Source of the DNA: an uncultured Candidatus Saccharibacteria bacterium
GTDB taxonomy: Bacteria; Patescibacteriota; Minisyncoccia; Phycocordibacterales; JACOZG01
DNA length: 64,000 nucleotides
Assembly (NCBI GenBank): GCA_964651115.1
Contig: CAZYXJ010000001.1
Coordinates: 106,509-170,508, forward strand
Direction of reading: 5' to 3'
Made by a program: the position numbers and the translations under genes. The notes beneath the pieces are model-generated. The model was given only the letters and a program-made list of their open reading frames with translations, ran no database searches and had not been told where the DNA came from. Shown piece after piece: positions 1 through 64,000 of the stretch; positions within the stretch are counted from its first letter, which is position 1; the number at the start of each line of letters is the position of its first letter.

Positions 1-272
1 GTCGGATTCTTAATCAACCGTGGATTAATCGCTACAACAAAGCCCTGGCGCATGGTGGCGGCCGTCACGCGCGTGCCATCTTTAGTTAAAAAATAAATCG
101 AACCACGATCTGGAGCATTGGTAACGGGACGTTGGTACTGCCGATCAGCCCGATCAGCATAGTAACCACCCTTTACAATTTGGATAAAAAATAAACGGGC
201 AACCAAAACCAGGACTCCTAAGACCAATAGGCCCGCAATAATTCCGATTCGCCGTTCCAATCTAACCGCCAT
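1..272 (-). CDS. ftsI: Class B penicillin-binding protein (FtsI-like) N-terminus, truncated by window edge
   Basis: Reverse-strand ATG at 272 gives MAVRLERRIGIIAGLLVLGVLVLVARLFFIQ..., a basic N-terminus followed by a TM anchor as in class B PBPs. It lies directly downstream of ftsL in the dcw order mraZ-rsmH-ftsL-ftsI. Confidence 0.5.
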   Translation of the reverse strand, partial: MAVRLERRIGIIAGLLVLGVLVLVARLFFIQIVKGGYYADRADRQYQRPVTNAPDRGSIYFLTKDGTRVTAATMRQGFVVAINPRLIKNP

Positions 273-288
273 AAACTCTCAAAGTTAC

Positions 289-606
289 TTAGCGGCGAAA
301 GCTAACTTGCGCGGTTGGAACACTGTCGCGGTAAGCAAAATCGGTCGCTCCAGCCACTGGCACCAAACCTAATTCGGTAGCCCGATCAAGGGTTACCGTG
401 CTAGCCAAAGTTAAGTAAGCCGACTCTAAGGTCGTCACCTCCGTTTGGATCTCGGCCAGTGACTGCAGGGCGCGCTCACGGCCGACTACGTCCATAATGA
501 TGGCATTAACAAAGAAAATATAGACGCCCAAGACCACCACCGCTAAAGCGAAAAAATAATGTACATACAAACGGTAGGGATATTCAACGGTGCGAAGTGT
601 GGTCAT
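289..606 (-). CDS. ftsL: Cell division protein FtsL-like small bitopic membrane protein
   Basis: 105 aa with a single TM followed by a coiled-coil-like segment. It sits between rsmH and the PBP gene and overlaps the rsmH stop by 4 nt. Confidence 0.5.
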   Translation of the reverse strand: MTTLRTVEYPYRLYVHYFFALAVVVLGVYIFFVNAIIMDVVGRERALQSLAEIQTEVTTLESAYLTLASTVTLDRATELGLVPVAGATDFAYRDSVPTAQVSFRR

Positions 607-1502
607 AAAGATACTCGTTTAATGGTTCGTAATTGAGCACTGCGACTGCGGGGATTTTCGCGAGTCTGAGCATAAGTCGGCTTAGTCACTTTTTTGTGAA
701 CAAACTCTGCTCGACCCTCCCGCACCAGTCCTTGAAAAAAAGTTTTAACGATTCGGGCCTCAAGACTGTGAAAACTGATCACGGCTAGTCGGCCGCCCGG
801 GGCCAAGACCTGCCAAGCACTGACTAACCCCGCCTGCAAAGCCCCGAGCTCATCATTCGTCGCCATCCGGATGGCCTGAAAAGTTTTAGTGGCGGGATGG
901 AGGCGCCGATGGGTGTACCAGGCCGGAACGGCACTTAGGACAATCGTCACCAGATCATCCGTCGTCTCGATCGGACGCAAGCGTCGCGTGGCTACAATGG
1001 CCGCGGCAATCCGAGGAGCAAAACGTTCTTCCCCAAACTCCCGCAAAATACTGACCAAGCGCTCTTCGCTCCACTGGTTAACAATTCTCGCCGCCGTCAA
1101 CTCATCGGGACCGGGATTGCTCGCATAAGTCATCAACAGAGGTTCGTGACGACGGAAGCTAAAACCTCGACCCGAACGCTCCAGCTCATCCGAGCTCCAA
1201 CCCAGATCCATCAGGATGCCGTTAACGCTCGCGATCCCGACTTCCTGCAACCGCTCAGCCAGATGACGAAAATTACTTTCGATCAACCTAACGGGGCAGG
1301 GACACTGGGCCAAAGCCGTCTTAGCCTCGACTAACGCCCCGCCATCGGCATCAATTCCGACCAAAAATCCCCCACCGGATAGTTGCTGACAAATTGCTCC
1401 AGCATGACCACCGCGATTGATCGTCGCATCCACCATCACATCATCGGGCTGAGGATCTAAGTCGGTCAGCACTTCTTCGAGTAAAACGGGTAGATGCGCC
1501 AT
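603..1502 (-). CDS. rsmH: 16S rRNA (cytosine1402-N4)-methyltransferase RsmH (MraW)
   Basis: 299 aa. It sits immediately downstream of mraZ and the translation is typical of MraW SAM-dependent methyltransferases. Confidence 0.88.
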   Translation of the reverse strand: MAHLPVLLEEVLTDLDPQPDDVMVDATINRGGHAGAICQQLSGGGFLVGIDADGGALVEAKTALAQCPCPVRLIESNFRHLAERLQEVGIASVNGILMDLGWSSDELERSGRGFSFRRHEPLLMTYASNPGPDELTAARIVNQWSEERLVSILREFGEERFAPRIAAAIVATRRLRPIETTDDLVTIVLSAVPAWYTHRRLHPATKTFQAIRMATNDELGALQAGLVSAWQVLAPGGRLAVISFHSLEARIVKTFFQGLVREGRAEFVHKKVTKPTYAQTRENPRSRSAQLRTIKRVSL

Positions 1503-1506
1503 GGCC

Positions 1507-1941
1507 CTAGATCACTCCAATTTCGCCCAACTTTTGCGCCAGAGCGTCTGCCTGCTTTTCGACTCCGCTCTTGTATTCGCGCCAACGAGCTTGATCCCAA
1601 ATCTCCAAACGATTATGAACTCCAGCCATCACCACTTCTTCTTGCAGACCGGCATACTCTTTCAGAAAATCAGGAATCAGCACTCGACCCATCTTGTCGA
1701 CCTCCGCTACCACCGCCCCCGCGAGCATAAAACGATTAAAGCTCCGCGTGTCTGCTTGACCCATTGAGAGGTTGCCTAACTTTTCGGCAACGTGGGACCA
1801 CTGCTTTTCCGGATAGACGGCCAAACAATGATCCAGCCCGTGCGTTATTACCACACTACGACCAAGTTCCTTACGCAGCCGCGAGGGCAAGGCGATTCGT
1901 TTCTTCTGGTCAATCGTATGATGATACTCGCCGATGAGCAT
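1507..1941 (-). CDS. mraZ: Transcriptional regulator MraZ
   Basis: 144 aa with duplicated MraZ-type halves and DxxxR-like segments. It is the first gene of the dcw cluster. Confidence 0.88.
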   Translation of the reverse strand: MLIGEYHHTIDQKKRIALPSRLRKELGRSVVITHGLDHCLAVYPEKQWSHVAEKLGNLSMGQADTRSFNRFMLAGAVVAEVDKMGRVLIPDFLKEYAGLQEEVVMAGVHNRLEIWDQARWREYKSGVEKQADALAQKLGEIGVI

Positions 1942-1944
1942 ATA

Positions 1945-2010
1945 AAACCCACTTTATCCCACCACGTTACTATTATATGCCACTTCCACCCACTAACCAA
2001 CCCCACTTAT
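1945..2010 (-). promoter_or_regulatory. mraZ promoter region with repeated AGTGGG (MraZ-box-like) motifs and a TATAAT -10
   Basis: On the minus strand the sequence reads AAGTGGGG..AGTGGG..AAGTGG-catataat-..GTGGTGGG..AAAGTGGG just upstream of the mraZ ATG. MraZ is known to bind GTGGG direct repeats in its own promoter. Confidence 0.5.
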
Positions 2011-2012
2011 CC

Positions 2013-2040
2013 ACAAAAAAAACTCCGCTTTTGGGCGGAG
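2013..2040 (-). terminator. Rho-independent terminator after the HlyD-like gene
   Basis: Stem ctccgc/gcggag with a 6-nt loop, followed on the minus strand by a T8 run. Confidence 0.6.
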
Positions 2041-2068
2041 GTTTGATCGTTGCCTAAAAAATTTAAAT

Positions 2069-3517
2069 TTACTCGCGCGGTGGGTCGGTTAAGACGACTT
2101 CGCCCGCCTCGAGGCCAGACAAAATCTCAATCAAGCCATTAACCCCCAAAATACCCGTCGTTACCGAACGTTTTTCTGAGCCCGTCGCTGTAGCCACATA
2201 CACCGCCGGTCCCCGATCGTCATAAATAAGGGCTCGGACAGGAATCGCTAAAGCATTATTGCTGGAAGCTGAGTTAATGTTAACGTTGGCCGTCATCCCC
2301 GAGCGGATCCGTTCGTCGCGAGAATCAAATTGAACCGTAATTTTGTAAGTCGCTACGTCATTGACCACCGTTTCCGCCGGATCAATCTGCGTTACCGTCA
2401 CCGGCAAGCGTAGGGCTTCGCCATAGGCGTCAAGTGTGGCCGTGCCCTTATTACCGACCGCCAATTTGGCGATCTCCGCTTCGGGCACCTTTGATTCGAT
2501 TTCAAAATTATTAGCCGAAATGACTTTGGCCACCACGACACCAGCCGAGACCAGCTCACCCACCTCGGCATCCTGGAGAGCCACCACGCCATCAATTGGC
2601 GAACGGAGCGTGCGCTGAGCAATCTCTTGCTCGAGACGACGGACCTCCGCTTCGGCCTGCGCCACCTCCGCCTCAGCCACCGTTAAGCCCGTCAACTTAC
2701 CAGTCACTCGGGCCTCGGCCTCACTAATCACTCGATCACGAGTCCTCATCGCTTCGCGGTAAGCATTGTAGTTGGCGGCGTAGTCACTGCTTGACCGATT
2801 AGGAATATCCACATACCAAGTGGTGTCGTTATAATTTAAAACATCGTCCGGGAAAGAAATGAACAGGCCCTGGGTTCCGAACGGCGTGGGCTCATTATCT
2901 TCAATCAAAATTGGCCCAGAGCGCTCCGCGCCAAAGGTCAACAATTCAAAATCATCCACGCCGCCAGTTTTACGCAGAATACGAATTTTATATTGGCCCT
3001 CCGACCCCGTGTAGCGACCGGTAATTAGGGGCGACGTCAGATCATAATTAGCCGACGATGGCACGGCCACCAAATTACTAGACAAGAGCGTGCGGTAAGC
3101 ACTCATCACCAACTGATCTTGCTCTTTGGTAACTTCACTCACATTAACGGAGGTGTTGCCGGCCTCGGCCCGCTTTAGGGCCACCGCGGCCCGAGCCGCC
3201 GCCAGCTGAGCTTCGAGCGTGGCCGTGTCTAATCTAATCAGCGCCTCACCAGTTTTAACAGTCTGACCCACCACGACTGGCGTCGCCACCACCCGACCCG
3301 CCGTCTCAAAAGCCAACGAAGTGTCGGTGGCGGCGGCCACCGTACCAATCACGGTGACGATCTGCTCCACATCACTCGGCGCCACCGTCACTCGATCAGT
3401 CGGCGCGGCGGGCTCGCGGAGCCACCACCACAACAAAGCGACCACCACTAACGCGGCGATCAGCCACCACCACCAACGCTTGAGTTTAAAATACTTCATC
3501 ATCTCTATTGTAAACAC
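2069..3517 (-). CDS. HlyD-family membrane fusion / efflux adaptor protein
   Basis: 482 aa with an N-terminal Trp-rich TM (WWWWLIAALVVVALLWWWL), long Ala/Glu-rich coiled-coil segments and a beta-barrel-like C-terminus, consistent with periplasmic adaptor proteins. Confidence 0.55.
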   Translation of the reverse strand: MFTIEMMKYFKLKRWWWWLIAALVVVALLWWWLREPAAPTDRVTVAPSDVEQIVTVIGTVAAATDTSLAFETAGRVVATPVVVGQTVKTGEALIRLDTATLEAQLAAARAAVALKRAEAGNTSVNVSEVTKEQDQLVMSAYRTLLSSNLVAVPSSANYDLTSPLITGRYTGSEGQYKIRILRKTGGVDDFELLTFGAERSGPILIEDNEPTPFGTQGLFISFPDDVLNYNDTTWYVDIPNRSSSDYAANYNAYREAMRTRDRVISEAEARVTGKLTGLTVAEAEVAQAEAEVRRLEQEIAQRTLRSPIDGVVALQDAEVGELVSAGVVVAKVISANNFEIESKVPEAEIAKLAVGNKGTATLDAYGEALRLPVTVTQIDPAETVVNDVATYKITVQFDSRDERIRSGMTANVNINSASSNNALAIPVRALIYDDRGPAVYVATATGSEKRSVTTGILGVNGLIEILSGLEAGEVVLTDPPRE

Positions 3518-3532
3518 AAATCACCTCCTTCG

Positions 3533-4996
3533 CTAGCGCGGGCGCATCGTCGGGAAGAAAATAACCTCCCGGATCGCCTGAGTGTCGGTGGCCAGCATCA
3601 CCAACCGATCAATCCCCAAGCCCCAACCAGTCGTTGGCGGCAAACCATACTCCAGCGCTTCCACATAAGAATCATCCTTAGCTTGCGCCTCCTCATCGCC
3701 GCTAGCGCGTCTGGCTTCTTGCTCGGTAAAGCGTTCGGCCTGATCCAAGGGATCATTAAGTTCGGCAAAGCCGTTAACCAACTCCAAACCACCAGCGACT
3801 AACTGAAAACGACTAATTAAACTGGGTTGATCGGCTTGGCGCTTGGCCAGCGGCGAAAACTCGACCGGATAATCAGTAATAAAAATGGGTTGAATTAATT
3901 TTGGCCGACACATCTTTTTGTAAATGCTGTCCAAAATCTTGGTCCGATGTTCGCCGGGGGCCACCGTAATACCAAATTGGGCGGCCTTTAACGCCAACTC
4001 TTTTTCGGGCAAGTTTAAATCATTGATCAGCGTGTATTTTTGCAGTAGGTCAGCAAAGGTGATCACCGGGATCTGACCAGCAAAAGAGAGCACCGCGCCA
4101 TTATAGGCTACCTCCGTGGTACCCAAGGCCTTTTTAAATACGGAGCGCACCATCTCGGCCACCAACTTCTGGGCCGCCCCGGGAGTGCCATAGGCCTCAT
4201 AGACCTCCAGCGAGGTAAACTCTGGATTGTGAGTCGCGTCGAGTCCTTCGTTACGAAAACTTCGCCCCAATTCAAAGACTTTAGAAAACCCACCAATCAC
4301 CATTTGTTTAAGATGAAGTTCAGGGGCGACTCGCAAATACAAATCGAGATCCAGCGCCTCGTGATGAGTAACAAAAGGGGTGGCCGTCGCCCCGCCAGCC
4401 ACCGTCTGGAGCATCGGCGTCTCCACCTCCATAAAATCATGTCGCTGTAAGAATTGGCGCACCTCGGCAATCAAGCGAGAACGCAAAACAAATCGCTGTC
4501 GCACTTCGGGCGACATCAGACTATCAAGATAACGTCGGCGAAAACGCTCCTCGACTTCCGAAAGTCCGTGCCACTGACTCGGCAGGGGCCGGAGTGCTTT
4601 CGCCAACATCAACCACTCAGCCACCGCCACGCTCTGTTCGCCTCGCTTGGTAACCACCAACGAACCCGTCACGCCAATAAAGTCGCCCAAGTCAACTGTC
4701 TCCACAAAACGTTCAAACAACTCAGCCGACAACTCATCTTTTTTAAACACGGCCTGAAAAGTTCCCGTTCCGTCATCAAGATTGCAAAACAAAATTCCCC
4801 CCTGACCACGGATCGCTCGGACCCGACCAACGATTGAGACTTTTTTGCCTGACGTTACCAACTCATCAAACTTGGCCACCACCTCGGCCACGCTGTGGTC
4901 ATGAGGAAAATCAATCGGATAAGGATCAACGCCCGCCGATCTGAGCGCCTCCAATTTTTTGATGCGCTCACTGCGTAATTCTTCTAATGAAGCCAT
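3533..4996 (-). CDS. lysS: Lysine--tRNA ligase (class II)
   Basis: 487 aa. It has an N-terminal OB anticodon-binding region and the class II catalytic core; the translation is strongly LysRS-like. Confidence 0.9.
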   Translation of the reverse strand: MASLEELRSERIKKLEALRSAGVDPYPIDFPHDHSVAEVVAKFDELVTSGKKVSIVGRVRAIRGQGGILFCNLDDGTGTFQAVFKKDELSAELFERFVETVDLGDFIGVTGSLVVTKRGEQSVAVAEWLMLAKALRPLPSQWHGLSEVEERFRRRYLDSLMSPEVRQRFVLRSRLIAEVRQFLQRHDFMEVETPMLQTVAGGATATPFVTHHEALDLDLYLRVAPELHLKQMVIGGFSKVFELGRSFRNEGLDATHNPEFTSLEVYEAYGTPGAAQKLVAEMVRSVFKKALGTTEVAYNGAVLSFAGQIPVITFADLLQKYTLINDLNLPEKELALKAAQFGITVAPGEHRTKILDSIYKKMCRPKLIQPIFITDYPVEFSPLAKRQADQPSLISRFQLVAGGLELVNGFAELNDPLDQAERFTEQEARRASGDEEAQAKDDSYVEALEYGLPPTTGWGLGIDRLVMLATDTQAIREVIFFPTMRPR

Positions 4997-4999
4997 GAG

Positions 5000-5458
5000 T
5001 TATTCTAGACTAAGAATTTTGTACTCCACACTGCCCCGAGGCGTCTCGACGGTGACGCTATCACCCTTCTTCCGTCCCAGGAGAGCGGCGCCAATCGGCG
5101 ATTGATAGGAAACTTTGCCCGACGCAATATCGGCCTCCTCACTACCCACAATCGTCAACAACTGGTCTGAACCACCGGCTCGCTTAACCTTAAGCGTCGT
5201 GCCAACCTCCACCACCGTACTGTGATGCGCCTCCACAATCTCGCTCGACTTGAGCAAATCCTCTAATTGACGGATTCGGTCTTCAATCTCCGCCTGCTCT
5301 TCGCGCGCGGCATGATACTCAGCGTTTTCCGAAAGATCGCCTAACGACTTCGCAAAATCTAGCCGCTCCGCTACCTCCTTTCGACGAATCATTTTTAATT
5401 CGTGTAATTCGGCAACCAACTGTTCATGCTTCTCGCGGCTTAAATAGTGTTTATCCAT
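5000..5458 (-). CDS. greA: Transcription elongation factor GreA
   Basis: 152 aa with an N-terminal coiled-coil and a C-terminal FKBP-like domain. The GDLSENAEYHAAREEQ motif matches the GreA acidic tip. Confidence 0.9.
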   Translation of the reverse strand: MDKHYLSREKHEQLVAELHELKMIRRKEVAERLDFAKSLGDLSENAEYHAAREEQAEIEDRIRQLEDLLKSSEIVEAHHSTVVEVGTTLKVKRAGGSDQLLTIVGSEEADIASGKVSYQSPIGAALLGRKKGDSVTVETPRGSVEYKILSLE

Positions 5459-5493
5459 GATGGCGCTTATTCTACTTTATTTCGTGGTCGCGG

Positions 5494-7176
5494 TCAACGA
5501 GTCTCGGCGAGCAAATATTCTGGCCGATTAGCGACGAGCCAATTGATGACCTGTCGCATCGCAAGAGTGGCCCCGACTAAATTATTTCGACTCCCTTGCT
5601 CCAAAACAACCACGTAAGCAAAACGAGGATTTTCGTAAGGCCAAAAACCCATCGTCCAGGAGTTAACGTCAGCTTTCGATACGCCAAGCTCCGCCGTTCC
5701 CGTCTTGCCCGCGATCGCTACCTCGTTAACCATTAATCCCTTGGCTGTCCCTTCCAGCACGGCCTGACGCATCCCCTCGCGGACAATTTGCAAATTCTCC
5801 GGCGAAACAGCCTTAAGCGGCGTGCTCACTGGCTGATCGGTGAGCGAAATAGTTGGTCGAACGAGAGACCCCGTCGCCAGCGCTCCCACCACGCGCACCA
5901 TCTGCAGAGGCGTGACCTGAAAGCCGTACTGCCCGATCACGGTATGATAAGTGTCGCCTAAACGCCAAGGCTCGCCGTCAAAAACTTTTTCTTTCCATTC
6001 GGGGGTCGGAATATTTCCGGTCTCTTCGCTACCAAATCTAAAGCCGGTGGCCTCACCCAGACCAAAAGCTTGGGCATAACGATCAATTGCCCGGATGCCG
6101 ATCCCCCGCTGATCCTCATAGCCGCCACCCACGGCGTAAAAATAGACGTTAGAAGACACCGCCAAGGCCCGACGAAGATCGACCCAACCGTGCGCCTTCC
6201 AATCGCGAAAAATCGACTTCTCTTTGGGATTGTAAGGATTAGCAATCGCGATTTCGCCGCTAGAATAAATCTGCTTAGTGGGTGAAATCACTCCTTCTTG
6301 CAAGGCGGCGGCGGCCATGATCGTTTTTACAATCGAGCCGGGCGTGTAGAGTCCACGCAAAACGCGATTAAGAAACGGGAGACGCTCATCGGCGAGATAG
6401 CCATTGATCGCGGCTCGATCCTGACCACCCGACAACACGCCAGACCCGTACTCTGGTGCGCTGACCATCGCCAACAATTGCCCCGTCTTAACATCCATAA
6501 TCAAACCGGCTCCACCGCGAAAGCCATACTCCGACATCATCGACTCAATCGCTCGACCTAGTTCTCCCTGGACTCCCAAATCAATCGAGAGCCGGACGGG
6601 TGCTCCGCTTTTGGGCACCTCCAACACATGCTCCGAGACCACCTGGCCACCCACATCCACCTCTTCAATTTTTAAACCCCGTCCACCCTCCAACTCCTCG
6701 TTAAACCAGCGCTCAGCTCCCTCACGCCCTACCATCTGCTTGGGGTGAAAGTTGCCGGTGGCCATCTCCTCTTCGTTAGGATAACCAATGTAGCCAACCA
6801 GGTGCGCTAACCCAGGCGCCTCATTATACGCTCGACCAAGTTCGGCATCGTTCCAAGCCAACTCCTCACCATTACGATCCTCGATAATTCCCCGTTCGGC
6901 AAAAATTGGGATGTGCCGCAAAGTATTGTTGTGACTACGCTCGGCCAAAGCATTACCTTGCACCACCTGCAATTGAAAAACTTTGCCTAAAAAAATAACC
7001 AGCACCAGAGCAAACAAGCCGGCCAAAAAATAAAACGAGAGTTTACTAATCGGTTTTTCTAGTCGTCCCTCGAATTGTTGAGTGTTGAACGAAGGCAGAT
7101 TGCGCGCGTCGAGCAAAACCTCATCCGGATCTAGATCGCGATAGGCCTGCTTAAATCGACGACGAAAAGGGGTCAT
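5494..7176 (-). CDS. mrdA: Penicillin-binding protein 2 (elongasome transpeptidase)
   Basis: 560 aa with an N-terminal TM. Transpeptidase motifs are present: SxxK (GSIVK), SSN (AVSSNVYF) and KTGTA (AGKTGTAE). It directly follows mreD. Confidence 0.8.
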   Translation of the reverse strand: MTPFRRRFKQAYRDLDPDEVLLDARNLPSFNTQQFEGRLEKPISKLSFYFLAGLFALVLVIFLGKVFQLQVVQGNALAERSHNNTLRHIPIFAERGIIEDRNGEELAWNDAELGRAYNEAPGLAHLVGYIGYPNEEEMATGNFHPKQMVGREGAERWFNEELEGGRGLKIEEVDVGGQVVSEHVLEVPKSGAPVRLSIDLGVQGELGRAIESMMSEYGFRGGAGLIMDVKTGQLLAMVSAPEYGSGVLSGGQDRAAINGYLADERLPFLNRVLRGLYTPGSIVKTIMAAAALQEGVISPTKQIYSSGEIAIANPYNPKEKSIFRDWKAHGWVDLRRALAVSSNVYFYAVGGGYEDQRGIGIRAIDRYAQAFGLGEATGFRFGSEETGNIPTPEWKEKVFDGEPWRLGDTYHTVIGQYGFQVTPLQMVRVVGALATGSLVRPTISLTDQPVSTPLKAVSPENLQIVREGMRQAVLEGTAKGLMVNEVAIAGKTGTAELGVSKADVNSWTMGFWPYENPRFAYVVVLEQGSRNNLVGATLAMRQVINWLVANRPEYLLAETR

Positions 7177-7448
7177 GACGACACCATTATACGACTTTTG
7201 ATCTCGGGGGCGAGCACCACCAACATCAGACTAATCACGGTAAGGGGTAAACGGACGAAAAAGGGCCACAGCAAGAAAAAGCCATACCACCAATCGAACA
7301 ACAGAGCCACCAGCACCAACTCGTAATAATATTTAAACTGCCACAAAGCGACGAGGGCCAAGGCTAAACTGCCCCACCACGGCAGACTAAAAATTGACCA
7401 CAGGAGCGCCAGAGTAAAAATCACTCTAGAAATCATGGATCTCGACAA
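7173..7448 (-). CDS. mreD: Rod shape-determining protein MreD-like
   Basis: 91 aa polytopic hydrophobic protein between mreC and the PBP2 gene. Confidence 0.5.
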   Translation of the reverse strand: MSRSMISRVIFTLALLWSIFSLPWWGSLALALVALWQFKYYYELVLVALLFDWWYGFFLLWPFFVRLPLTVISLMLVVLAPEIKSRIMVSS

Positions 7449-8247
7449 AGCGCAAGGCGCCGATATTTAGGGGAAAACGGAAAAAGATTTTCTGCGAGGA
7501 ATCGCTCGGGTCGCTCTCAATCTCACCGATCCGACCCAAGTAGCGCTCCACCGGCGAGCTCGAGGCCGTCACCACGTCGCCCACCATCACCGGGACGCCC
7601 CGCGGCAACGTCACCTCAAAGTTGCCGTTGCCGCGGCCGCGGGCTTTGACCGCGGCGGTGCTGGTGCCCACCAGCACGGGCGTCTCTGACCCGGGAGCAG
7701 AAAGCAGTCGAATGCGTACCAAATGATCGTTAACCTCACCCACTAAACCAAGCAACAAGGAACCACCGAAGGTCACTGGCGCTCCCACCCGAACTAACTG
7801 ACCAGTCGGAATCTCGGCAATTAACGTATCGTAGGGACTGGCCCAACCCAGGGACAAAACTCGACCAATCGTCACCGCCTCAGTCGAAGTAGCCTTAAAC
7901 CCCAATTGGCCCAACAGCGCCGCCCGCTCAGCGCGCACCTGATCATAATCGAGTAAGCGCACCTCCAGCTCGGCCACCTTGGTTTGCAACGCCTGATTTT
8001 GCGCCAACAAGCGATCTTTCCCACCCAACAAAGCCGACAGAAAATCTAGTCCACCCAAGGTGGCCTGACCAGCCGTTTTCGCCAGTGGCTCCACCACCGT
8101 CGCGGCCGGAGACAAGCGATCAGCCAGCCAACTACCGCCCCAAACCAAAAAGGCGGCGGCCGCGATCAGTACCAAGAAACGCCGCCAACGCTTAGGCCGC
8201 GGCCGAGCAAAACGATCAGGACCGGTCGGGTATTGAGTCATCGTCAT
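7426..8247 (-). CDS. mreC: Rod shape-determining protein MreC
   Basis: 273 aa with an N-terminal TM, a coiled-coil and beta-rich C-terminal domains. It is downstream of mreB. Confidence 0.75.
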   Translation of the reverse strand: MTMTQYPTGPDRFARPRPKRWRRFLVLIAAAAFLVWGGSWLADRLSPAATVVEPLAKTAGQATLGGLDFLSALLGGKDRLLAQNQALQTKVAELEVRLLDYDQVRAERAALLGQLGFKATSTEAVTIGRVLSLGWASPYDTLIAEIPTGQLVRVGAPVTFGGSLLLGLVGEVNDHLVRIRLLSAPGSETPVLVGTSTAAVKARGRGNGNFEVTLPRGVPVMVGDVVTASSSPVERYLGRIGEIESDPSDSSQKIFFRFPLNIGALRFVEIHDF

Positions 8248-9280
8248 TAATTAGAATATCACGATAACGCTCCAGATCATCGAGCACCACCCCCGTCCCT
8301 CGGACCACCGCCGTGAGGGGATCCTCGGTGACGGTAATCGGCAACTTGAGAGCGTGAGCCAAGAGCTCGGGCATCCCCTTAATCAAGGCGCCACCGCCAA
8401 CCAAAATGATTCCCTTGTGCATGACGTCAGAAATTACCTCCGGCGGCGTAGACTCAAGAACTTCCTTAATCGAATCCACCAAAATTTCGATCGACGGGCC
8501 AATCGCCTCTTTAATATCCGCGTCCGTGATCACCACTTCCTTAGGCAAACCCGTCACCAAATCTCTTCCGCGGACAGTCGCGTCAAGCGGCTCCTTAGAC
8601 TTCCAAACCGAACCGATGGCAATTTTTACGTCCTCGGCCGTTTTTTCGCCGAGTAAAATTTTAAACTCATCACGAATATAAGTCATGATGTCGGAATTTA
8701 AGCGGTCGCCGGCAATCTTTAAATTTTTTGCTCGCACAATGCCACCCAAAGAAATCACCGCGATATCCGTCGTCCCACCGCCAATATCAATAATCATACT
8801 GCCAACGGGTTCGTGAACCGGCAACCTAATGCCCACGGCGGCGGCCATCGGCTCCTCGATAATGGCGACTTCACCAGCGCCGGCATTACGCGCGGCATCT
8901 CGCACCGCCCGCACCTCGACGTTAGTCACCGAGACCGGAACGCCAATCACCACGCGCGGTCGCAAAAACTTTTTCGGACTAAACTCTTGCGCTCGCCGAA
9001 TAAAATACGCCAGCATCTCCTCGGCGACCTCAAAATTAGAAATCACCCCATCAACCAACGGTCGGATCACCGAGACGTGCGCCGGCGTCCGACCGACCAT
9101 TTGTTTAGCGTCGGTACCAATGGCCACTACCCGACCCGTCTTCTCGTTAATCGCCACGATTGTCGGCTCGTTAATAACGATGCCGTGACCTTTGATATAA
9201 ACGAGCGTGTTGGCCGTACCCAAATCAATGCCGATATCGGTAGACCATGAACGCTTTAGCTTGTCCCAAAATTTAGCCAT
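8216..9280 (-). CDS. mreB: Rod shape-determining protein MreB
   Basis: 354 aa actin-fold ATPase with GIDLGTANTLVY phosphate-1 and DIGGGTTD motifs. Confidence 0.9.
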   Translation of the reverse strand: MAKFWDKLKRSWSTDIGIDLGTANTLVYIKGHGIVINEPTIVAINEKTGRVVAIGTDAKQMVGRTPAHVSVIRPLVDGVISNFEVAEEMLAYFIRRAQEFSPKKFLRPRVVIGVPVSVTNVEVRAVRDAARNAGAGEVAIIEEPMAAAVGIRLPVHEPVGSMIIDIGGGTTDIAVISLGGIVRAKNLKIAGDRLNSDIMTYIRDEFKILLGEKTAEDVKIAIGSVWKSKEPLDATVRGRDLVTGLPKEVVITDADIKEAIGPSIEILVDSIKEVLESTPPEVISDVMHKGIILVGGGALIKGMPELLAHALKLPITVTEDPLTAVVRGTGVVLDDLERYRDILINDDDSIPDRS

Positions 9281-10562
9281 GACAATACGCCACTACTCGG
9301 TCAACCGGAATGATTTCTGTCTCGCTACTGCGTCGGCGTTTAGTCTCCACCCCACCACTCGCCAGACTGCGCTCGCTAACCACCAAGCGCAACGGCAAAC
9401 CCAACAAATCGCTATCGGCAAATTTTTCGCCAGCGGAAACTTCTCGGTCGTCGTAAAGTACCTCAATCCCGGCGCCCACCAGTGATTGATAAAGTTCTTC
9501 CGCCTTAGCCAGCACCGCCTCATCCTTGCCACCCAAGCCAATCAGGTGAACAGCAAAGGGCGCCACGGCGGCCGGCCAAACCAAACCTCGATCATCTGAG
9601 AGCACCTCGGCAATCGTCCCCAGAATCCGAGTCGGGCCCAGACCGTAGCTGGCCATCAACACCGGCTGGCGCTCGCCGGCCTCGTCCACAAAAGACAGTC
9701 CGAGGGCCTCCGAAAAGCGCGAACCTAATTTAAAAATATTTCCCACCTCAATCGCTTTGTGTGGCACCAAATCATCTTTAATCAAACGCAATTCGGCCAA
9801 AACTTCATCAGTGCAAACTTCCGTATTAACTGCCACTCCCCGCTCGCTGGAAAGATAAATGGTATCTTCGCCCGCCTCACAAATCGTCTGGAACTCATGG
9901 CTAAATTTGCTAAACATGCCACCAGAAGCAAAGGTGCGGTAAGTTAGATCGCCAAGACCGACCGCCTTAAAAATCCGTTCGTAACTAGTGGCCACCCGTT
10001 CGTAAAACTCATCGAGGTCCGCCATCGTCGCGTGGAACGAATAGAGATCCTTCATTAAAAATTCGCGGCCGCGCAACAGTCCGCTCTTAGCCCGCGTCTC
10101 GTTGCGGAACTTAGTTTGGATCTGATAAACAGCGCGCGGGAGATCGCGATAGGATTGAATAAAATCTTTCATAATCATCGTGAACGCCTCCTCGTGCGTT
10201 AGACCCAGACCCACCACTGACTCATTTTTTAAAGTCGTTTTAAACCAAACATCAACCACCTCATCGCTCCACCGACCCGTGGTCTGCCAACTGGTAGGAT
10301 CTTGAAGGGCTGACAATTCTGCCTCGCTCGCACCCAAGCCAGCCATCTCGCGACGGATAATGGAATTAATTTTTTCCAGCACGCGCAAACCCAGCGGCAG
10401 AAGAGAATAGACGCCGGCTAACTCTTTGTGCACATAACCGGCCCGGATCAAAAGTTCGGCGTTACGAGAGACCTCATCCTTAGGAGCTTCGCGGCGAGTT
10501 TTAGTAAAAAGTTGAGATTGGCGCATCGCCCTTAGCTTACTAGAAACCGCCCCCAGGGTCAA
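9273..10562 (-). CDS. proS: Proline--tRNA ligase (short bacterial type without editing insertion)
   Basis: 429 aa. N-terminal MRQSQLFTKTRREAPKD is typical of ProRS, and class II motifs 2/3 are present. Confidence 0.8.
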   Translation of the reverse strand: MTLGAVSSKLRAMRQSQLFTKTRREAPKDEVSRNAELLIRAGYVHKELAGVYSLLPLGLRVLEKINSIIRREMAGLGASEAELSALQDPTSWQTTGRWSDEVVDVWFKTTLKNESVVGLGLTHEEAFTMIMKDFIQSYRDLPRAVYQIQTKFRNETRAKSGLLRGREFLMKDLYSFHATMADLDEFYERVATSYERIFKAVGLGDLTYRTFASGGMFSKFSHEFQTICEAGEDTIYLSSERGVAVNTEVCTDEVLAELRLIKDDLVPHKAIEVGNIFKLGSRFSEALGLSFVDEAGERQPVLMASYGLGPTRILGTIAEVLSDDRGLVWPAAVAPFAVHLIGLGGKDEAVLAKAEELYQSLVGAGIEVLYDDREVSAGEKFADSDLLGLPLRLVVSERSLASGGVETKRRRSSETEIIPVDRVVAYCHG

Positions 10563-10598
10563 AAAACGAAAAAGGCGCCCGGATTTCTCCAGGCGCCC
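10561..10598 (-). terminator. Rho-independent terminator between the hypothetical gene and proS
   Basis: A GGCGCC...GGCGCC hairpin at 10574-10597, followed on the minus strand by a T-rich run (tttttcgtttttt). Confidence 0.5.
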
Positions 10599-10616
10599 GA
10601 CCCCCCCCTAGCATCT

Positions 10617-11024
10617 TCAGCTCGATGGCTGAGATTGGTTATTGTACGTGAGACCAACCCGACCAACCCAGAGAACGTCCGTGAACATCCCGGGCTCATT
10701 CCAAATAAACGAAACCTGTCGGACGACCACCTCATCGCCCACCTCCAACTTAAGGGAGGGGTCGATCAGGGCCGCGTAAATGCGGTTGGAGCTTTCTTTC
10801 CTCACCACCGCCCGACCGAAGGGAAAATCCGGGGTGGACGCAAGGAGGCGAACGACCGTCACCTTGCCGGGGAAATCCTTAACGCTAATCGGCCGGCCGA
10901 CGGACAAGTTAATCCGCTCAATCTCCCTCTGAACAGGATCGGTGGGCTTGCTACGCAACATCAGGTAGAGACAAACACCAAACAACCCCAAGGCCACCAC
11001 CTTACCAACACGATCCATAGTCAT
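10617..11024 (-). CDS. Hypothetical membrane-anchored protein
   Basis: 135 aa with an N-terminal TM. No recognisable motifs. Confidence 0.4.
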   Translation of the reverse strand: MTMDRVGKVVALGLFGVCLYLMLRSKPTDPVQREIERINLSVGRPISVKDFPGKVTVVRLLASTPDFPFGRAVVRKESSNRIYAALIDPSLKLEVGDEVVVRQVSFIWNEPGMFTDVLWVGRVGLTYNNQSQPSS

Positions 11025-11052
11025 GGCAGAACCCCTTTCTTTAATTAGATAA

Positions 11053-11075
11053 TGATCAACACCGAGTGTTGATCA
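11053..11075. repeat. REP-like palindrome TGATCAACAC-CGA-GTGTTGATCA (copy 1)
   Basis: Perfect 10-bp inverted repeat with a 3-nt spacer in an intergenic region. It is identical to the copy at 28586-28608 and closely related to the copies flanking the Y1 transposase gene. Confidence 0.7.
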
Positions 11076-11146
11076 GGAAAAGAAATCCAACGACATCCAA
11101 CACCACAATACATCAATATAAAATTTTGTCAATAGAGACAGTGGCC

Positions 11147-12253
11147 CTAAAAAAGATTGGCGATATCGTGGAAGGTAATCACCGCCATCAGCACCAATAG
11201 CAAGACAAAACCAAGGCCATTGGCCCAATTAGCAATAGCCGGACGAATGGCTGAACCTTTAATTTTTTCGATCAATAAAAACAATAGGCGTCCCCCATCA
11301 AGCGCCGGAAAGGGTACCAAGTTAATCACCGCCAAATTAATCGAGATCAGGGCCGTAAAGCTAAGCAGGTAAACCAAGCCCATCACTCGGGCATTCCCCA
11401 CTAGACCAACCAGGCCCACTGGCCCCGTGACGCTAGCGATAATTGATTCGCCCCGCCAAGCTTGCGCGACGAACGAAGCGAGCGCCGCGGCCGTGGCCTT
11501 AGTGAGCGAGACGGTCAAGTTAAAACCCTCCGCGATCGCGCGATGAGGCAGGACCTGACGCAGAGCAATCTCCTCCATCGCGATACCCAAAACTGGCGCC
11601 GAACCAGCTTGGAGCGATCGAGGCATTAGTTCGACCCGAGCCACAGGTAAATCCTTGCCGGTCAATACCCGTCCTCGACGATACTCCAAAATAATTTCCT
11701 CAGCGGGATGATCGGCGACAAAATCTTGCACCAGTTCTGGCGTTAATTGACCGGTGGTTCGGACCGCCGCGGCCCCTAAAGCGACGAGCTCGTCGCCGGG
11801 CCGGAGGCCCGCGGCCGCGGCGGGCGAATCGGGCATGACGTTAGTAACCAATAGTCGAGATGGCACACCGGGCATCTCGGCGGCCGGCGAAGGTAATCCA
11901 ACCATCAAGCCAACCGAAATTAATCCCCAAGCTAAAATTAAATTAAAAAAGACACCCGCGGCCAAGACCACGGCCTGTTGCCAGCGTGGCTTGTTAACCA
12001 AACTTCGACCCGAATCTACTCCCGTTAACGAATCGGCGTCTGGCGTCTCGCCAAAAATTTTGACAAACCCACCAAACGGAATAAGGTTGATCGAATATTC
12101 GGTTTCGCCCCGACGCCAGCCAACTAATTTGGGTGGAAAGCCCAAACCAAACTCGTCCACCCGAACACCAAAATATTTAGCCGCCAAAAAGTGCCCCAAC
12201 TCATGAGACAAAATCAGCACGGCTAAAATGATAAAAAATAAAACTAAGGTCAT
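11147..12253 (-). CDS. rseP: RIP metalloprotease RseP (site-2 protease, M50 family with PDZ domain)
   Basis: 368 aa. It has an HELGH zinc motif in the first TM, a central PDZ-like region and a C-terminal LDGG motif. Confidence 0.85.
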   Translation of the reverse strand: MTLVLFFIILAVLILSHELGHFLAAKYFGVRVDEFGLGFPPKLVGWRRGETEYSINLIPFGGFVKIFGETPDADSLTGVDSGRSLVNKPRWQQAVVLAAGVFFNLILAWGLISVGLMVGLPSPAAEMPGVPSRLLVTNVMPDSPAAAAGLRPGDELVALGAAAVRTTGQLTPELVQDFVADHPAEEIILEYRRGRVLTGKDLPVARVELMPRSLQAGSAPVLGIAMEEIALRQVLPHRAIAEGFNLTVSLTKATAAALASFVAQAWRGESIIASVTGPVGLVGLVGNARVMGLVYLLSFTALISINLAVINLVPFPALDGGRLLFLLIEKIKGSAIRPAIANWANGLGFVLLLVLMAVITFHDIANLF

Positions 12254-12801
12254 CCGGCAATTTCGGCTTCTTTACGTTCTAGCGCCGACTTTATTTTCTG
12301 ATTAACCTCATCTACTTGAGCTTGCAGATCTTCCTTCAAACGAAATTTTTCGTCTTCCGAAATGGTGCCATCCTGCTCGCCAGCCTGAATTTCGTTCCAA
12401 GTTTTTTCTCGCTCTTGCCGCAAAGCAATCCGCGCGGCTTCGGCCTTCTCACCCGCCACCTTAGACAACAATTTTCTTTTTTCCGCAGTCAGATCGGGGA
12501 AAATCACTCGAATGGCTGGACCATCCACGGTTACCGAAACGCCCAAATTAGCCACGCTAATGGCCTGCTCAACCGCCTTAACTTGAGATTTATCCCACAA
12601 AGTAATCCGCAAACTTCGCACGTCATCAACACCCACCGAGCCAAGCTGTTTAAGGGGCACACGCGAACCATAAGATTCGACGTTAATGCTATCGAGCAAG
12701 GCCGGAGTAGCGCGACCGGTTCGGATCGCGGCAAACTCCTTGGCCAAGTGATCAAGCACACCGTCTACGCCCGATTTAAATTTTGCAAATGAATAAGCCA
12801 T
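12250..12801 (-). CDS. frr: Ribosome recycling factor
   Basis: 183 aa; the translation is strongly RRF-like throughout. Confidence 0.9.
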   Translation of the reverse strand: MAYSFAKFKSGVDGVLDHLAKEFAAIRTGRATPALLDSINVESYGSRVPLKQLGSVGVDDVRSLRITLWDKSQVKAVEQAISVANLGVSVTVDGPAIRVIFPDLTAEKRKLLSKVAGEKAEAARIALRQEREKTWNEIQAGEQDGTISEDEKFRLKEDLQAQVDEVNQKIKSALERKEAEIAG

Positions 12802-12834
12802 AGCCGTATCGTACCACAGGTGAAAAGCTCTCGC

Positions 12835-13440
12835 CTAGACGCGGGGCAAAACCAGCGCCAAGTGCTCCAAAACTAGTTTAGGCAAGCCCGCTCGCGCGGC
12901 CAAAAAACGTCCAGCTTGCACCAGTTCGGCCAGGCCCCGGCGATAGCCGCCATGGTGGCGCGCCTTAGCGCGCCACGCCTCACCCAGCGCCTGGAGACCG
13001 GCCAAGGCTGCCACTCGCCCCTCTCCAGCGCTGGCTTCGGCGGCCAATAATTCCTCGACTAAGTCCAAACGGATCTCCGGTTTGGCCGACAAAAATTTCT
13101 GGGCCCAAACATTCTCCGGCGCCGCGCCCCAAATAATCTCCACCCGCGAGAGCAGAGTCGGCAACAAGCTTGTGCCCCGCGGCACCACCAAAATAAAATA
13201 ATGTCCTGGTGTCGGCTCCTCAAAAGTTTTCAGGAGGGCCTGTTGAGCTTCCAGGGTCACGCTCCCCGCCTCAATTAACCAAAATCGACTTTCTTCTCCC
13301 AGGGTCCGGCTTTGAGATTCTTTGAGAGTCCGACTGTCATCAATCGTTAAAACCGCAAACTGTTGACGAATCAAACCCGGACCAAGATCAATCAAAATTT
13401 CTGGAGGCAAATTTCCAAAACAAACTCGCGCATGATGCAT
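12835..13440 (-). CDS. holB: DNA polymerase III delta-prime-like protein (short, lacks recognisable P-loop region)
   Basis: 201 aa. It carries the clamp-loader box QQALLKTFEEPTPGHYFILV and the sensor-2-like LLPTLLSRVEII, but is much shorter than typical HolB. Confidence 0.5.
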   Translation of the reverse strand: MHHARVCFGNLPPEILIDLGPGLIRQQFAVLTIDDSRTLKESQSRTLGEESRFWLIEAGSVTLEAQQALLKTFEEPTPGHYFILVVPRGTSLLPTLLSRVEIIWGAAPENVWAQKFLSAKPEIRLDLVEELLAAEASAGEGRVAALAGLQALGEAWRAKARHHGGYRRGLAELVQAGRFLAARAGLPKLVLEHLALVLPRV

Positions 13441-13442
13441 GC

Positions 13443-14456
13443 CTAATTTTTGCTCATGACGCTTTTTTTGTAAACGTCGAGATGCTCAAGCGCGATACCC
13501 GTGCCTTTGGCCACGCAATAGAGAGCTTCTTCCGCCAAATGAGCCCGCACTCCCGTCCGCCGGAAAACTAATTCCGGCAGATTAGCCAACAAGGACGAAC
13601 CGCCAGTCATAATAATCCCATGATCAATAATGTCGGCCGCTAGCTCGGGAGGCGTATCTTGGAAAACAGTTTTAATCGCCCGAACAATTTCGCGCAACTC
13701 ACTATCGATGGCCCGCACAATCTCATTAGTCTTAATCTCCGCCGACCGAGGCAACCCCGTCAAAAAGTCCCGACCGCGAATGTCGTAAGCCAACTCCTCC
13801 TCCAGCGGCACCGCGGAGCCAATCTTCATTTTAACTTCTTCCGCCGTCTTATCACCGATAGCCAAATTGAAAGTTTTCTTGATGTAATCAGCGATGGCTT
13901 GATCAATTTTATTACCAGCACACTTAACTGACGTGGCCGCCACGATACCACCGAGCGAGATTACCGCCACGTCCGTCGTCCCGCCGCCGATATCACAAAT
14001 CATATAGCCCCGCGGTTCATAGATCGGGATGCCGGCACCAATCGCCGCCAAAATCGGTTCCTTAACCACGTACGCGTTTTTCGCGCCCGCGCGGATCGCG
14101 GCCTCAATCACCGCGCGCCGCTCCGTCGAGGTAATGCCCGCCGGGACCGAAATCAAAACATCGGGTTTGAGAAAATTATAACGCCCCAAAGCCTTGCCGA
14201 TATAATAGCGCAACATAATCTCCGTCACGCGATAATCAGCAATCACGCCATCTTTAAGGGGTCGATAAGCCGTGATCCCGTCGGGCGTCCGACCAATCAT
14301 CTCTTTGGCTTCCAAACCCACGGCTAAAACTTTTTTATCTAATTCCGAAACCGCCACCACTGATGGCTCATTAAGAACAATCCCTCGGCCCGGAACAAAA
14401 ACCAAGGTATTGGCCGTGCCCAAATCAATTCCCAACCGTCGGACGAAAAAAGCCAT
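13443..14456 (-). CDS. Second MreB/Mbl-like actin homolog
   Basis: 337 aa with GIDLGTANTLVF, DIGGGTTD and the full actin-fold ATPase. It is a distinct paralog of the mreB at 8216-9280. Confidence 0.85.
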   Translation of the reverse strand: MAFFVRRLGIDLGTANTLVFVPGRGIVLNEPSVVAVSELDKKVLAVGLEAKEMIGRTPDGITAYRPLKDGVIADYRVTEIMLRYYIGKALGRYNFLKPDVLISVPAGITSTERRAVIEAAIRAGAKNAYVVKEPILAAIGAGIPIYEPRGYMICDIGGGTTDVAVISLGGIVAATSVKCAGNKIDQAIADYIKKTFNLAIGDKTAEEVKMKIGSAVPLEEELAYDIRGRDFLTGLPRSAEIKTNEIVRAIDSELREIVRAIKTVFQDTPPELAADIIDHGIIMTGGSSLLANLPELVFRRTGVRAHLAEEALYCVAKGTGIALEHLDVYKKSVMSKN

Positions 14457-14498
14457 GGCGCCATTCTATGCTCTTTTCCAGTATTTGCCAAACCGACC

Positions 14499-16133
14499 TT
14501 ATTCCGTGAACTTGAAACGAGGGATCTCAATATCCTTAGTCAAAACGCCGCGTTTGAGGTCAAGGGGTTCCGTTTTGTAAAAAGTGTAATAGGTGCCGTC
14601 GGGATTCTTTTTTTCGAGCGTCAGATAATAGGTGCCCGGTCGAACTAAAAAGTAAATCCGGCCCAATTGATCGGCCACCAACTTTTTAACCTCTTGATTA
14701 ATGCCCGCCAGGTGGACCTTAACAATCACGTAAGGCAGGGGCTCATTGGTAATCTGCTGTTTAATCGTCACCAAACGGCGGGTGTTGGAATGCAGAGAAC
14801 GAAAAACGTAAAGCAAAACGTAAAGCAAAAAGACGCCACTATTTAACACGCTCGGCGCCATAATCAACGAACCCAAAGCCAAAACAAAACCGAAGACGTA
14901 AGTAAGCTTAAGCGCCCGCACCGTGATCAACTCTTTCTCAAAGCGGAATTGATTAAAGTCACCTTCGCGTTTCGCAAATTCGTTCCAGTCAAAACCCAAA
15001 GGATCCATCGGAATGTTAACGGCAATTGCCTCCTCACCCGTTGTTGTTACTGGACCGCCAAAATAGAGATTGGGGTAAAGCTCATCTTCTTTCTTGGCGC
15101 GCAAAAATTGCGACGGAAAGCGGTAATGGGACTTACTGACCTTAAGCTCATAAGTACCCGGCGGCACCAAAAAACCGTAACGACCCTCGATATCGGTAAT
15201 CGCGCTAGCGATTTCTACTCCATCTTTACTAACCGTCACATAAGCCGGATCAAGAGGGCGCTTAGTCACCGAGTCATAAACCGTCCCCCACGGCTTGCGC
15301 TTGCGCCGAAAGCCCAAGGCTCCAAAAAGCGCCCCCAAACCACGGGCCAGCAACAGATAGATATCATAAAAAGAGCCAATCGAACCCAAGGCGATAAATG
15401 GAGAGGCACCAGCCAGCACACCAGAAGCAATCGTCAGCGGTCGAACTACGGAATTAAAGGCGTCCGCGGCGCTGTCGCCCAGCGCGCCAATACCCGCCAC
15501 CTGCAAGGTACCCGACAACTTCTTCACTCGCTGATTACGAAAATCCAAAATGTGGATGTTAAACGGATACAAACCCGCGTGCGTCAGAGGCGCGATCGTT
15601 GCCGAGTAAACCTTACGCTCGTCATCGGCTCGTAAAACGAAAGAAGCGATCGCGCCGGGATTAGACGCGTCAAAAATCGTCATACCAATCGTCTTTAAAA
15701 CTTCCGGCACTTGCTCGTAATCCAAAGCGACCGTCAAATGCTTCCGCCCATTGATCCTGACATTACCGTTGTCGGTAAAGTTTTTTACTCCCTCGCCAAT
15801 TTGGATAAACGAAAAACTCTCCAGCGACAAGCGGGCCAGTTTTTCTTCGTCAGACAAACGAGTAGGTAGCAAATCGAACGGATCACCCGCGCCCGAACCA
15901 GACACCGGCGTTACCACTGGCGGCTCCGGCGGCAAGGACGGGGGTTCGGAGATATCTCCACCCTCGGAGCCGCCAGCATTACCCACCGAACCACTCGTTT
16001 GCGCGCAATCAAAGTTAGGGCAGATAATCGGTAGCGAGACGATAATGGTCGACTCCGAACCCTCCAGCGGCCGACCCAAGCCCAGCACCAAAACACCCAA
16101 GATCAAACCTAATTTTAAAAATGGAAGCTTCAT
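14499..16133 (-). CDS. Hypothetical membrane protein with two carboxypeptidase-regulatory-like beta-sandwich domains
   Basis: 544 aa. It has a signal peptide, internal TM helices, and two segments (DSVTKRPLDPAYVTVSKDGVEIASAITDIEGRYGFLVPPGTYEL and PLPYVIVKVHLAGINQ...YFLVRPGTYYLTL) matching the CarbopepD_reg pattern. Confidence 0.45.
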   Translation of the reverse strand: MKLPFLKLGLILGVLVLGLGRPLEGSESTIIVSLPIICPNFDCAQTSGSVGNAGGSEGGDISEPPSLPPEPPVVTPVSGSGAGDPFDLLPTRLSDEEKLARLSLESFSFIQIGEGVKNFTDNGNVRINGRKHLTVALDYEQVPEVLKTIGMTIFDASNPGAIASFVLRADDERKVYSATIAPLTHAGLYPFNIHILDFRNQRVKKLSGTLQVAGIGALGDSAADAFNSVVRPLTIASGVLAGASPFIALGSIGSFYDIYLLLARGLGALFGALGFRRKRKPWGTVYDSVTKRPLDPAYVTVSKDGVEIASAITDIEGRYGFLVPPGTYELKVSKSHYRFPSQFLRAKKEDELYPNLYFGGPVTTTGEEAIAVNIPMDPLGFDWNEFAKREGDFNQFRFEKELITVRALKLTYVFGFVLALGSLIMAPSVLNSGVFLLYVLLYVFRSLHSNTRRLVTIKQQITNEPLPYVIVKVHLAGINQEVKKLVADQLGRIYFLVRPGTYYLTLEKKNPDGTYYTFYKTEPLDLKRGVLTKDIEIPRFKFTE

Positions 16134-16136
16134 AAA

Positions 16137-16907
16137 TTAAGACGCGCTAATCGAAACAATTAAAGTCGCCGAGGTGTTAATCGTCAGCGGAACCGTCGTC
16201 GGCGCATCATTCAAACTAGATCCTAGTTCGGCTCGTAATTTTAAATCCAAAACTCGATTAGTCACCGCTCCGATCGACTGAGCAACGGTCGTAGCGGTAG
16301 TGGCAAAACCGTCCCAACAGTGGCCAGTCGTCGCCGTGCCCGCGCCGCAAACTAAGCCATTGTTTTTAAAAGTCGCTACCAAATCTACGCCTTCGGGACT
16401 AAAACCAAACCCCGACTCCCCGGCGCCCACCAACCAATCAAAATCCGGAGCGCCCGCGTAATCATTAATACTAATGGAGGTGCCGCGGGCGCCTGAACCC
16501 TTAAGGGCTGGATCAGTCGTGGCTCGGACGGAAAATTGATATCCGCCTCCTTCGCTAGTAATCACCCACGACGAAGTCGCATTGACTTGGCCGCCTTCAT
16601 TAATCGCCAGTGACGACGCCAGAGAGACATCCCCCGGCGAAGTCACCACAATCTCGCCGCCCAATAGCGCCTGATAACCAGCGTTAACCACGTAAGATCC
16701 GCTGCTACTCAACCCCGTCGCTACCTCACCCACCGTCTGATCGACACTATAAGATGTACCCGCCGACGAGCCGCCACCAATCGAGATACTGTCAGCGGCA
16801 ATCTGATAGTTAGAGCTCGAGCTGACGGCCGCCACGGCCAATCCCGGCACACTCAAAACTAACAGCAAAAATTTTATTAAACTCAAATTAGATTGCCGCC
16901 AAATCAT
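16137..16907 (-). CDS. Hypothetical secreted Gly/Ser/Thr-rich beta protein
   Basis: The start was trimmed to an internal Met (MIWRQSNLSLIKFLLLVLSVPGLAVAAV, a signal peptide), giving a 4-nt overlap with the upstream gene instead of 88 nt. The composition is beta-rich and there are no TMs after the signal. Confidence 0.4.
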   Translation of the reverse strand: MIWRQSNLSLIKFLLLVLSVPGLAVAAVSSSSNYQIAADSISIGGGSSAGTSYSVDQTVGEVATGLSSSGSYVVNAGYQALLGGEIVVTSPGDVSLASSLAINEGGQVNATSSWVITSEGGGYQFSVRATTDPALKGSGARGTSISINDYAGAPDFDWLVGAGESGFGFSPEGVDLVATFKNNGLVCGAGTATTGHCWDGFATTATTVAQSIGAVTNRVLDLKLRAELGSSLNDAPTTVPLTINTSATLIVSISAS

Positions 16908-17749
16908 TTTCGTCGCCACTGCCAAATTAGACCAATAATTATTCCCAGGGCTCCGACAAACCACCAAATCGACGGGCGACGGTGAGACCAAAAAATCGTC
17001 CGCCGATCCACTTCATTATTATACCCCCGATTAAGTTCGAGCGTGACCCAATAATAACCGGCTGGCCAATCGTCGACGGCAACGTCAAGCCAACGCTCGG
17101 ATTGAGGCAAAACAAACCATGGCTCAATAGCCCGGCTGGCAAATTTTTCGCCCCACCAATGACGCAAGGTTAACCCGCCGTAAGGATTAAGCTTGAGACT
17201 GCCACGATTAGCATAAATAAGTCGGAGGTGATCATCACCCACTGGTCCGAAATCGAGCAACTCTCCCCGCTCTTCGCCTCGACCGCTAATCCGCGCAAAA
17301 ACCAACGCTCCAATCTCGGTGGTTAACTTAACCGTAGAAGACGCGCCACTACCAAGACTAAACAAAATTGTCCCATAAGCTTCGGCCACTGGCGAAGAGG
17401 AAGCTAGGGAAAAATAAATCGGGACGGACTGCGACTGACCGGGCGCCATCCGATAACTGGCCGCCAGCGAAGACTCCTCCACGATCGACGATAACGCGTA
17501 AGAACTTGTTGAGGTCTCAGACAGTAGCTGGTAAGCCAGCGCTGGGGAATCGGCGGGAGCCACATCCACCACTCGCGGACTAACCGTAATCGTCTGATCA
17601 GAATAATTTTTGAGAGTAAAAATCTGCAGCACCGGCTGGCCGGTCATCAAATCCAACTCCACTCGCGCCGGCGACAAACCCACCTTCGTCTCGGCAAACG
17701 AAGTCAAAGGCCAAACCGCTAAACTGATTAAAAATAGCCACCACTTCAT
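16904..17749 (-). CDS. Hypothetical surface protein with C-terminal TM anchor
   Basis: 281 aa with a signal peptide and a C-terminal WWFVGALGIIIGLIWQWRRK anchor. The topology resembles the DUF916-type cell-surface proteins of WxL clusters; this is inference only. Confidence 0.4.
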   Translation of the reverse strand: MKWWLFLISLAVWPLTSFAETKVGLSPARVELDLMTGQPVLQIFTLKNYSDQTITVSPRVVDVAPADSPALAYQLLSETSTSSYALSSIVEESSLAASYRMAPGQSQSVPIYFSLASSSPVAEAYGTILFSLGSGASSTVKLTTEIGALVFARISGRGEERGELLDFGPVGDDHLRLIYANRGSLKLNPYGGLTLRHWWGEKFASRAIEPWFVLPQSERWLDVAVDDWPAGYYWVTLELNRGYNNEVDRRTIFWSHRRPSIWWFVGALGIIIGLIWQWRRK

Positions 17750-18777
17750 TAACGTCGAACGGGGGTAATAAGAAATAAATAACGATCAGCCGTTGGCCGG
17801 CTAAAAATTGGGGTAATCACTCCGCTCGTTCCCGTTTGATCAACCTCCAGGCGGATTTGATCAGAGAAGGTGCTCTGAATACGGGCCAAAATAGCCGCAT
17901 CCGTTTCTAAACTGCCAGACGAAGGCGCCAAAACCACACCCGTGGACGGCGAACGTCCAGCTGACGAACCGCCGCTAGCTTGTTTGGCCAAAACTTGCAA
18001 TTGGGCCGAAATCTGATCGGTAATATAGCGTTCGATCTCGGCCGTCGTCGTAGCGGCAAAAACTCCGCCACCCGCCAAATGATAACTACTTGGGCTGGCC
18101 ACCCCCTCCACGCCCAAAAATTTTCGCCAATTAGCGGCCACTCGCAGACGAATCAAGCGCCAACGCTCAGGCAAAGTCGACCAAAACGACTGAGCTTGAT
18201 CCAACTCCTCGACCGCACCGCTCACCACCGTTTCAGTCGCCGTCGCCGCCACCGATCCCACCGCTCCCGCGGCCGCCACCATCCCGGAAGAAAGTGGCAC
18301 CTCCGGCCAATCAATCGACCAAGCCGTCAGAATGGCCAAGCGCTGTTCGATCTTCGGCCACCAAGCGTAAGTCAGCGGCCAAGCCAAAGAGGTGCCGGAA
18401 CCAACCAGCATCAACAGAGCCACGGCCACTAAGGCTCGATACATTTTTAAATTATTATTTCTTTCTCGAGATTGTTGGCGCGCGCGAGAAATTTCGTCCT
18501 TAACCTCACCCACTCGCGCGCGCAATAATTGGCGACTAGCCGGATCAGCCAGTCGAGCGAGCGCGCCTTCGGCAATAAACCAGTCACGGCCGACGCGGCG
18601 ACACTCCAGTTGGCCTCGTTCACACATAAAAATTAGATCGTCAGCACTCCAAGACGAACGAGACTGCGCTTCTTCCAAAGAAACGTACGTAATCACGCTC
18701 TCTAGTATACCATAATCAAAAATGCTAAGGTTTAATCCTATGCACATCGTGAGCGTCATTCCTTTGGCGCGGGGCAT
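17749..18777 (-). CDS. Hypothetical protein with N-terminal excisionase/MerR-like HTH and one TM
   Basis: 342 aa. Residues ~30-75 look like a helix-turn-helix, followed by a TM and an Ala/Ser-rich extracytoplasmic part. The start codon is uncertain. Confidence 0.35.
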   Translation of the reverse strand: MPRAKGMTLTMCIGLNLSIFDYGILESVITYVSLEEAQSRSSWSADDLIFMCERGQLECRRVGRDWFIAEGALARLADPASRQLLRARVGEVKDEISRARQQSRERNNNLKMYRALVAVALLMLVGSGTSLAWPLTYAWWPKIEQRLAILTAWSIDWPEVPLSSGMVAAAGAVGSVAATATETVVSGAVEELDQAQSFWSTLPERWRLIRLRVAANWRKFLGVEGVASPSSYHLAGGGVFAATTTAEIERYITDQISAQLQVLAKQASGGSSAGRSPSTGVVLAPSSGSLETDAAILARIQSTFSDQIRLEVDQTGTSGVITPIFSRPTADRYLFLITPVRR

Positions 18778-20626
18778 CTTCCACGATGATCTGACCTACT
18801 TCTCGGCCAAACCGCTGGCCCTCGGAGCAGTGGTAACGGTGCCCGTCCGCAAAAAATCAATCCCCGCTGTCGTGGTGGCCTGTAAACCAGCCCAAGCCGA
18901 AAAAACGGCCCTGCGGCGGGCTTCCTATGCCTTAAAAAAAGTTGGCCGCCTCCAAACGGTCGGACTAGTCCGGCCAGGGTTTATTAGCGCCGCGGAAAAA
19001 ATCGCCGAATATGCCGCGGCGCCACTTGGCGGCATCCTGCCCGCCCTCATCTCTCAATCTCTAGTTGCCAATCTGAGCGCCCTCGAGCCAGCCGCTCCCG
19101 GCAACGAACAGGCGTCCACCGGTCTGCGACCCGATCTACAGGCCCTCCAAAATCAAGATGACGAACGCTGGTCGACTTATAAAAGCATTGTGCGCGAAGA
19201 ATTCGCCCGCACTCAATCCGTCCTCTTAATTGTCCCCACCCATCTCGACGCTCTGCGCGTCGCCGAAACCTTAAGCCGAGGCATTACCGATTTCACCTTC
19301 ATTCTCCACGGAAAATTAAGCAAAAAATCGCTCGTCGAATCATGGAATGGCGCGCTTAAAGAAACTCGTCCGGTGCTCATCATTACCACCCCCGCCTTTG
19401 CGGGTCTTCCCCGTCACGATCTTAAAACTTTTATCATTGAACGAGAAAACTCGCCCAGCTACAAAATGCTCGCGCGACCGTTTGTCGACTGGCGGCGATT
19501 TTTAGAACAACTCGCGGCGACCACCGGCGCCCGCGTCCTCTATGGCGACAGCGCCCTGAGAGTCGAAACTCTCTGGCGCCTCGAACGAGGCGAGCTCATG
19601 CCCGCCGAAAGCGTTAAACAACGCCTAGTCACCACGGCGGAAAATTTCTTGATCACTTCGAAAAGCGGCGAACCACTAGCGCCAGAAACCTTAGAGTTGA
19701 TTCGCGCCGGCCTGGCCGCTTCGGAGCATCTATTTATTCTGGCCGGCCGGCGCGGCCTGGCTCCCCTGGTGGTTTGCGACGACTGCGGTGAACCAGTCCT
19801 CTGCGCGCGTTGCCAAGGACCGGTCGCTCTCCACGAACGTCGAGCGGCCCCAGAGCAGGATTCGCGTTACTTCCTCTGCCATCGCTGTGGTCAAGAAAGA
19901 TCGGCTAAAGAAAAATGCCAAACTTGCGAGAGTTGGCGTTTACGCGAACTAGGAATTGGCATTAATCGAATTAGTCAACGATTGCAGGAGGCGTTCCCCG
20001 AAGCCCACATCGTCACCGTCGAAAGCGACACGCAAAACACTCCCAAGCGCACTCGCGATCAAATGAGAAACTTTAGCCAAGCCGCTAGTGGCATCTTAGT
20101 CGGCACGGAACTGGCTCTCCATTATTTGCTTACCCCGATTGATACGGCGATTATCGTCGCCGCCGACTCACTTTTAGCCCTCCCTGATTTTCGCATCCAT
20201 GAACGACTCTACTCTCTCACCGCTCGCGTTCGCTCCCTGGCCCGAAAAAACTTCGCCATCCAAACCCGTTACCCCGAAGAACCAGTCTTTAATTACGCCC
20301 TCACCGGCAACACCATCGAATTTTATCGCCACGAATTGGCCGATCGAGAATCATTTGATTATCCGCCCTTTAAAACGCTGATTAAAATCACACGCGAGGG
20401 CTCTCGCGCCGTCGTTAGAGAAGATATGAAACGGTTAGCCGCTCACCTCTCGACTTTCCAGCCCCAAATTTATCCCTCCTTCCAAGAACCGGGCTCTGAC
20501 AACTACCGCTTGCAAGCTCTAATCCGTCTGCCTCCCGAGCGCTGGCCTAACCCCACCCTCGTTTCGTTCTTGAAATCCTTGCCGCCATCGTTTATTGTCA
20601 ATGTTGACCCGGCCGATATCCTTTAA
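18722..20626 (+). CDS. priA: Primosomal protein N-prime (PriA)-like, helicase motifs I/II degenerate
   Basis: 634 aa with a PriA-like N-terminal 3-prime-DNA-binding region and a Cys-rich zinc module (CDDCGEPVLCARCQG...CHRCGQ...CQTCES). No GxGKT Walker A is present, and the DEEH box is replaced by EREN in the conserved FIIERENSPSYK context. Confidence 0.6.
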   Translation: MLRFNPMHIVSVIPLARGIFHDDLTYFSAKPLALGAVVTVPVRKKSIPAVVVACKPAQAEKTALRRASYALKKVGRLQTVGLVRPGFISAAEKIAEYAAAPLGGILPALISQSLVANLSALEPAAPGNEQASTGLRPDLQALQNQDDERWSTYKSIVREEFARTQSVLLIVPTHLDALRVAETLSRGITDFTFILHGKLSKKSLVESWNGALKETRPVLIITTPAFAGLPRHDLKTFIIERENSPSYKMLARPFVDWRRFLEQLAATTGARVLYGDSALRVETLWRLERGELMPAESVKQRLVTTAENFLITSKSGEPLAPETLELIRAGLAASEHLFILAGRRGLAPLVVCDDCGEPVLCARCQGPVALHERRAAPEQDSRYFLCHRCGQERSAKEKCQTCESWRLRELGIGINRISQRLQEAFPEAHIVTVESDTQNTPKRTRDQMRNFSQAASGILVGTELALHYLLTPIDTAIIVAADSLLALPDFRIHERLYSLTARVRSLARKNFAIQTRYPEEPVFNYALTGNTIEFYRHELADRESFDYPPFKTLIKITREGSRAVVREDMKRLAAHLSTFQPQIYPSFQEPGSDNYRLQALIRLPPERWPNPTLVSFLKSLPPSFIVNVDPADIL

Positions 20627-20634
20627 TCCAAGCC

Positions 20635-21183
20635 ATGCGCCAACATCAACCCCACTCACCCCATCAAGCCCCGCCCACCATTGTCCAAAATGGGGCAGAA
20701 GTTTTGCGCCAAGTAGCCGAGACCGTGAACGAGGCCGAATTTAATACTCCCGCCCTGCAAGAATTGGTGACCAGGATGGAAGAAGCACTAGCCAGCTGTG
20801 ACGATGGGGTTGCCATTGCCGCGCCGCAGATTGGTGTCGCTAAAAGAATTTTCGTGGTGGCTCCTCAGGCTTTTGATGATGGCCCCGAAACTACCGCCAA
20901 CCATCGCGTCTTCATCAACCCGATCATTACTAAAAAATCTAAACGAACGAGCGTGGTTGATGAGGGTTGTCTCTCGGTGCGCTGGCTTTACGGCAAAGTT
21001 CGACGCTCCACCAAAGCGACCGTCGAGGCCTACGACCTTAAGGGGAAAAAGTTTACTCATCACGGCACCGGTCTCCTGGCGCAAATTTTCCAGCACGAAA
21101 TTGATCACCTCAACGGCGTTCTATTTATCGATCAAGCTAGCCAACTAGAAGAAATTAAACCCAGCGACAATGATGCCGCCTAA
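20635..21183 (+). CDS. def: Peptide deformylase
   Basis: 182 aa with the motifs GVAIAAPQIG, EGCLS and HEIDHL. Confidence 0.9.
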   Translation: MRQHQPHSPHQAPPTIVQNGAEVLRQVAETVNEAEFNTPALQELVTRMEEALASCDDGVAIAAPQIGVAKRIFVVAPQAFDDGPETTANHRVFINPIITKKSKRTSVVDEGCLSVRWLYGKVRRSTKATVEAYDLKGKKFTHHGTGLLAQIFQHEIDHLNGVLFIDQASQLEEIKPSDNDAA

Positions 21184-21985
21184 ATTCGTTTTCTGGGGCA
21201 GTGACGATTTTTCGATTGGGGTCTTAAATGGCTTAGCCGCCGTCGGCCAGCAACCCGCGTTAATCGTCGGCACTCCACCCCGTATCAAGCGCGGCCAACC
21301 GCAACCAGCGGCCACGGCTCAGTGGGCAGAAAGTCACCAGATCCCCTTCACTATCGACCCCGCTACGATCCCGCCCCAAGCCTATGATTTTTTTATCGTC
21401 GCCTCATATGGCCAGATCATTTCCCCCGAATTACTGCGCCTGGCCAAACTGGGGACAATTAACGTCCACCCCTCACTCTTGCCGAAATACCGCGGGGCCA
21501 CGCCTCTCCAGAGCGCCATCCTAAACGGCGAAAGCGAAACTGGCGTTACCCTGATTGAACTGGACGAACAGCTTGATCATGGACCAATTTTAGCGCAGGC
21601 CACCCAGCCCCTCGGCCACTTAAATTTTAGCGAGTTAAGAGATCTACTGGCCCGCCGCGGAGCCGAATTGCTGGCCGAAATTCTGCCCGCTTACTTGGCG
21701 CAAACGCTTAAACCACAAACCCAAAATCACGACCAAGCTACGTTTACGCGTAAATTTACCAAAGCTGATGCCGAACTAAAATCTACTGACACTCCGATAA
21801 TTAAATTTAGAAAAGTCCTCGCCCTCAATCCCGAACCGGGCACTTGGCTAGTTGACGAACGCGGACAACGATTAAAAATTAAAACTGCCCGCCTCGAGGA
21901 CGGACAGTTTATTCCTGAAAAAGTGGTTCCTGAAGGTAGGCGTGAAATGACTTGGTCAGATTATCGCCGTGGCCAGCAACCCTAG
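21170..21985 (+). CDS. fmt: Methionyl-tRNA formyltransferase
   Basis: 271 aa. It has a formyl-transferase N-domain with the HPSLLPKYRG motif and overlaps def in the classic def-fmt arrangement. Confidence 0.88.
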   Translation: MMPPKFVFWGSDDFSIGVLNGLAAVGQQPALIVGTPPRIKRGQPQPAATAQWAESHQIPFTIDPATIPPQAYDFFIVASYGQIISPELLRLAKLGTINVHPSLLPKYRGATPLQSAILNGESETGVTLIELDEQLDHGPILAQATQPLGHLNFSELRDLLARRGAELLAEILPAYLAQTLKPQTQNHDQATFTRKFTKADAELKSTDTPIIKFRKVLALNPEPGTWLVDERGQRLKIKTARLEDGQFIPEKVVPEGRREMTWSDYRRGQQP

Positions 21986-22620
21986 CGAATTTCCACCTTC
22001 TCTACCACGACCGGCTTAAGAGGATGATCACTGCTACTTGTCGAAACATTTTCGATCGCACTCACGACGTCCAAACCGGCAATCACTTTACCGAAGGGTG
22101 TATGCCAACCGCCACCGGGCTTATTTAGCCAATCAACTCGGGGCGCCGTCACGATAAAAAATTGCGAACCATTAGTCCCACGACCACCGCGGAGACCGGC
22201 ATTAGCCATCGCCACGACGCCGCGTTCCAAGATCACATCATTCACCTCATCATCAAACACGTAACCCGGACCGCCCGTCCCATGAATGGCCAAGTTATCT
22301 GGCTCCGACTTAGTTAGCGGATCACCGCCCTGAATCATAAAGCCCTTGATTACTCGATGAAATTGGGTCCCGTCGTAAAAACCGCTTTGGGCCAATTTTA
22401 CAAAATTCTGGACTGTCACTGGCGCTTTAGTCGCATATAACTCTACCTCGATTACTCCGGCCGAAGTAGTTAGGACCGCCACTGGGCTAGTCAGAGAGGT
22501 TCGTTCGCCTGAAATCATTTTTTTACTAGTAATGCCGGCCTCCGGCGCAGTCCAAGCAAGCAAGCCAACTGCGGCCACCGCCAACACCACGATTAAGATT
22601 AAAAGTTTAAAATTTTTCAT
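21982..22620 (-). CDS. Cyclophilin-type peptidyl-prolyl cis-trans isomerase, membrane/secreted
   Basis: 212 aa with an N-terminal TM/signal. Cyclophilin motifs FHRVIKGFMIQGGD and GSQFFI are present. Confidence 0.85.
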   Translation of the reverse strand: MKNFKLLILIVVLAVAAVGLLAWTAPEAGITSKKMISGERTSLTSPVAVLTTSAGVIEVELYATKAPVTVQNFVKLAQSGFYDGTQFHRVIKGFMIQGGDPLTKSEPDNLAIHGTGGPGYVFDDEVNDVILERGVVAMANAGLRGGRGTNGSQFFIVTAPRVDWLNKPGGGWHTPFGKVIAGLDVVSAIENVSTSSSDHPLKPVVVEKVEIR

Positions 22621-22629
22621 AAACCCAAA

Positions 22630-23004
22630 CTAGCTACGCCAAGGATTAAAGCGTCGCAACATCTCTTTAACCCGTCGCCCGCCGCGGCGCAATAAAGTGT
22701 TCCGCTTCTCGGCATTCGTTTTAATCACTCGAGACATTTCGTCCTTAACCAGATCAATCGCCGCGTACAGATCGGCGGCATTTTCCACCGCGTACAACTG
22801 TTTACCATTGAACAATAAGCGGATCTCGGCGCGGTAAACATCGCCCTGACGATGATGCTCCGTATCCCGACCAATCTCCACATTGACCAGCAACTCATCA
22901 TTGCCGGCTGGCAACAATCGGCCCAACATCCCAACCTTCTCTTCCGCAAACTCCCGAATCGCGGGCGTCAACTCAATACTCGTTGCTTTAATATTGATCT
23001 TCAT
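22630..23004 (-). CDS. hpf: Ribosome hibernation promoting factor (HPF/RaiA family)
   Basis: 124 aa with the sigma-54 modulation protein/S30EA fold signature (MKINIKATSIELTPAIREFAEEK...). Confidence 0.8.
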   Translation of the reverse strand: MKINIKATSIELTPAIREFAEEKVGMLGRLLPAGNDELLVNVEIGRDTEHHRQGDVYRAEIRLLFNGKQLYAVENAADLYAAIDLVKDEMSRVIKTNAEKRNTLLRRGGRRVKEMLRRFNPWRS

Positions 23005-23011
23005 GCCCCCA

Positions 23012-24433
23012 TTATAACACCTCCGCGAGCATCATATTAGTGTCGACAGATTTGCCGAAAGGCATGCCCGCCGCTACCACCACCCGCTCCCCCTTTTTGC
23101 CCAGTTTATGCTCTAGGGCAAATTCCCGAACCATGGCCAAAACCTCGGCGGTGGTCTTAAACTTCTTAACCAAAGTCGGATAACAACCGTAACTCAAGGC
23201 CAACTGATTAACCGTCGCGCGATTGGGCGATAAGCAAATAATCCCCTGATTGGGTCGATAGCGAGAAATCATCCGCGCCGTAAAACCAGAATCAGTCAAG
23301 GCGACGATAAACTTGGCTCCCAACTGAGTCGAAGTCTCAACCGCGGCATTGCCCACGGCATCAGCCACGCTATTGTCGTGCAAAAAGTCACGATCGCGAC
23401 GTTGATACGAGCGATCGCGCTCCACCCGAAGCGCCACCCGCGTCATCACCCGAACCGCCTCCACCGGGTGCTCGCCCAAAGTCGTCTCTTCCGATAGCAT
23501 GACCGCGTCCGTACCATCTAAAATAGCATTAGCGACGTCCGAAACTTCGGCCCGGGTCGGCACCGGGGACTTAATCATCGACTCAAGCATTTGCGTCGCC
23601 GTAATCACTGGCTTGCCGGCGCGATTACATTTCTTAATAATCATCTTCTGGACCATCGGCACGTCTTCGGCCGGAATCTCCACCGCCAAATCTCCCCGCG
23701 CTACCATAATCCCATCCGACAATTCCAAGATCGCGTCAAAGTTTTCGACCGCTTCTTGGGTCTCAATTTTAGAAATAATTTTTGCTTCGGATTTACCCTT
23801 GTTCAACAATTCGCGCAGTTCGATCACGTCTTCAGGTCGCCGCACGAAGGAAAAAGCGATAAAATCAACTTTGTTCTTTAAGCCAAAAGCCAAATCTTTT
23901 TTATCCTTCTCCGTCAGCGAGCTCACCTTCAGATAAGCCCCGGGCAAATTAACGCCGCGACGGCCCTTGGTCTCCCCACCAACCACAATCTGGCAAATGA
24001 CGTCTGTCCCCTTAATCTCGACCACTTCCAAACGTTTCTTACCATCATCCACCATTACCACGTTACCGGGCTTAAGCTCTTCGTGTAGAGTCGGGTAGTT
24101 AATCGAGACTCGCTCCTCGGTACCCACAATTTTTTCCGGCGTTAAAGTAATGCGTTTGCCTGGCACCAAAGTCACCCGCTCTTGATAAAAATCACCGATT
24201 CGAAACTTGGGACCAGACAGATCCTGCAACAAAGCGACGGGCGTATTTAATTTTTTAGAGACAGCGCGAGTAATATCCACCTTGGGTTGATGCTCCGCGA
24301 AATCGCCGTGAGAAAAGTTCATGCGCACCACATTCATCCCCGAACGAACCAGTTCCGTTAACATCTTTTCGTTGGCCGTGACCGGTCCAATCGTGGCTAC
24401 AATTTTGGTTTTCTTAGAAATATGCATAAACAA
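23012..24433 (-). CDS. pyk: Pyruvate kinase
   Basis: 473 aa with TKIVATIGP and MVARGDLAVE motifs and a C-terminal regulatory domain. Confidence 0.9.
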   Translation of the reverse strand: MFMHISKKTKIVATIGPVTANEKMLTELVRSGMNVVRMNFSHGDFAEHQPKVDITRAVSKKLNTPVALLQDLSGPKFRIGDFYQERVTLVPGKRITLTPEKIVGTEERVSINYPTLHEELKPGNVVMVDDGKKRLEVVEIKGTDVICQIVVGGETKGRRGVNLPGAYLKVSSLTEKDKKDLAFGLKNKVDFIAFSFVRRPEDVIELRELLNKGKSEAKIISKIETQEAVENFDAILELSDGIMVARGDLAVEIPAEDVPMVQKMIIKKCNRAGKPVITATQMLESMIKSPVPTRAEVSDVANAILDGTDAVMLSEETTLGEHPVEAVRVMTRVALRVERDRSYQRRDRDFLHDNSVADAVGNAAVETSTQLGAKFIVALTDSGFTARMISRYRPNQGIICLSPNRATVNQLALSYGCYPTLVKKFKTTAEVLAMVREFALEHKLGKKGERVVVAAGMPFGKSVDTNMMLAEVL

Positions 24434-24451
24434 GACTTTAAATAATGAATT

Positions 24452-24976
24452 TTAACTATAATAAACGAAGAGCATGATTGCAACCACCAAACCAACTTGC
24501 AGTAACGGCCCAACCAAACCGCGCGGATTAAGTTTGTACTTGGTGTGAATCCAGAGATGAAAAAGTTGTAATCGCGCCAGCCACCGCCAGCGCAATTTGA
24601 AATAAACAAATTGCAAAAAATCCGGCGCCATCGCGCCAGCGGCCCCCGCCAGCGCGCCCAACGCCGCATTCTCTGATGACCACCAAATCACTAAGCCAGC
24701 CAATCCTAAGCCGAGCAAACCGTCGCTAACAATTTTTAATAAATCCCAAAAGAAATCTCGCCCCCAGCGCAAATCAGTGGCCAAAGGATTGTTTTGATCT
24801 TCCACCGCCGAACGCAGGGGGTAATCCCAGTGTGGCAAAGCATCAAGCGCGAAGTGACTGGCAAAGCCGAGCAGAAACGCGGCCGCCGGTTGCGCCGGGA
24901 CGAGGAGTGAGAGCGCGGCGCCGGCGGCCGCATGCGTGGCTAAAGTCATCGGCTCTACTATAACACAAGAAAACAC
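24452..24976 (-). CDS. Hypothetical polytopic membrane protein (possibly membrane-bound metal-dependent hydrolase family)
   Basis: 174 aa with several TM helices and conserved His/Asp residues (HWDYP). Weak call. Confidence 0.35.
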   Translation of the reverse strand: MFSCVIVEPMTLATHAAAGAALSLLVPAQPAAAFLLGFASHFALDALPHWDYPLRSAVEDQNNPLATDLRWGRDFFWDLLKIVSDGLLGLGLAGLVIWWSSENAALGALAGAAGAMAPDFLQFVYFKLRWRWLARLQLFHLWIHTKYKLNPRGLVGPLLQVGLVVAIMLFVYYS

Positions 24977-25016
24977 CCCGTTGGCCAGTGGCCAACGGGG
25001 TGTCAGAAAAGAACAA

Positions 25017-26216
25017 TTAAGGAGGTAAGGTTGGGTCCGCGAGGCAGGGGCCCGGCAAGCCGCTCCGGCTCAGGCAGGACTGAAGCAAGGTCCAATCAGC
25101 CTGGTTAGTAACGCCGTCGCGAGTTAGATCCCAAATTCGGCACTCGGGGACCAGCGGCGGTTGATTCCACTCCCCCAACCCCAAGCAAACCTGAAACGAC
25201 GAGACGTCTTCAGCATCGACGTCGCCATCGTAATCATGATCGCCATAAGGCGTACAGGGAACGGTGCTGACGAACTGATTGCGGGGGCAGGCGTCATGGC
25301 AGTCAAAAACGCCATCCCCGTCCCTATCGTTATCGGCCACCCCGCAACCGCACGGTCCCGGAGCAATCTTCTTGGGATCGTTAGGGCAACCATCCTGGCA
25401 ATCCAGAATCAAATCGCCATCGGCATCGAGCAGGCCGCCCGACCAATCGCAAGTGACGCAAGGCGGAAAACCAATTTCGCCCGGCACCAAAAGTGACTGC
25501 TGGCTCGGCGGGTCAACATTTTCGTTACTGCTGCCCCGCTCCTTCCAGCTCTTCTCACAGTCGACCCAAAGCTTGGCAACCGATTCGGTCGGCTGCACGT
25601 TGACCATGAAGGCCGTCGCCGTGATGTTATTGATAAACACCAACCGATGATTGGGCGGACCATTAGCCGATCCGAAATAAATGTCGGCCGACGGTTTGCT
25701 GGGATCGCGAATTACCCGGACGACAAGGTAAACAGGCCTCAGAATCGTATCGTCGCGATATGGCTTATCGCCCTTACGCGAGCCGAGCCGAAAGGTCATG
25801 ACTCCATTGTCATCCGCTTTCATTTTCCCCTTCATGATCCTCTTCTTGATGGGGAAGGGCTGGCCATTAACAAGACCGTAGCAGGTGTCATTGTTGGCCA
25901 TATTGCCCAAGAAAGCGTCCTCGGGGAAAGCCGCATTGGAACTGTAGACGAAATATTCCGCCTCCCAGCTCTGCTTGTAACGCTCCCCAAACTGATCCTT
26001 GATCGTTATGCCGATCTCGTACTCAAAACCGACCAAGCGAGCACCGCCGGGATTGCGCGGGTCCGCTTCATAGAGGCAATTCCCCCAGCGCGCGGAATCG
26101 AGTTTGATTTCGCGTGCCGTTTTGACGGGTGCCGGCGGCGGATTGCCCGCCGGCACCGTGTCTTGGCAACCAACTCCTGAAATGACCAGTCCCAGGAGCA
26201 GTAAAAATCTTTTCAT
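25017..26216 (-). CDS. Lipoprotein with thrombospondin type-3-like Ca-binding repeats and dockerin-like C-terminus
   Basis: 399 aa with a lipobox-like N-terminus (LLGLVISGVGCQ). Asp-rich DxDxDGxxDCxDxCP repeats are present (DADGDLILDCQDGCPNDP, DNDRDGDGVFDCHDACP), plus two dockerin-like segments (DYDGDVDAEDV..., DLTRDGVTNQADWTLL). Confidence 0.5.
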   Translation of the reverse strand: MKRFLLLLGLVISGVGCQDTVPAGNPPPAPVKTAREIKLDSARWGNCLYEADPRNPGGARLVGFEYEIGITIKDQFGERYKQSWEAEYFVYSSNAAFPEDAFLGNMANNDTCYGLVNGQPFPIKKRIMKGKMKADDNGVMTFRLGSRKGDKPYRDDTILRPVYLVVRVIRDPSKPSADIYFGSANGPPNHRLVFINNITATAFMVNVQPTESVAKLWVDCEKSWKERGSSNENVDPPSQQSLLVPGEIGFPPCVTCDWSGGLLDADGDLILDCQDGCPNDPKKIAPGPCGCGVADNDRDGDGVFDCHDACPRNQFVSTVPCTPYGDHDYDGDVDAEDVSSFQVCLGLGEWNQPPLVPECRIWDLTRDGVTNQADWTLLQSCLSRSGLPGPCLADPTLPP

Positions 26217-26234
26217 GATTTCGTCTCCTTGGAC

Positions 26235-26888
26235 TTAGCGAATCTCAGGAACCCGGTACAGATACCCGACGGTTGGCAGCGGCAACTCACTCGGCACTCC
26301 GCCCGTGACCGTCACCCGCACGCGCAGGCGAAAACCTCGCGCGCCCGCCACATAATCGGCCGGCGTCTGGCACTCGGCCAGCTTAGAATGCTGGAGTAAG
26401 TGCTCGATCGGCCCGCTGACTGACGCAAGCGAACCATCCGCCCCCTCGGCAACGAACTCGTCTCGGCCAAAGGTGACGGAAGCGTTCGGATTGGACGCCT
26501 TGTAAGCGGCGGCCGACGCCTCATGAGCCGCGTTGACGAGCGGCGTCCAAGCCGTCCCCTTGAGATACCCCGGGTAAGCCGAGAGGGTAAAGCCCTCCGG
26601 CACCCAAAGCACCAGCTTCTGCGCCGGCCCCCGTCCCCAGACGCCACACCAACCATTCGGCATCAGCCGGGAGTCGTGATGGCGCAGGAGTAAGATGGGC
26701 GGGCTCTCGAGCACGACGGTGCGCGAGGCCGGCTGACCCGGGCTCTCCACATCGAGCACTGGCGTCACCCGCACCGCCACCCCTTCGGTCAGCACCGCCG
26801 GCCGGGCTTGAGACGGCGAGGTACAAGATGAGATCCCCGCCACTCCTCCGAGGACGAAAAAGATCGCCCCCCAAATGATCTTCCGCAT
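26235..26888 (-). CDS. Hypothetical secreted protein
   Basis: 217 aa with a signal peptide and no recognisable motifs. Antisense ORFs inside it are probably GC-driven artefacts. Confidence 0.4.
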   Translation of the reverse strand: MRKIIWGAIFFVLGGVAGISSCTSPSQARPAVLTEGVAVRVTPVLDVESPGQPASRTVVLESPPILLLRHHDSRLMPNGWCGVWGRGPAQKLVLWVPEGFTLSAYPGYLKGTAWTPLVNAAHEASAAAYKASNPNASVTFGRDEFVAEGADGSLASVSGPIEHLLQHSKLAECQTPADYVAGARGFRLRVRVTVTGGVPSELPLPTVGYLYRVPEIR

Positions 26889-26961
26889 CGCAAACCTCCC
26901 ATGTCAGAGATCAAAGATTGATCAGGAACATCCTGAATCTGTTTTTACACTACAACGGTTT

Positions 26962-26989
26962 TTGTAGCTAGTCAATATGTGTTAAACTA
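26962..26989 (+). promoter_or_regulatory. Candidate sigma70-like promoter upstream of eno
   Basis: TTGTAG, then 16 nt, then TAAACT, about 25 nt upstream of the eno ATG in an AT-rich intergenic region. Weak. Confidence 0.3.
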
Positions 26990-27002
26990 AAGCCATAATT
27001 AA

Positions 27003-28319
<1,317 letters not shown>

Positions 28320-28332
28320 CCACCCCCACAAA

Positions 28333-28373
28333 AAAACAAAATGATCAACACCTAGTGTTGATCATTTTGTTTT
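28333..28373. repeat. Extended REP-like palindrome (copy 2), also a likely eno terminator
   Basis: aaaacaaaatgatcaacac-cta-gtgttgatcattttgtttt forms a ~19-bp stem with the TGATCAACAC/GTGTTGATCA core. It lies 14 nt after the eno stop and 22 nt before the transposase ATG, and is followed by a T-rich run. Confidence 0.7.
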
Positions 28374-28394
28374 GCTTTATGATAAGATAAAAGC

Positions 28395-29075
28395 ATGAGA
28401 GCGCTTAACTTGGCGGGCGGCGAATATTATCATCTTTTAAATCGCGGAATGGCAAAGCGTCCTATCTTCCATGACAACGATGATTATCTGCGTTTTCTCT
28501 TTCTGATCACCCATCTGCAATCCGGAAAATCCTTCCTTAATATGTCCCGCGACATTAACCTGTTTAAAAAAACTTTTTCTCGACCTGATCAACACCGAGT
28601 GTTGATCAATCAAGAATACGCCAAAGCGGCCTCCCACCAACCACTAGTAAAGCTCCTGGCCTTTTGTCTAATGCCCAATCACTTTCATCTTTTAGTTTTA
28701 GCGATTCAAGATAATGGCATCGCTCGATATTTACAAAGAATCCTAAATGCCTACGCCAAGTATTATAATTTGAAATACCAACAAACCGGCCACCTGTTCC
28801 AGGGCCCATATCGAGCCGTTCACGTTTCTGACAACGAGCAACTACTCTACACCTCGGCTTACGTGCACAAAAATTGTTGCGAACTATTAGCCTGGCAAGA
28901 AAACTTTGCAGAATATCCTTGGTCTAGCTTGCAAGATTATTGCGTTTTTAATCGCTGGAGCACCCTACTCGATCCCCAGATCATTATTGATCAATTCGAT
29001 AACCCGACTGAATATTTGTTGTGGGTGAAAAACAACCCCGCTAAAACCGAAAATTTCGGGGTTGATTCTGATTAA
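28395..29075 (+). CDS. Y1 (HuH) transposase of the IS200-like/REP-associated tyrosine transposase family
   Basis: 226 aa with YHLLNRG...PIFHDNDDY, the HuH motif MPNHFHLL, GHLFQGPYRAV, catalytic-Tyr region LLYTSAYVHKN and YPWSSL. These match the COG1943-type Y1 transposases. It is flanked and interrupted by cognate palindromes. Confidence 0.8.
   Translation: MRALNLAGGEYYHLLNRGMAKRPIFHDNDDYLRFLFLITHLQSGKSFLNMSRDINLFKKTFSRPDQHRVLINQEYAKAASHQPLVKLLAFCLMPNHFHLLVLAIQDNGIARYLQRILNAYAKYYNLKYQQTGHLFQGPYRAVHVSDNEQLLYTSAYVHKNCCELLAWQENFAEYPWSSLQDYCVFNRWSTLLDPQIIIDQFDNPTEYLLWVKNNPAKTENFGVDSD
28586..28608. repeat. REP-like palindrome TGATCAACAC-CGA-GTGTTGATCA (copy 3, inside the transposase ORF)
   Basis: Identical 23-mer to copy 1 at 11053. 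It encodes RPDQHRVLINQ within a region that looks like an insertion relative to family members. Confidence 0.65.
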
Positions 29076-29091
29076 CACCCGGTGTTGATCA
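29069..29091. repeat. REP-like palindrome TGATTAACAC-CCG-GTGTTGATCA (copy 4, at transposase stop)
   Basis: Inverted repeat with one mismatch, overlapping the TAA stop of the transposase gene. Confidence 0.6.
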
Positions 29092-29132
29092 AGGATGCCT
29101 GGCAGTTCCCAGTCTAGGCCAAAAGGTTTAAG

Positions 29133-30671
29133 ATGGAGCACATGAATCAAACCAAAAAACCGGTTGCTTTAATCATTCTCGACGGCTGGGGTTATCGCGA
29201 AGAAACTAAGGATAACGCCATCGCCGCAGCCCAAAAGCCGAACTTTGACCGCCTCTGGCAAACCTACCCTCACACTTTACTTAAAGCGAGCGGCAACGCC
29301 GTTGGCCTACCCGAAGGCCAAATGGGCAATTCCGAAGTTGGCCACATGACCATTGGCGCGGGCACGCCCATCGATACCGATCTCGTCCGGATCGACAAAG
29401 CAATCTCTGACGGCAGCTTTGAACAAAATCCTGCCTTCTTGAACTTATTTGACCACGTGAAAAAAAATAATTCGACGCTTCACGTCCAAGGTCTTGTCTC
29501 CCCCGGCGGCGTCCACAGTCATCAGAAACACCTCTTTGCCTTCTTGCGGCTAGCCAAAAAAATGAACGTGCCCCGAGTCGCTATCCACGTCTTTACTGAT
29601 GGCCGCGACACCGCACCCCAAAGCGCTTCGGCCTACCTCAAAGAACTAGAAACTTTAATCGCGGAACTTGGGCCAAACTTTTTCATCGCCACCATCTCGG
29701 GCCGCTATTTCGCGATGGACCGCGACAACAATTGGGACCGCTTAGCCAAAGTGGAGCAGGCGCTCTTTAAATGCGAGGGCAATGTTTGCCAAATTAACCC
29801 CTCACAATATCTCGAGGAGCAATATCGCGCTGGCAAAAATGATGAGTTGCTCGAGCCAACCGTCTGCGCTACGCCCGCGGGGCAAGGTTGTGCCATCAAG
29901 CCGGGCGACGCCGTCTTCTTCTTCAACTTCCGCGCCGATCGCGCTCGCATGCTCTCAGAGAAAATGCTCAATCTCCCCCAGGACCAACAAATTTTATTTA
30001 TCACTCTCACCGAATATTGCGTCGACTTTAAATGCGTGATGGCCTTCCCTCCCAAGCCTGTCGCCACCACGCTCGCGGCCGAGATCGCTCGCGCCGGCCT
30101 AACTCAAGCCCACATTGCCGAAACCGAAAAGTTTGCCCACGCGACCTACTTCTTAAATGGCGGCGTGGAAACGGCCTACCCCGGCGAGACCGACATTATG
30201 CTCCCCAGCCACAAAGACGTGGCCACTCACGATCAAGCCCCCAAGATGCAGGCGGCCGGAATTGCCGCCAAAGCCGTCGAACAGATTGCCGCCGGAGTCG
30301 ATTTTATTTTCATTAACTTTGCTAATGCTGATATGGTCGGACACACCGCCAACGTCCCCGCCATTATCACTTCCGTAGAAGCTGCCGACCGCGCGCTAGG
30401 CGAAGTTGTCGCCGCCCTCGAGAAAGTTGGTGGGACGGCCATCATCACCGCCGATCACGGCAATGCCGAGGTAAATATTGACCCGGTGACGGGCGCCAAA
30501 CACACCGCTCACACCACTAATCCCGTGCCCTGCATTGTGACTGATCACGGGGCCACCCTCCGCGCCGATGATCCGGCCGCGCCGCTCGGTCTAGCCGACC
30601 TCGCGCCCACCGTTCTTAAAATTTTAGATTTGCCAATCCCCCCAGCGATGACGGGACAGCCGCTAATTTAA
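29133..30671 (+). CDS. gpmI: 2,3-bisphosphoglycerate-independent phosphoglycerate mutase
   Basis: 512 aa with ALIILDGWGYRE, the SGNAVGLPEGQMGNSEVGHMTIGAG metal-site motifs and the iPGM C-terminal domain. Confidence 0.9.
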   Translation: MEHMNQTKKPVALIILDGWGYREETKDNAIAAAQKPNFDRLWQTYPHTLLKASGNAVGLPEGQMGNSEVGHMTIGAGTPIDTDLVRIDKAISDGSFEQNPAFLNLFDHVKKNNSTLHVQGLVSPGGVHSHQKHLFAFLRLAKKMNVPRVAIHVFTDGRDTAPQSASAYLKELETLIAELGPNFFIATISGRYFAMDRDNNWDRLAKVEQALFKCEGNVCQINPSQYLEEQYRAGKNDELLEPTVCATPAGQGCAIKPGDAVFFFNFRADRARMLSEKMLNLPQDQQILFITLTEYCVDFKCVMAFPPKPVATTLAAEIARAGLTQAHIAETEKFAHATYFLNGGVETAYPGETDIMLPSHKDVATHDQAPKMQAAGIAAKAVEQIAAGVDFIFINFANADMVGHTANVPAIITSVEAADRALGEVVAALEKVGGTAIITADHGNAEVNIDPVTGAKHTAHTTNPVPCIVTDHGATLRADDPAAPLGLADLAPTVLKILDLPIPPAMTGQPLI

Positions 30672-31441
30672 ACCAACCACCAGCCAGCTAGAAGCAGCGC
30701 CAAGATTAAACGATACCAACCAAAGTTTTCAAAGTTGTGCTGCTCCACATAACGGAGCAGCCACTTAATAACCAAACCAGCCACCACAAAAGCCACCACA
30801 AAGCCGACGGCCAGCGCTCGCCACTCTTCGGGCGCAAAGTCCACCGGCACTTTTAACAAATCTAAGCCCGTGGCCGCGGCCATCGTCGGTAGAGCTAAAA
30901 GAAAAGAAAACTCGACGATGGCCGGACGCGATAATCCCAGCACCAGACCACCCACCACTGTGGCCGCGGCGCGCGACACCCCTGGGACAATCGCCACCGA
31001 TTGCGCCAGGCCAATCAGCACGGCTTGGCGGTAAGAGAGCGTCGCCAGTTCCTGAGTTGGGCTTAAGCGCCGGCGATACCAACGCTCAAACATCACCAGG
31101 GCCACACCACCAACTCCCAAGGCCACAATCACCGTCGTCAGATCTTGGAACAAAAATTGTTTGATCAGAGAATAAAAAACCAAACCAATAATCGCCGTCG
31201 GCACAAAAGCCACCGCCACCTTACCTAACAGAGCGCGCGAACGCCACCAACGCCCTCGATACCACCAAACCACTGCCAAGATTGCGCCCAACTGAATGGC
31301 GACGTAAAAACTCGACAGAAAATCACCTGGCGCCAACCCCAAAATTTCGCCGGCAACAATTAAATGTCCCGTCGAAGAGATGGGCAAAAATTCGGTTAGC
31401 CCCTCGACCACTCCCAAGATCAACGCCTGGACGAGAGTCAT
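30668..31441 (-). CDS. uppP: Undecaprenyl-diphosphatase UppP (BacA)
   Basis: 257 aa with the signature EGLTEFLPISSTGHL. Its stop overlaps the gpmI stop (convergent). Confidence 0.88.
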   Translation of the reverse strand: MTLVQALILGVVEGLTEFLPISSTGHLIVAGEILGLAPGDFLSSFYVAIQLGAILAVVWWYRGRWWRSRALLGKVAVAFVPTAIIGLVFYSLIKQFLFQDLTTVIVALGVGGVALVMFERWYRRRLSPTQELATLSYRQAVLIGLAQSVAIVPGVSRAAATVVGGLVLGLSRPAIVEFSFLLALPTMAAATGLDLLKVPVDFAPEEWRALAVGFVVAFVVAGLVIKWLLRYVEQHNFENFGWYRLILALLLAGWWLV

Positions 31442-31446
31442 AAGAC

Positions 31447-31728
31447 TTAGGCCTGATCTTCTTTATAGTGACGATCCAACCAGCGAGCTAGATAGACGCC
31501 AAAAAACACAACAATCGCCGTGATTAAGGCCGCATACCAAAACTTCGCCATAACGCCATCTCGACCACCGAGCGGCAACCAATAATCAATCAAGGCTCTA
31601 ATGGCCTCGTTCCAAGCCAGACCAGCCACCAAACCCAGACCGCCAGTTATATAGCCCAGCGTTCGCAAGCGCAACTCTCGGCGCAAGGTCTGACTCTCTT
31701 GTTTTATTTTTTCGAGCGGAAACATCAT
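31447..31728 (-). CDS. Hypothetical small membrane protein
   Basis: 93 aa with two TM helices. Confidence 0.35.
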   Translation of the reverse strand: MMFPLEKIKQESQTLRRELRLRTLGYITGGLGLVAGLAWNEAIRALIDYWLPLGGRDGVMAKFWYAALITAIVVFFGVYLARWLDRHYKEDQA

Positions 31729-31733
31729 TAAGA

Positions 31734-31955
31734 TTAATGTGGCTGGACTAAAACAATTTTGTGAGGACTGCGTGAACCAGTCACAATCCTTAGTTGTTTG
31801 GGAGGCACCCCCAGATGCCGCCCCAAAAGAGACAACGTCCGTTGATTAGCCAAATTGCCGAGGGGTTTATCCCTAACGGCAATTTGAAAACGATTGCCCA
31901 CGCGTCGCAAACTCTCACGACGTGAATCTGGAGTGACGTGGACGCGGACGAACAT
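31734..31955 (-). CDS. DUF167 (YggU-like) family protein
   Basis: 73 aa. The pattern VRV.V.P.....L......IAV...P..G.AN..L..LL...LGVP.....IV.G..S..K.V matches UPF0235/DUF167. Confidence 0.45.
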   Translation of the reverse strand: MFVRVHVTPDSRRESLRRVGNRFQIAVRDKPLGNLANQRTLSLLGRHLGVPPKQLRIVTGSRSPHKIVLVQPH

Positions 31956-31959
31956 GAGT

Positions 31960-32493
31960 TTAATTAACGTCGAAGACGGCGGCCACTACTCGACCGTTAG
32001 TCTCTAGCAGACGATCTAATTTGTGGTTAAAAACGCGATCGCCATCATCTCGATAAAGAACAGCGGCATAAGTGCGTCCAGCTTGCGTCCCGCGCAAAAG
32101 TTCGACAGTCGCTAAACTACTAGCACCGGCATCAACTCGCTTGGCCCCGAGAATATTACCAAAACCCCCAGCCGACCAGTCGCGAATCGCCACCCAGCTA
32201 ACGGCATCCGCCTTAACTTCGTCAACAATCACTCGCGTTCCGGCTGCCTGGTTAGTTACTTCCACCAAAACGTCCGTGGCGGCTGAAGTTTCTTCATCCT
32301 GCATGACCGGCACACTGTCGCCACCCAAAATACCACCCGCCGTAGTAGTGGCCTTATTTTCGAGCAAGGTTCCAACCTTAACACCAGTAGCCGAAGACTT
32401 GCCTCCATAAGTATAGGCCCCCAAAGCAAAACCAATTATTAATCCTATAACTAAAGTTACAATCGTCCCCGTCGTAATTATTGACTTATCCAT
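31960..32493 (-). CDS. Hypothetical membrane-anchored extracytoplasmic protein
   Basis: 177 aa with an N-terminal TM and a Thr/Gly/Ala-rich beta region. Confidence 0.4.
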   Translation of the reverse strand: MDKSIITTGTIVTLVIGLIIGFALGAYTYGGKSSATGVKVGTLLENKATTTAGGILGGDSVPVMQDEETSAATDVLVEVTNQAAGTRVIVDEVKADAVSWVAIRDWSAGGFGNILGAKRVDAGASSLATVELLRGTQAGRTYAAVLYRDDGDRVFNHKLDRLLETNGRVVAAVFDVN

Positions 32494-32593
32494 AGCGATT
32501 ATCCGTAATTAACCTGGCCTTTATAATGATTGGAGTATAACATACTTCATCTAACCTTCACCTAATCCGACGTATACTTTAATCATAAAACTC

Positions 32594-33274
32594 ATGAAAG
32601 TATTGATTGTCGAGGATGATCGGGTCCTAGCCGAAGCCATTGCCTTTGGGCTCAACAAAGACGGCATGGAAACGACCCTAGAACACGATGGCGCAAAAGC
32701 CGTTGAGCATCCGCTGGCCGCCACGGCCGATCTTATAATTTTAGATCTCGGCTTGCCGACCCTGCCTGGATTAGAGGTCTGTCAACGCTGGCGAGCCCAA
32801 GGAATCACCACCCCCATCATCGTTCTAACGGCTAAAGATCAGTTGGACGACAAGGTAGCGGCCCTTAACGGCGGAGCAGATGATTATCTCACCAAACCCT
32901 TTTCTCTCGACGAATTGCGCGCTCGCCTCCAAGCCCTGACCCGTCGGGCGCGCAGTCTCTTGCCCGCCCGGCTAACTGCCGGACCACTCGTCCTTGATAC
33001 CGAAAAACGAACTCTCGAAGCGGATGGCCAACCAGTGCCCCTAACTCTAAAAGAATTCGCCATTGTGGAATATTTGATGCGTCACCCCCAATCAGTATTA
33101 ACTCGCGAGCAAATCCTTGATCATGTTTGGAATTATGACTTCGACTCGTTTAGTAATATCGTTGACGTCCACCTAAACAACATTCGAAAAAAAATCTCGG
33201 CCGTCACCTCAACTCCCATCCACTTAGAAACTGTTCGCGGAGTTGGTTACCGCATTAATACCAATCAACCATGA
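32594..33274 (+). CDS. OmpR-family response regulator (receiver + winged helix)
   Basis: 226 aa with receiver Asp pocket (DD...D in ILDLGLP), GADDYLTKPF, and a wHTH with RRAR and VRGVGYR. Confidence 0.85.
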   Translation: MKVLIVEDDRVLAEAIAFGLNKDGMETTLEHDGAKAVEHPLAATADLIILDLGLPTLPGLEVCQRWRAQGITTPIIVLTAKDQLDDKVAALNGGADDYLTKPFSLDELRARLQALTRRARSLLPARLTAGPLVLDTEKRTLEADGQPVPLTLKEFAIVEYLMRHPQSVLTREQILDHVWNYDFDSFSNIVDVHLNNIRKKISAVTSTPIHLETVRGVGYRINTNQP

Positions 33275-33471
33275 ACAACTACAATTTTATTCAAAAAGTG
33301 GAACATGATTTGCGCAACCACGTTGCCGTCATTAAACTGGCACTAGAAGCCCTCGCTAGCGGACCACTCTCGGCCGATCAAAAACGCTCCCGAGACGAAG
33401 CAGAATCTGCCCTCCAACGCTTAACCACTCAATTACACGACCTGCGGCTTGAGGCCGAAGCTAACCAATAA
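33271..33471 (+). CDS. Stand-alone HisKA/DHp-like 66-aa protein
   Basis: The H-box-like EHDLRNHVAVIKLALEAL resembles the HisKA phosphoacceptor helix (SHELRTPL...). No CA/ATPase domain is present. The ATGA start overlaps the stop of the upstream response regulator. Confidence 0.45.
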   Translation: MNNYNFIQKVEHDLRNHVAVIKLALEALASGPLSADQKRSRDEAESALQRLTTQLHDLRLEAEANQ

Positions 33472-33477
33472 CTGACC

Positions 33478-34170
33478 ATGAGAATTTTAGTCGCCGAAGA
33501 CGATAAAACTTTAGCCAACATTCTCAAAAAAACCCTAGAGAAGGAGGGTTATGCGGTGGACCTCTTGAGCGAAGGAGAAACGATTGAACGACGCCTAGAG
33601 ATCTCTCATGCGGATTACGATATTGTGATCTTGGATTTGGGTCTGCCGGGCCGAGACGGCTTAAGCATCTGTCGTGACACACGCGCTCACGGGATCAAAC
33701 TCCCCATCTTGGTTCTTTCGGCTCGTTCAGAACCAGAAATTAAAATTGCAGCCCTCGAAGCCGGCGCCGACGATTATCTCACTAAGCCTTTTGCCATCCA
33801 AGAACTTTTGGCGCGATTGCGCGCACTCCTGCGACGGCCAGCACCAGTCCAAATTGACGAGTTAACGGTCGGTGATCTCAAGCTTAATCGTCTCACTCGC
33901 ATCATTACTAGACAAAATCACCCCATTACCCTCACCGTCAAAGAATTTACGTTACTGGAATATCTAATGCGCCACCCCAACCAAATAATTAGTCGCCACC
34001 AGATCATTGATGAGCTCTGGGGTTACGACTTTGTTTCTGGTAGCAACATCGTTGACGTTCATATTAAAAATTTGCGCAAGAAAATTAGTTCCGGAAAACA
34101 AAAAGTACTAGAAACCGTGCGCGGCTTGGGTTATCGGCTCCTCGACCGAACTGGGCCGTTAAAAGAATAA
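33478..34170 (+). CDS. OmpR-family response regulator (second copy)
   Basis: 230 aa with the same architecture as 32594-33274. Confidence 0.85.
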   Translation: MRILVAEDDKTLANILKKTLEKEGYAVDLLSEGETIERRLEISHADYDIVILDLGLPGRDGLSICRDTRAHGIKLPILVLSARSEPEIKIAALEAGADDYLTKPFAIQELLARLRALLRRPAPVQIDELTVGDLKLNRLTRIITRQNHPITLTVKEFTLLEYLMRHPNQIISRHQIIDELWGYDFVSGSNIVDVHIKNLRKKISSGKQKVLETVRGLGYRLLDRTGPLKE

Positions 34171-34218
34171 GGCCGAGTTCACTTGACTTTCATTACCAGA
34201 CAGTAGAATCTTACCAAC

Positions 34219-34467
34219 ATGAAACCGAACAATATCCACAAACGAGGCTTTGCCTCAATGAGCGCCGAGCGACAGCGCGCCATCGCCGCTAAGGGTGGCA
34301 AAGCCGCTCATGCCAAAGGCACCGCTCACCAATTTTCCGCCGAAGAAGCTCGTAAAGCCGGAAAAAAGGGGGGCGAAGCTGTCAGTCGAGACCGCGTGCA
34401 CATGGCCGCCATCGGTCGGGTGGGTGGAAAAAAGAGTCGTCGCGGCAAAACCCGTCCCAAAATTTAA
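34219..34467 (+). CDS. KGG-repeat general stress protein (YciG-like)
   Basis: 82 aa; GGKAAHAKGTAHQFSAEEARKAGKKGG is a KGG-domain repeat. Confidence 0.6.
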   Translation: MKPNNIHKRGFASMSAERQRAIAAKGGKAAHAKGTAHQFSAEEARKAGKKGGEAVSRDRVHMAAIGRVGGKKSRRGKTRPKI

Positions 34468-34486
34468 AAACTTCCACTTGGACCAT

Positions 34487-34520
34487 AAAAAAACCAGCTT
34501 CTAGCCGAAGCTGGTTTTTT
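34487..34520. terminator. Bidirectional rho-independent terminator between convergent KGG genes
   Basis: An A7 run, then stem accagcttc / gaagctggt with loop tagcc, then a T6 run. It lies symmetrically between the two stops. Confidence 0.75.
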
Positions 34521-34525
34521 GAGTC

Positions 34526-34738
34526 CTACATGGACTCCTCGCTGTCGTCACTCATCCCGGCCGAGCTAGAGCGGCGACCAGCTTGGCCGCCCTTGCGACC
34601 AGCCTCTCGCGCCTCATCTGGAGTGAACTCATGAGCGGTCCCCCGCTCATGGGCGGCTTTGCCGCCGCGCGAGGCCACCTCGCGCCGTCGCTCCGGATCC
34701 ATTCCCGCAAACCCTCTCCGATTTTCGTTTTCTGCCAT
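34526..34738 (-). CDS. KGG-repeat general stress protein (YciG-like), paralog
   Basis: 70 aa; RGGKAAHERGTAHEFTPDEAREAGRKGG. Confidence 0.6.
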   Translation of the reverse strand: MAENENRRGFAGMDPERRREVASRGGKAAHERGTAHEFTPDEAREAGRKGGQAGRRSSSAGMSDDSEESM

Positions 34739-34820
34739 AGAGTTGTGGTAAGTGGTTATTACGGCTGATAAAATTCGACCTCTCTGGTGAGTATCTCAAC
34801 GCTGTGTTAAATTTCCGTTA

Positions 34821-35837
34821 ATGCCCGAAGATTATGACTACGCCTTACCGCCAGAATTAATCGCCACCACCCCCAGTCAACCACGCGACCAAGCCCGCTT
34901 GCTAATTTATGACCGCCAACAAAATAAAATTAGCTTTGACCGCTTTGCTCAACTGGAAAACTATCTGCCGGCTGGTAGTGAATTGGTTTTTAACGAAACA
35001 AAAGTCCTACCAGCCCGACTCACCGTCCACAAAACCACGGGCGGGCGCGTCGAGCTCTTGCGCCTCACTCCGCCTCGAGCCGACATCTGGGTCCTCGCCG
35101 ATCGCCGCCTGGCCATTGACGAAAAGCTCTACCACCAAGGCCAATCTCTGCTCCGAGTAGCCGAGCGAGAAAACGAACGTTACCGCTTAGATCCCCTAGT
35201 TAAGCCAGAAACCCTCGAACAAATTTTTGAAACTCACGGCCAGACACCTCTACCTCCCTATCTCAAACATTCTCCCCTGTCGGAAACAGCGAGACGTCAA
35301 GAATATCAAAGCGTCTTAGCCAAAGTCCCCGGCTCAGTCGCTGCGCCCACCGCCTCACTCCACTTTACGCCCGAACTATTGAGCCGCCTAACCAAAGCTG
35401 GCCACGCGCTAAACAAACTGACTCTTCACGTTGGTCTAGGCACCTTCGCGCCCCTCCGCGCCGAGCAACTAGCCAGCGGCAAATTACATACTGAACACTA
35501 TCACCTCTCCTCAGCCACCGCCGATCACTTAACTGCCGCCCATCGCGCCCAGCGACCGATTATCGCCGTGGGCACCACCGTAGCGCGCGCCCTAGAATCC
35601 GCTTGGGAAAACAACGCCCTCTTGGCTGGCGACCGTCAGACCAACATCTTTATTAAACCTCCCTATCAGTGGCACATCGTCACTGGCTTAATCACCAACT
35701 TTCACGTCCCTCGCTCCAGTCTAATGATGCTGGTGGCCTCTCTCGTGGGACGAGAAAAATTACTGGAAATTTATCAACGCGCCATTGACGAAAAAATGCG
35801 TTTTTACTCTTTTGGCGACGGCATGCTGATTATTTAA
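34821..35837 (+). CDS. queA: S-adenosylmethionine:tRNA ribosyltransferase-isomerase
   Basis: 338 aa. The N-terminus DYALPPELIATTP and the body are typical QueA. Confidence 0.88.
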   Translation: MPEDYDYALPPELIATTPSQPRDQARLLIYDRQQNKISFDRFAQLENYLPAGSELVFNETKVLPARLTVHKTTGGRVELLRLTPPRADIWVLADRRLAIDEKLYHQGQSLLRVAERENERYRLDPLVKPETLEQIFETHGQTPLPPYLKHSPLSETARRQEYQSVLAKVPGSVAAPTASLHFTPELLSRLTKAGHALNKLTLHVGLGTFAPLRAEQLASGKLHTEHYHLSSATADHLTAAHRAQRPIIAVGTTVARALESAWENNALLAGDRQTNIFIKPPYQWHIVTGLITNFHVPRSSLMMLVASLVGREKLLEIYQRAIDEKMRFYSFGDGMLII

Positions 35838-35860
35838 AATCTTCATGTTAAAATAAACCC

Positions 35861-36085
35861 ATGACTCATCAGAAAATGCCGGGTGGCGTACGCTACTTCG
35901 CCAACAATCTTAGTATCGTGATCGGTTTAGTTTTGGTTTGGCGGGGCGTCTGGTACGTTTTGGATGCCGTTGATTATGCTTATCTCGCGGGCAATCATCT
36001 CTTAAGCGGCTTAATCGGCATCGCCCTCGGCGTCCTCATTCTCTACCTACCCGACCACGATCTAAAAGAATTACAGAAGCTCTAG
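35861..36085 (+). CDS. Hypothetical small membrane protein
   Basis: 74 aa with two TMs. Confidence 0.3.
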   Translation: MTHQKMPGGVRYFANNLSIVIGLVLVWRGVWYVLDAVDYAYLAGNHLLSGLIGIALGVLILYLPDHDLKELQKL

Positions 36086-36088
36086 AGT

Positions 36089-36958
36089 TTAATCAAAAAG
36101 TTCCACGAGATACTCGTTGATCTCGCGCTGGTCGAGATCGTAAAAGTGCTTACCTTCGCGAACGAGGTCACGCGCAAGATCGCGGCCCACAAAACGCCAG
36201 TGCCACGGTTCGTACTGATAATAAGCGTTGCCCTTAGGATAAGAGAGGGTAAATCCGTAGCGAGCGGCATTTTCTTTTAGCCACGCAAAAGCCGGGGTGG
36301 ACTCAAAACTTACCACCAAAGTGGTCGCAGAATCCGGAGTAGCAAAATCAACGGCGGTGGCTAATTGGTGCTCAGAATAACCCTGGTCAGCCGAAAACTG
36401 ATTGGCGGTACCCGCGCCATAAGTCACACGATAAGCAGTTTTGAGAGCCGCCTGAGTGCCAAAGGAGCGATAAGCCGAAGCCACCCTCAGATCAATTCCG
36501 TTATCGGCGGCCGCCTCCAATAAGTTTTCCAAAAAATCAATCGCTTCACCATGAAATTCTTGCGGCTTTTTCTCGTCATACCAATAGCTCTTATCAATAA
36601 GCGACAACTTTTTAGGAACATAATGCTCGTTTAAGAAGTAGACCTTAGAATATTTTTCCAAAAGCTCCTTGTCGGTTTGACTCAATTTTTCCAGCGTACC
36701 AACGGTGCCCGAAATTTTTCGAATCTGACGCTCAAAATCGTCGTTGCGCTCGATCGCCTCATCCAACTGCTCGGTGGTGGTGGCGAGGCGACCCGACAAC
36801 TTTTCCGTTTCTTCCCGCGCGGCGATTAAAGCGATGGTGGTACTCGCCAAATCGCTCTGGACGATAGTCAAAGAACGCCACTGATAAAAAATAACGCCGC
36901 CAGCGATAACCACTACCCCACCGACGGCCCATGGCCACCACCCCAAAGTTGAGTTCAT
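36089..36958 (-). CDS. VanY-like D-alanyl-D-alanine carboxypeptidase (M15B peptidase), membrane-anchored
   Basis: 289 aa with an N-terminal TM and coiled-coil. The catalytic region ASAYRSFGTQ...SEHQLATAVDF matches the SxHxxGxAxD zinc motif of M15 peptidases. Confidence 0.65.
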   Translation of the reverse strand: MNSTLGWWPWAVGGVVVIAGGVIFYQWRSLTIVQSDLASTTIALIAAREETEKLSGRLATTTEQLDEAIERNDDFERQIRKISGTVGTLEKLSQTDKELLEKYSKVYFLNEHYVPKKLSLIDKSYWYDEKKPQEFHGEAIDFLENLLEAAADNGIDLRVASAYRSFGTQAALKTAYRVTYGAGTANQFSADQGYSEHQLATAVDFATPDSATTLVVSFESTPAFAWLKENAARYGFTLSYPKGNAYYQYEPWHWRFVGRDLARDLVREGKHFYDLDQREINEYLVELFD

Positions 36959-36970
36959 GTCGGGATTGTA

Positions 36971-37606
36971 TCACGAAGACGGACCGGGCGGCAGGGGCCA
37001 ATCCACTAACTCGCCGGCCCGCCGTTCTAGCTTACTGGCGCGGCGCAAGCGCCGTGAGGCGCCGAGCGGCAGGAGCCGCTCGTGAGGCGAAGCATCAAGC
37101 GCCGCCACCAGCTCATCAAGATCATCCTCGGCCGTCACCCACGGCGCCGGCCAGCGCGAAAGATCAAAAGGTCGAGAATATTCCCGCAGCGTCTTTTCTC
37201 CAGTTTCGTTTAAAAAATATTCGTGGAAATATGACAACGCCAACTCTCGCACCGAACGATAAATCGGATCGCGCCAGCGCAAAACCGCGTGATTAGTCTT
37301 GCTAATCGCGCCCCAATATCCGCCTCGACGAAAGAGGGCCACCACGTGATCCTGATCAGCCCCCGCCGTCCGGAGATCCAGTAAAAGCGGCCGCTCCTTA
37401 TTAAACCAGAGCGCGGCGGCGGCCAAGAGCGCGCCCTCTAGGCAATGGGCCTCACCTGCCACCAAGACTTGCCGCGGCGAACGATAAGTAAAACCGAACG
37501 TCTCAAAATTAATCGGCAAGGCCTCCAGAAAATCTTGGATCTTTTCTGGCGTGGAAAGGCGACGAAACACCGCTCGCTCTGCCGCCGTTAACGCTTCTCT
37601 CATCAC
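36971..37606 (-). CDS. Hypothetical protein, possible transglutaminase-like cysteine peptidase fold
   Basis: 211 aa with a Cys...His...Asp arrangement (CLEGALLAAAAL, DQDHVVAL). Weak inference. Confidence 0.3.
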   Translation of the reverse strand: MMREALTAAERAVFRRLSTPEKIQDFLEALPINFETFGFTYRSPRQVLVAGEAHCLEGALLAAAALWFNKERPLLLDLRTAGADQDHVVALFRRGGYWGAISKTNHAVLRWRDPIYRSVRELALSYFHEYFLNETGEKTLREYSRPFDLSRWPAPWVTAEDDLDELVAALDASPHERLLPLGASRRLRRASKLERRAGELVDWPLPPGPSS

Positions 37607-37637
37607 CTGAGTGTAGCATCAATGCTATACTAGCCGT

Positions 37638-38717
37638 ATGGTGAAAAAAATTATAATTTTAGTCTTATCGATCTTAGCTCTAGCCCCCTCGGCTCAAGCC
37701 GCTGAACTGGAAGTCTCGGGCTGGATCCCCTACTGGTCGGCCAGCGGGGGGACGCGCGACGCTCGGCGCAGCCTCTCGGATCTCTCCGAAATCAACCCCT
37801 TCGTCTACAGTCTCCAACCCTCGGGCGAGATCCGCGACCTGGGCAATTTAAGTGCTCGCACCTGGAAAAATCTCTTTACCGCCGCGCGCAAACAAAATGT
37901 GGAAATTGTCCCGACAATCATGAGCTCGAGCGGCTCCGGCGTCCACGCCCTGCTCTCTGATCCCGTCCGCCGTGCCGCTCACGTCCAAGAAATCGCCAGT
38001 CTTGTGCGCCGCCAAAAATTTGACGGCATCGATATTGATTACGAAGGCAAGTTGGGCGCCACGCGACCCTTCTTCTCCCTCTTTCTCCTCGAGCTTAAGG
38101 TGGCACTAGGCGAAAAACTGCTTTCCTGCACCATCGAAGCGCGCACGCCACCCGACTCACTCTACCGCACCCTCCCCACAAACCTAGAATATGCTAACGA
38201 CTTCCCCACCCTGGCGGCCGCCTGTGACCGCGTCAAGATCATGACCTACGACCAACAACGTGCCGACTGGAAGTTAAATACTGCCAACAGCGACGAGCCC
38301 TACATCCCCGTCTCCGATCCCTCCTGGGTCGAAAAAGTGATCCAGCTAACGACCAAAACGATCCCCGCCGAAAAAATCATGCTTGGCATCCCCACCTACG
38401 GCCATGAGTACGAAGTAACAGAGACCCCCGACGGCACTCGACGCTACGTCCGGATGCGCGCCATCAATGCTCCGGCCGCCGAGCGACTAGCCAAGAAAGA
38501 ACGAGCCAAAACTTACCGGGCCGCCTCGGGCGAAATCGCCTTTCGCTACGACGACGTCGTCTTAATCCCGGGAACGGAAACCTACCGCTACGTTACCTGG
38601 AGCGACGGCCAGGCCATTGCTGATAAAATCACGCTCGCCAAAAAATATAATCTCGCCGGCGTCGCCTTCTTTAAAATTGACGGCGACCAAGACGACGATC
38701 TCTGGGATAATTTATAA
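37638..38717 (+). CDS. Glycoside hydrolase family 18 (chitinase-like) secreted protein
   Basis: 359 aa with a signal peptide and the catalytic DGIDIDYE (DxxDxDxE) motif. Confidence 0.75.
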   Translation: MVKKIIILVLSILALAPSAQAAELEVSGWIPYWSASGGTRDARRSLSDLSEINPFVYSLQPSGEIRDLGNLSARTWKNLFTAARKQNVEIVPTIMSSSGSGVHALLSDPVRRAAHVQEIASLVRRQKFDGIDIDYEGKLGATRPFFSLFLLELKVALGEKLLSCTIEARTPPDSLYRTLPTNLEYANDFPTLAAACDRVKIMTYDQQRADWKLNTANSDEPYIPVSDPSWVEKVIQLTTKTIPAEKIMLGIPTYGHEYEVTETPDGTRRYVRMRAINAPAAERLAKKERAKTYRAASGEIAFRYDDVVLIPGTETYRYVTWSDGQAIADKITLAKKYNLAGVAFFKIDGDQDDDLWDNL

Positions 38718-38757
38718 AAAGAAAAAGCGCCCGCTTCTCTGAGAAGAAGTCGGGCAC
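38716..38757 (-). terminator. Probable terminator downstream of csrA
   Basis: An imperfect GC-rich hairpin (gcccg..cttctc-aga-gagaag..cgggc), followed on the minus strand by tttttcttttt. Confidence 0.45.
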
Positions 38758-38780
38758 CGAGCCACATGTGCGCCACGCGG

Positions 38781-39002
38781 CTATTTCTTTTTTTTGAGGA
38801 TAAGAATATCCTCCGGTTTTACGCTGGCCGCCGCGCGCTTCTCGCGCTTGATGGCCTCATAGACCTCTTTGCGATGGACGGTAATACCGGGGGGAGCATT
38901 AATCCCCAACCGCACCTTGTTGCCGCGGATGTCAATGACGGTGACCTCAATATCATCGCCGACCATGAACGCTTGATTAACCTGCCGCGCAAATACCAAC
39001 AT
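38781..39002 (-). CDS. csrA: Carbon storage regulator CsrA
   Basis: The start was trimmed to MLVFARQVNQAFMVGDDIEVTVIDIRGNKVRLGINAPPGITVHRKEVYEAI, which closely matches the CsrA consensus. 73 aa. Confidence 0.75.
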   Translation of the reverse strand: MLVFARQVNQAFMVGDDIEVTVIDIRGNKVRLGINAPPGITVHRKEVYEAIKREKRAAASVKPEDILILKKKK

Positions 39003-39149
39003 CTGAGACTCCTTTCTCGAATCTCGACCTCCCCTGATCCCCACTGGATCAGTCTGGCAACACAATGACATATATTTTTCAGCCTTGCAAGCATGATGTT
39101 TACTGAGTTGAAATCCGGTCGGCTTTTGGTAAGATAAACAAGTCTACAT

Positions 39150-39197
39150 TTGGGAGGGTATAATGGGTTGATAGAAAGAATATTCCGCGATAGCTCA
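39150..39197 (+). repeat. 48-bp direct repeat copy 1 (tRNA-Asn promoter plus first 14 nt of tRNA)
   Basis: ttgggagggTATAATgggttgatagaaagaatattccgcgatagctca. It is repeated at 39227-39274 with a single base difference. Confidence 0.8.
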
Positions 39198-39226
39198 TCC
39201 GCCGGCTGGCGGAGGTAGAGCGTCGC
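39184..39226 (+). pseudogene. Partial tRNA-Asn-like remnant (5-prime third, D-arm interrupted by a 16-nt palindrome)
   Basis: tccgcga-tagctca matches the tRNA acceptor and D-stem. The D-loop gtt is replaced by tccgccggctggcgga, then ggtagagcg-tcgc follows, after which the next repeat copy begins. Confidence 0.55.
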
Positions 39227-39260
39227 TTGGGGGGGTATAATGGGTTGATAGAAAGAATAT

Positions 39261-39333
39261 TCCGCGATAGCTCAGTTGGTAGAGCGCCTCGCTGTTAACG
39301 AGGATGTCCCAGGTTCGAGCCCTGGTCGCGGAG
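39261..39333 (+). tRNA. tRNA-Asn (anticodon GTT)
   Basis: A manual cloverleaf fits: acceptor tccgcga/tcgcgga, D-arm gctc-agttggt-agagc, anticodon arm cctcg-ctGTTaa-cgagg, variable loop atgtc, T-arm ccagg-ttcgagc-cctgg, discriminator G. There is a TATAAT 19 nt upstream. Confidence 0.85.
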
Positions 39334-40959
39334 CCTGACTGACAAAAGTGGCACATGATGCCACTTTTGTCGTATGTGGCCTGGCTTTTTAGAGGTTCGA
39401 GCGTGCTCTATTTCCTGCATAATAGCTTCTCGTGCTTTTATGAGGCTCAAAAAGAAAGAACTGTAAGAAAGCTGGATCTTTTTGTCTGAAATGGTGAGGT
39501 TCGAGCCAAGGCATGCGAGTATCGCTCTTTTGGTCTTTTCATCGCCATTTGCGTACCAAAGGTGGGCGTAGCAGGCAAAGTCAAAGGTTTGCTCTGAAAG
39601 TTCAGCCCATTGTTCTACAGCCTTATTCTTGATCTTCAACTCGTCCTCAAGAAGGCCCTTCTTTCTGAGTAGTTCAGACTTTAAGGACTGGTATTCCTGT
39701 TCGCCGATAACGGTTCGATTCTTGTTTGATGGTGCAGTAAAGTTAAGGGTCAAAGATTGCAGCTGCTGCGTTACTTCTTCACATTCCTTGTGCTTGGTCC
39801 TTATTGCGATTGAATCACTCTCAGCCTCATTCTTGCGGACCTCATGGACATGGCGAACCGCCCAGTCACGATACTCCTCTGAAATTCTTATATCTTTAAG
39901 GATCGCCCCGATCTGTAAGTGTAGTAGTTTTACTTCCACATGCTTTTCAGTACAGCCAGCGTCATATCTCTTTTTGGTGCAGTTGTAGTAAACGTAATGA
40001 TGGACGTTACCGTTCTTGCAACGCTTTACTTTGGCTTGGGCAGTGATGCTGCAACCACAGGTGGCACATTTCATAAGACCAGTAAAAGCAAACATCCTCT
40101 CTTCGTGTCGTGGGCGCGGTTGGTTGGTCCTACCCATAACCTTTTGTACCTGATCAAATTCTTCTTTGGTTACCATCGGCGCGTGCGCTCCTTTATTCCA
40201 ATTACCACTGTGGAGCGGAAACTCAAACCAGCCATAATAAAATGGGTTACCGAGGACTGCATAAATTGCTGATCGAGAAAGATGTTCACCGCCGATATTT
40301 CTACGTGGGACCGTTCGGAGATTCAACTGTTTTCTTGAAATATTCCAAATCTGGGCCATTGAATAATTGCCGGTAAGCGCAAGATCAAAGAGTCTTCGGA
40401 CCAACGGGAATCTATCAGGATCTTTTTCTAAGGTCTTGTAACCCTTTTGTTTATTGGGTGTGTTGAGATATCCAATCGGCGCACCGCTTGGCATCCAACC
40501 ATCTCTCACTTTCTTTTGCAGACCTCGCTTTACATTCACTGATAGGTCTCGAATAAACTGATTGGCCATGCCAAGTTCTACTTGCATCATGAGCACGTTG
40601 TCTGTTGGGTAATAGGTTCGACCGAAGGTAACGATTTGAGATACGGCACTCTGCTGCAACATCCAACTTATCTGGCCACCATCGACAGGATTACGGGCTA
40701 GGCGGTCCAGTTTCCAGCATAGGATGCCATTGGCTTCGCCTTTATAGATCCTCTCAAGCATTGAGTTGAATACCTTCCTACCTGGTTTCTTGGCTGATTG
40801 TGATTCTTCAAGGATATCCAGGATGTGTAAACCTTGATCCTTTGCAATCTTCAAAAGCTCGTCTTTCTGGGCATCTATGGACGCTGCCTGGCGATCTTCT
40901 GCCTCGCTGGATTTACGAGCATAGAGGAAGTATTTAATTGGTTGGTTTGTCTGGTTCAT
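39295..40959 (-). CDS. Large serine recombinase (integrase/resolvase family)
   Basis: 554 aa. The N-terminal catalytic domain has YARKSSEAEDRQAASIDAQ (nucleophile Ser region) and a recombinase domain, followed by a zinc ribbon (CATCGC...CTKKR) and a coiled-coil. The C-terminal ~25 codons read through the hairpin and tRNA 3-prime end on the opposite strand. Confidence 0.8.
   Translation of the reverse strand: MNQTNQPIKYFLYARKSSEAEDRQAASIDAQKDELLKIAKDQGLHILDILEESQSAKKPGRKVFNSMLERIYKGEANGILCWKLDRLARNPVDGGQISWMLQQSAVSQIVTFGRTYYPTDNVLMMQVELGMANQFIRDLSVNVKRGLQKKVRDGWMPSGAPIGYLNTPNKQKGYKTLEKDPDRFPLVRRLFDLALTGNYSMAQIWNISRKQLNLRTVPRRNIGGEHLSRSAIYAVLGNPFYYGWFEFPLHSGNWNKGAHAPMVTKEEFDQVQKVMGRTNQPRPRHEERMFAFTGLMKCATCGCSITAQAKVKRCKNGNVHHYVYYNCTKKRYDAGCTEKHVEVKLLHLQIGAILKDIRISEEYRDWAVRHVHEVRKNEAESDSIAIRTKHKECEEVTQQLQSLTLNFTAPSNKNRTVIGEQEYQSLKSELLRKKGLLEDELKIKNKAVEQWAELSEQTFDFACYAHLWYANGDEKTKRAILACLGSNLTISDKKIQLSYSSFFLSLIKAREAIMQEIEHARTSKKPGHIRQKWHHVPLLSVRLRDQGSNLGHPR
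39341..39371. other. Perfect 13-bp hairpin immediately 3-prime of tRNA-Asn
   Basis: gacaaaagtggca-catga-tgccacttttgtc. It is a possible tRNA terminator and/or recombination site, and lies inside the 3-prime end of the recombinase reading frame. Confidence 0.6.
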
Positions 40960-41878
40960 GGTTTATTTGTGTGTCAGGTATGTGGGTCTCATTTACTGGC
41001 TCTGCCCATTTTTCACCGTTTTTTAACGGTGGTTCCGTAGTATCTGATTGGATACTGCCGACTTCCCGTAAATTTCCCGCTATATCGGGAAAATTATCTG
41101 CGTTTTCTGTGGGTCTCACTACCTCACTTAAGGGTATCTTTCCTTCATAGGCTGTCTCAACGACATCATGCCCAGAAGGCTCTTGAATAGCAACTTGTTC
41201 CGGTAGCTGCCACTTATGCATTTTCCTCTTTAGAACATCTCCGATGCTAGTTAAAGAATTCGGGGATTTATTTATTTGGTTAGTTAGAGTATCTACGTTA
41301 ATACTACGGTTTCTACGCTTTCGGATACTACGGAGATGTATATCTGGATACTGCGCAACTGAATCTTTAAGTTTTAGACGCCCTTTAATATGGGCTATGC
41401 TTTTCCAAAAATCGACCGACTTAAAGTAGTACAGGTTCAGTGTTTTGAATCCGCTCTTTGTCTGGACCACACCAAGAATGCTGCACTCAACAAGAAGTCG
41501 GACCGCATTGGCTACATAGTTTCTGTTTTTCTCTCCGGTTAGGTCCTGGATGGTAGTCAGACTTGGCCACGCAACTTGTGTTTGCGTATTTCCATGCTTC
41601 AGAATGGCGCAGTAGACAAGTGTACAAATCTTTGGCAACTTTTCCATATAGCCATGCTCCACAAATTCGTTCTCTACGAAAAACCGAGTTGGTTTTCTCT
41701 TGCCGCGTAACAGGGACCGGTCAATCTGATTCTTCAGTTCCTCGATCTTCGCCTTGTGGTAGGCATGGGCTATCTCCACTTTGTTCTTCTTCGGGTCCAA
41801 CCACTCGAGGAAATACTTCTCGTTGTTGTTCATATTCTTTAAGCCACACCTTTTTGACAGGCCGATAGACAAGGTCAA
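40934..41878 (-). CDS. Hypothetical winged-helix DNA-binding protein (possible replication initiator)
   Basis: 314 aa with a central wHTH-like segment (WPSLTTIQDLTGEKNRNYVANAVRLLVECSILGVV). It sits downstream of the iteron-like repeat region. The start codon is uncertain, with several in-frame Met. Confidence 0.4.
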   Translation of the reverse strand: MTLSIGLSKRCGLKNMNNNEKYFLEWLDPKKNKVEIAHAYHKAKIEELKNQIDRSLLRGKRKPTRFFVENEFVEHGYMEKLPKICTLVYCAILKHGNTQTQVAWPSLTTIQDLTGEKNRNYVANAVRLLVECSILGVVQTKSGFKTLNLYYFKSVDFWKSIAHIKGRLKLKDSVAQYPDIHLRSIRKRRNRSINVDTLTNQINKSPNSLTSIGDVLKRKMHKWQLPEQVAIQEPSGHDVVETAYEGKIPLSEVVRPTENADNFPDIAGNLREVGSIQSDTTEPPLKNGEKWAEPVNETHIPDTQINHEPDKPTN

Positions 41879-41990
41879 AGACGGTTAGGAGTTTAGTTGC
41901 TTCTTCAACGAGGACTTCATCGGATGGGACCTCGCCATGTTCCTGGCGGTAAATTTCCCGATATTCGTCTAGCGCTTGTTTGCTTAGCAT
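41721..41990 (-). CDS. Hypothetical small protein
   Basis: 89 aa with a helical N-terminal 50 aa. It overlaps the next ORF substantially, so the extent is uncertain. Confidence 0.3.
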   Translation of the reverse strand: MLSKQALDEYREIYRQEHGEVPSDEVLVEEATKLLTVFDLVYRPVKKVWLKEYEQQREVFPRVVGPEEEQSGDSPCLPQGEDRGTEESD

Positions 41991-42049
41991 GATGATGTAG
42001 TTGTTTGGTTAATAATTTCGACCGTTATTGAGATCTTCCTGAAAACAGA

Positions 42050-42098
42050 AAGAGCTGAGTCCCAGTTGCAAGTGACTCAGCTCTTTCCGTGCAACTGG
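42050..42098. other. Two mutually exclusive perfect hairpins (12-bp and 9-bp stems)
   Basis: Stem A aagagctgagtc/gactcagctctt (42050-61 with 42074-85). Stem B ccagttgca/tgcaactgg (42062-70 with 42090-98). B's 5-prime arm lies in A's loop. Confidence 0.6.
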
Positions 42099-42124
42099 AA
42101 GTGTTATGTATCGTAGACCCAATT

Positions 42125-42475
42125 TCGTGCAAAATTGCGTGCATTACTTTTGGACCGTCCGATTTGTCTATTCTGAAGCCCTATTAATCCCTAACTGCAG
42201 GAATTACTTCGGACCAAAGAACTACTTAATCCTAGTGCTTAAAAAAAGCAAAACATGGTGTATTACTTTTTATGGCTAGGATTATGGGTTTATCCTAAGA
42301 GATATAAAGTTCCTAACTGTAGGAATTACTCTTACCTCTTAGAACTGTCTTAATCCTATTGTCAAAAAAGTGAAAAATGCGTTGCATTACTTTCATCTCC
42401 TTAGACAGTCATATCCTAAAATCAAATGTGGTGCATTTCGGTGTGCATTACTTTTCCTTTAGGACCAGGTAAGTA
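42125..42475. repeat. Iteron-like degenerate direct repeats (~122-bp units) in a 590-bp AT-rich intergenic region
   Basis: TG(C/T)ATTACTTT occurs at 42140, 42259, 42383 and 42444. CCTAACTG(C/T)AGGAATTACT occurs at 42189 and 42312. There are recurring TTAATCCTA and GGACC motifs. Confidence 0.65.
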
Positions 42476-42586
42476 TGAGGTCCCAATAAGTGCAAATTAG
42501 TGGGTATTGGCCGAGACAACGTAAAAAGCCCTGAATAGGCTTGGAAAAGCGTACACAGGGCAATTTAGGGGCTAATTACGGGCCTT

Positions 42587-45568
42587 TTACTTCTTCATTT
42601 TCTTAATCACATACTCGAATACGCGCTCTTGCACAAACTTCTTAAGCTCAGGACTCTGGTCTAACTTTTGATACAAGCTAAAGTGTTTATCGAGCACGCT
42701 GACGAGCTCATCTTGGAACAGCTGGTCGAATTTCAACTTCGCCGCATCCTTGCTGTTGTTCATGACTGAACCCTGAAGAACCTCGCTTTCAAGAAGTCGC
42801 TTACTTAGATCGTTGAGAATAACCCTGTCTCCATCATTGAAGTTTGTACCATACCGATCATTAACTTCTTTGATGATTCGTGACAAAGCGTCCCTTTCAT
42901 CTTCAGAAAGAGTCTTGGCATCACCACCACCCATCGGTTCGATAATACCTTCTGCATTTTCAAGCTGAAGATGCATCTCACCCTTCTTTTCTATTCTGTA
43001 TGTTTCCATGTCTATTGCTTGGAGTACTTCGTATGGCAATGGATTTTCTCTCTTTGGAAGCTTTCTAATCAAGTACTTCAAGAAGATAAATAACTTTTCT
43101 AATTGTGGATCTTCAAACGTCACAATCTGAGATATGAAAGCGTATTTTTTAAGGTAGTCGAAAGCTGTAGATTTGAAACCTTCCATTTCTTCTTCGGTAA
43201 GATTCTCATTGTTGATTCGAGAGACTACACTGTCAATGATGTGATTCAACTTGTCAGGAGTTGCTCGGGAGTAAAGTTCATCAATAAATCCATTCACTTC
43301 AAAGTCGGTGAAGAATTTAAAGCCTCGCACGTCGCGCTCAAGATCATGCAGGATATTTGGGTCAGTCGCCTCTGATAGGACCGTAGTTGTGTAATAAGGC
43401 TGGAAAGCTTCTTTGATGTCATCTGTTTGATTTACGAAATCTAGCACAAAGGTGTCGTCTTTTCCGTACGTAGTTCGGTTGAGACGAGACAAAGTCTGGA
43501 CCGCACTTACACCGCCAAGTTTCTTATCTACGTACATCACCGACAAGAGTGGCTGGTCAAATCCAGTCTGGAACTTCTCAGCTACAATCAAGAATTTATA
43601 ATCATCATTCTTAAATTCTTCAGCAGTTTGACTCTCTGGGACCTTATTCATCTGTCCTTCCGTATACTCAAGCTTAGTATCAACATCCTTAACTGTTCCC
43701 GAGAAAGCCACGAGAGCTTTATGCCCATATCCTTTTTCTTTGAGGTACTTATCAAACGCGATCTTATATCTGACCGCATGAAGTCGTGACTTGGTTACTA
43801 CCATAGCCTTTGCCTTTCCATTGATAAGTGAGGAAATCTTTTCTTCAAAGTGCTCCACCATAATAGCCACCTTCTTATCGATTGCATGTTCGTGTCGCTC
43901 GACATAGCCAACCATGAGTCGCTGGGCTTTCTTTTTATCGAACTCAGGGTCATCCTCAACTTTCTTCAAAAGCCCAAAGTAGGTTTCGTATGTTGTGTAG
44001 TTTTTGAGCACATCAAGAATAAACTTCTCTTCAATCGCTTGCTTCATTGAGTAAAGGGAGAAGGGGCCGAATTTACCAGTTAAAGGATCTTCAGTACCAA
44101 AGAGTTCAAGTGTTTTTTGCTTTGGAGTTGCAGTAAATGCAAAGAATGACAGATTTGGAGACGATACCTTTCGGGCTTTCATGCGTTCAACAATCTGATC
44201 TTCAATTGTTTTGAATAATTTCTCTTCTTCCTGGCTTTCTTTTTCAGCTTCATCGAGAGTGAGGACCTGGCGTAGATCGGCGGCTGATTCTCCTGATTGA
44301 GATGAGTGTGCCTCGTCAATAATGACAGCAAACTTTCTACCCTCAACTTTTTCTATGGCATCCACAATAACCGGAAACTTCTGCAAAGTTGTAGTGATAA
44401 TCTTTACACCCGACTCAAGGGACTCCTTGAGCTCTTTACCACCGTTTTCTACATGCTTAACCAGGCCAGTAACTTGGCTAAAGCTTTTAACTGTATCTGA
44501 AAGCTGTCTATCGAGTACACGTCGATCAGTTACAACTATCACGCCGTCAAAAACATTCTTTCCTTCAGTGTCGTGGAGCTCGGCCAATCGGTGTGCAGTC
44601 CAAGCGATAGTATTACTCTTTCCGGAACCAGCGCTGTGCTGGATTAGGTAGTTCTTACCTGAGCCATGTATCCTGGTATCCTCGACAATGCGTTTTACCG
44701 TCTCGAGCTGGTGATATCGAGGAAAGATAACTTTTTCTTCTTTACGCTTTTTACCATTCTTATCTTCCTTTTCTTCAGTCACTTCTTGTATGAAGTTTCC
44801 AATCAAATCAAAGATGCTATCTTTGGACCAGATTTCTTCCCAGAGATAGTGAGTCTTATATTTGCCCTTAGGTGCTTCAGGATTGCCTGACGACCCTTTA
44901 TTGCCCTTATTAAAGGGTAAGAAGTAGGTAGTGAGACCGGTGATACGGGTCGTCATATACGCCTGTTCTGTATCGAGCGCAAAGTGTGTGAGGCATCGCT
45001 TGAATGTTATAAGCTTCTCCTTTTGGTCGCGGTCCGTCTTGTACTGCGAAATGGCATTGATAACATTTTGGCCTGTGAACTGATTTTTGAGTTCAGAAGT
45101 AAACAGAGGGAGTCCATTCACAAAGATCACCATGTCTATGGAGTTCTCGTTTTTAGCGCTGTACTTTACCTGACGCATTACGCTCAAAATGTTCCCTGCG
45201 TAGTCTGCAAGGGTCTCAGGATTCTTGTCATTCTCTGGCTTGAAGTATGCAAGGCGGATTATGACACCTCGATCCTTTACTCCCTCCCTGAGCACACTGA
45301 GAAGACCACGAGAAAGAAGCTCTTCATCTAACCTAGCCAAGAATCTTTCAGCGACACTGTCTCCATATTGTTCAACAAGTTTTTCCCAATTATCTTTCTG
45401 GGTACTCTGAATAAACTCCAGGACCAGTTCAGTATCCATGCAGAGTTCCTTGTTGTATGAAGAATTAGAACGCTTTCGGTAGTTATGCAGACTTACAAGC
45501 TCCTGCTCGATAAATTCTTCAAATCCTGATTCTTTTGTATTGGTTTTTGTTGTCATGTTATTCGGCAT
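42587..45568 (-). CDS. hsdR: Type I restriction enzyme R subunit
   Basis: 993 aa with an N-terminal nuclease region, SF2 motor motifs (HSAGSGKS Walker A, VIIDEAHSSQ DEAH box) and a C-terminal helical domain. Confidence 0.9.
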   Translation of the reverse strand: MPNNMTTKTNTKESGFEEFIEQELVSLHNYRKRSNSSYNKELCMDTELVLEFIQSTQKDNWEKLVEQYGDSVAERFLARLDEELLSRGLLSVLREGVKDRGVIIRLAYFKPENDKNPETLADYAGNILSVMRQVKYSAKNENSIDMVIFVNGLPLFTSELKNQFTGQNVINAISQYKTDRDQKEKLITFKRCLTHFALDTEQAYMTTRITGLTTYFLPFNKGNKGSSGNPEAPKGKYKTHYLWEEIWSKDSIFDLIGNFIQEVTEEKEDKNGKKRKEEKVIFPRYHQLETVKRIVEDTRIHGSGKNYLIQHSAGSGKSNTIAWTAHRLAELHDTEGKNVFDGVIVVTDRRVLDRQLSDTVKSFSQVTGLVKHVENGGKELKESLESGVKIITTTLQKFPVIVDAIEKVEGRKFAVIIDEAHSSQSGESAADLRQVLTLDEAEKESQEEEKLFKTIEDQIVERMKARKVSSPNLSFFAFTATPKQKTLELFGTEDPLTGKFGPFSLYSMKQAIEEKFILDVLKNYTTYETYFGLLKKVEDDPEFDKKKAQRLMVGYVERHEHAIDKKVAIMVEHFEEKISSLINGKAKAMVVTKSRLHAVRYKIAFDKYLKEKGYGHKALVAFSGTVKDVDTKLEYTEGQMNKVPESQTAEEFKNDDYKFLIVAEKFQTGFDQPLLSVMYVDKKLGGVSAVQTLSRLNRTTYGKDDTFVLDFVNQTDDIKEAFQPYYTTTVLSEATDPNILHDLERDVRGFKFFTDFEVNGFIDELYSRATPDKLNHIIDSVVSRINNENLTEEEMEGFKSTAFDYLKKYAFISQIVTFEDPQLEKLFIFLKYLIRKLPKRENPLPYEVLQAIDMETYRIEKKGEMHLQLENAEGIIEPMGGGDAKTLSEDERDALSRIIKEVNDRYGTNFNDGDRVILNDLSKRLLESEVLQGSVMNNSKDAAKLKFDQLFQDELVSVLDKHFSLYQKLDQSPELKKFVQERVFEYVIKKMKK

Positions 45569-46799
45569 AAATGTTATAGATCAAATGATGTATTCTTATC
45601 GTCTTACCTGAATCCTCGGGGAGGGTGTGATCGGACACAAAGTGATTGCTACTCAATTGCTTGAACCCCGATTTATATTGCGGGTGCCTCTGGATGATCT
45701 CTGGTATCTGGGCCAATATCTTTGAAAAATCTTTATTTTTTGAAAACATAATTACTACGCCGTAATTTTGTCTCCAGGTAACATATCCCATTAATTGATC
45801 TACAGTATCTAGATATACCTTTTCTCCACCCCAATTTTTGCATTCAAAAATAAGAATTTCTCCCTTCTCAATCTTAAGGTGTATGTCAGTTTTACCTTTC
45901 TTAACAAAAGTCTCTCCCGTAGCATCTCCTTCAAAGATGCCATTCAGGGCAGAAAGGATCACATCTCGAAGTTGCTCTTCTCCTAATTGCTTATATGCCC
46001 CAGGAGTCCGCTCAAAGGTCCGGCATTGATTATCAACGAATCCTAAAATGTCTTTCAGGATCGGTTCCTCGAGCGTATACTCGGCTGGCAATTTAGGGGT
46101 TGGTTTTACAACATGGACAAACTTTTTTACGTCAACGCGAATTTTTGTGGCAGAAGGACCAGGCTTCTGCTTTAGTGGTATTTTTATCTTCTGAGTCAGC
46201 GTGCTTAGTTTTTCCTTGTCGCTTACCAACTTTTCTTTTCGTTTAGCAATTCCATCTTTTATTGTTTTCAAGAGAAGTGCGTTTCCAGATTCAATACTAG
46301 AGTTTTTCTGATTTAAACTCTCAATTAGTCTTTGGGATTTTGTGTTGATTTCATTCGCGATACTATCTTCATTCGAGTGGCCGCCATACCACTTAACGTC
46401 AAAAGAAAATGAGATCTCATTTTGACCATAGACCACTCTTTTATCAAATCCATCCATGTGGTGTACGGGACCCGATAACTTCTTTAGCCAATCTAAATTA
46501 GGGTTAGTCTCTATGGGTAAGGAAACTACTGCGGATTCATATTCAAAATCGAGATCGCCGTCATGTCGGTAAAATTCATCACGTTGATGAGCTGGTACTC
46601 GTCGGACTTCCTTTTTCATTTCATATGATAAATCAGCTGAATCAAATGTTAGTGGAACTAAACCGTATTTTTGACAATGAAAAGCTGCAAGATCATCTAT
46701 TTCCGATCCTAAGATTTGTTCATCAGATTCCCTCAAGATGTCTTGATTAAACATCTCTATTGCTTTTCTATAATAATCGTCAAAAGTTGGTCCAAACAT
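45558..46799 (-). CDS. Uncharacterised 413-aa protein embedded between hsdS and hsdR; C-terminal PD-(D/E)xK-like nuclease motif
   Basis: No Walker A is present. The C-terminus GKTDIHLKIEKGEILIFECKNWGGEKVYLD...QLMGYVTWRQNYGVVIMF fits the D...(E/D)xK restriction-endonuclease-fold pattern. It is translationally coupled, overlapping hsdR by 11 nt and starting 5 nt after hsdS. Confidence 0.5.
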   Translation of the reverse strand: MFGPTFDDYYRKAIEMFNQDILRESDEQILGSEIDDLAAFHCQKYGLVPLTFDSADLSYEMKKEVRRVPAHQRDEFYRHDGDLDFEYESAVVSLPIETNPNLDWLKKLSGPVHHMDGFDKRVVYGQNEISFSFDVKWYGGHSNEDSIANEINTKSQRLIESLNQKNSSIESGNALLLKTIKDGIAKRKEKLVSDKEKLSTLTQKIKIPLKQKPGPSATKIRVDVKKFVHVVKPTPKLPAEYTLEEPILKDILGFVDNQCRTFERTPGAYKQLGEEQLRDVILSALNGIFEGDATGETFVKKGKTDIHLKIEKGEILIFECKNWGGEKVYLDTVDQLMGYVTWRQNYGVVIMFSKNKDFSKILAQIPEIIQRHPQYKSGFKQLSSNHFVSDHTLPEDSGKTIRIHHLIYNIYAE

Positions 46800-46803
46800 A
46801 TAT

Positions 46804-48108
46804 TTATATTTTAATTTTCCCTGTTACAACGTTTGATATCAGTGAGAACTTAAACTCCTTAAGACTCAAAATTGTTTTTTCGACCTTCTTTATGGCCTCG
46901 TCAAAAAGAGGGATCTTTTTGTTCAAAACGTTAAGTATCTTTTCTTGCTCCTTTATTGGAGGTAGTGCAATTAGAAAATCCTTATACTTCTCAGCACTCA
47001 CATTTTGTATTGTTGATCGAATAAATATTGAATTAATCCATTTCCAGTAGTAGTCAGACTTTGTTATGTATTCCAAATATTCAGAACTGATCTTCTTTTG
47101 ATTAACGTTCATTCTTATCAAGTATCCGGCATAGCAGCAGGGACCCCACTCTTTTTTATATCTAAAAGATTTTCCAACCGTACCACCTGTTCTTGCAAAC
47201 AAAATATCACCCTCTTCCAGAAGATATGGCTTAGCAAGTTCAAGATCCAAAGACTTAAACGTGTCTTCTCTTAAATTACCCGCTTCATCAATATCGCTGA
47301 TTCTTATGAATCTAGGTTGAGATTTATCATTGTGTAATCCCGCTTCATTAGCTCCGTACTGAAGTGGTTTCTTTGCAAGGAATTTCATTTTTTGAATTTC
47401 CCATCCTTCTGGTATTTCTTTAAAGCTGCTTATTTTGGTTTTAATAAAATTCGCTTTCGAATCAGTCCCTTTTGTTACAGCAAGGTTAATAGCAGCTAAT
47501 CGTTTCTCGTTTAATAAACCGATTTGCTTTTGTTTTTTCTCTACAATTTCATCTAGACAGACAGTTTTTTTATCAAGATACACTGCAATCTTTTTTTGCT
47601 GCTCTGGACTAGGAATACTTATCATTATTCTCTTCATTTCACTCTCTCGGGTGGTCCAGAGATCATCAACAATGCCTCGTCCCCAGCGGTAAAATTCTTC
47701 TGAAAAAAGTTTACTCCTAAACAAGTAATGGAAATACTTTGAATCGAATGATTGGTCTCTTTTTCTTAGAACATTGTAAACAAGAGAAACACCACCTTCG
47801 TACTCAGACATCCCAACAGCACCCTTTCTGTCTGATCGACCGTTGATAGCAATATCACCAACTTTTACGAGCTTGCGCAAACTGCCCTCTGCAACTTTAG
47901 CTGCATTATCAATTTGCTTTTTAATTCCATCGTAAGTAACCGACAATGGTTCGTGCGTAACTTCTGTGACTTTTTGATTTGGAAAATCAAAAATAGAGAC
48001 AACTTTCGACACACCCCATTCTTTAGGAACTTTACCCAACCACTCAACGCCTGAATCTTTGTATTCAGGATACTTCTCATATTTCTTTGTGAGTTTGAGT
48101 GTTTGCAT
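46804..48108 (-). CDS. hsdS: Type I restriction-modification specificity subunit
   Basis: 434 aa with two target-recognition-domain halves separated by conserved helical spacers, the typical HsdS layout. Confidence 0.8.
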   Translation of the reverse strand: MQTLKLTKKYEKYPEYKDSGVEWLGKVPKEWGVSKVVSIFDFPNQKVTEVTHEPLSVTYDGIKKQIDNAAKVAEGSLRKLVKVGDIAINGRSDRKGAVGMSEYEGGVSLVYNVLRKRDQSFDSKYFHYLFRSKLFSEEFYRWGRGIVDDLWTTRESEMKRIMISIPSPEQQKKIAVYLDKKTVCLDEIVEKKQKQIGLLNEKRLAAINLAVTKGTDSKANFIKTKISSFKEIPEGWEIQKMKFLAKKPLQYGANEAGLHNDKSQPRFIRISDIDEAGNLREDTFKSLDLELAKPYLLEEGDILFARTGGTVGKSFRYKKEWGPCCYAGYLIRMNVNQKKISSEYLEYITKSDYYWKWINSIFIRSTIQNVSAEKYKDFLIALPPIKEQEKILNVLNKKIPLFDEAIKKVEKTILSLKEFKFSLISNVVTGKIKI

Positions 48109-48109
48109 A

Positions 48110-49294
48110 TTATTTATCCTCGCTCTCTTTTGGCTCAGGCAACTCCAAAGACTCGATCTTCTGCAGTTGGATAACTCCGCTCAAGTCACCATAGATACCG
48201 ACTGTATTTTTGATGACCTTCTGTATCTGCTTTTCTTTTTCGGACCAAGACTTTTCAAAATAAAGACGCTCTTTATCCAAGGAAGTCTTCATGCTTGAAA
48301 ACGTCTCTACGATGACCTCAATCTTTTGTTTGAATTCATTGCCAGACAGATAAGCATAGAGAATCTCCATCTTTTCATTTTTACCCACAGACATAGACTT
48401 TTCGCGACACACAAGCTCAAGGGTATTTCGTAATGCCGTTGCTATCGAGATTGCCAGTTTAATATCACAAACCCAGACTCCTTCGCGTTGAGCTATGCCT
48501 TCCAAACCACCAGGCAATACGGAAGATACGATAACTGCAATGTCGGCCTTAACACTTCGCTGATCTTCTTTCAGTTTCTTAATCCAACTGTCGGTCCAAG
48601 CCTTGGTTTTTTTTGATTCCCAGATAATCTTTCCGCATTCAACACCAGCTTTAGTCTTAACAGTTTGTATAACATCCGCACCGGTAACACCCTTAGGGAC
48701 CGGAGAAATATCATCGTAGATAAATTCTGCCTTGAGAAGTTCCTCAAGGGCTATCTCTTGGACCTCGCCTTGAGTCTGTTGTGATCCCTGCTCAAGCTTT
48801 CGGGCTAGTTCATCCTTCGCTTTTGTGGCATCGGAAAGCTGCTTATTGAGCTGATCTATTTTTGCCTGTTGTGCCTCTGTCGCTTTCTTTGAAGCCTCTT
48901 CTTCAATTGTCTTTCTTTCTGCATCAAGCTGACGCGCCTTTTCTAGTTCAAAAGCATCCTTTTCATCTTTGAGCTTTTGAGTGGCCTTACGCAACTCAAG
49001 CTCATTCTTGTTAGCTTCTTTAAGCTTGAGGTCCTTATCAGCTAGCTGTTCCTCAAGGAACTTCTTGTCAGAGGCTGCTTCTTTTTCTACTCGTTCCCTT
49101 ATTTGCTTTTTCAACAGTTCTTCTATTTCTTGCAACTCTTTCTTGTGTTCCTTCTCTTTTGCTGCGCGTGTAGCTTTTTCTTGTTCTTCAAAATCCTTTC
49201 TGATTTTACTTTCAAGCTGATGCGTTAAAACTTCATCAATCGAGATTGATTTTCCGCAATGAGGACAACTAATATTTCTTGTATCGTTAGTCAT
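48110..49294 (-). CDS. Zinc-ribbon plus long coiled-coil protein (DUF2130-like) embedded between hsdM and hsdS
   Basis: 394 aa with an N-terminal CPHCGKSISIDE (CxxC), a ~170-aa Lys/Glu-rich coiled-coil and a conserved-looking C-terminal globular domain. Proteins of this layout are recurrently found inside type I R-M loci. Confidence 0.5.
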   Translation of the reverse strand: MTNDTRNISCPHCGKSISIDEVLTHQLESKIRKDFEEQEKATRAAKEKEHKKELQEIEELLKKQIRERVEKEAASDKKFLEEQLADKDLKLKEANKNELELRKATQKLKDEKDAFELEKARQLDAERKTIEEEASKKATEAQQAKIDQLNKQLSDATKAKDELARKLEQGSQQTQGEVQEIALEELLKAEFIYDDISPVPKGVTGADVIQTVKTKAGVECGKIIWESKKTKAWTDSWIKKLKEDQRSVKADIAVIVSSVLPGGLEGIAQREGVWVCDIKLAISIATALRNTLELVCREKSMSVGKNEKMEILYAYLSGNEFKQKIEVIVETFSSMKTSLDKERLYFEKSWSEKEKQIQKVIKNTVGIYGDLSGVIQLQKIESLELPEPKESEDK

Positions 49295-49298
49295 ATGT

Positions 49299-51281
49299 TT
49301 AGAGTTGCTTTAAAAGAGTGAGTAATTCATTCTCGACTTTTTCTATGTCGGACTCGATGGCCTCGAGGCTGCGTGGAGCTTCGTATTTGTAGAAATATCG
49401 CGTGAATGGGATCTCGTATCCAACCACACCAATTTTTCCATCTTTATGATCCTGGACCGACTCGTTTATCCAAGCATCAGGGACATACGGTTTCACTTCT
49501 TTGTTGAAATAATCTTTGATATCCACCTCGTATGGTACGTTTTCAAAATCCCGCAACTCACCGTCTGGTTCAGGGTTACCATCCTTATCAGTACAAATTG
49601 TTGCTTCCTCGTCACGCACACCGACTATCGATATAAGTTTCTTATACTGACCTGCTGTGAACTTAACGGCGACGTATTGTTTAAGTCCCGCTTCGATTCT
49701 TTCATCTAGAACTTTTTTGCTTGTTATAATTTGATTCTCAAAGGATTCAATAAAATCTTTCATGCCATTCTTGTTGTCTTTGATGTCAAAAGCAACAAGG
49801 AGTTCTTTTACCTTTTCTGGGGTGAAATCAAACTTAAGACGGAGAGATCGCTCGATCGTGATCTGTCGATAAGCAAAGTCGGTAGTCTTGAAGATCTTTG
49901 AATGTTCGCTTTCATCAAACTTCTCGTAGATGTCCAATATCTTTTTCTTTGATTCCGCGTCAATCTCGTGACGCTTGCTGCCGAGACTCTTGCGAGTCTT
50001 CTTAAAGAAGGCGCGAGCGTCGATAAGCTGGACCTTACCTTTTCTTTCTTTTGACTTTCTGTTCGTCACAAACCAGAGATACGTATTGATACCGGTGTTA
50101 TAGAAAAGTTGATCTGGCAAAGCCACAATCCCTTCAAGTAAATCTTTTTCAAGAATCCAACGGCGTATTTCGCTTTCGCCGCTTCCTGCGTCGCCTGTAA
50201 ATAGAGGGGACCCATTATGAACGATCGCAATACGTGAGCCGCCATCTTTTTCAGATTTCATCTTTGATATGAGATGCTGCAAGAACAAGAGCTGTCCGTC
50301 GGAAATACGTGGAGTACCTGCACCGAATCGGCCTGCGTATCCGCGAGACGCTTCGCGCTCTACGGCATCCTTATCTTTCTTCCAATCAACTCCGTAGGGT
50401 GGATTTGAGAGCCCATAATCGAATACTTCCGCAAAGAATTGGTCGTTAGCGAGCGTACTTGCCTTTGAATGGTCTTTCTCACCACCTCGAATAAGATCAG
50501 GGTCATCACCTTTGATAAGCATATCTGACTTTGCCATAGCGTAGGTCACTGAGTTGAGTTCCTGGCCGTAAAGGAAAATGTCGGCTTCTTTGTTTATGTT
50601 TTCTAGAATGTAATCCTTGGCAACAGAAAGCATTCCGCCCGTACCGCAGGCAGGGTCGTAAATCTTTTTGATAACATGAGGCTTCTTAAGATCCTTTTTA
50701 TCAGGTGAAAAGAGCATCTCAGTCATGAGTCCGATCACATCTCGTGGTGTGTAGTGTTCTCCGGCGGTCTCATTAGACATTTCAGAAAATTTTCGGAGAA
50801 GTTCTTCAAAAACATGACCCATCTGATAGTTATCTACTTTCGAAGGATGCAGGTCTACCTTGTTAAGCTCCTGGATCACATAAAACAACAGATCGCCACC
50901 TTCAAGACGTTCAAGTTGTTTGCTGAAATCAAACTTTTCAAAAATGTCCTGGATGTTTTTGCTGTAGCCATTTATATATTGCTTGAAATTCTTTGCGAGA
51001 TGCTTAGGTTCGCCAAGGATAGTCTTAAAATCGTAGTCGGAGATATTGTAAAAGGCAGTACCCGATGTCTTCTTGAGAATCGGATCGAGATCGTTTACCT
51101 TGCCTTTGTACTCGTTATATTTCTCGAGGACCGATGCCTTAGTATCAGCAAGAATGGAATCCAGGCGCTTTAAAACCACCAGAGGTAATATTACGTCCTG
51201 GTATTCGTGCTGTTTCCAACCGCCGCGCAATATGTCGGCGATGCTCCATATCATTGATGTTTTTTGGTTGAAGTTTTCCAT
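49299..51281 (-). CDS. hsdM: Type I restriction-modification DNA methyltransferase subunit M
   Basis: 660 aa with an HsdM N-domain, SAM-binding DPACGTGGML and the catalytic NPPYG motif. Confidence 0.9.
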   Translation of the reverse strand: MENFNQKTSMIWSIADILRGGWKQHEYQDVILPLVVLKRLDSILADTKASVLEKYNEYKGKVNDLDPILKKTSGTAFYNISDYDFKTILGEPKHLAKNFKQYINGYSKNIQDIFEKFDFSKQLERLEGGDLLFYVIQELNKVDLHPSKVDNYQMGHVFEELLRKFSEMSNETAGEHYTPRDVIGLMTEMLFSPDKKDLKKPHVIKKIYDPACGTGGMLSVAKDYILENINKEADIFLYGQELNSVTYAMAKSDMLIKGDDPDLIRGGEKDHSKASTLANDQFFAEVFDYGLSNPPYGVDWKKDKDAVEREASRGYAGRFGAGTPRISDGQLLFLQHLISKMKSEKDGGSRIAIVHNGSPLFTGDAGSGESEIRRWILEKDLLEGIVALPDQLFYNTGINTYLWFVTNRKSKERKGKVQLIDARAFFKKTRKSLGSKRHEIDAESKKKILDIYEKFDESEHSKIFKTTDFAYRQITIERSLRLKFDFTPEKVKELLVAFDIKDNKNGMKDFIESFENQIITSKKVLDERIEAGLKQYVAVKFTAGQYKKLISIVGVRDEEATICTDKDGNPEPDGELRDFENVPYEVDIKDYFNKEVKPYVPDAWINESVQDHKDGKIGVVGYEIPFTRYFYKYEAPRSLEAIESDIEKVENELLTLLKQL

Positions 51282-51289
51282 GGCGTTGG

Positions 51290-52432
51290 TTATTTATTAA
51301 AGAGATTAATGTATTCCGTTAGGTAGAAGATTCGATCTTTCTTGAGCCCCGTCTTTTCTGAGAACAAACCAAGTTTCTGAAAATCCATTGCGATCGCTGA
51401 TGCGGTCGGGAATGTTACCGACAGCATTGATTCAATATCCCTAATCGTCACAACCGGCTGTGAGAACAAGCAGCGCAAAAGTTCCTTACCAAGCTTTTGG
51501 CGCTTGATGCCCATACCTTTTTCGATTGTTGTTTCGTACTTCTTTCGGAGATCAATAATCTTTTCGAGTGTTTGTCGAGAATTCTTTGCTGTCTCCAATA
51601 CTCCAGTGAGAAAGAAACGTAGCCAGTGTTCGATGTCGTGTGTCTCGCGGACACGTGAAAGACCATCGTAATATTGCGGACGATGTTTTTCGAAGAAATC
51701 TGAAATGTAGAGAGTTGGTTTTTGAAGAATACCAAGGCTTACCAAGTGGAGCGTGATCATAAGTCGACCAATACGTCCGTTACCATCGAGGAATGGGTGG
51801 ATCGTTTCAAACTGATAGTGTGAGATAGCTATCTTGATGAGATCCGGAATATCTACTTCCTTGTTGTGCCAGAATCTTTCCAGGTCACTCAGTAACTCGC
51901 TGACCTCTTCGTAGTGAGGCGGAATGAACACTGCATCTTTGAGAGTTGCACCACCGATCCAGTTTTGGCTGCGGCGAACTTCTCCTGGCAACTTTGTATA
52001 CCCACGCACGCTTGAAAGAAGGACCTTGTGTGTATCCTTTACGAGACGCATTGAGAGCGGTAGTTTTTCAAGCTCAGCGATCGAGTAGTTAATCGCTTTG
52101 ACGTAATTCTGAACTTCTTCCCAGTCGTTTCTTTTTTCGGGATCTATTTCAAGCTCGGGCAAGAGTGCCTCATCGAGCTTTGTTTGTGTACCCTCAATTT
52201 TGCTTGAAGTGGTAGCTTCTTTTGCGATGTGCATTTTTATGAAAAAATCCACGTCAGGGACCAACTTTGAAAATGCGTTGAGCTCGCCGAGATATCTCAT
52301 GGCATCGGCAAGAAGCACATCGATGCGCTTGTCTGTCCATTCAAAATCCTTGTTCACTAAAGACGGCTGAAAGCTCTTGTAGCCATCGTGCTGCTTATGG
52401 GTTCCTGACTTGTATTTTTCTGTCATGCACAC
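51290..52432 (-). CDS. Fic/DOC family protein (putative AMPylator) with C-terminal winged helix
   Basis: 380 aa with the Fic motif [12 protein letters not shown]. It is co-oriented with hsdM and lies 8 nt upstream. Confidence 0.85.
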
Positions 52433-52587
52433 ATCCTAGCACTTTAATATATATAATGCAAATTAAAGATTTAGACCTTAACTTTTAATACAAAGACAGT
52501 AAATTAAAGAAAATAAGCCAATTTAGCCCTAAAACCAGTAAAAATAGGGTGTTTCAAGAATATTCGAGAAAATCGGTTAAAGAGGCT

Positions 52588-52932
52588 TTATCGTCCAAAT
52601 GGGATTTTATTTCGTATAAAAAAGTCTGAAACCCTTTCTTGATCTCCCTTGCAGCCCACATGCCACACCTCAATAGTCCGGGCATGATTCATCGACTTGT
52701 AGTCATAAATCGTTACGACAGTCGGCTTAGGGCCAGGCAGTCTGAAAGCCCATTCCACCTGAGTCTTCCAGTCACCCGATTTCCATGGACCATCCTTAAA
52801 CCTGTCGTGTGGCTCTCCAAACTGGGCGACAAGGTCATGGTAGGTACAAATCGCGTACCCTATAAAACCTGTGTGGTTTACTTCGTTTGGACGTGCGTTT
52901 TTATATCCTTTTTTCATGGCACGAACGAACAT
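52588..52932 (-). CDS. Hypothetical protein
   Basis: 114 aa with no recognisable motifs. Confidence 0.3.
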   Translation of the reverse strand: MFVRAMKKGYKNARPNEVNHTGFIGYAICTYHDLVAQFGEPHDRFKDGPWKSGDWKTQVEWAFRLPGPKPTVVTIYDYKSMNHARTIEVWHVGCKGDQERVSDFFIRNKIPFGR

Positions 52933-52999
52933 ACCGGAAGGTTCTGAGGAAGTCTAGCGGGACCTTTACTTTTTTGACTTCTAGGAATAATGTTGCCAC

Positions 53000-53308
53000 A
53001 TGAGCGAATTATTTATTACTGTGGTTGGAGGTCTTGTTGTCCTTATTTTAGGCGCTTGGCTTGGCCTTAGTGGTTCTACGAAAGTGCGCGTTGAAGGTGG
53101 TCACAAAGTTAAGAAAACTGGAAAACTGCTTATCCTCATCTCTGTTGCGATGATCATCGGCGGACTTTCCTGGGCGGGCAGCAATGCTCCGGCTCAAGGT
53201 GGTATTGATTTGCATATACCTGGAATGCTCTACGGAATCACTCTTGCAGGATATGGTGTGCTTCTATTAATCGTCGGTAAAGTCGTTGCATGGTGGCAAC
53301 GTCCTTAA
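53000..53308 (+). CDS. Hypothetical small membrane protein
   Basis: 102 aa with three hydrophobic helices. Confidence 0.35.
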   Translation: MSELFITVVGGLVVLILGAWLGLSGSTKVRVEGGHKVKKTGKLLILISVAMIIGGLSWAGSNAPAQGGIDLHIPGMLYGITLAGYGVLLLIVGKVVAWWQRP

Positions 53309-53538
53309 AATATATGCAATTAACTGATAAAGACCTTGAGAGTTTTCAGGCACTTTATAAAAAACATTTCAATAAAGATATTTCGCGTGCCGAAGCTCTC
53401 GCAAAAGGCACACAACTTTTGACTTTAATGAAGGCTGTATACAAACCCATGACGCAAGAACAGTTCGATGCTATACAGCAGCGAAGAAAAGATACCTTAC
53501 CAGCTTTAATTAAAAGGCTGGAGCAAGATCAACTTTGA
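53290..53538 (+). CDS. Hypothetical small helical protein
   Basis: 82 aa. Its start overlaps the upstream membrane protein gene. Confidence 0.3.
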   Translation: MVATSLKYMQLTDKDLESFQALYKKHFNKDISRAEALAKGTQLLTLMKAVYKPMTQEQFDAIQQRRKDTLPALIKRLEQDQL

Positions 53539-53963
53539 AACTCAACCTCAAAAGGATACATTCCCATTCCGCATGATCCTTGGAGTGTGCCAAGTTTGCC
53601 GCTACCAATATCAATATCTGTAGATCCTGTCTGAGGTAATAATTTTGATATGTTCATGCTTGGTATTCGGACCGATGACGAGCAGTCGAAGGTTCCCTTT
53701 GTATTGAAGCGAATGATAGTTGGTATACCTGCCTTAGCAATACTCTTGCGAGGTTGATAACCACCTTTGGCATTTATCTCTATGATTTGTTTTCCGTCTA
53801 CAATGGTGACGTTGTTTGCGTTTACTACTTGTCCGGTATCACCACCGTTTCTTGTAAACATGAAAGCACCTCCGATGAGGATTACTGCCACAATGCTTGA
53901 AATAATAGTTGCTTTCATAATTAGAATTATACTAGAAGTTAAATATTGGCGGTATGACTCCAA
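53529..53963 (-). CDS. Hypothetical membrane-anchored Cys/Met-containing protein, possibly metal-binding
   Basis: 144 aa with an N-terminal TM and a C-terminal beta region with CSSS...SCGMGMY. It is the last gene of the copper cluster. Confidence 0.35.
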   Translation of the reverse strand: MESYRQYLTSSIILIMKATIISSIVAVILIGGAFMFTRNGGDTGQVVNANNVTIVDGKQIIEINAKGGYQPRKSIAKAGIPTIIRFNTKGTFDCSSSVRIPSMNISKLLPQTGSTDIDIGSGKLGTLQGSCGMGMYPFEVEFQS

Positions 53964-54963
53964 TTACCACCAAGCTATTAATAAGATTGAAAAGCGCGAA
54001 CATGATCACGATTAGTCCTGCAGTCTTGAAGAACACTCCAGCTTTGGAACTCTTTTGAATACTGAATGAGCTGAAGCTGATGAGTGCTAAAACTGGGAGT
54101 GTACCAAGCGCAAATGCGAGCATAGTAAGTCCTCCTGTGAGGAAACTACCCGTAGTGAGCGTATAGAGCTGCATCGACTGAGTAAATCCGCATGGTAGGA
54201 AAAAGGTTGCTATACCAACAAGAAGCGGAGTGAGGGTGTGATTGAACTTGGATACACCATGAGCATGCTTAGCAATAAATTTCGGCATCGATGGTTGAAG
54301 TTTTTTTGCCCAGTGAAAAGTATCGAGAAGATTGATGCCGAGAATGAGCATGACGATGCCGATAATGAGGCTCAATATAAATGTAGCGGAAGTATTGAGT
54401 GTGAAGGCTGACCCAATCGCACCAATTATGCCACCGAGAATAAAGAACGAAGCGATTCGACCTCCATGGAACATGAGCTGGGGTCGAACCTTATCACCCT
54501 CTTTAGCAAATGTAGCCGACATCGAAAGGACCAATCCACCCACAACAGCCATGCATGTTGAAAGCGATGCGATTATACCAATCACAAATGCTGTGCCGTA
54601 GGTTACATTGCCAGCGCTAACCAGATTTACAATTCCCATTTTCTGCAGGACCACAAAGAGTACGGCAAAGACAAGTGCAATTGGGACAGCAATCTTGAAA
54701 TCTCCCCATTTGGCATTGTGCTGCTGTTTTTCTACTGAGACAGTGTAGCCATGAGGTTTAAGCGGAATTGTCAGTTCCTCTGCAATCTGTTCTGGTGTCT
54801 TATTGCCAAAGTCTCCGGTAACTTCTACCGAATGATTCTTTAGACTCGATTTTACGTGAGTTATATTTGGCAAATCGCCAAGTTCGCTTTCTGTCATGAG
54901 CACACAAGCGTTGCAGTGCATGCCGTGTACGTGAAAGGTATATTTTTGGATTTGTGTATTCAT
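53932..54963 (-). CDS. Heavy-metal-associated (HMA) domain fused to DsbD_2/TauE-like polytopic membrane protein
   Basis: 343 aa with an N-terminal GMHCNAC metal-binding motif and a ~7-TM domain with conserved intramembrane Cys (LSTCMAV, FLPCGFT). Confidence 0.55.
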   Translation of the reverse strand: MNTQIQKYTFHVHGMHCNACVLMTESELGDLPNITHVKSSLKNHSVEVTGDFGNKTPEQIAEELTIPLKPHGYTVSVEKQQHNAKWGDFKIAVPIALVFAVLFVVLQKMGIVNLVSAGNVTYGTAFVIGIIASLSTCMAVVGGLVLSMSATFAKEGDKVRPQLMFHGGRIASFFILGGIIGAIGSAFTLNTSATFILSLIIGIVMLILGINLLDTFHWAKKLQPSMPKFIAKHAHGVSKFNHTLTPLLVGIATFFLPCGFTQSMQLYTLTTGSFLTGGLTMLAFALGTLPVLALISFSSFSIQKSSKAGVFFKTAGLIVIMFALFNLINSLVVIGVIPPIFNF

Positions 54964-54968
54964 GATAA

Positions 54969-57296
54969 TTATAGTTTTTTAGCCTTAATGCGAAGTGAGT
55001 TCGACACCACGGATACCGACGACATAGCCATGGCAAATCCAGCAAAGACTGGGTTCAAGAGCCATCCAAAGACCGGATACAAAGCTCCGGCAGCGAGTGG
55101 AATGCCGACAATGTTGTAAATGAATGCCCAGAAAAGGTTCTGTTTTATTCCTCGCATGGTGATCTTTGAAAGTTTGATAGCTTTCACCAGCTTTGAAATA
55201 TCTCCGCCGAGAAGCGTGATACCGGCCGACTCTATAGCAACATCTGTTCCGGTCCCCATAGCGATACCGACATCTGCCTGCGCAAGTGCTGGAGCGTCAT
55301 TTACGCCGTCACCAGCCATTGCAACCACTCGACCTTGTGATTGCAAATCCTGAATCTTTTTCAACTTATCTTCAGGAAGCACATGTGCAACAACATCATC
55401 AATGCCAACAAGTGAGGCAATATATTTTGCGGCCTTTTCATCATCTCCAGTAAGCATAACCACCTTGATACCGAGAGCATGGAGGTTCTTTACCGCTTCC
55501 ACTGATTCCGCCTTTATTTCATCCGCCACCATGACAAAACCGAGGACCTTTTCTTTGGTAGCGAGAATAACTGGTGTCTTGCCTTGGGAAGTAAACTCAT
55601 TAAGCTTAGCAGTGTCAAAAGAAACTCTAAGGTCGCTTACTAGTTTTGTATTACCAACAAAGTATTCAGTGTCTTTAATGGATCCTTTAAGTCCCTTGCC
55701 CTGGATACCCTCAAAGTTAGAGACATCTGATACGGAGATATTTTTCTCCTGGGCATAATTTACGATCGCATGAGCAATAGGGTGTTCAGATTTTTTCTCA
55801 AGAGAAGCGAGGATCGAAACCAGCTCATCATCTTTTAAGTCAGAAAGATTTTGTATATCTACGAGAGTCGGTTTTCCTTTAGTGATCGTCCCTGTTTTAT
55901 CAACCACCACTGTATTTACCTTATGTAGTTTTTCAAGTGTTGCAGCATCCTTGATGAGAATGCCTTCTTTAGCTCCCTTACCAACTCCCACGATGATTGC
56001 TGTGGGTGTAGCGAGACCAAGGGCGCATGGACATGCGATAACCAGTATTCCCACAAACGACACAAGACCAAACGAAAGAGCTTGAGAGAAGCCAAGATAT
56101 TGCGAACCTACGATAAGCCACGTCCCGAGAGTGAGGAATGCAATCACCAGAACAATTGGCACAAAGATTGCTGAAATCTTGTCTGCCAGTGCTTGAATTG
56201 GAGCTTTGCTACCTTGAGCATCTTCAACCATCTTTATAATCTGGGCCAGGAGTGTTTCGGACCCAACCTTGGTGGCCTTGAAAGTAAATGAACCGCTTGT
56301 GTTTATGGTTCCGGATACGACACTGTCACCGATTTTCTTCTGAGCAGGCATCGGCTCTCCAGTAACCATCGACTCATCAATAAAAGAGGACCCTTCGGTG
56401 ATAACGCCATCTACAGGAATCTTTGCGCCTGGCTTAACGATAATAAGATCACCATGCTTGACCTCATTTACTGAAATCTCCACTTCCTTTCCGTCACGAA
56501 TAACCAGTGCTGTTTTTGCCTGCAGGTTAAGGAGTTTTTCTATAGCATCACCTGTCTTTATTTTCGATCGAGCTTCAAGATATTTGCCAAGGGCTATAAA
56601 AGTAATGACCACAATCGTGACATCATAGTATTGGTAGTCCACGTTTATAAATGGACGTAGAGCTTCTTCAAAAGCAGTGACAGCAAAGCTATATAAAAAT
56701 GCGGCAGTGGTTCCAATACCGATAAGCGTATCCATGTTTGCCTTGCCGTATCTAAGGAATCGATAAAAACCCATGAGGTATGGTTTACCGACAACAAACA
56801 GGATATATGTAGCTAGTATCGGAAGAAGATGGTGGATAAATTCTTTGATCGTATAGCTCATTTCAGGAACCGCCTTGTATTGAGCGAGAATATCCCATCC
56901 CATAACGAGTGCTGCGAAAATTGCAAGAGGAATGGCAGAGAATAATTTTGTTCGCATATCAGCAACTTCAGCAAGCTTCTCTTTCTTGGACTGATTGAGT
57001 CCCAGATGTGCCGCATGTTCATCTGCCGACATACCCATCGCTTCTGCTGATTGACTACCATGGTCATGTGACATTTCTTGGTCCAGAGCCAAGGAGTAGC
57101 CAAGTGGCTCTATTTTCTTTGAAAGCTCCTGCGCACTTGTTTTTGATTCATCAAAGACAACCTTCGCTTTTTCGGTCCCATAATTTACTTCAGCAGAATG
57201 GACTCCCTCAGTCTTCTTGAAGGTCTTCTCAATAATGCCAGCGCAAGAAGCGCAATGCATTCCTTTTACTCTGTATGTTTTAGTGGGATGATTCAT
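54969..57296 (-). CDS. copA: Copper-translocating P1B-type ATPase
   Basis: It has an HMA domain GMHCASCAG, the TM metal site CPC (ACPCALG), the phosphorylation site DKTGTIT and the hinge GDGVNDAPAL. The start was chosen at MNHPTKTYRVKGMHC (57296) rather than the upstream ATG at 57362, which would overlap csoR by 62 nt. Confidence 0.88.
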   Translation of the reverse strand: MNHPTKTYRVKGMHCASCAGIIEKTFKKTEGVHSAEVNYGTEKAKVVFDESKTSAQELSKKIEPLGYSLALDQEMSHDHGSQSAEAMGMSADEHAAHLGLNQSKKEKLAEVADMRTKLFSAIPLAIFAALVMGWDILAQYKAVPEMSYTIKEFIHHLLPILATYILFVVGKPYLMGFYRFLRYGKANMDTLIGIGTTAAFLYSFAVTAFEEALRPFINVDYQYYDVTIVVITFIALGKYLEARSKIKTGDAIEKLLNLQAKTALVIRDGKEVEISVNEVKHGDLIIVKPGAKIPVDGVITEGSSFIDESMVTGEPMPAQKKIGDSVVSGTINTSGSFTFKATKVGSETLLAQIIKMVEDAQGSKAPIQALADKISAIFVPIVLVIAFLTLGTWLIVGSQYLGFSQALSFGLVSFVGILVIACPCALGLATPTAIIVGVGKGAKEGILIKDAATLEKLHKVNTVVVDKTGTITKGKPTLVDIQNLSDLKDDELVSILASLEKKSEHPIAHAIVNYAQEKNISVSDVSNFEGIQGKGLKGSIKDTEYFVGNTKLVSDLRVSFDTAKLNEFTSQGKTPVILATKEKVLGFVMVADEIKAESVEAVKNLHALGIKVVMLTGDDEKAAKYIASLVGIDDVVAHVLPEDKLKKIQDLQSQGRVVAMAGDGVNDAPALAQADVGIAMGTGTDVAIESAGITLLGGDISKLVKAIKLSKITMRGIKQNLFWAFIYNIVGIPLAAGALYPVFGWLLNPVFAGFAMAMSSVSVVSNSLRIKAKKL

Positions 57297-57300
57297 ATTT

Positions 57301-57567
57301 TTATTTGCGCTTGAGCTTATAAACCTTAAGAATCTCATCGACAGCTTTCTTTTCACTGCCATGCTTCATTTGGTGAACGACATGTGTAGAAAGATGATTT
57401 TCAAGGACCAGGTTCTCAATCCCAGTGAGTGCTTCCTTAATAGCTGATGCTTGAGTAATAATATCGATACAATACTTCTCATCCTCCACCATCTTTTGGA
57501 GTCCTCTAATCTGTCCCTCAACAATTTTTAATCGGCGAATAGCTTTTGTTTTTATGTCTTGTCTCAT
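57301..57567 (-). CDS. csoR: CsoR/RcnR-family copper-sensing repressor
   Basis: 88 aa. It has a ..YCIDI...H...H.. arrangement of metal ligands and a coiled-coil fold signature. Confidence 0.85.
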   Translation of the reverse strand: MRQDIKTKAIRRLKIVEGQIRGLQKMVEDEKYCIDIITQASAIKEALTGIENLVLENHLSTHVVHQMKHGSEKKAVDEILKVYKLKRK

Positions 57568-57575
57568 ATATAGGT

Positions 57576-57604
57576 ATGATACCCCTAGGGGGTATATGAG
57601 TCAA
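57576..57604 (-). promoter_or_regulatory. csoR-copA promoter (TTGACT-17-TATCAT) with embedded CsoR operator ATACCCC-TAG-GGGGTAT (57579-57595)
   Basis: On the minus strand, -35 TTGACT and -10 TATCAT are separated by 17 nt containing a perfect 7-bp GC-rich inverted repeat. This matches known CsoR operators (ATACCC..GGGGTAT type). The ATG is ~8 nt after the -10, implying a leaderless or very short-leader mRNA. Confidence 0.7.
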
Positions 57605-57746
57605 CTGTGGATTTCTACACCAGAGCCAATTGTTCGCTCGTCGGCCGGACCAAAGGATAGATTCCATCCTTCAAATTAGGGATGTAATGGTAGTTACTTG
57701 TGGTCCTAAAATAGGTAGTTATTTCATCAACGACGCGGAGCAAAAA

Positions 57747-57775
57747 TTGACAAGTTAATCTAATTACTCTATGGT
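57747..57775 (+). promoter_or_regulatory. Near-consensus sigma70 promoter TTGACA-17-TATGGT
   Basis: Divergent from the csoR promoter, ~60 nt upstream of the ORF at 57838. Confidence 0.5.
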
Positions 57776-57837
57776 AAAAACTAGAGTTTGTTATCAGAAA
57801 AATTGAAACCCTCAAACCCAAGAAAGGGCGGTGTATT

Positions 57838-58134
57838 GTGGGTAAGTTGTCTCAACAGACAACCAGGAGCCTTGTTATAGAAGCATCTTCAGAAAATTGT
57901 TCAAAAGAACGCCGAGAAGAAATTCGCGGCGAGCTCATGAGAGCAATCGATTTCACAGAGGAAGACAGTCTCTATCGTGGACCCGTTGCCATCACGAGAG
58001 AATTGTTTCTCCAAGCAACGGAGGCGAACCCCCGACACCTTCTTGGTTTATTGCCTATGTTCCTTATGATGTGCGGTAATGGGGTCGAAGGGGAAAAGAA
58101 CCTCACCGCCAAAATCGATTGGTCTCTCGTATAA
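57838..58134 (+). CDS. Hypothetical protein
   Basis: 98 aa, preceded by a good promoter and followed by a strong terminator. Confidence 0.35.
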   Translation: MGKLSQQTTRSLVIEASSENCSKERREEIRGELMRAIDFTEEDSLYRGPVAITRELFLQATEANPRHLLGLLPMFLMMCGNGVEGEKNLTAKIDWSLV

Positions 58135-58136
58135 AG

Positions 58137-58197
58137 CCCGCTCCGGCGACGAACGGAAACCTTCCGTTTGTCGTATCGGCGGCGGGTTTTCTTTTTC
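58137..58197 (+). terminator. Rho-independent terminator
   Basis: Stem gacgaacgg/ccgtttgtc with a G-U wobble, extended by outer GC pairs, followed by ttttcttttt. Confidence 0.6.
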
Positions 58198-58288
58198 CAA
58201 AAAGTTCTCCTCCTTCGCTTAAGCTTCGGAGGACAGGTCACATCCTCAACCAGGTGGAGCCAGTTTCGAATTTTGATATACTTCGCTT

Positions 58289-58798
58289 ATGAAAATACCA
58301 TTCTTGCTTCTACTCGACGGCATGACTGGCTCAGGCAAAACGACCACTTCCGAACTTCTTGCTAAGCAGATTCCAAGATTGGCAACCATCGGCATTGATC
58401 GAGTCAAACTATTTCTTTCTGATTTTGAACGTGGTGACAGAGACAACGATATTGCCAGGGACATTATTCTATCGATGACACAAATATATTTTGATAACAA
58501 TATATCTGTTATTGTCGATCAACCCATCAGAACGCGAGAAATTAACGTGTACGAAGCTATTGCGAAAAAATATTCCGTTCCGATCTATAAAATTCAGCTT
58601 GTGACATCGCCCGAAAATGCATTTAAGCGAATAGTTAACCGAATGAAGACTTGGACCAACCCCACCTCCGAGGAGCAAGTCAAAAAGAATATCTCATTCT
58701 TTAAAAGTAAAAAAGATATGGGTTTTACTCAAATAGATACCACCGCCCTACAACCTAATCAAGTTGCCGAACAAATAATCGAATTACTTAATTCCTAA
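58289..58798 (+). CDS. P-loop NTPase / small-molecule or nucleotide kinase-like protein
   Basis: 169 aa with Walker A LLDGMTGSGKTT at the N-terminus. Its size and layout resemble AAA_33/zeta-toxin-like kinases. Confidence 0.5.
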   Translation: MKIPFLLLLDGMTGSGKTTTSELLAKQIPRLATIGIDRVKLFLSDFERGDRDNDIARDIILSMTQIYFDNNISVIVDQPIRTREINVYEAIAKKYSVPIYKIQLVTSPENAFKRIVNRMKTWTNPTSEEQVKKNISFFKSKKDMGFTQIDTTALQPNQVAEQIIELLNS

Positions 58799-58891
58799 TT
58801 TTCCCTTATTATTGACAATATATACTTTGCAGTGTATAAAGCTGAAAGCTCTTTCACACAACCAAGGCCGATAAGGCGAAAGGAGTTAGTC

Positions 58892-59398
58892 ATGAGGTGG
58901 AAAAAGTTCCGTAAGCTGCAAGCTCAATACCCCTTCCTCGAACACGATCTGGGCTGGGGCTGTGTACTACCCAAAATCAAAAAGTTCGTCAGGACAAAGG
59001 TCGACTACATTGCCTTCCGTCCGTTCGACGAGCTCGAACTGAACGCAAAGCCAGTCTCGACCGGCACACCGCTCCAGAGCGATTACGTCCACGTAAAGAT
59101 GGTGGAGTACTACAAGACAGTCGACTACCACCTGATTTTCCACATTGAGGGCGAGGAGCAAGGTGCTCGCCTCCGCTACGTGACCGACCAAATCGGAGAC
59201 GGCAGCATCCAAGCTCACATCGACGATGTCACCAAATGGTTTGAGGGTTGCGAACTCTTTCGCGGCAAGAAACTCATCTGGGAACGCGTCATCAAACAGG
59301 CCACGAGCGGGAGCACGCTGATGGGCATGTCCAACATGAGCTTGGAAATCTATGAATTTCCCCCAACGCTCAATCCCGCTCAACAGAAGGTCGCCTAA
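58892..59398 (+). CDS. Hypothetical protein
   Basis: The start was placed at MRWKKFRK because AGGAG lies 8 nt upstream. 168 aa with no recognisable motifs. Confidence 0.4.
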   Translation: MRWKKFRKLQAQYPFLEHDLGWGCVLPKIKKFVRTKVDYIAFRPFDELELNAKPVSTGTPLQSDYVHVKMVEYYKTVDYHLIFHIEGEEQGARLRYVTDQIGDGSIQAHIDDVTKWFEGCELFRGKKLIWERVIKQATSGSTLMGMSNMSLEIYEFPPTLNPAQQKVA

Positions 59399-59435
59399 CT
59401 CGCGACCCAACCGCCTCAACAAAAGAGAACCATCT

Positions 59436-59759
59436 CTACGTTGAGGTGGTTTTCTTTTTGGCCAGTTTATTCAAAATATATTTCTGCGACGGACTAATTG
59501 TTTTATCTCGACGGTGGACACAACCCAGCCAACAACAGGGCCGGCGCTTGCCGCCACCAAGATCGGTCACTGCTCTCTGGAGATGCTTGTTTCTCGTCTC
59601 TATCGTCTCAACCGAGATCACCCAACAAATCCATTCGTTACGCGCCAGTGGCGTAATGCTTTCCCAAGTAGCCAGAGCCTTGGGAGCAGCGAGCAGGGCC
59701 CGGCGCAAGTCAGCGGGCAGTTGGTGCGCCGGGCCGCCAGAAATTTTTTTCTTAACCAT
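59436..59759 (-). CDS. YdeI/OmpD-associated family protein (DUF1801-like)
   Basis: 107 aa. LPADLRRALLAAPKALATWESITPLARNEWICWVISVETIETRNKHLQRAV matches the conserved pattern of this family. Preferred over the overlapping plus-strand ORF. Confidence 0.5.
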   Translation of the reverse strand: MVKKKISGGPAHQLPADLRRALLAAPKALATWESITPLARNEWICWVISVETIETRNKHLQRAVTDLGGGKRRPCCWLGCVHRRDKTISPSQKYILNKLAKKKTTST

Positions 59760-59845
59760 CGTTAACCATTTTAGCAGGTCTTGTTAAAGCGGTTTTCTTT
59801 TTGATAATTGTGGTGTAAGGTAGAAAATAGAAAGGAAGGATCAAA

Positions 59846-60370
59846 ATGTCTCTGTTACCGCCTCTATACATAGGTAGTGTCGTCAAGGTAATTGGCGACC
59901 ATTGTGATTTTTTGGGCAAAGAAGGCCAGGTTGTGGGCTTAGAATCAGCAGAAAAGGAAGGGGGTAAGGAGATCGCCCGCGTCTGGTTTGGCCGGGAAAT
60001 CGATTATCTAAACGACCGCCGAATACAGGATGATCTGGGACCACACGCAATTGAGCCCCCACCATCCAACAAGCAAGCTGACGATCCTCGAACTTGGTCC
60101 TACTCCCGCGACGATCTAACGATCTGCTCCACGTGGAGCATGAAAACCCTAGCCACCAGATACTTTGGCAATCACTGGAATTGCTGGCAAGAACCGCTGA
60201 CACTCTTTGTCTCCGGGACTAATCCCTGCCAAGTTGCCAAATGCCCCCAACTGTCTGTCCGGCGGATTATCGTTAACATTTGGGGCACAGTCTGCACCGC
60301 TGATGTCTGCACTGCCTGCGCGGTCAAATATCACGGAAGAATGTTTGAGATCTTCCCCTGGCGTCAGTAA
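59846..60370 (+). CDS. Hypothetical protein with Cys-rich C-terminus
   Basis: 174 aa with a good SD (aaggaagg) upstream and C-terminal CxxxxC...C..C..C spacing. Confidence 0.4.
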   Translation: MSLLPPLYIGSVVKVIGDHCDFLGKEGQVVGLESAEKEGGKEIARVWFGREIDYLNDRRIQDDLGPHAIEPPPSNKQADDPRTWSYSRDDLTICSTWSMKTLATRYFGNHWNCWQEPLTLFVSGTNPCQVAKCPQLSVRRIIVNIWGTVCTADVCTACAVKYHGRMFEIFPWRQ

Positions 60371-60382
60371 GGACAGCCAACG

Positions 60383-60410
60383 AACCCCTAGACGGAAAAG
60401 TCTAGGGGTT
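60383..60410. other. Perfect 11-bp hairpin between convergent genes
   Basis: aacccctagac-ggaaaa-gtctaggggtt. The flanking U-run is weak, so it may be a terminator or a regulatory stem. Confidence 0.4.
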
Positions 60411-60421
60411 TAATCTTGGCA

Positions 60422-60622
60422 CTAAGCGGCTTCCCACTTCTGCTTCATTTCCCGACCCCATTTTTGGGGATCCTCGGCATGCATTTTCTCCATTTCACTA
60501 GCGACTTCGGGATGATTATTAATGACGTGCTCCGTCATTACTTTAACCATTTCGTCCCAAGTCTCAGCCCTAAGCTCCTCATCGCAACTGCCGCCTAATT
60601 CCCGACAAGTTAAAGTTTTCAT
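60422..60622 (-). CDS. DUF1059-like small Cys-containing protein
   Basis: 66 aa. MKTLTCRELGGSCDEEL... resembles the DUF1059 small-protein family. There is a good SD (aaggtggag). Confidence 0.45.
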   Translation of the reverse strand: MKTLTCRELGGSCDEELRAETWDEMVKVMTEHVINNHPEVASEMEKMHAEDPQKWGREMKQKWEAA

Positions 60623-60740
60623 GTCTCCACCTTACACTTCAGAAATGAAAGGGGCGTGAATGACTTTACCGCTGGAGAGTTGTACGGTAGTCTAAAAAAC
60701 AGACCCGATCTTAAGGCCCATCAAGATAAGGAGAACGGCC

Positions 60741-61193
60741 GTGCCTCAACCTTTTCGTTCCCAAGGGTTCTTCATTGCCGGGAGTAGCCATACTCCCAAC
60801 CCCAGCAAGCTGCCCGCGCCCACAAAACAGTGCCGAGTAATCTGGCTAAGTTTGTTAAACCGAAGTTATAAGTGCGGGCATCGCAACAGCCGCCGCTTTC
60901 GGGTCAGCGCCTTCGGTCGGGAGACCAAAAATATCTCCCAAATCGAGCGCTGTCCCACCTGCTTTCTGGAGTGGATAAAGCAGCACACGATCTTCTGCGC
61001 GCTGTGTGGCTTGCCCATTATGTCGGGAGACCCAGTTGTTCTGTATGATGATATGGTGGGAGTAAGGGAGGAAGCAACCCGATTTGGCAACAGCGTTTTT
61101 TGCTGCACGCGGAATAATTGTTCTCCTGCGGCAGTTGATATCCCTTCCGGCCACTGGTCCACCGAGGGATTTAAACCATTAATTATCGGGTAA
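60741..61193 (+). CDS. Hypothetical Cys-rich protein
   Basis: 150 aa with many Cys in C..C pairs. The start is uncertain. It is followed by a strong terminator. Confidence 0.3.
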   Translation: MPQPFRSQGFFIAGSSHTPNPSKLPAPTKQCRVIWLSLLNRSYKCGHRNSRRFRVSAFGRETKNISQIERCPTCFLEWIKQHTIFCALCGLPIMSGDPVVLYDDMVGVREEATRFGNSVFCCTRNNCSPAAVDIPSGHWSTEGFKPLIIG

Positions 61194-61203
61194 ATACCAA
61201 CCA

Positions 61204-61238
61204 AGCCCGGGTCTTACGACCCGGGCTGTTCCATTTTT
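61204..61238 (+). terminator. Rho-independent terminator
   Basis: agcccgggtc-ttac-gacccgggct (perfect 10-bp stem) followed by gttccattttt. Confidence 0.65.
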
Positions 61239-61251
61239 AAGCTAAAGAAAT

Positions 61252-61599
61252 TTATGGCGTCGGCAAAACGAGCGTCGTCGCTTCGATAATCTTATTAGTC
61301 GACGGTCGATAGAGAATCACCTTGCGTGTCGCCGCGAAAACCAAAATTTTGTCACCATTTTCGGCTTGAGCAAAAAATGGTTCGTTGGCCACCCGACTCT
61401 GATCAACCACCGTCGCCACACCCGGCACCTCATCTGGCACCATCATCAACTCGCCCACCCGGTCGCGCAGCTCCACCGCCTCACGCTCCACCGCCGCGCT
61501 ACCAGAGTCAACTTGGTGCCCCTGCCCCAAGCGATAGGCCACCACCAAGCCAACCAAGATAATTACTGCGACAATTAATTGTTTTTTAGTCATATTCAT
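61252..61599 (-). CDS. Hypothetical membrane-anchored/secreted protein
   Basis: 115 aa with an N-terminal TM. Confidence 0.4.
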   Translation of the reverse strand: MNMTKKQLIVAVIILVGLVVAYRLGQGHQVDSGSAAVEREAVELRDRVGELMMVPDEVPGVATVVDQSRVANEPFFAQAENGDKILVFAATRKVILYRPSTNKIIEATTLVLPTP

Positions 61600-61608
61600 G
61601 AATATAGT

Positions 61609-63333
61609 TTACTTGCCTTTTTCGATCCGTTCAATCTGTTTGGCGACATACTTCTCCAAGGCGTCAATATTGCGCTCCAATTCCGCCACCACCACCTCCT
61701 GCTCTTTAGACAGCGGCCGATCGCTACGGGCAGATTGTAAGAGAGACAGATGAGCTGTTAAATCTTCTTTGACGAGACCAAAGGCACGATGGATGCCATC
61801 ACGCGCCACTCGCGCGCGGCGCCGGACCCGATAACGGTAGACGCTAATGCCGTACCACAGGACGTAAACAACAAAGACAAGAAGGAGACAAGAGCCAACA
61901 ACTGGCACAATAATCGACAAATACTTCATCACCCACGGACCATACTGCGCCACCACCGAATCAGTAATTTCAATCGTCGAGGCGGCAGAACGAGCACTTA
62001 GAGGACCGGACGGACCAATCACTTCCGCGGAGATCTGCCAGCGACCCGCTCGATCAAGGTCCCCGGTCCAAGAAAAGGCGCCGGCATCATCGGCTACCAC
62101 CGTTACTGGTCGACGGAGTGATCCTTCGAATTCCGCCAAGATCGAAACGCTCGCGCCGGCGCCCACTCCCCGTCCTGTAACTGTAAATTCTTGATTGGCC
62201 GGAACGCTGGTCGGCACAAAGTCGAGAGTTGGAGCAGGATCAAGCGGCACCTCCAAAGCCAACTCAGACTCCGCGGTGTTACCCGCCCGATCAATAACTC
62301 GAACCACAACTTCGTGCTGACCAGGTTTATTAAAGGCCAAGCGATAAGCGCCATCCTTGACTGACTCAGCCGCCACCTTAACTGGCGCATCAGCCCCCAC
62401 CGCAATTTGATACTCAGCAATTCCCGAAGTTGCATCCTCTGCCGCCAGCTTAAAGTCAATCGCCCGCTCGATAGTATTGTAAGACGCCAAGGCGCGTAAA
62501 TTCTTCGGCGGCGTTAGATCGATCTTGATCGGGAAATGCGCAATGCCGCCCCAGCCAGCGGAGTTCTGGAAACGAAGATGGAAGTACCACGTCCCGTCAG
62601 TTAAGTCCTTGAGCGTTTTGCTGGCGATCGCCGGTTGATAATTTACATAAGGGACCGAATTAGGAAAGCTGCCCAGCAGAGTTTGGGCGGCGGTCACGCC
62701 AGCTGGCACCGTCCAAGTTAACTCAGCCACCGGAGCCGAATACCAGGTCGCCGAATCGGGGTGGGTCTTGGAAACAATTTTAGGCGTCGCCGGAACAGCC
62801 GGCGACGCGATCACCGGCCAACTGGCCACAACTGGAGTCACCGCAGGAACCGTGGTCCCCGATCCCAGCGCGACAGTAATTGGAGCTGGGTCGTTAGTTA
62901 AAACATCCGTCCCCTGGCCATCATTGGCTCGAACAGCCGAAGAGGCCGTGACGATAGAAGCACTCCCACTCTGCTTGGCGCGAAAAATGATCGTCAAAAC
63001 CTGACCCGTCTGTCCGCTGTAGCCCGGATTGGGAATGCCGCCGTTAAAAATTACTTCTCCTGCAGCATTAGAAAACGAAGGACCCTCCACCCACAGTGGC
63101 AAAATGGATCGATCCTTATTAATCGACACTACTTCCAAAAGATCGGTCGGAAACTTAATCGTCCCTTCCACTGCATTGATCGCCACGCCGCCAGTATTGA
63201 CGGAGACCGTCAGCGTCACCAGATCACCTACGCCAAAAGAGCTCGCCGAGGGAGTGAGCTGGAGCGTAGCCGCGCGCACCAAACCCACAGGCAAGACCAA
63301 CGCCAACAAAATACTTAAGATAAATCGCTTCAT
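61609..63333 (-). CDS. Large surface protein with Ig-like beta domains, C-terminal TM and cytoplasmic coiled-coil tail
   Basis: 574 aa with a signal peptide, Thr/Val/Ala-rich beta-sandwich-like repeats, a TM (LSIIVPVVGSCLLLVFVVYVLWY) and a basic, helical C-terminus. Confidence 0.45.
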   Translation of the reverse strand: MKRFILSILLALVLPVGLVRAATLQLTPSASSFGVGDLVTLTVSVNTGGVAINAVEGTIKFPTDLLEVVSINKDRSILPLWVEGPSFSNAAGEVIFNGGIPNPGYSGQTGQVLTIIFRAKQSGSASIVTASSAVRANDGQGTDVLTNDPAPITVALGSGTTVPAVTPVVASWPVIASPAVPATPKIVSKTHPDSATWYSAPVAELTWTVPAGVTAAQTLLGSFPNSVPYVNYQPAIASKTLKDLTDGTWYFHLRFQNSAGWGGIAHFPIKIDLTPPKNLRALASYNTIERAIDFKLAAEDATSGIAEYQIAVGADAPVKVAAESVKDGAYRLAFNKPGQHEVVVRVIDRAGNTAESELALEVPLDPAPTLDFVPTSVPANQEFTVTGRGVGAGASVSILAEFEGSLRRPVTVVADDAGAFSWTGDLDRAGRWQISAEVIGPSGPLSARSAASTIEITDSVVAQYGPWVMKYLSIIVPVVGSCLLLVFVVYVLWYGISVYRYRVRRRARVARDGIHRAFGLVKEDLTAHLSLLQSARSDRPLSKEQEVVVAELERNIDALEKYVAKQIERIEKGK

Positions 63334-63995
63334 ATTTTTTTAGCCACGCGCCACACCACCAAAATTAAAATCGCCACCAGCAACAAGAGCGGCGCCAGTG
63401 GCACCGGCGGCGCCTCGGGTCCACGCAGAACCACCGTCTGAGTATTGCCAGCTAGGTCAGTCGTTCGAAGACTCAAGAAAGCTGAGCGTTCAGCGGCACC
63501 CAGCACATAAGGACTCGTCACGGGCACAAACTTACCCATCCCGAGCGCGAGCTCCGTCTTAGCTACTCCCGTTCCCTGATCAATGGCATAGAAGCTGACA
63601 AACGGCTGACCATCGTAAATCGAAGGATCGTCTCCAATCTCGGCCGTCAGTTTGGGCTGAGACAAATCCAACGATCGAACACCCCCATAACTTCCCGCGG
63701 CCTCGGCAACAACTAACGAAGTCTGACTTCGAGCCAAGGCCTCGGGGGTACCAGCACCATCCATCCGATAAACTCTCGCCGCGCCAATCTCTAACTGGCG
63801 TTCGCCGATTGTCTCTGGTACAAAAGTAATCTTAGCCACCAAAACATCGCTCCCCGCCCGCACCCCTGCTGGCGCCCCGCCGATAAAAGTAATCTTCCCT
63901 TCGCCTGGATGATAGACCGGCGACTGGGGCCAAAGAGAAAAAGCTGAATCCGCTACCGAAAGTTCAATTTGGCCAAGCGAAGAATAATCACCCAA
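63330..63995 (-). CDS. Hypothetical surface protein with C-terminal TM anchor (N-terminus may extend beyond window)
   Basis: 221 aa with beta-rich composition and a C-terminal LAPLLLLVAILILVVWRVAKKI anchor. It is immediately upstream of the large surface protein. Confidence 0.4.
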   Translation of the reverse strand: MGDYSSLGQIELSVADSAFSLWPQSPVYHPGEGKITFIGGAPAGVRAGSDVLVAKITFVPETIGERQLEIGAARVYRMDGAGTPEALARSQTSLVVAEAAGSYGGVRSLDLSQPKLTAEIGDDPSIYDGQPFVSFYAIDQGTGVAKTELALGMGKFVPVTSPYVLGAAERSAFLSLRTTDLAGNTQTVVLRGPEAPPVPLAPLLLLVAILILVVWRVAKKI

Positions 63996-64000
63996 AGCGA

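Follow-up and report, generated by a model that had tools for sequence, protein, structure and literature searches.

A PriA homologue lacking its helicase motifs in Parcubacteria-type CPR bacteria, probably an ATP-independent scaffold for replication restart

The window analysed here, a 64-kb stretch of DNA, carries a priA-like gene followed by def and fmt. The genes, and the domains and motif remnants of the encoded PriA-like protein, are as follows.

18722–20626, + strand: priA-like gene (634 aa, including stop, in the list of open reading frames)
18740–19066, + strand: 3' DNA-binding domain (3'BD), aa 7-115 (PF17764, E 1.5e-4; hhalign register)
19067–19132, + strand: variable short linker, aa 116-137, at the place of the winged-helix (WH) domain of long canonical PriAs (alignment gap)
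19133–19621, + strand: RecA-like lobe 1 without nucleotide site, aa 138-300 (AF2 secondary structure; alignments)
19148–19180, + strand: remnant of motif I (Walker A), QNQDDERWSTY, aa 143-153 (alignments; AF2 model)
19433–19462, + strand: remnant of motif II (DEEH), IIERENSPSY (alignments)
19544–19561, + strand: remnant of motif III, GDSALR, canonically GSATPS (alignments)
19766–19936, + strand: cysteine-rich region (CRR) with four CxxC, inserted in lobe 2, aa 349-405 (alignment)
19937–20281, + strand: RecA-like lobe 2, second part, aa 406-520 (alignments)
20099–20128, + strand: remnant of motif V, VGTELALHYL (alignments)
20225–20248, + strand: remnant of motif VI, RVRSLARK (alignments)
20375–20623, + strand: C-terminal domain (CTD), aa 552-634 (alignment with the PriA CTD reaches the final residue, VDPxxLL; fold match)
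20635–21183, + strand: def, peptide deformylase (GVAIAAPQIG, EGCLS and HEIDH in the translation)
21170–21985, + strand: fmt, methionyl-tRNA formyltransferase (HPSLLPKYRG motif)

The reading frame of the priA-like gene is intact over 634 codons. Since the family consensus begins at M7, with an AAGG 9 nt upstream of it, the alternative start at ATG 18740 (M7), giving a protein of 628 aa, may be the true one. Genomic context was taken from the window and from 10-kb flanks of relatives. The order priA-def-fmt recurs at loci L001, L002/L003, L004/L005 and L008, the last of which encodes a more distant degenerate form of PriA, and it is retained together with flanking mreB and hpf in relatives at 35-38% identity. 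At the def position, L002, L004 and L008 match PF01327, and the fmt orthologues match PF00551/PF02911.

The earlier note had proposed a PriA homologue on exactly this open reading frame, and every comparison that we made supports that assignment. Alignment to canonical PriA with hhalign extends over 615 columns to the C-terminus (probability 100%, E 4.8e-68), and the protein matches TIGR00595 (priA) at E 6e-56 with 190 bits, below the curated equivalog cut-off of 230.35 bits. A Pfam scan of the ORF detected none of DEAD, Helicase_C, Zn_ribbon_PriA and PriA_C. The AF2 model reaches a pLDDT of 92 and a pTM of 0.89, and its nine best Foldseek matches are all PriA, led by E. coli PriA (8FAK_H, TM 0.78) and, in second place, by 6DCR, an E. 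coli PriA from which the WH domain has been deleted. AF2, Foldseek and hhalign all place two RecA-like SF2 lobes ahead of a PriA CTD. The ORF therefore encodes a full-length PriA orthologue. It shares with canonical PriA (E. coli and K. pneumoniae; 4NL4, 6DGD, 8FAK; TIGR00595) the overall fold, the domain order of 3'BD, lobe 1, lobe 2 with an eight-cysteine CRR, and CTD, as well as the RRG of motif IV, the GT of motif V, PDFR, YPPF and the priA-def-fmt neighbourhood; unlike E. coli and K. pneumoniae PriA, it has neither an ATP site nor a WH domain.

The N-terminal 3' DNA-binding region that the earlier note had recognised is present. Its PF17764 score falls just short of the threshold (22.0 bits; cut-off 22.7), and we accept the domain on account of the full-length hhalign alignment, which starts at residue 7, and the fold match. 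Compared by hhalign with the pocket residues of E. coli PriA as given in PMC5778457, Y26 corresponds to Tyr18 and K72 to Lys61, while Asp17 is replaced by T25 and Gly37 by R43. Y26 is invariant in the family alignment A1. With Thr/Ser at the Asp17 position and Arg at the Gly37 position, the pocket is only partly conserved. At the other end of the protein, the canonical C-terminal 'RW' motif, part of the SSB-tail site, has lost its Arg. Given these changes to the pocket and the loss of the 'RW' Arg, contacts with DNA and partners may differ from those of E. coli PriA. The zinc module described as Cys4-Cys4 is borne out by four cysteine pairs (C352/355, C361/364, C386/389, C399/402) that align to the canonical cysteines and are each kept in 143 to 149 of 149 family representatives; the CRR is thus predicted to bind two zinc ions. 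The aromatic loop behind motif II persists in modified form (Y247, P253, D256). Constraint is about equal across the PriA domains, at ~2-2.3 bits per column each, and falls to 0.65 bits per column in the linker.

That linker stands where ~75 canonical columns, those of the WH domain that separates the 3'BD from lobe 1, have no counterpart. The WH domain is also missing from short canonical PriAs (Brachyspira pilosicoli, 664 aa; Sphaerochaetaceae; Ca. Peregrinibacteria), and its absence thus does not bar membership of the PriA family. These short proteins resemble the one described here in being compact, with motif I at ~residue 150, but unlike it they retain GxGKT, DEEH, SAT and GRAGR. We therefore rejected the idea that the motor disappears together with the WH domain.

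The helicase motifs themselves are gone. With the Walker A equivalent placed by the conserved Tyr of GKTEVY, canonical GVTGSGKT reads QNQDDERW: the glycine-rich loop has disappeared, R149 occupies the column of E. coli K230, and the helix at this position begins at D146 in the AF2 model. The VIDEEHDSSYK box of K. pneumoniae PriA (4NL4) has its counterpart in FIIERENSPSYK (aa 236-247) whether the alignment is made with phmmer, with MAFFT (the ORF with 13 canonical PriAs) or with hhalign; DEEH has become EREN, with Arg at the position of the catalytic Glu and Asn in place of His. The earlier note, which reported no GxGKT and a DEEH box stripped of its acidic and His residues, was right on both counts and understated the extent of the loss: beyond motifs I and II, SAT has become DSA in motif III, GTQMLAKGH has become GTELALHYL in motif V, and QVAGRAGR has become RVRSLARK in motif VI. 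Searches of the whole protein for G-x-G-K/R-S/T, GK[ST], DExH/DExD, [ST]AT and GRxGR returned nothing, and none of these patterns, P-loop and DExH included, is hidden in the region's two remaining forward frames. A frameshift or mis-registration concealing the motifs was rejected, as the three alignments, including the profile alignment to PriA suggested as a check, agree on the register and the forward frames are empty. Since K230R alone is enough to abolish the ATPase of E. coli PriA, and this protein lacks the whole P-loop as well as the catalytic Glu and motif VI, ATP binding and hydrolysis at the canonical site have most likely been lost. The combination of retained modules with a lost ATP site, as first proposed, agrees with all sequence and structure tests, from which the loss of activity would follow.

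The same replacements are shared by ~90 relatives (29-96% identity) and by another 148 representatives, of 50%-identity clusters, each scoring at least 710 bits, and the family counts more than 230 full-length members. Among the 149 representatives, R149 is present in 148 and Q143 in 137; the E240 position is E or D in all of them and E242 is kept in 138. As no family member examined departs from this pattern, it is not a product of chance. The gene recurs in independent assemblies, and its dN/dS relative to L001 is 0.036 (0.044 for eno and 0.066 for def), which shows that it is under strong purifying selection. Relatives of this PriA are often annotated as 'hypothetical protein'. Those that carry names belong to Wolfe-, Taylor-, Magasanik- and Paceibacteria, and the named neighbours of the window's enolase are all from the Parcubacteria group or generic Patescibacteria, with no Saccharibacteria among them. 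In light of these two sets of relatives, the NCBI name 'Candidatus Saccharibacteria' on a 97%-identical MAG contig is doubtful. On the evidence of these alignments, loss of the motor is shared across the clade of Parcubacteria-type CPR bacteria and is not confined to one genome. There is also at least one further degenerate PriA family, around P0093.

A PriA without a motor has precedents. Lopper et al. (2015, PMC4504706) described a D. radiodurans PriA with neither ATPase nor helicase activity that binds DnaB as well as ssDNA and forks, and Deinococcus-Thermus PriAs carry a K to R change within GKT and match motifs I and II poorly (PMC4504706). The features by which that study defines a pseudohelicase, a K to R replacement in Walker A and degeneration of Walker B, have their equivalents here in R149, at the position of the catalytic Lys, and EREN; by analogy, the CPR protein is presumed to bind forks and recruit DnaB without ATP. 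The present family goes further than the Deinococcus-Thermus proteins as the paper describes them: its glycine-rich loop is wholly gone, and motifs III, V and VI have disappeared as well. The protein described here is also short (634 aa) and lacks the WH domain. The different lineage and the different pattern of replacements, that of Deinococcus-Thermus being known by description, suggest that the two losses were probably independent. In E. coli, K230R (priA300) abolishes ATPase activity and still supports restart, and the K230R and K230A/D variants show that primosome assembly is possible without ATPase or helicase (PMC5778457). The CPR proteins resemble K230R in having Arg at the position of the Walker A lysine; the E. 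coli variants are engineered single changes in an otherwise intact motor, whereas the loss described here is natural, clade-wide and spread over several motifs. The E. coli variants, moreover, function with PriB, DnaT and DnaC, which are not known outside some Proteobacteria.

Taken together, the homology, the fold, the fixed motif loss, the conserved replacements, the dN/dS, the synteny and the D. radiodurans and K230R precedents point to a PriA pseudohelicase, and we consider it likely that this orthologous priA of a Parcubacteria-type CPR bacterium encodes an ATP-independent scaffold for fork recognition and helicase recruitment. The protein keeps the PriA fold, with its 3'BD, both RecA-like lobes, the two-zinc CRR and the CTD, and the nucleotide pocket between the lobes has been rebuilt: the P-loop has given way to an acidic helix cap whose end is an invariant Arg, DEEH to E-R/K-E-N/S, and motifs III, V and VI have disappeared. 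ATP binding, hydrolysis and DNA unwinding would most likely be impossible. Abandoned forks and D-loops would most likely still be recognised, and the replicative helicase DnaB would most likely be recruited by this ATP-independent platform, either directly or via the organism's own loader.

It is conceivable that the PriA fold has instead been recruited to another DNA transaction, whether structural binding of forks or D-loops or a regulatory role, with restart carried out elsewhere or absent. The changed 3'BD pocket and the lost 'RW' Arg would permit altered specificity, and the newly conserved charged residues in the old ATP pocket could form a new interface. We nevertheless regard this as unlikely: the gene still occupies the ancestral priA-def-fmt position, all PriA domains are kept under the even constraint noted above, and the motor-dead D. 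radiodurans PriA still binds forks and DnaB. The chance that the gene is a diverged paralogue, with an active canonical PriA encoded elsewhere in the genome, appears slight. At least one further CPR lineage does have canonical PriAs (Peregrinibacteria, P0481), but the pseudo-form holds the ancestral operon in all loci read, and the best canonical matches of the family bear non-CPR names (Gammaproteobacteria, Limnocylindrales). Within the 64-kb window, tblastn found no second priA, and Pfam scans of 30 ORFs together with the remaining translations found neither a second priA nor a helicase loader. PriA is normally single-copy and the genomes concerned are small and streamlined, which also counts against a paralogue.

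We think it very improbable that the protein remains an ATPase or helicase by way of an unconventional nucleotide site. Both lobes are still strongly conserved, and a second, weaker nucleotide site has been proposed for E. coli PriA, its location being unknown (PMC5778457); against this stand the replacement of motifs I, II, III and VI, the effect of K230R by itself in E. coli, and the lack of a P-loop in the protein and the alternative frames. Only the motif loss would speak for a pseudogene in decay or an artefact of assembly, and we rejected this as virtually inconceivable in view of the intact frame, the dN/dS, the independent assemblies, the number of full-length members and the high-confidence fold.

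Returning to the scaffold that we favour, a broader reading can be put forward tentatively, as possible though not probable: that motor loss is old and fixed in a very large part of CPR/Patescibacteria, comprising the Parcubacteria-group family and at least the one around P0093, and that the pocket has been rebuilt as a conserved charged network (Q143, the acidic residues 146-148, the invariant R149, E240 and E242) and has not merely decayed. This network may fix the lobes in an arrangement like that of the fork-bound protein, or it may be a new partner surface.

Loss of the PriA motor had previously been shown only in Deinococcus, and the CPR/Patescibacteria family extends it. Our searches of the literature on PriA or replication restart in CPR, Patescibacteria and Saccharibacteria found nothing relevant, and those on DciA in CPR found nothing. 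The finding has several implications: (i) A second lineage, probably independent, represented by more than 150 clusters at 50% identity in ultra-small CPR bacteria, in which the loss is far more thorough, would favour the view that the core, selectable function of PriA is fork recognition and helicase recruitment, not unwinding. (ii) A natural minimal PriA of ~630 aa, with neither WH domain nor motor, would serve the dissection of scaffold function. (iii) With scores under curated cut-offs and 'hypothetical protein' labels, PriA is possibly under-counted in surveys of CPR genomes. (iv) A motor-less PriA would mark a distinctive replication trait of organisms that are hard to culture. If the broader reading is true, ATP-independent, scaffold-only restart would be no oddity of Deinococcus and would be the norm for a sizeable share of bacterial diversity.

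The priA-like gene heads a run of three genes in the classic priA-def-fmt order, all in the same orientation:

18722..20626, + strand, intact priA-like open reading frame of 634 codons
20635-21183, + strand, peptide deformylase (def), with GVAIAAPQIG, EGCLS and HEIDH motifs in its translation
21170-21985, + strand, methionyl-tRNA formyltransferase (fmt), with the HPSLLPKYRG motif

Translation may in fact begin at the ATG at 18740 (M7), where the family consensus starts and which has AAGG 9 nt upstream; gene callers place the start of a 96%-identical protein (P0001, 625 aa) even later. The homology to PriA proposed in the earlier note, and the PriA fold, are secure on several grounds. The NCBIfam model TIGR00595 (priA) matches residues 153-602 (E 6e-56) with 190 bits, which falls under its equivalog cut-off of 230 bits. 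A phmmer search of the PDB returned PriA chains only (4NL4 and 6DGD at E 1.8e-32), and profile-profile comparison of 84 family members with 11 canonical PriAs gave a probability of 100% (E 4.8e-68) over 615 aligned columns, which extend from residue 7 through to the C-terminus. The AlphaFold2 model, built from a 99-sequence alignment (pLDDT 92.0, pTM 0.89), has PriA structures as its top nine PDB matches, led by 8FAK_H (E. coli PriA on a fork; TM 0.78, E 1e-37) and followed by 6DCR, E. coli PriA with the winged helix deleted. The N-terminal 3' DNA-binding domain (3'BD) recognised earlier is upheld by alignment from residue 7 and is borderline in Pfam (22.0 vs 22.7 bits), where it is the only domain found; DEAD, Helicase_C, Zn_ribbon_PriA and PriA_C were not detected in the protein.

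The helicase motifs are replaced as follows:

Residues 143-153, motif I (Walker A): canonical GVTGSGKTEVY, here QNQDDERWSTY
Residues 238-247, motif II (DEEH box): canonical VDEEHDxSYK, here IIERENSPSY
Residues 275-280, motif III: canonical GSATPS, here GDSALR
Residues 460-469, motif V: canonical VGTQMLAKGH, here VGTELALHYL
Residues 502-509, motif VI: canonical QVAGRAGR, here RVRSLARK

Three independent alignments (phmmer, MAFFT with 13 canonical PriAs, and hhalign) give the same correspondences, so the loss of motifs I and II read by eye in the earlier note is real and was correctly registered. The patterns GxGK/R[ST], GK[ST], DExH/D, [ST]AT and GRxGR are absent from the protein, nor does another frame conceal any of them. 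The Walker A lysine column holds R149, the same Lys to Arg change as in E. coli priA300 (K230R), which abolishes the ATPase, helicase and translocase activity of E. coli PriA (PMC5778457), and an arginine also stands at the position of the DEEH catalytic glutamate. In the model, only two loop residues separate strand 138-143 from a helix that begins at D146, so the phosphate-binding loop is predicted to have merged into the acidic N-terminal end of that helix. All eight cysteines of the zinc module (cysteine-rich region, CRR) are kept, as first noticed from the sequence, together with RRG of motif IV (R343, G345), GT of motif V (G461, T462), the PDFR and YPPF elements and, in modified form, the aromatic loop following motif II (Y247, P253, D256). 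Among the 3'BD pocket residues listed in PMC5778457, Tyr18 corresponds to the invariant Y26 and Lys61 to K72, while Asp17 is replaced by Thr here (mostly by Ser elsewhere in the family) and a nearly invariant Arg takes the place of Gly37.

These replacements characterise a whole family. A word-indexed search recovered about 90 relatives of full length (29-96% identity). None of them has a precomputed DEAD or Helicase_C match, and all lack motif I and show replacements of the same kind; canonical PriAs ranked only below 171 bits. When 1.84 billion cluster representatives were searched exhaustively with a profile, at least 150 proteins matched, and because all 150 listed score at least 710 bits, the family comprises more than 150 clusters at 50% identity. 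Across the query and 148 representatives new to the earlier set, among the matches listed (n=149), the residues that replaced the motifs are conserved in turn (Q143 in 137, R149 in 148 and E242 in 138), position 240 is E or D in all 149, and the CRR cysteines are kept in 143-149. Conservation runs at about 1.9-2.3 bits per column over all domains, the two former motor lobes among them. In comparison with the syntenic orthologue (97% identical) on a MAG contig (L001, CAYUHC010000008.1), dN/dS is 0.036 for the priA-like gene, 0.044 for eno, 0.066 for def and 0.10 for fmt. The gene is functional and strongly constrained. Degeneration is more advanced in some lineages: in two distant members (P0088, P0089) roughly half of the CRR cysteines are gone, probably leaving a single zinc site.

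The gene order persists in relatives at 35-38% identity (L002/L003 and L004/L005), with mreB (opposite strand), priA-like, def, fmt and hpf (opposite strand), and at locus L008 the priA-like-def-fmt run is kept beside a degenerate form (P0096) that has diverged much further. A second canonical priA, the check proposed earlier, was not found in the window by tblastn with seven canonical PriAs; the sole Walker A-like match lies at 58310, inside a small ORF that is AAA_33 kinase-like. The pseudo-form therefore occupies the ancestral priA slot. The reading covered the window and 10-kb flanks; a second PriA copy could lie elsewhere in the genome.

The E. coli-type winged helix (about 75 residues) has no counterpart and is replaced by a poorly conserved 22-residue linker. 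Brachyspira, Sphaerochaetaceae and Ca. Peregrinibacteria have short canonical PriAs (640-690 aa) whose Walker A lies near residue 150, which rules out a coupling of this loss to that of the motor.

Motor loss is not universal in CPR, since a Peregrinibacteria PriA fragment (P0481) is canonical. A second degenerate family (P0093, P0386-P0406; about 590-660 aa) lacks motifs I, II, III and VI, with no Walker A, SEEGN/SEAN at motif II and SSFPS at motif III; Zn_ribbon_PriA and/or PriA_C matches are still recognisable in several members. The NCBI label reads 'Candidatus Pacearchaeota archaeon', but the genes around it are bacterial (S20, pol III delta, LysM-CHAP, PilM); one locus is:

L007, 6001-7899, P0093-family PriA-like pseudohelicase

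The 854-aa P0095, whose cluster includes HEX7400419.1 (Ca. Limnocylindrales), has a natural GSGRT (GPTGSGRTAVY) with DEEH, SAT and GRAGR all intact, a mild natural K to R variant comparable to priA300 and outside both Deinococcus-Thermus and CPR. Thus, the PriA motor seems to have been lost more than once, or once with deep divergence thereafter.

Where relatives of the PriA-like protein carry names, these are Wolfebacteria, Taylorbacteria, Magasanikbacteria, Paceibacterota, Minisyncoccia and 'Patescibacteria group'; the two looked up, Wolfebacteria and Magasanikbacteria, belong to the Parcubacteria group in NCBI taxonomy. The named neighbours of the window's enolase (72-77% identity) are Parcubacteria group and generic Patescibacteria only, with no Saccharibacteria among them. 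From these relatives, the label of the near-identical L001 MAG ('uncultured Candidatus Saccharibacteria bacterium') looks doubtful, either wrong or very loose.

Several other features accompany the gene:

5494-7176, PBP2-like transpeptidase
7426-9280 and 13443-14456 (-), two MreB paralogues, together with MreC
28395-29075, + strand, IS200-like Y1 transposase between eno and gpmI
39261-39335, tRNA-Asn
39295-40959, - strand, large serine recombinase (Resolvase, Recombinase, Zn_ribbon_recom), overlapping the tRNA-Asn 3' end
42587-45568, HsdR, type I restriction-modification
46804-48108, HsdS, type I restriction-modification
48110-49294, DUF2130, listed within the same system
49299-51281, HsdM, type I restriction-modification
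51290-52432, Fic protein
54969-57362, HMA-domain P-type ATPase

The rod-shape set is full in a presumably ultra-small bacterium, and the position of the second mreB immediately upstream of the priA locus is shared by distant relatives. The transposase may be a recent insertion, because eno directly precedes the next gene in L001; a Logan contig (L010) has the same eno-Y1_Tnp arrangement. The region 39261-~58000, which also encodes an HTH_36 protein, is probably an integrated element adjoining tRNA-Asn, where GC drops to about 0.41, down from about 0.53. Over 1-64000, all 2-kb bins have a negative GC skew except two near-zero bins in this element, and the cumulative skew curve falls almost unbroken to -3.8; therefore, no replication origin or terminus lies within the window.

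The window encodes no DnaB, DnaC/DnaI, DnaD or DciA, judging from Pfam scans of 30 ORFs and from the translations of the others. The sole replisome part nearby is:

12835-13440, - strand, short delta'-like protein (201 aa)

It matches only positions 79-155 of PF13177 and appears to lack the P-loop portion at the N-terminus of the clamp-loader fold; its L002 orthologue has 227 aa. The lineage may thus have trimmed a further replication protein of ATPase fold.

The best reading is that the motor-dead PriA would act as an ATP-independent platform, presumably lacking ATPase activity, that would bind DNA, recognise forks or D-loops and then recruit the helicase DnaB. The model fits fork-bound 8FAK (TM 0.78) better than the ADP-bound crystal structure 4NL4 (0.69) or the winged-helix-deletion crystal structure 6DCR (0.67), which weakly hints at lobes and CRR held in a fixed, fork-bound-like arrangement. 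D. radiodurans PriA shows neither ATPase nor helicase activity but binds ssDNA (Kd ~215 nM), forks (~108 nM) and its own DnaB (PMC4504706), and E. coli K230R PriA supports restart via the PriA-PriB route (PMC5778457). A PriA pseudohelicase is thus an already published kind, and an ATP-independent platform is known ground; no paper on a motor-dead PriA emerged from full-text literature searches that paired PriA or replication restart with Patescibacteria, CPR, Saccharibacteria or Parcubacteria. The probable CPR pseudohelicase introduces no new principle. The family is phylogenetically separate from the Deinococcus-Thermus PriA, very widespread, and much more degenerate than the form that PMC4504706 describes.

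Follow-up and report, generated by a model that had tools for sequence, protein, structure and literature searches.

The question raised by this locus is whether a gene for a HUH/Y1 transposase-like protein, surrounded by copies of one short palindrome, represents a REP-dispersing system, a plain insertion sequence or a group of host elements unrelated to the enzyme. The window, i.e., the whole 64-kb stretch of Patescibacteria DNA that was analysed, carries the gene at 28395–29075 on the + strand, inside an inserted unit of approximately 0.8 kb (28320–29141, + strand, ends approximate). The locus is probably a self-contained unit of a class-2 HUH/Y1 enzyme and three cognate hairpins, which entered the genome recently, before a solo copy appeared 17 kb away.

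The inserted unit and its hairpins

The gene lies between those for enolase (27015–28319) and iPGM (29133 or 29142 to 30671), where the earlier note had placed it. In close relatives, the unit is missing between eno and gpmI. Alignment by blastn matches positions 1–11266 of the relative contig L111 to window positions 17016–28280, and positions 11308–13607 to 29142–31441. In L111, the eno stop codon is followed after 2 nt by the gpmI ATG, and eno is 98% identical at the amino acid level and about 88% at the nucleotide level. A comparison of eno–gpmI spacing in relatives thus gives 2 nt in L111 and 42 nt in L112, with no unit between the genes. The close relative (about 88% nucleotide identity) contains neither a Y1 gene nor the palindrome, the remote site included, and zero palindromes are found in 68 kb of the relatives. 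This supports the unit as a recent arrival in this Patescibacteria genome, in agreement with the insertion between the two genes that had been proposed.

The GC content of the unit is 0.426, whereas the genes on either side have 0.543 and 0.553, and GC3 is 0.46 versus 0.62. The genome can be called high-GC, as it was beforehand, in a relative sense only (the window has about 53% GC). The inserted segment reaches 22 nt to the left and 50 nt to the right beyond the outer hairpins. Local alignments that might suggest a target-site duplication, or a second copy of the eno 3′ end on the right-hand side of the insert, were rejected as evidence because they are not significant (p about 0.07–0.19 by shuffling).

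The exact protein was found in three short Logan contigs, all in the eno-Y1-gpmI context. Neither eno nor gpmI was found beside homologues elsewhere, which makes the insertion site lineage-specific. The homologues P0044 and P0057, at 73.5% identity, have the same neighbours, pth on one side and an S1-domain gene on the other. The synteny of these loci implies that mobility of the whole unit must be rare. The question of vertical inheritance thus has two sides: a single Y1 gene in 64 kb and synteny in other lineages on the one hand, and the absence of the unit from the relative at ~88% nucleotide identity on the other.

The palindrome, TGATCAACAC-N3-GTGTTGATCA, occurs four times in the window, as had been counted before, where dinucleotide shuffles give an expectation of 0.00. 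Chance is therefore excluded. The 23-nt pattern is matched without mismatches at 11053–11075, 28342–28364 and 28586–28608 and with one mismatch at 29069–29091; relaxing the search to three mismatches reveals no extra copies in the 64-kb window. The cognate hairpin is a perfect 23-nt structure with a 10-bp stem beginning with TG and a 3-nt loop, and none of the copies is assigned to a strand.

The upstream hairpin (28333–28373, core at 28342–28364, loop CTA) has a perfect stem of 19 bp, flanked by an A-run and a T-run, and folds as ssDNA at −18.8 kcal/mol (z = −9.9). Its core lies 31 nt before the transposase ATG at 28395. The 19-bp stem had been noted correctly, while its distance from the ATG is 21 nt and not 22 nt. 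The internal hairpin (28586–28608) is in frame, 27 codons before the HUH motif. It encodes P64–N72 (PDQHRVLIN), with the loop CGA as Arg68. The 3′ hairpin (29069–29091, loop CCG) sits on the stop codon, an overlap that was already recognised, and its one mismatch, where C is replaced by T within the left arm, itself creates the TAA at 29073–29075. The solo hairpin (11053–11075) is identical to the internal copy, loop included, and is located ~17 kb from the unit between rseP and a minus-strand ORF of 135 amino acids, 28 nt upstream of the ATG of that ORF.

The flanks of the four window copies share nothing beyond TG...CA. The designation of the hairpins as REPs is apt in that cognate palindromes bracket the gene, but the GT[AG]G foot typical of REPs is absent from them. 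The BIME-like pairing that the earlier note had named as a point to check was not seen, with no BIME/REPIN-like pairs within the window. No match to Rfam or PHROGs was reported for the region.

The enzyme and its nearest known systems

The gene is an intact ORF encoding 226 amino acids and matches the Pfam family Y1_Tnp (PF01797) with 37.8 bits against a cut-off of 23 (E = 2.3e-9). The protein contains NHFH at residues 95–98, GHLFQGPY, the catalytic-helix Tyr156 within SAYVHKN, and a YPWSS tail. H96, H98 and Y156 are invariant among 117 homologues; the consensus motifs of the family are MPNHFH, GHLFQGPY, YIHRNP and YPWSS, and its members measure 215–240 amino acids. The window protein has a conserved C-terminal extension (WSS...NRW...AK). 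No second Pfam domain was found at E ≤ 0.1. The AF2 model has a pLDDT of 92. Its best Foldseek match in the PDB is 4er8, TnpA_REP bound to a REP hairpin (E = 1e-5), followed by ISDra2 and IS608 TnpA, with 4er8, 2xo6 and 2vjv all at a probability of 1.00. The assignment to the HUH/Y1 family in the earlier note is thus confirmed by profile, motifs and fold. Membership in the curated REP_Tyr_transpos equivalog (NCBIfam NF047646) is not, at 36.4 bits and below the cut-off of 80. A search of all window ORFs with hmmsearch returned only this one Y1 gene, and there is no tnpB adjacent to it, its neighbours being eno and gpmI. The Tyr-x3-Asn pattern, the best fold match to TnpA_REP and the lack of an adjacent tnpB support a RAYT-like enzyme (class 2, RAYT/TIRYT-like) as opposed to a canonical IS200 TnpA. 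A canonical IS200/IS605 enzyme together with a neighbouring tnpB, named earlier as one finding that would refute the REP reading, is not indicated by the motifs or by the adjacent genes.

The strongest competitor is a plain insertion sequence of the IS200/IS605 family, the outer hairpins of which would be its left and right subterminal ends. There would be no REP-type dispersal, and the remote and internal copies would be incidental. Members of the IS200 family occur in multiple identical copies, have imperfect strand-specific hairpins and often carry tnpB. The unit resembles IS200, IS608 and ISDra2 in its HUH/Y1 fold and in its minimal design, a single gene between two subterminal hairpins, and the relationship of its fold to ISDra2 and IS608 TnpA favours this explanation. 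However, class 1 enzymes (IS200/IS605) are core-only proteins of ~150 amino acids with Y-x3-Q and D-H-[VI]-H motifs (PMC6006769), whereas the window protein has the class-2 pattern Y-x3-N (SAYVHKN, family YIHRNP), NHFH, and 226 amino acids with a conserved C-terminal extension.

The presence or absence of the whole unit between close relatives, its foreign GC content, and its insertion in a tight intergenic spacer with no evident target duplication are likewise as in that family, but the 64-kb window holds a single copy of the unit without tnpB, and orthologues are still syntenic at 73% identity. The hairpins lie slightly inward of the two ends, leaving some flanking bases outside them, like those of IS608, yet they are perfect palindromes with flipping loops, in contrast to the imperfect strand-specific end hairpins of IS200. 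Loop orientation varies among the copies of one locus, which is not predicted by a strand-specific mechanism of the IS200 type. Solo copies are few, as an insertion sequence would lead one to expect, but exact 23-nt solo copies are present in several genomes. A plain insertion sequence is, overall, quite unlikely.

The locus is instead probably a REPtron/TIRtron-like system, of a new variant in Patescibacteria. In the accounts of Nunvar in 2010 and Ton-Hoang in 2012, the E. coli-type RAYT is reportedly flanked by REPs. The REPtron is described as an E. coli-type RAYT (TnpA_REP) gene with REPs on its flanks (Quentin et al. 2018, PMC6006769). As in the REPtron, a single Y1/HUH gene lies between cognate palindromes with further copies in intergenic DNA, and as in the E. 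coli RAYT, the class-2 Y-x3-N(P) motif is present and 4er8 is the best fold match. The window hairpins differ in being short and perfect (10 bp/3 nt) with TG...CA ends, no GT[AG]G foot and a tiny copy number. The protein is longer than the E. coli RAYT, carries the C-terminal extension and scores 36 against 80 bits in NCBIfam. The unit was also probably gained recently and not inherited vertically in this lineage.

TnpA_Y1 subclass 2.1 (TIRYT) is characterised by NH[YF]H, FQ, Y[IV]HxNP and SS motifs and a length of about 238 amino acids (PMC6006769). By motif comparison only, the window protein is similar in its NH[YF]H, FQ, Y[IV]HxNP and “SS” tail, at ~230 amino acids. The flanking repeats of TIRtrons form small repeat families, can be self-complementary and may reach into the gene at its 5′ or 3′ end (Di Nocera et al. 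2013, PMC3733652). Subclass 2.1 is reported to have no REP-like hairpins but TIRs of the GGGGWSAS type and a C-terminal HTH or DnaA-like domain (PMC3733652, PMC6006769). The window unit, in contrast, has perfect flanking hairpins, no GGGGWSAS-type TIRs and no HTH (Bac_DnaA_C, HTH_23 or HTH_28) by Pfam.

Family-wide layout and the in-frame hairpin

The profile of the family covers about 1,600 clusters at 50% identity. In 85 homologous loci (30–54% identity), the gene is bracketed by a perfect palindrome peculiar to the locus, differing between loci and matching within each. One locus (L025) carries TGTCCAACAC-CGA-GTGTTGGACA at −36, +170 and +659, while four others (L029, L048, L095 and L101) each have their own palindrome at the same three sites. 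The palindrome of L063 is TGAAAGAGGC-TTC-GCCTCTTTCA. In the homologues, the median distance between the start of the 3′ cognate copy and the first stop-codon base is 7.5 nt, and of 93 copies in the family, 39 reach as far as TG..CA. As the palindrome changes from locus to locus yet matches around one Y1 gene, it is tied to the gene product and not to a host factor. That palindrome and gene vary together in dozens of homologous loci supports the palindrome as the putative cognate hairpin of the enzyme.

A cognate copy within the ORF is present in 21 of the 52 loci scored, at a fixed site 18–34 codons before the HUH motif, compared with 1.3% for non-cognate palindromes used as the control. The in-frame copy, treated as incidental in the earlier note, is therefore a family-wide feature of fixed position. 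The mismatch distribution of the site is bimodal. In the window, the internal copy forms a surface loop between helices 50–61 and 73–81, where the model has its lowest pLDDT. The peptides encoded by internal copies are unrelated among loci (DQHRVLI, ERGFASF, IGLRNQY and others), and the constraint thus acts on the DNA. The internal site is a permissive surface loop of which only the DNA is conserved. The palindrome as an added insertion was rejected, since the interval has the same length with or without it. The unchanged length indicates that the internal copy was overwritten in place.

In-frame palindromes are known from other systems. Rickettsia palindromic elements (RPEs) are 100–150 bp long, occur in many unrelated genes and have no Y1 linkage. 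Like the RPEs, the window hairpin is a palindromic repeat read in frame within a surface region that tolerates it, in a protein that remains functional; unlike them, it is 23 nt long and tied to the Y1 gene. In RAYT subclass 2.4 (Bertels group 4), REPs are found in frame inside tnpA_REP (PMC6006769). The window unit is alike in having a cognate palindrome in a peripheral loop of an intact transposase frame, but differs in its one fixed site before the HUH motif (27 codons), its constant interval, its short tagless hairpins without the GTAG foot, and its Patescibacteria host.

It is conceivable that the internal hairpin is a working part, i.e., a cis docking site for newly made enzyme, a self-limiting switch in which an outer and an inner cut inactivate the gene, or a throttle on expression at the mRNA or ssDNA level. 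Its position is fixed in a very diverse family, with the loop in phase as a single codon in 15 of 19 loci, and all eight loci of one clade carry it; yet in about 60% of the loci with flanking hairpins it is missing or reduced to decayed relics. Similarly, it retains 0–1 mismatches in 20 of 21 loci despite full sequence replacement between lineages, and is overwritten in place with the interval kept constant, but four loci use another internal site, located beyond the Tyr helix, which fits the use of any permissive loop. Moreover, in-frame REPs in permissive loops are regarded as neutral both in RAYT subclass 2.4 and in Rickettsia genes (PMC6006769, PMC3733652). A working role is very unlikely on this balance.

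A broader proposal would be that of a large undescribed clade of Patescibacteria Y1 enzymes with a three-hairpin design, in which continual overwriting keeps the in-frame hairpin, placed at a fixed loop, in line with the outer pair. The internal hairpin would be functional (cis-recruitment, self-limiting switch or expression control) and the 23-nt hairpin would be an exchangeable mobile cassette. Taken together, this is unlikely.

A role of the palindromes in host regulation, independent of Y1 catalysis (for instance as terminators, as hairpins that stabilise mRNA or as an operator bound by a dimeric DNA-binding protein), is highly improbable: the upstream copy is an intrinsic-terminator look-alike for eno (19-bp stem, then T-run) but the T-run is missing from the internal, 3′ and solo copies, and the solo and upstream copies lie about 20–30 nt before start codons, with a −35-like TTGATC in the right arm, but the sequence varies by locus, always matches around one Y1 gene, and is entirely absent from the relative without the gene. 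No promoter using the hairpin TTGATC as its −35 element was reported in a sigma-70 scan. By eye, TGnTAAGAT is a candidate extended −10.

Proposed activity, dispersal and implications

For the preferred explanation, a recently arrived unit of one enzyme and three cognate hairpins, catalysis on these hairpins is presumed from the parallel with E. coli TnpA_REP and the TnpA proteins of IS608 and ISDra2. The enzyme would bind a hairpin extruded from ssDNA and cut at or near its foot via a 5′-phosphotyrosine intermediate, with subsequent rejoining of the strands. On occasion the whole hairpin-bounded unit would move; more frequently, single hairpin units would be copied or replaced. This activity, or gene conversion among copies, may hold the sequence constant among the three copies at a locus even as it drifts between lineages. 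The internal copy would persist because the encoded loop tolerates any peptide.

Solo copies number one in 63 kb of the window and nine in 348 kb around homologues, where ≤0.3 are expected. The latter include an intergenic tandem pair in L072. A scan with GATCAACACNNNGTGTTGATC of a genome collection that does not include the source genome gave 19 single chance matches in unrelated genomes, e.g., Pseudomonas and Lacticaseibacillus. Dispersal is real but sparse, with about one solo copy per 40–60 kb, far below classical REP systems. A RAYT/REP system in the broad sense would show tens to hundreds of extragenic copies over the genome. The earlier suggestion of active or recently active REP dispersal is upheld by the one 23-nt copy elsewhere, which the relative lacks, but not by the density of copies. 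The relative contig in question (L114) has no solo copy, and in the pairwise alignment a 21-nt gap coincides with the position of that copy. The spacer around this copy has otherwise diverged from the relative, such that insertion and deletion are not cleanly distinguished at 11053.

Studies of RAYTs and REPs have so far dealt almost only with Proteobacteria and Cyanobacteria, and the copying of REPs and their homogeneity are unsettled questions. With one gene and three 23-nt hairpins, the present unit is a minimal, compact case, and the genomes concerned are tiny and otherwise poor in repeats. The close relative without the gene and hairpins provides a natural “before and after” pair of genomes, and in dozens of independent lineages the hairpin sequence has been fully replaced while still matching at three fixed sites. 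These features make the specificity code between protein and hairpin, as well as homogenisation, testable by comparison and with short oligonucleotides. For annotation, in which the genes go by the bare name “transposase”, a consequence is that unusual peptide motifs in Patescibacteria proteins, QHRVL and LQGRTL among them, are hairpin-encoded.

The Y1 transposase-like gene and its palindromes

The gene of a 226-aa HUH/Y1 transposase-like protein (28395-29075) lies between those of enolase (eno, 27015-28319) and cofactor-independent phosphoglycerate mutase (gpmI, ATG at 29133 or 29142, end at 30671). The 23-nt palindrome TGATCAACAC-N3-GTGTTGATCA occurs at four sites in the window: upstream of the ATG (28342-28364), in frame inside the open reading frame (ORF; 28586-28608), on the stop codon (29069-29091) and, away from the gene, as a solo copy (11053-11075). 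The 3′ copy has one mismatch and the others have none. Dinucleotide-preserving shuffles give an expectation of 0.00 copies. The four-fold palindrome and Y1 gene between glycolytic genes described in the earlier note are confirmed. There are no extra copies in the window at up to 3 mismatches, and within it the 9-mer GATCAACAC is confined to these palindromes.

The upstream copy lies in the middle of a longer stem, perfectly paired over 19 bp (28333-28373), with an A-run and a T-run on its flanks, which ends 21 nt before the ATG (28395). As single-stranded DNA this stem has a folding energy of -18.8 kcal/mol (z = -9.9), and a scan lists it as terminator-like, 3′ of eno. The 3′ copy overlaps the stop codon, and its sole mismatch, a C>T in the left arm, makes the TAA at 29073-29075. 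Without this change the frame would continue as ...DSDQHPVLIK, the same frame as the internal copy and nearly the same peptide (PDQHRVLIN). Further long perfect hairpins (stems of 11-14 bp), whose sequences have no relation to the palindrome, are found at 24973-25003, 34488-34520, 39341-39371 and 60383-60410 and are probably terminators. The third of these comes directly after tRNA-Asn, at the boundary of a low-GC island.

The protein matches Pfam Y1_Tnp above the gathering score (37.8 bits vs 23). H96 and H98 (HUH) and Tyr156 are invariant in 117 homologues, with the family consensus MPNHFH ... GHLFQGPY ... SAYIHRNP ... YPWSS ... NRW ... AK. Under the classification of Quentin et al. 2018 (PMC6006769), class 2 (RAYT-like) is marked by Y-x3-NP and IS200 by Y-x3-Q, and subclass 2.1 (TIRYT-like, Bertels group 1) has the signature NH[YF]H / FQ / Y[IV]HxNP / SS and ~238 aa. 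The AlphaFold2 model, computed from an alignment of the 117 sequences, has high confidence (pLDDT 92, pTM 0.89). Its top PDB neighbour is 4er8, the E. coli TnpA_REP with a REP hairpin bound (E = 1e-5), with the transposases of ISDra2 and IS608 next; a sequence profile search weakly agrees. The enzyme is therefore RAYT-like in its class-2 motifs and 4er8 fold, but it falls outside the curated RAYT family, scoring 36.4 bits against the NCBIfam equivalog REP_Tyr_transpos, well below the cut-off of 80. The window holds neither tnpB nor a second Y1 gene. A profile search of 1.84 billion representatives returned 1,574 cluster representatives at E <= 1e-30. The named homologues, labelled ‘transposase’, belong to Patescibacteria, Parcubacteria, Paceibacteria or Vogelbacteria. 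Of all database homologues, the nearest (self excluded) is only 54% identical. No description of this Patescibacteria Y1 clade was found in the literature.

Cognate hairpins and the in-frame copy in homologous loci

Searches of 85 homologous loci (30-54% identity) for perfect palindromes revealed a locus-specific palindrome in most of those with both flanks available, typically with a 10-bp stem and a 3-nt loop. The stem starts with TG and ends with CA in 39 of 93 copies. Median distances are 25 nt from the end of the upstream copy's 8-nt-arm core to the ATG, and 7.5 nt between the stop codon's first base and the start of the downstream copy. The palindrome differs between loci, and the copies flanking one gene match. 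Three sites are occupied in L025 (TGTCCAACAC-CGA-GTGTTGGACA; -36, +170 and +659 relative to the ATG), L029 (CGTCAACAC-N3-GTGTTGACG), L048 (TGTTCAAAGT-N3-ACTTTGAACA), L063 (TGAAAGAGGC-TTC-GCCTCTTTCA) and L095 (CCGTGAAGGT-N3-ACCTTCACGG); L072 has upstream and internal copies (GTATTGGTTT-ACG-AAACCAATAC) and L101 has four copies (TGACAGGG-N5-CCCTGTCA). Such co-variation with the Y1 gene speaks against the palindromes being host terminators or operators.

In locus L027, 8 kb separate the first Y1 gene from a paralogue (18338-18985, minus strand; region 17497-19016) that has its own, different palindrome TGTCAAAGAC-N3-GTCTTTGACA at 17497, 18349 and 18996; thus, several enzyme/hairpin pairs can share one genome. 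In L045, a foreign-family palindrome of the type cognate to L032, TGTTCAACAC-CAG-GTGTTGAACA, lies at ~3707-3729 (relative +771), ~100 nt past the locus's own 3′ hairpin (TGTCAAAAGT...), and may be the footprint of another family member.

For the internal copy, the palindrome was taken from the flanks only and its best match was then sought inside the ORF, with up to 3 mismatches allowed in 16 stem positions. A cognate copy is centred 18-34 codons before HUH in 21 of 52 loci, compared with 1.3% of 2,312 control pairs in which palindromes from other loci were used at the same site. The mismatch distribution is bimodal (0-3 vs 5-8), and loci scored negative can retain relics, in decayed form, at each of the three sites (L027 at -31, +172 and +663; L023 at -41, +181 and +689). 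Another internal site, past the Tyr helix, holds a cognate copy in four more distant loci.

The internal copy of the window codes for P64-N72. In the model, residues 62-72 form the loop joining helices 50-61 and 73-81; within the folded part, confidence is lowest in this loop (69-76). Both helices are extra to the Pfam core, whose match begins at residue 74. Different loci encode unrelated peptides here (DQHRVLI, VQSSTLN, ERGFASF, IGLRNQY, YEVEPRK, LQGRTLE and others); conservation lies in the DNA palindrome rather than in the protein. The 3-nt loop coincides with a single codon in 15 of 19 loci. As the distance from the RFLF motif to HUH has a median of 56 aa both with and without the copy, the palindrome fills or overwrites a loop that is already there and adds no length. 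On a UPGMA tree the copy has a scattered distribution, with one clade carrying it in 8/8 loci, each with a different sequence. Loop orientation (e.g., CGA vs TCG) varies among copies within a single locus.

A possible alternative is that the internal hairpin is functional. RAYT genes of subclass 2.4 are known to carry REPs in frame (PMC6006769), as Rickettsia genes do palindromic elements (PMC3733652). TIRtrons can have flanking repeats that are self-complementary or overlap gene ends. No description was found in the literature of short perfect tagless hairpins on a 2.1-like enzyme, a type reported as REP-less, or of an in-frame site fixed ahead of HUH where copies are replaced concertedly in place.

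Recent gain of the unit and sparse dispersal

A close relative, GCA_964444555.1, was found through enolase homologues; its enolase protein is 98% identical to that of the window, with 88.3% nucleotide identity over 11.3 kb (blastn). The relative's locus L111 aligns to 17016-28280 and picks up again at 29142-31441, its eno stop codon being followed by ‘AT’ and the gpmI ATG. In L112 (enolase 86% identical) a 42-nt spacer without a Y1 gene separates the two genes. Since eno and gpmI adjoin without the Y1 gene in both, the window's lineage has gained the 822-nt segment 28320-29141 by insertion, and this comparison of spacing (2 and 42 nt) bears out a recent arrival. The apparent ends of the insert lie 22 nt to the left and 50 nt to the right of the outer hairpins. 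Its GC (0.426 vs 0.543 and 0.553 in the flanking genes) and GC3 (0.458 vs 0.62-0.63) fit a foreign origin. In 68 kb of sequence from relatives, covering L111-L114, the palindrome is missing even when 5 mismatches are allowed. At the insert, a suspected repeat of the 3′ end of eno did not reach significance. A 93-aa ORF (31447-31728, minus strand) between bacA and a PF1765-like gene is also missing from L111 (blastn gap, 31441-31725).

The solo copy lies in the spacer separating rseP (11147-12253, minus strand) from an ORF of 135 aa (10617-11024, minus strand) whose product has a hydrophobic N-terminal stretch. It is 28 nt upstream of the ATG of this ORF and equals the internal copy exactly, loop included. 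It is absent from L114, a contig of the same close relative GCA_964444555.1 (RseP 92% identical), where the pairwise alignment has a 21-nt gap exactly at the palindrome. The rseP-proS segment (10608-11107) diverges from L114, which has a 33-aa ORF only; as the spacer and downstream ORF are otherwise divergent, polarity is less clean here than at eno-gpmI. This segment has the solo hairpin at its edge.

Around the homologues, nine solo cognate copies (0-1 mismatches, >200 nt from the gene) occur in 348 kb, where chance would give <=0.3. They include a direct pair in L072 (ATGTATTGGTTTACGAAACCAATAC; 17630-17697), intergenic, 42 nt apart and 7.6 kb from the Y1 gene. This pair adjoins a separate terminator-like hairpin. 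Dispersal is real but sparse, at roughly one copy per 40-60 kb; classical REP families are far denser. Of the dispersal suggested in the earlier note, solo copies above chance are borne out, but its extent is minimal.

In other lineages, homologues P0044 and P0057 (73.5% identical) are both between pth and an S1-domain gene, and P0005 and P0085 (51% identical) are both near rpoBC-dnaG and a DsbA gene. These conserved neighbourhoods indicate that the unit moves rarely and can pass vertically for long periods, as do RAYTs.

The best reading is a REPtron/TIRtron-like unit, a class-2 Y1 enzyme with cognate hairpins, recently acquired in the window's genome. A plain IS200-type insertion sequence fits the presence/absence pattern and the subterminal hairpins, but it is at odds with the motifs, the length of the protein, the copy number, the solo 23-mers and the synteny seen in other lineages. 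In the REPtron/TIRtron-like reading, the enzyme most likely acts on its hairpins in single-stranded DNA; its catalysis, its cut sites and the means of homogenisation are inferences. The whole unit would move occasionally, with single 23-nt hairpins copied or replaced more often, and enzyme activity, or gene conversion among copies, would keep the copies of a locus matched. Overall, a RAYT-like enzyme, cognate to its hairpins and recently arrived, is retained from the earlier proposal, but with minimal dispersal and without membership of the curated family.

A low-GC island at tRNA-Asn

Elsewhere in the window, a low-GC island (39261-~59500; GC 0.37-0.45 vs ~0.53) begins at tRNA-Asn (39261-39335) and looks like an integrated element. 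It encodes a large serine recombinase (39295-40959, minus strand), an HTH_36 protein, a type I restriction-modification system (hsdR 42587-45568, hsdS 46804-48108, hsdM 49299-51281), DUF2130, a Fic protein (51290-52432), a DsbD_2/HMA protein and a copper P-type ATPase (54969-57362). L111 likewise has a serine recombinase at the same tRNA-Asn.

Follow-up and report, generated by a model that had tools for sequence, protein, structure and literature searches.

In the 64-kb window analysed here (the whole stretch of 64,000 nucleotides), two genes for OmpR-type response regulators, RR1 and RR2, flank a 66-aa open reading frame (ORF), which is very probably a real gene, kept by selection and derived from a histidine kinase. 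As judged by sequence comparison with related loci, it is a kinase remnant, the surviving DHp domain of a PAS-PAS-HisKA-HATPase_c kinase. The layout is in all respects the one described by a previous sequence-only reading: the ATG of the small ORF overlaps the RR1 TGA as ATGA, and RR2 starts 6 nt past its TAA. The flanking genes, described at that time as encoding a membrane protein and KGG stress proteins, were recognized by Pfam within the window as coding for a DUF7282 protein with a hydrophobic segment and for two KGG-repeat proteins, the latter convergent and located downstream of RR2 (34219..34738).

31960..32493, minus strand: DUF7282 protein (Pfam DUF7282, 7.7e-11), divergent, upstream of RR1, with an N-terminal hydrophobic anchor
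32545..32565, plus strand: tandem direct repeat CTTCATCTAAC / CTTCACCTAA, 11-bp period, read from the sequence
32594..33274, plus strand: RR1, OmpR/PhoB-type response regulator, receiver and winged helix, 226 aa
33271..33471, plus strand: DHp-only protein, 66 aa, HisKA helical hairpin
33478..34170, plus strand: RR2, paralogous OmpR/PhoB-type response regulator, 230 aa
34219-34467, plus strand: KGG-repeat gene 1, general-stress type (Pfam KGG, 2.7e-10)
34526-34738, minus strand: KGG-repeat gene 2, general-stress type (Pfam KGG, 7.6e-11)

The response regulators

Pfam E-values for the receiver (Response_reg) and winged-helix (Trans_reg_C) domains are 1.3e-26 and 4.2e-27 in RR1, 2.6e-27 and 3.3e-28 in RR2; with such values, around 1e-27, and 48% identity over 224 aa, the two proteins are indeed paralogues, as had been proposed. 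Their phospho-acceptor residues are all intact (D8, D9, D51, T79, Y98 and K101 in RR1; D8, D9, D53, S81, Y100 and K103, in its own numbering, in RR2), and the set D, D/E, D, T/S, Y, K is kept in all RR1 and RR2 copies across the loci compared. RR1s and RR2s of related loci form separate orthologue groups, and dN/dS is 0.04 both for RR1, compared with its counterpart in locus L001, and for RR2. No named orthologue is given to either protein, since all NCBIfam equivalogs scored below their cut-offs (best RppA, 204 and 228 vs 250).

The 66-aa protein is a DHp domain alone

The small ORF matches the Pfam HisKA family (PF00512) with 37.4 bits, above the gathering cut-off of 26.9 bits, and an E-value of 2.7e-9, over profile positions 4-61 of 66; its 68-aa homologue in locus L011 reaches 58.3 bits. 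A profile built from the protein and its relatives matches the EnvZ DHp domain (1JOY) with an E-value of 4e-9, and the PDB profile matches of the small-protein family comprise the DHp domains of EnvZ, GacS/RetS and HK853. The similarity to an H-box helix, initially noticed by eye, thus passes profile-based tests, and the possibility of a generic helical protein is ruled out by both the Pfam and the PDB comparisons. The putative phospho-acceptor is His12, within the motif H12-D-L-R-N16 (H-E-L-R-T in the L011 protein), which conforms to the H-[E/D]-x-x-[T/N] definition (PMC3510030).

AlphaFold2 predicts, for a single chain, a two-helix hairpin (helices 3-28 and 35-64, pLDDT 90.4, pTM 0.70), two copies of which would be expected to pair as a four-helix bundle. 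The top Foldseek hits of the model are the DHp domains of RetS, CpxA, ERS1, EnvZ and GacS, with TM-scores of 0.65-0.85 and E-values which are not significant, the fold being too small; the best matches, by both profile and fold, include the RetS-GacS DHp co-complex 7N0E. In the model, helix 1 begins at residue 3 and the protein ends at helix 2. In line with the original description of an ORF with no sensor, transmembrane or CA domain, a Pfam scan of the 66 aa found no sensor, transmembrane or HATPase_c family, so that the protein, having neither a same-chain HATPase_c nor an input domain, is not a canonical sensor kinase. Other phosphotransfer families were not recognized either: Hpt (PF01627) gave no match even at E <= 10, and SPOB_a only an insignificant one (E 0.42, 10.7 bits vs a cut-off of 28.1).

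Search for a CA domain

No CA domain was found in any of the six frames of the 64-kb window by phmmer, using HK853 and EnvZ as queries, nor over the window by a CA HMM (positive control, 1.4e-81), nor by Pfam on the otherwise unassigned ORFs of the window; tblastn of the window with a kinase of the ancestral type revealed no CA or PAS debris. The domain is also absent around the DHp gene in three related DHp-only lineages, over 9-20 kb each, and no gene for a CA-only partner, as in a split kinase, is present in the window or in the related loci.

A frameshifted CA remnant downstream, which had been indicated as worth looking for, was found neither by tblastn nor by HMM, and there is no space for one, because RR2 begins 6 nt downstream. 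A sequencing error or frameshift disconnecting the small ORF from a CA domain is ruled out by this 6-nt gap, by the lack of debris and by nine independent assemblies, all alike; with nine contigs from separate samples each showing the arrangement, an artefact of assembly or frameshift is excluded. An in-frame readthrough fusion of DHp and RR2 was also considered and rejected: the two genes are in the same reading frame in the window, whereas their frames differ in L001, and the agreement in the window was taken as a coincidence.

Related loci and origin of the small gene

Three operon states were found among related loci. In three contigs from more distant relatives (L014, L015 and L016), the slot between RR1 and RR2 is filled by a full 476-487-aa PAS-PAS-HisKA-HATPase_c kinase, and the gene order is RR1, kinase, RR2, then KGG and queA; two PAS domains are recognized by Pfam in the L014 kinase. 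In four lineages (the window, L001, L009 and L011), the same slot holds a DHp-only form of 66-68 aa, identified in nine independent contigs. In two sister lineages (L017/L018 and L021), RR1 directly abuts RR2, with a gap of 5-6 nt and no DHp, and the phospho-sites of the regulators are intact. The kinase-remnant origin is supported by the full kinase found in the same slot in L014-L016, together with the 47% identity between the L011 protein and residues 260-310, the DHp domain, of the kinase of this type. The DHp is dispensable in some genomes, given the RR-RR lineages that retain intact phospho-sites without it. Taken together, the states of the locus resemble a reductive series, from a full kinase to a DHp alone and then to no gene between the regulators.

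The substitution pattern of the small gene supports purifying selection and a retained function. Pairwise dN/dS values are 0.084, 0.076 and 0.031, at dS of 0.9-1.6, about equal to those of the flanking regulators, and differences at the three codon positions number 13/5/29. No stops or indels were found in four lineages, whose RR2s are 67-69% identical. The DHp-only proteins are about 33% identical overall; within them His12 is invariant (alignments A2 and A3), the motif H-[D/E]-x-x-[N/T] is present in all, and the acidic residue at His+1 (D/E) is strictly kept. Between the window and L001, 2 of the 23 N-terminal residues, which form the H-box helix, differ, vs 12 of the 43 remaining ones.

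Two earlier proposals can be re-evaluated in this light. That of a freshly decayed kinase holds for the decay, not for its being fresh, since length is conserved in four lineages, dN/dS is 0.03-0.08 and no PAS/CA debris is left; these same observations argue for a retained function. That of a minimal phosphotransfer or phosphatase module is sustained, by purifying selection, as far as function is concerned, phosphatase or phosphotransfer activity being the natural candidate only.

Wider searches added little. When 1.84 billion representatives were searched exhaustively with a two-sequence HMM profile, a query too short for a set of this size, the search returned only P0002 and the unrelated P0003, a HisKA-only protein of 102 aa whose genomic context is not RR-linked. 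A scan of genome contigs found as sole relative one already known, and a scan of metagenome contigs with RR2 was dominated by the generic DDYLTKPF pattern, producing only RRs 37-48% identical and no census of operon states. Metagenomes hold many HisKA-only ORFs of 66-123 aa, including a separate, real-looking 66-aa family (P0169 and others), not RR-linked. One further candidate small HisKA-only gene, P0126 in L019, was discarded, as it proved to be part of a kinase broken by a frameshift, in an assembly of 1.3x coverage.

Upstream repeat and neighbouring genes

The direct repeat at 32545..32565 ends 29 nt before the RR1 ATG, with a -10-like TATACT on its 3' side (32573-32578). It is the sole tandem occurrence in the window of a search pattern which was itself derived from this site; it is conserved in L001 and L009, while a single recognisable unit is present in L017 and L021. 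From its sequence and position, it is a candidate OmpR-type regulator box, which might mediate autoregulation. A generic promoter/terminator scan made no call at the repeat and found nothing scoring above shuffles. By synteny, the DUF7282 gene is kept as a neighbour of the operon in lineages with the DHp-only form and in those where RR1 abuts RR2. RR2 is followed by a KGG gene whichever of the three operon states is present; the DUF7282 gene and the two KGG genes are possible members of the regulon.

A proposed function and its alternatives

The interpretation that we favour, and to which we assign about even chances, is that the 66-aa protein is a kinase-less partner of both RR1 and RR2, acting as a phosphatase, as a His shuttle, or as both. 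An ancestral soluble kinase was located between two paralogous OmpR-type regulators, presumably serving both, and deletions in one Saccharibacteria-like clade took away its PAS sensors and CA domain. What is left, incapable by itself of autophosphorylation, would still dock RR1 and RR2, as we infer, and act on their phospho-aspartates by one or both of two routes: as a constitutive phosphatase, via the conserved Asn/Thr at His+4, or as a reversible His shuttle, equilibrating phosphoryl groups between RR1 and RR2. Phosphoryl groups would be supplied from elsewhere, by acetyl phosphate or another small-molecule donor, or by a kinase encoded outside the window. The RR1-DHp-RR2 gene order and the intact Asp sites suggest phosphate transfer between the two receivers. 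A bolder version, which we advance only tentatively, would see in the free-standing 66-residue DHp dimer a complete signalling enzyme, both shared phosphatase and bidirectional His shuttle, with regulators charged by a metabolic phosphodonor, for instance acetyl phosphate.

Published data on the phosphatase route point in both directions. The T/N at His+4 of HisKA kinases is the residue required for phosphatase activity, and the DHp domains of EnvZ and of NtrB, when isolated, are reported to be sufficient for it, with the CA domain greatly raising the activity (PMC3510030); in mammalian cells, on the other hand, phosphatase activity of DHp-only EnvZ was undetectable (PMC8971529). The Pro which follows T/N matters for the phosphatase activity of CrdS (PMC3510030), and is replaced by His in the clade of the window (HDLRNH), which counts against a phosphatase role. 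Similarly, the acidic residue at His+1 is kinase-specific, required for kinase activity only (PMC3510030), and its retention is unexplained by a pure phosphatase role.

This last feature would be accounted for by a split kinase, in which His12 is phosphorylated in trans by a CA protein or kinase encoded elsewhere, and hands its phosphoryl group on to both regulators; signalling would remain kinase-driven, with ATPase and sensor on another polypeptide. Separated DHp and CA domains of EnvZ complement each other in vitro, and M. tuberculosis Rv0600c/Rv0601c are a natural split kinase, one polypeptide carrying the His-bearing DHp part and the other the part that binds ATP. PMC3544749 describes Rv0600c and Rv0601c only as a pair of sensor kinases that share an operon with a single RR. 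Both His and the His+1 D/E, the latter needed solely for kinase activity (PMC3510030), are strictly kept here, as a split kinase would require. We nevertheless consider this explanation unlikely, given the absence of CA domains from the window and from the surroundings of DHp in the three related lineages examined. In the split systems known to us, the two halves are adjacent.

An improbable alternative, to about the same degree, is that of a non-catalytic regulator, by which the DHp would only bind, sequestering RR1/RR2 or holding a heteromeric complex, or else heterodimerising with the DHp of another kinase and inhibiting that kinase, as RetS does with GacS. The presence of the RetS-GacS co-complex among the best matches fits with this view, as does the finding that catalytically dead EnvZ lowered OmpR output by sequestration in mammalian cells (PMC8971529); binding alone, however, would not explain an invariant His12 and a His+4 N/T in proteins so divergent overall, nor why the strongest constraint falls on the H-box helix. 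Even less credit, in our opinion, is due to a functionless remnant that is on the way to being deleted and persists either for lack of time or because its DNA serves as spacer or translational coupler. The reductive series and the reduced genome of the host lineage are compatible with it, and translational coupling, to which the ATGA overlap points, might itself be under selection. The substitution pattern largely refutes this explanation: dN/dS is low with synonymous sites near saturation, the frame is uninterrupted in all four lineages, and the HisKA score is still over threshold (37 bits in the window, 58 in L011). A 200-nt spacer, moreover, is unnecessary where RR genes only 5-6 nt apart are found in the RR-RR lineages.

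Comparison with known systems

Among the closest parallels to the 66-aa protein are EnvZ 'domain A' and the NtrB DHp, which share with it a length of about 67 residues, the His-bearing hairpin and the H-[E/D]-x-x-[T/N] motif. These fragments were engineered from full kinases, whereas the 66-aa protein is the product of a natural gene kept by selection; they also differ from it at the position following T/N, where it has His in place of Pro, and the isolated EnvZ DHp shows weak activity, which one heterologous system failed to reproduce (PMC8971529).

With regard to phosphotransfer, the locus may be compared to Spo0B of Bacillus and ChpT of Caulobacter, kinase-derived proteins which use no ATP, shuttle phosphate between two receiver proteins and keep a degenerate C-terminal CA-like alpha/beta domain. 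They too feature a His-bearing DHp-like hairpin, and in the present locus genes encoding receivers lie on both sides of the DHp gene; the 66-aa protein, though, stops at helix 2, without any C-terminal domain, and the proteins encoded next to it are two full transcription factors, in place of a receiver-only protein and the output regulator that comes after it. In Rv0600c/Rv0601c-TcrA, the CA-bearing partner is adjacent, while none is found here within 64 kb. In the RetS-GacS system of Pseudomonas, DHp heterodimerisation inhibits the kinase, and RetS is a large hybrid kinase-like protein. The DHp hairpin as a protein-protein module would be common to both cases, 7N0E being the best structural and profile match, but RetS targets another kinase, while the neighbours of the 66-aa protein are response regulators.

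The P2CS 'incomplete histidine kinases' (iHKs) are proteins without HisKA or without HATPase_c (bioRxiv 10.64898/2026.02.27.708494). This is a bookkeeping category, in which many small members are fragments of frameshifted kinases, P0126 being an example; unlike that class, the 66-aa gene has a traced origin, conserved synteny and a measured purifying selection. A literature search found no paper on Saccharibacteria two-component systems.

Significance

The DHp domain holds the docking surface and the phosphatase/phosphotransfer chemistry of histidine kinases. Whether it works alone in the cell has been argued solely from engineered fragments, with conflicting results. The present locus provides a natural DHp-only protein, with traceable ancestry, measurable purifying selection and two obvious adjoining substrates, so that the question can now be put to a direct test using three small soluble proteins. 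As a rule, HisKA-only ORFs are written off as fragments; the present case suggests that some may be real genes.

The locus also illustrates the erosion of a two-component system in ultra-small symbiotic genomes. If the bolder version of the proposed function is correct, the 66-residue DHp would rank as the smallest natural two-component 'transmitter' so far known, and an evolutionary route from bifunctional kinase to DHp-only phosphatase/shuttle, and then to loss, would be documented. Through the metabolic charging of its regulators, a former sensor pathway would also have become a metabolic read-out in a kinase-poor, reduced genome.

Organization of the operon

The three genes lie exactly where an earlier reading, made from the sequence alone, had placed them, including the ATGA in which the start codon of the small ORF overlaps the RR1 stop and the 6 nt between the stop of the small ORF and the start of RR2:

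32594-33274, +, RR1, response regulator of 226 aa (Response_reg and Trans_reg_C, Pfam)
33271-33471, +, small ORF, 66 aa (HisKA, Pfam)
33478-34170, +, RR2, response regulator of 230 aa (Response_reg and Trans_reg_C, Pfam)

The same reading described RR1 and RR2 as paralogous receiver plus winged-helix proteins, and this is borne out by Pfam, which matches both domains in each protein with E-values of about 1e-27, and by their 48% identity. Their nearest NCBIfam families are RppA, PhoB and MtrA, all scoring below the equivalog cut-offs, so that the two are to be considered unnamed OmpR/PhoB-family regulators.

The small ORF and RR2 (33271-34170) share a reading frame, being separated by TAA and two codons. 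In the related contig L001, the spacer is 7 nt long and the frames are out of register, making a DHp-RR2 readthrough fusion unlikely as a conserved feature.

Upstream, a divergent gene for a DUF7282 protein with a hydrophobic N-terminal segment is followed by DUF167, DUF5654 and UppP/BacA. The downstream side begins with a convergent pair of KGG-repeat genes, beyond which come queA, a gene for a small membrane protein and one for a VanY-type peptidase. The closest relative in a species-representative genome set is labeled uncultured Candidatus Saccharibacteria.

A direct tandem repeat, CTTCATCTAAC/CTTCACCTAA, with an 11-bp period, is located at 32545-32565 (+), 29 nt 5' of the RR1 start, and directly precedes a -10-like TATACT (32573-32578). 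It is unique as a tandem in the window, the pattern having been derived from that very site; it is kept in L001 and L009, while a single unit is recognizable in L017 and L021. Binding sites of the OmpR/PhoB type typically show such a geometry, and the repeat may be a response regulator box mediating autoregulation.

The small protein is a DHp domain

Against the Pfam HisKA model the small ORF scores 37.4 bits (E 2.7e-9, profile positions 4-61 of 66), the gathering score being 26.9 bits. A profile of the small ORF and its relatives matches the solved dimerization and histidine-phosphotransfer (DHp) domain of EnvZ (1JOY, E 4e-9), as well as GacS/RetS, VicK and HK853. The HisKA-like H-box helix noticed by eye thus holds in profile searches, and the Pfam score and the EnvZ match rule out a merely helical protein. 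In the AlphaFold2 model (mean pLDDT 90.4), helices 3-28 and 35-64 form a hairpin, whose closest structural neighbors are kinase DHp domains (TM 0.65-0.85; Foldseek E-values are non-significant for so small a fold), with 7N0E (RetS/GacS) as top match. The surroundings of His12, H-D-L-R-N, agree with H-[E/D]-x-x-[T/N], the HisKA motif (PMC3510030). Profile, histidine motif and fold all place the protein in the HisKA DHp family.

Three states of the locus and origin of the small gene

Relatives were gathered through RR2 homologues, and their contigs inspected. The slot between RR1 and RR2 occurs in three states.

States of the slot between RR1 and RR2
Full kinase: L014 (GCA_964591715.1), L015, L016; PAS-PAS-HisKA-HATPase_c kinase of 476-487 aa
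DHp only: window (identical to L003), L001/L002/L004, L009/L010, L011/L012/L013; HisKA-only ORF of 66 aa (68 aa in the L011 group)
Nothing: L017/L018 (GCA_964567425.1), L021; RR2 follows RR1 after 5-6 nt

The architecture of the L014 kinase was confirmed by Pfam (HATPase_c 5.8e-30). KGG and queA are found nearby, downstream, in the full-kinase state; BacA, DUF5654, DUF167-like and DUF7282 form a common upstream synteny in the DHp-only state; and the flanks are unchanged (BacA, DUF167-like, DUF7282, KGG, KGG) where nothing lies between the regulators. A fourth relative, L022, carries an orphan RR2-like gene.

Phospho-acceptor and switch residues are complete in every RR1 and RR2 copy, in all three states, which suggests, at the level of sequence, that phosphorylation still matters for both regulators. 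Every phospho-acceptor residue is retained also in the pairs devoid of kinase or DHp (L017 4318-5687; L021 3311-4687); helix alpha-1 of the L017 RR1 (LAEALVASLTTDN) is more diverged than in other RR1s.

In a joint neighbor-joining tree RR1s and RR2s fall into separate groups (98% bootstrap for the RR1 clade), and their duplication is therefore older than all these lineages. Among the RR2s of this tree, the four DHp-only lineages group together (80% bootstrap), as do the RR-RR lineages (100%), with the full-kinase lineages outside, at weak support. Over 51 residues, the DHp of the L014 kinase (residues 260-310) shares 47% identity with the 68-aa L011 protein (E 3e-12); the small ORF of the window is more diverged (E 1e-3), its alignment still being colinear. 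Position and sequence, although from few genomes, argue strongly that the small gene descends from the DHp of such an ancestral-type kinase, whose two PAS domains and CA (ATP-binding) domain would have been lost through separate deletions.

In several relatives the RR2 orthologue adjoins a polysaccharide deacetylase and a chitin/cellulose-synthase-like GT2 glycosyltransferase (L011 5679-9529; L022 4949-8687; L015 8731-10690, where the neighbors are GH8 plus GT2). Such neighborhoods hint at an exopolysaccharide or envelope locus under control of the ancestral system.

Selection on the small gene

When the window, L001 and L009 were compared in pairs, dN/dS came to 0.084, 0.076 and 0.031 for the small ORF (dS 0.87-1.56), 0.036-0.048 for RR1 and 0.037-0.043 for RR2. 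Between the window and L001, the small ORF differs at 13, 5 and 29 first, second and third codon positions, with 2 of 23 residues changed in the N-terminal H-box helix versus 12 of 43 in the remainder. Length, start and stop are all kept, and neither stops nor indels were found across four lineages, in the deepest of which RR2 is 67-69% identical to that of the window. His12 and the N/T at His+4 are retained among proteins otherwise about 33% identical. An assembly artefact is excluded by the presence of the same RR1-DHp-RR2 structure in nine independently assembled contigs.

The sequence-only reading had hesitated between a minimal module and a freshly decayed kinase. The gene does appear to be what is left of a kinase, yet its age and the selection acting on it favor the minimal module over fresh decay; with high confidence, it is a genuine DHp gene of kinase origin that is under selection.

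Search for an ATP-binding domain

The small protein terminates at helix 2, with RR2 starting 6 nt further on, so that no room is left for a frameshifted CA remnant. In six-frame searches of the 64-kb window, part of a contig listed at 444,558 bp, no CA domain was found by phmmer with those of HK853 and EnvZ, nor, at E < 1, by a CA HMM including the ancestral-type kinase (positive control 1.4e-81). No PAS or CA debris was detected by tblastn with the whole ancestral-type kinase in the window and related loci, and no HATPase_c match by Pfam in ten window ORFs unassigned by eye. The lack of a CA domain, initially noticed in the small ORF, thus extends to all frames of the window, leaving no partner to which a frameshift could have joined it. 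Without this domain, the small ORF cannot autophosphorylate.

Other features of the window

A low-GC island (about 39300-60000; GC 0.37-0.47, versus 0.51-0.57 in the backbone) is probably an integrated mobile element:

39295-40959, -, large serine recombinase, island start
40934-41878, -, HTH protein
42587-45568, hsdR; 46804-48108, hsdS; 49299-51281, hsdM (type I restriction-modification system)
48110-49294, DUF2130
51290-52432, Fic
53932-54963, DsbD_2/HMA membrane protein
54969-57362, heavy-metal P-type ATPase

L001 has a serine recombinase at the equivalent place, after GH18 and CsrA genes. An ORF with an IS200-like Y1 transposase domain (28395-29075, +; E 2.3e-9) separates enolase from phosphoglycerate mutase; it looks like a recent insertion, since the two genes are directly adjacent in L001, with no transposase ORF at that spot. 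Judging from translations, two putative MreB-like actin homologues, 8216-9280 (-) and 13443-14456 (-), lie within 6 kb and adjoin mreC and a PBP2-like gene.

Possible functions of the small protein

In HisKA kinases, phosphatase activity specifically needs the T/N at His+4, and kinase activity the acidic residue at His+1; isolated EnvZ and NtrB DHp domains suffice for phosphatase activity, greatly enhanced by the CA domain, and the proline following T/N is important for this activity in CrdS (PMC3510030). Given this published chemistry, the missing CA domain and the intact phospho-sites of the regulators, we favor, at about even chances, a kinase-less partner serving both RR1 and RR2. It would be a constitutive RR~P phosphatase, a reversible histidine shuttle equilibrating phosphate between them, or both, supplied with phosphate by a small-molecule donor or a kinase encoded elsewhere. 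Some observations speak against this reading: in mammalian cells, the EnvZ DHp alone showed no phosphatase activity (PMC8971529); the proline, kept in L011, is a histidine in the clade of the window; the conserved acidic residue at His+1 would be superfluous for a pure phosphatase; and two sister lineages (L017/L018 and L021) have no DHp at all.

That same acidic residue agrees with a split kinase, in which a CA-bearing protein encoded elsewhere would phosphorylate His12 in trans; this is rather unlikely, no CA partner being found within the 64 kb of the window nor within 9-20 kb in three related lineages. The small ORF might otherwise only bind, sequestering the regulators or heterodimerizing with the DHp of another kinase, as in RetS-GacS, from which its top structural match (7N0E) comes, but the invariant catalytic residues would then be unexplained, and we hold this improbable. 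A functionless remnant is very unlikely, being largely excluded by the substitution pattern; nor would a remnant be needed as a spacer, since RR-RR lineages manage without one.

The small protein differs from a canonical kinase in lacking both CA domain and sensor, from Spo0B/ChpT in lacking a C-terminal CA-like domain (SPOB_a E 0.42), and from split kinases, where a CA partner is adjacent; no HPt match was found by Pfam. P2CS would book it as an "incomplete HK" (bioRxiv 10.64898/2026.02.27.708494). An incomplete literature search, in which absence of evidence is only that, retrieved no published natural, conserved DHp-only protein and no paper on two-component signaling in Saccharibacteria.

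A profile search of metagenomes returned many HisKA-only ORFs of 66-123 aa, at least one of which derives from a kinase broken up by a frameshift. A separate family of exactly 66 aa (MAHLAHELRTPLTSILGFSEILLSQEE...; L020 1470-1670; P0169, P0170, P0175, P0179, P0196), from soil and other metagenomes, looks genuine, with five sequence variants of conserved length; it adjoins an acetyltransferase-like gene and has no response regulator link. To judge from these sequences, DHp genes may have become free-standing on more than one occasion.

With its three proteins, the locus provides a natural setting in which to test what a DHp domain is capable of without its kinase, and it shows a two-component system being eroded step by step in a reduced genome.
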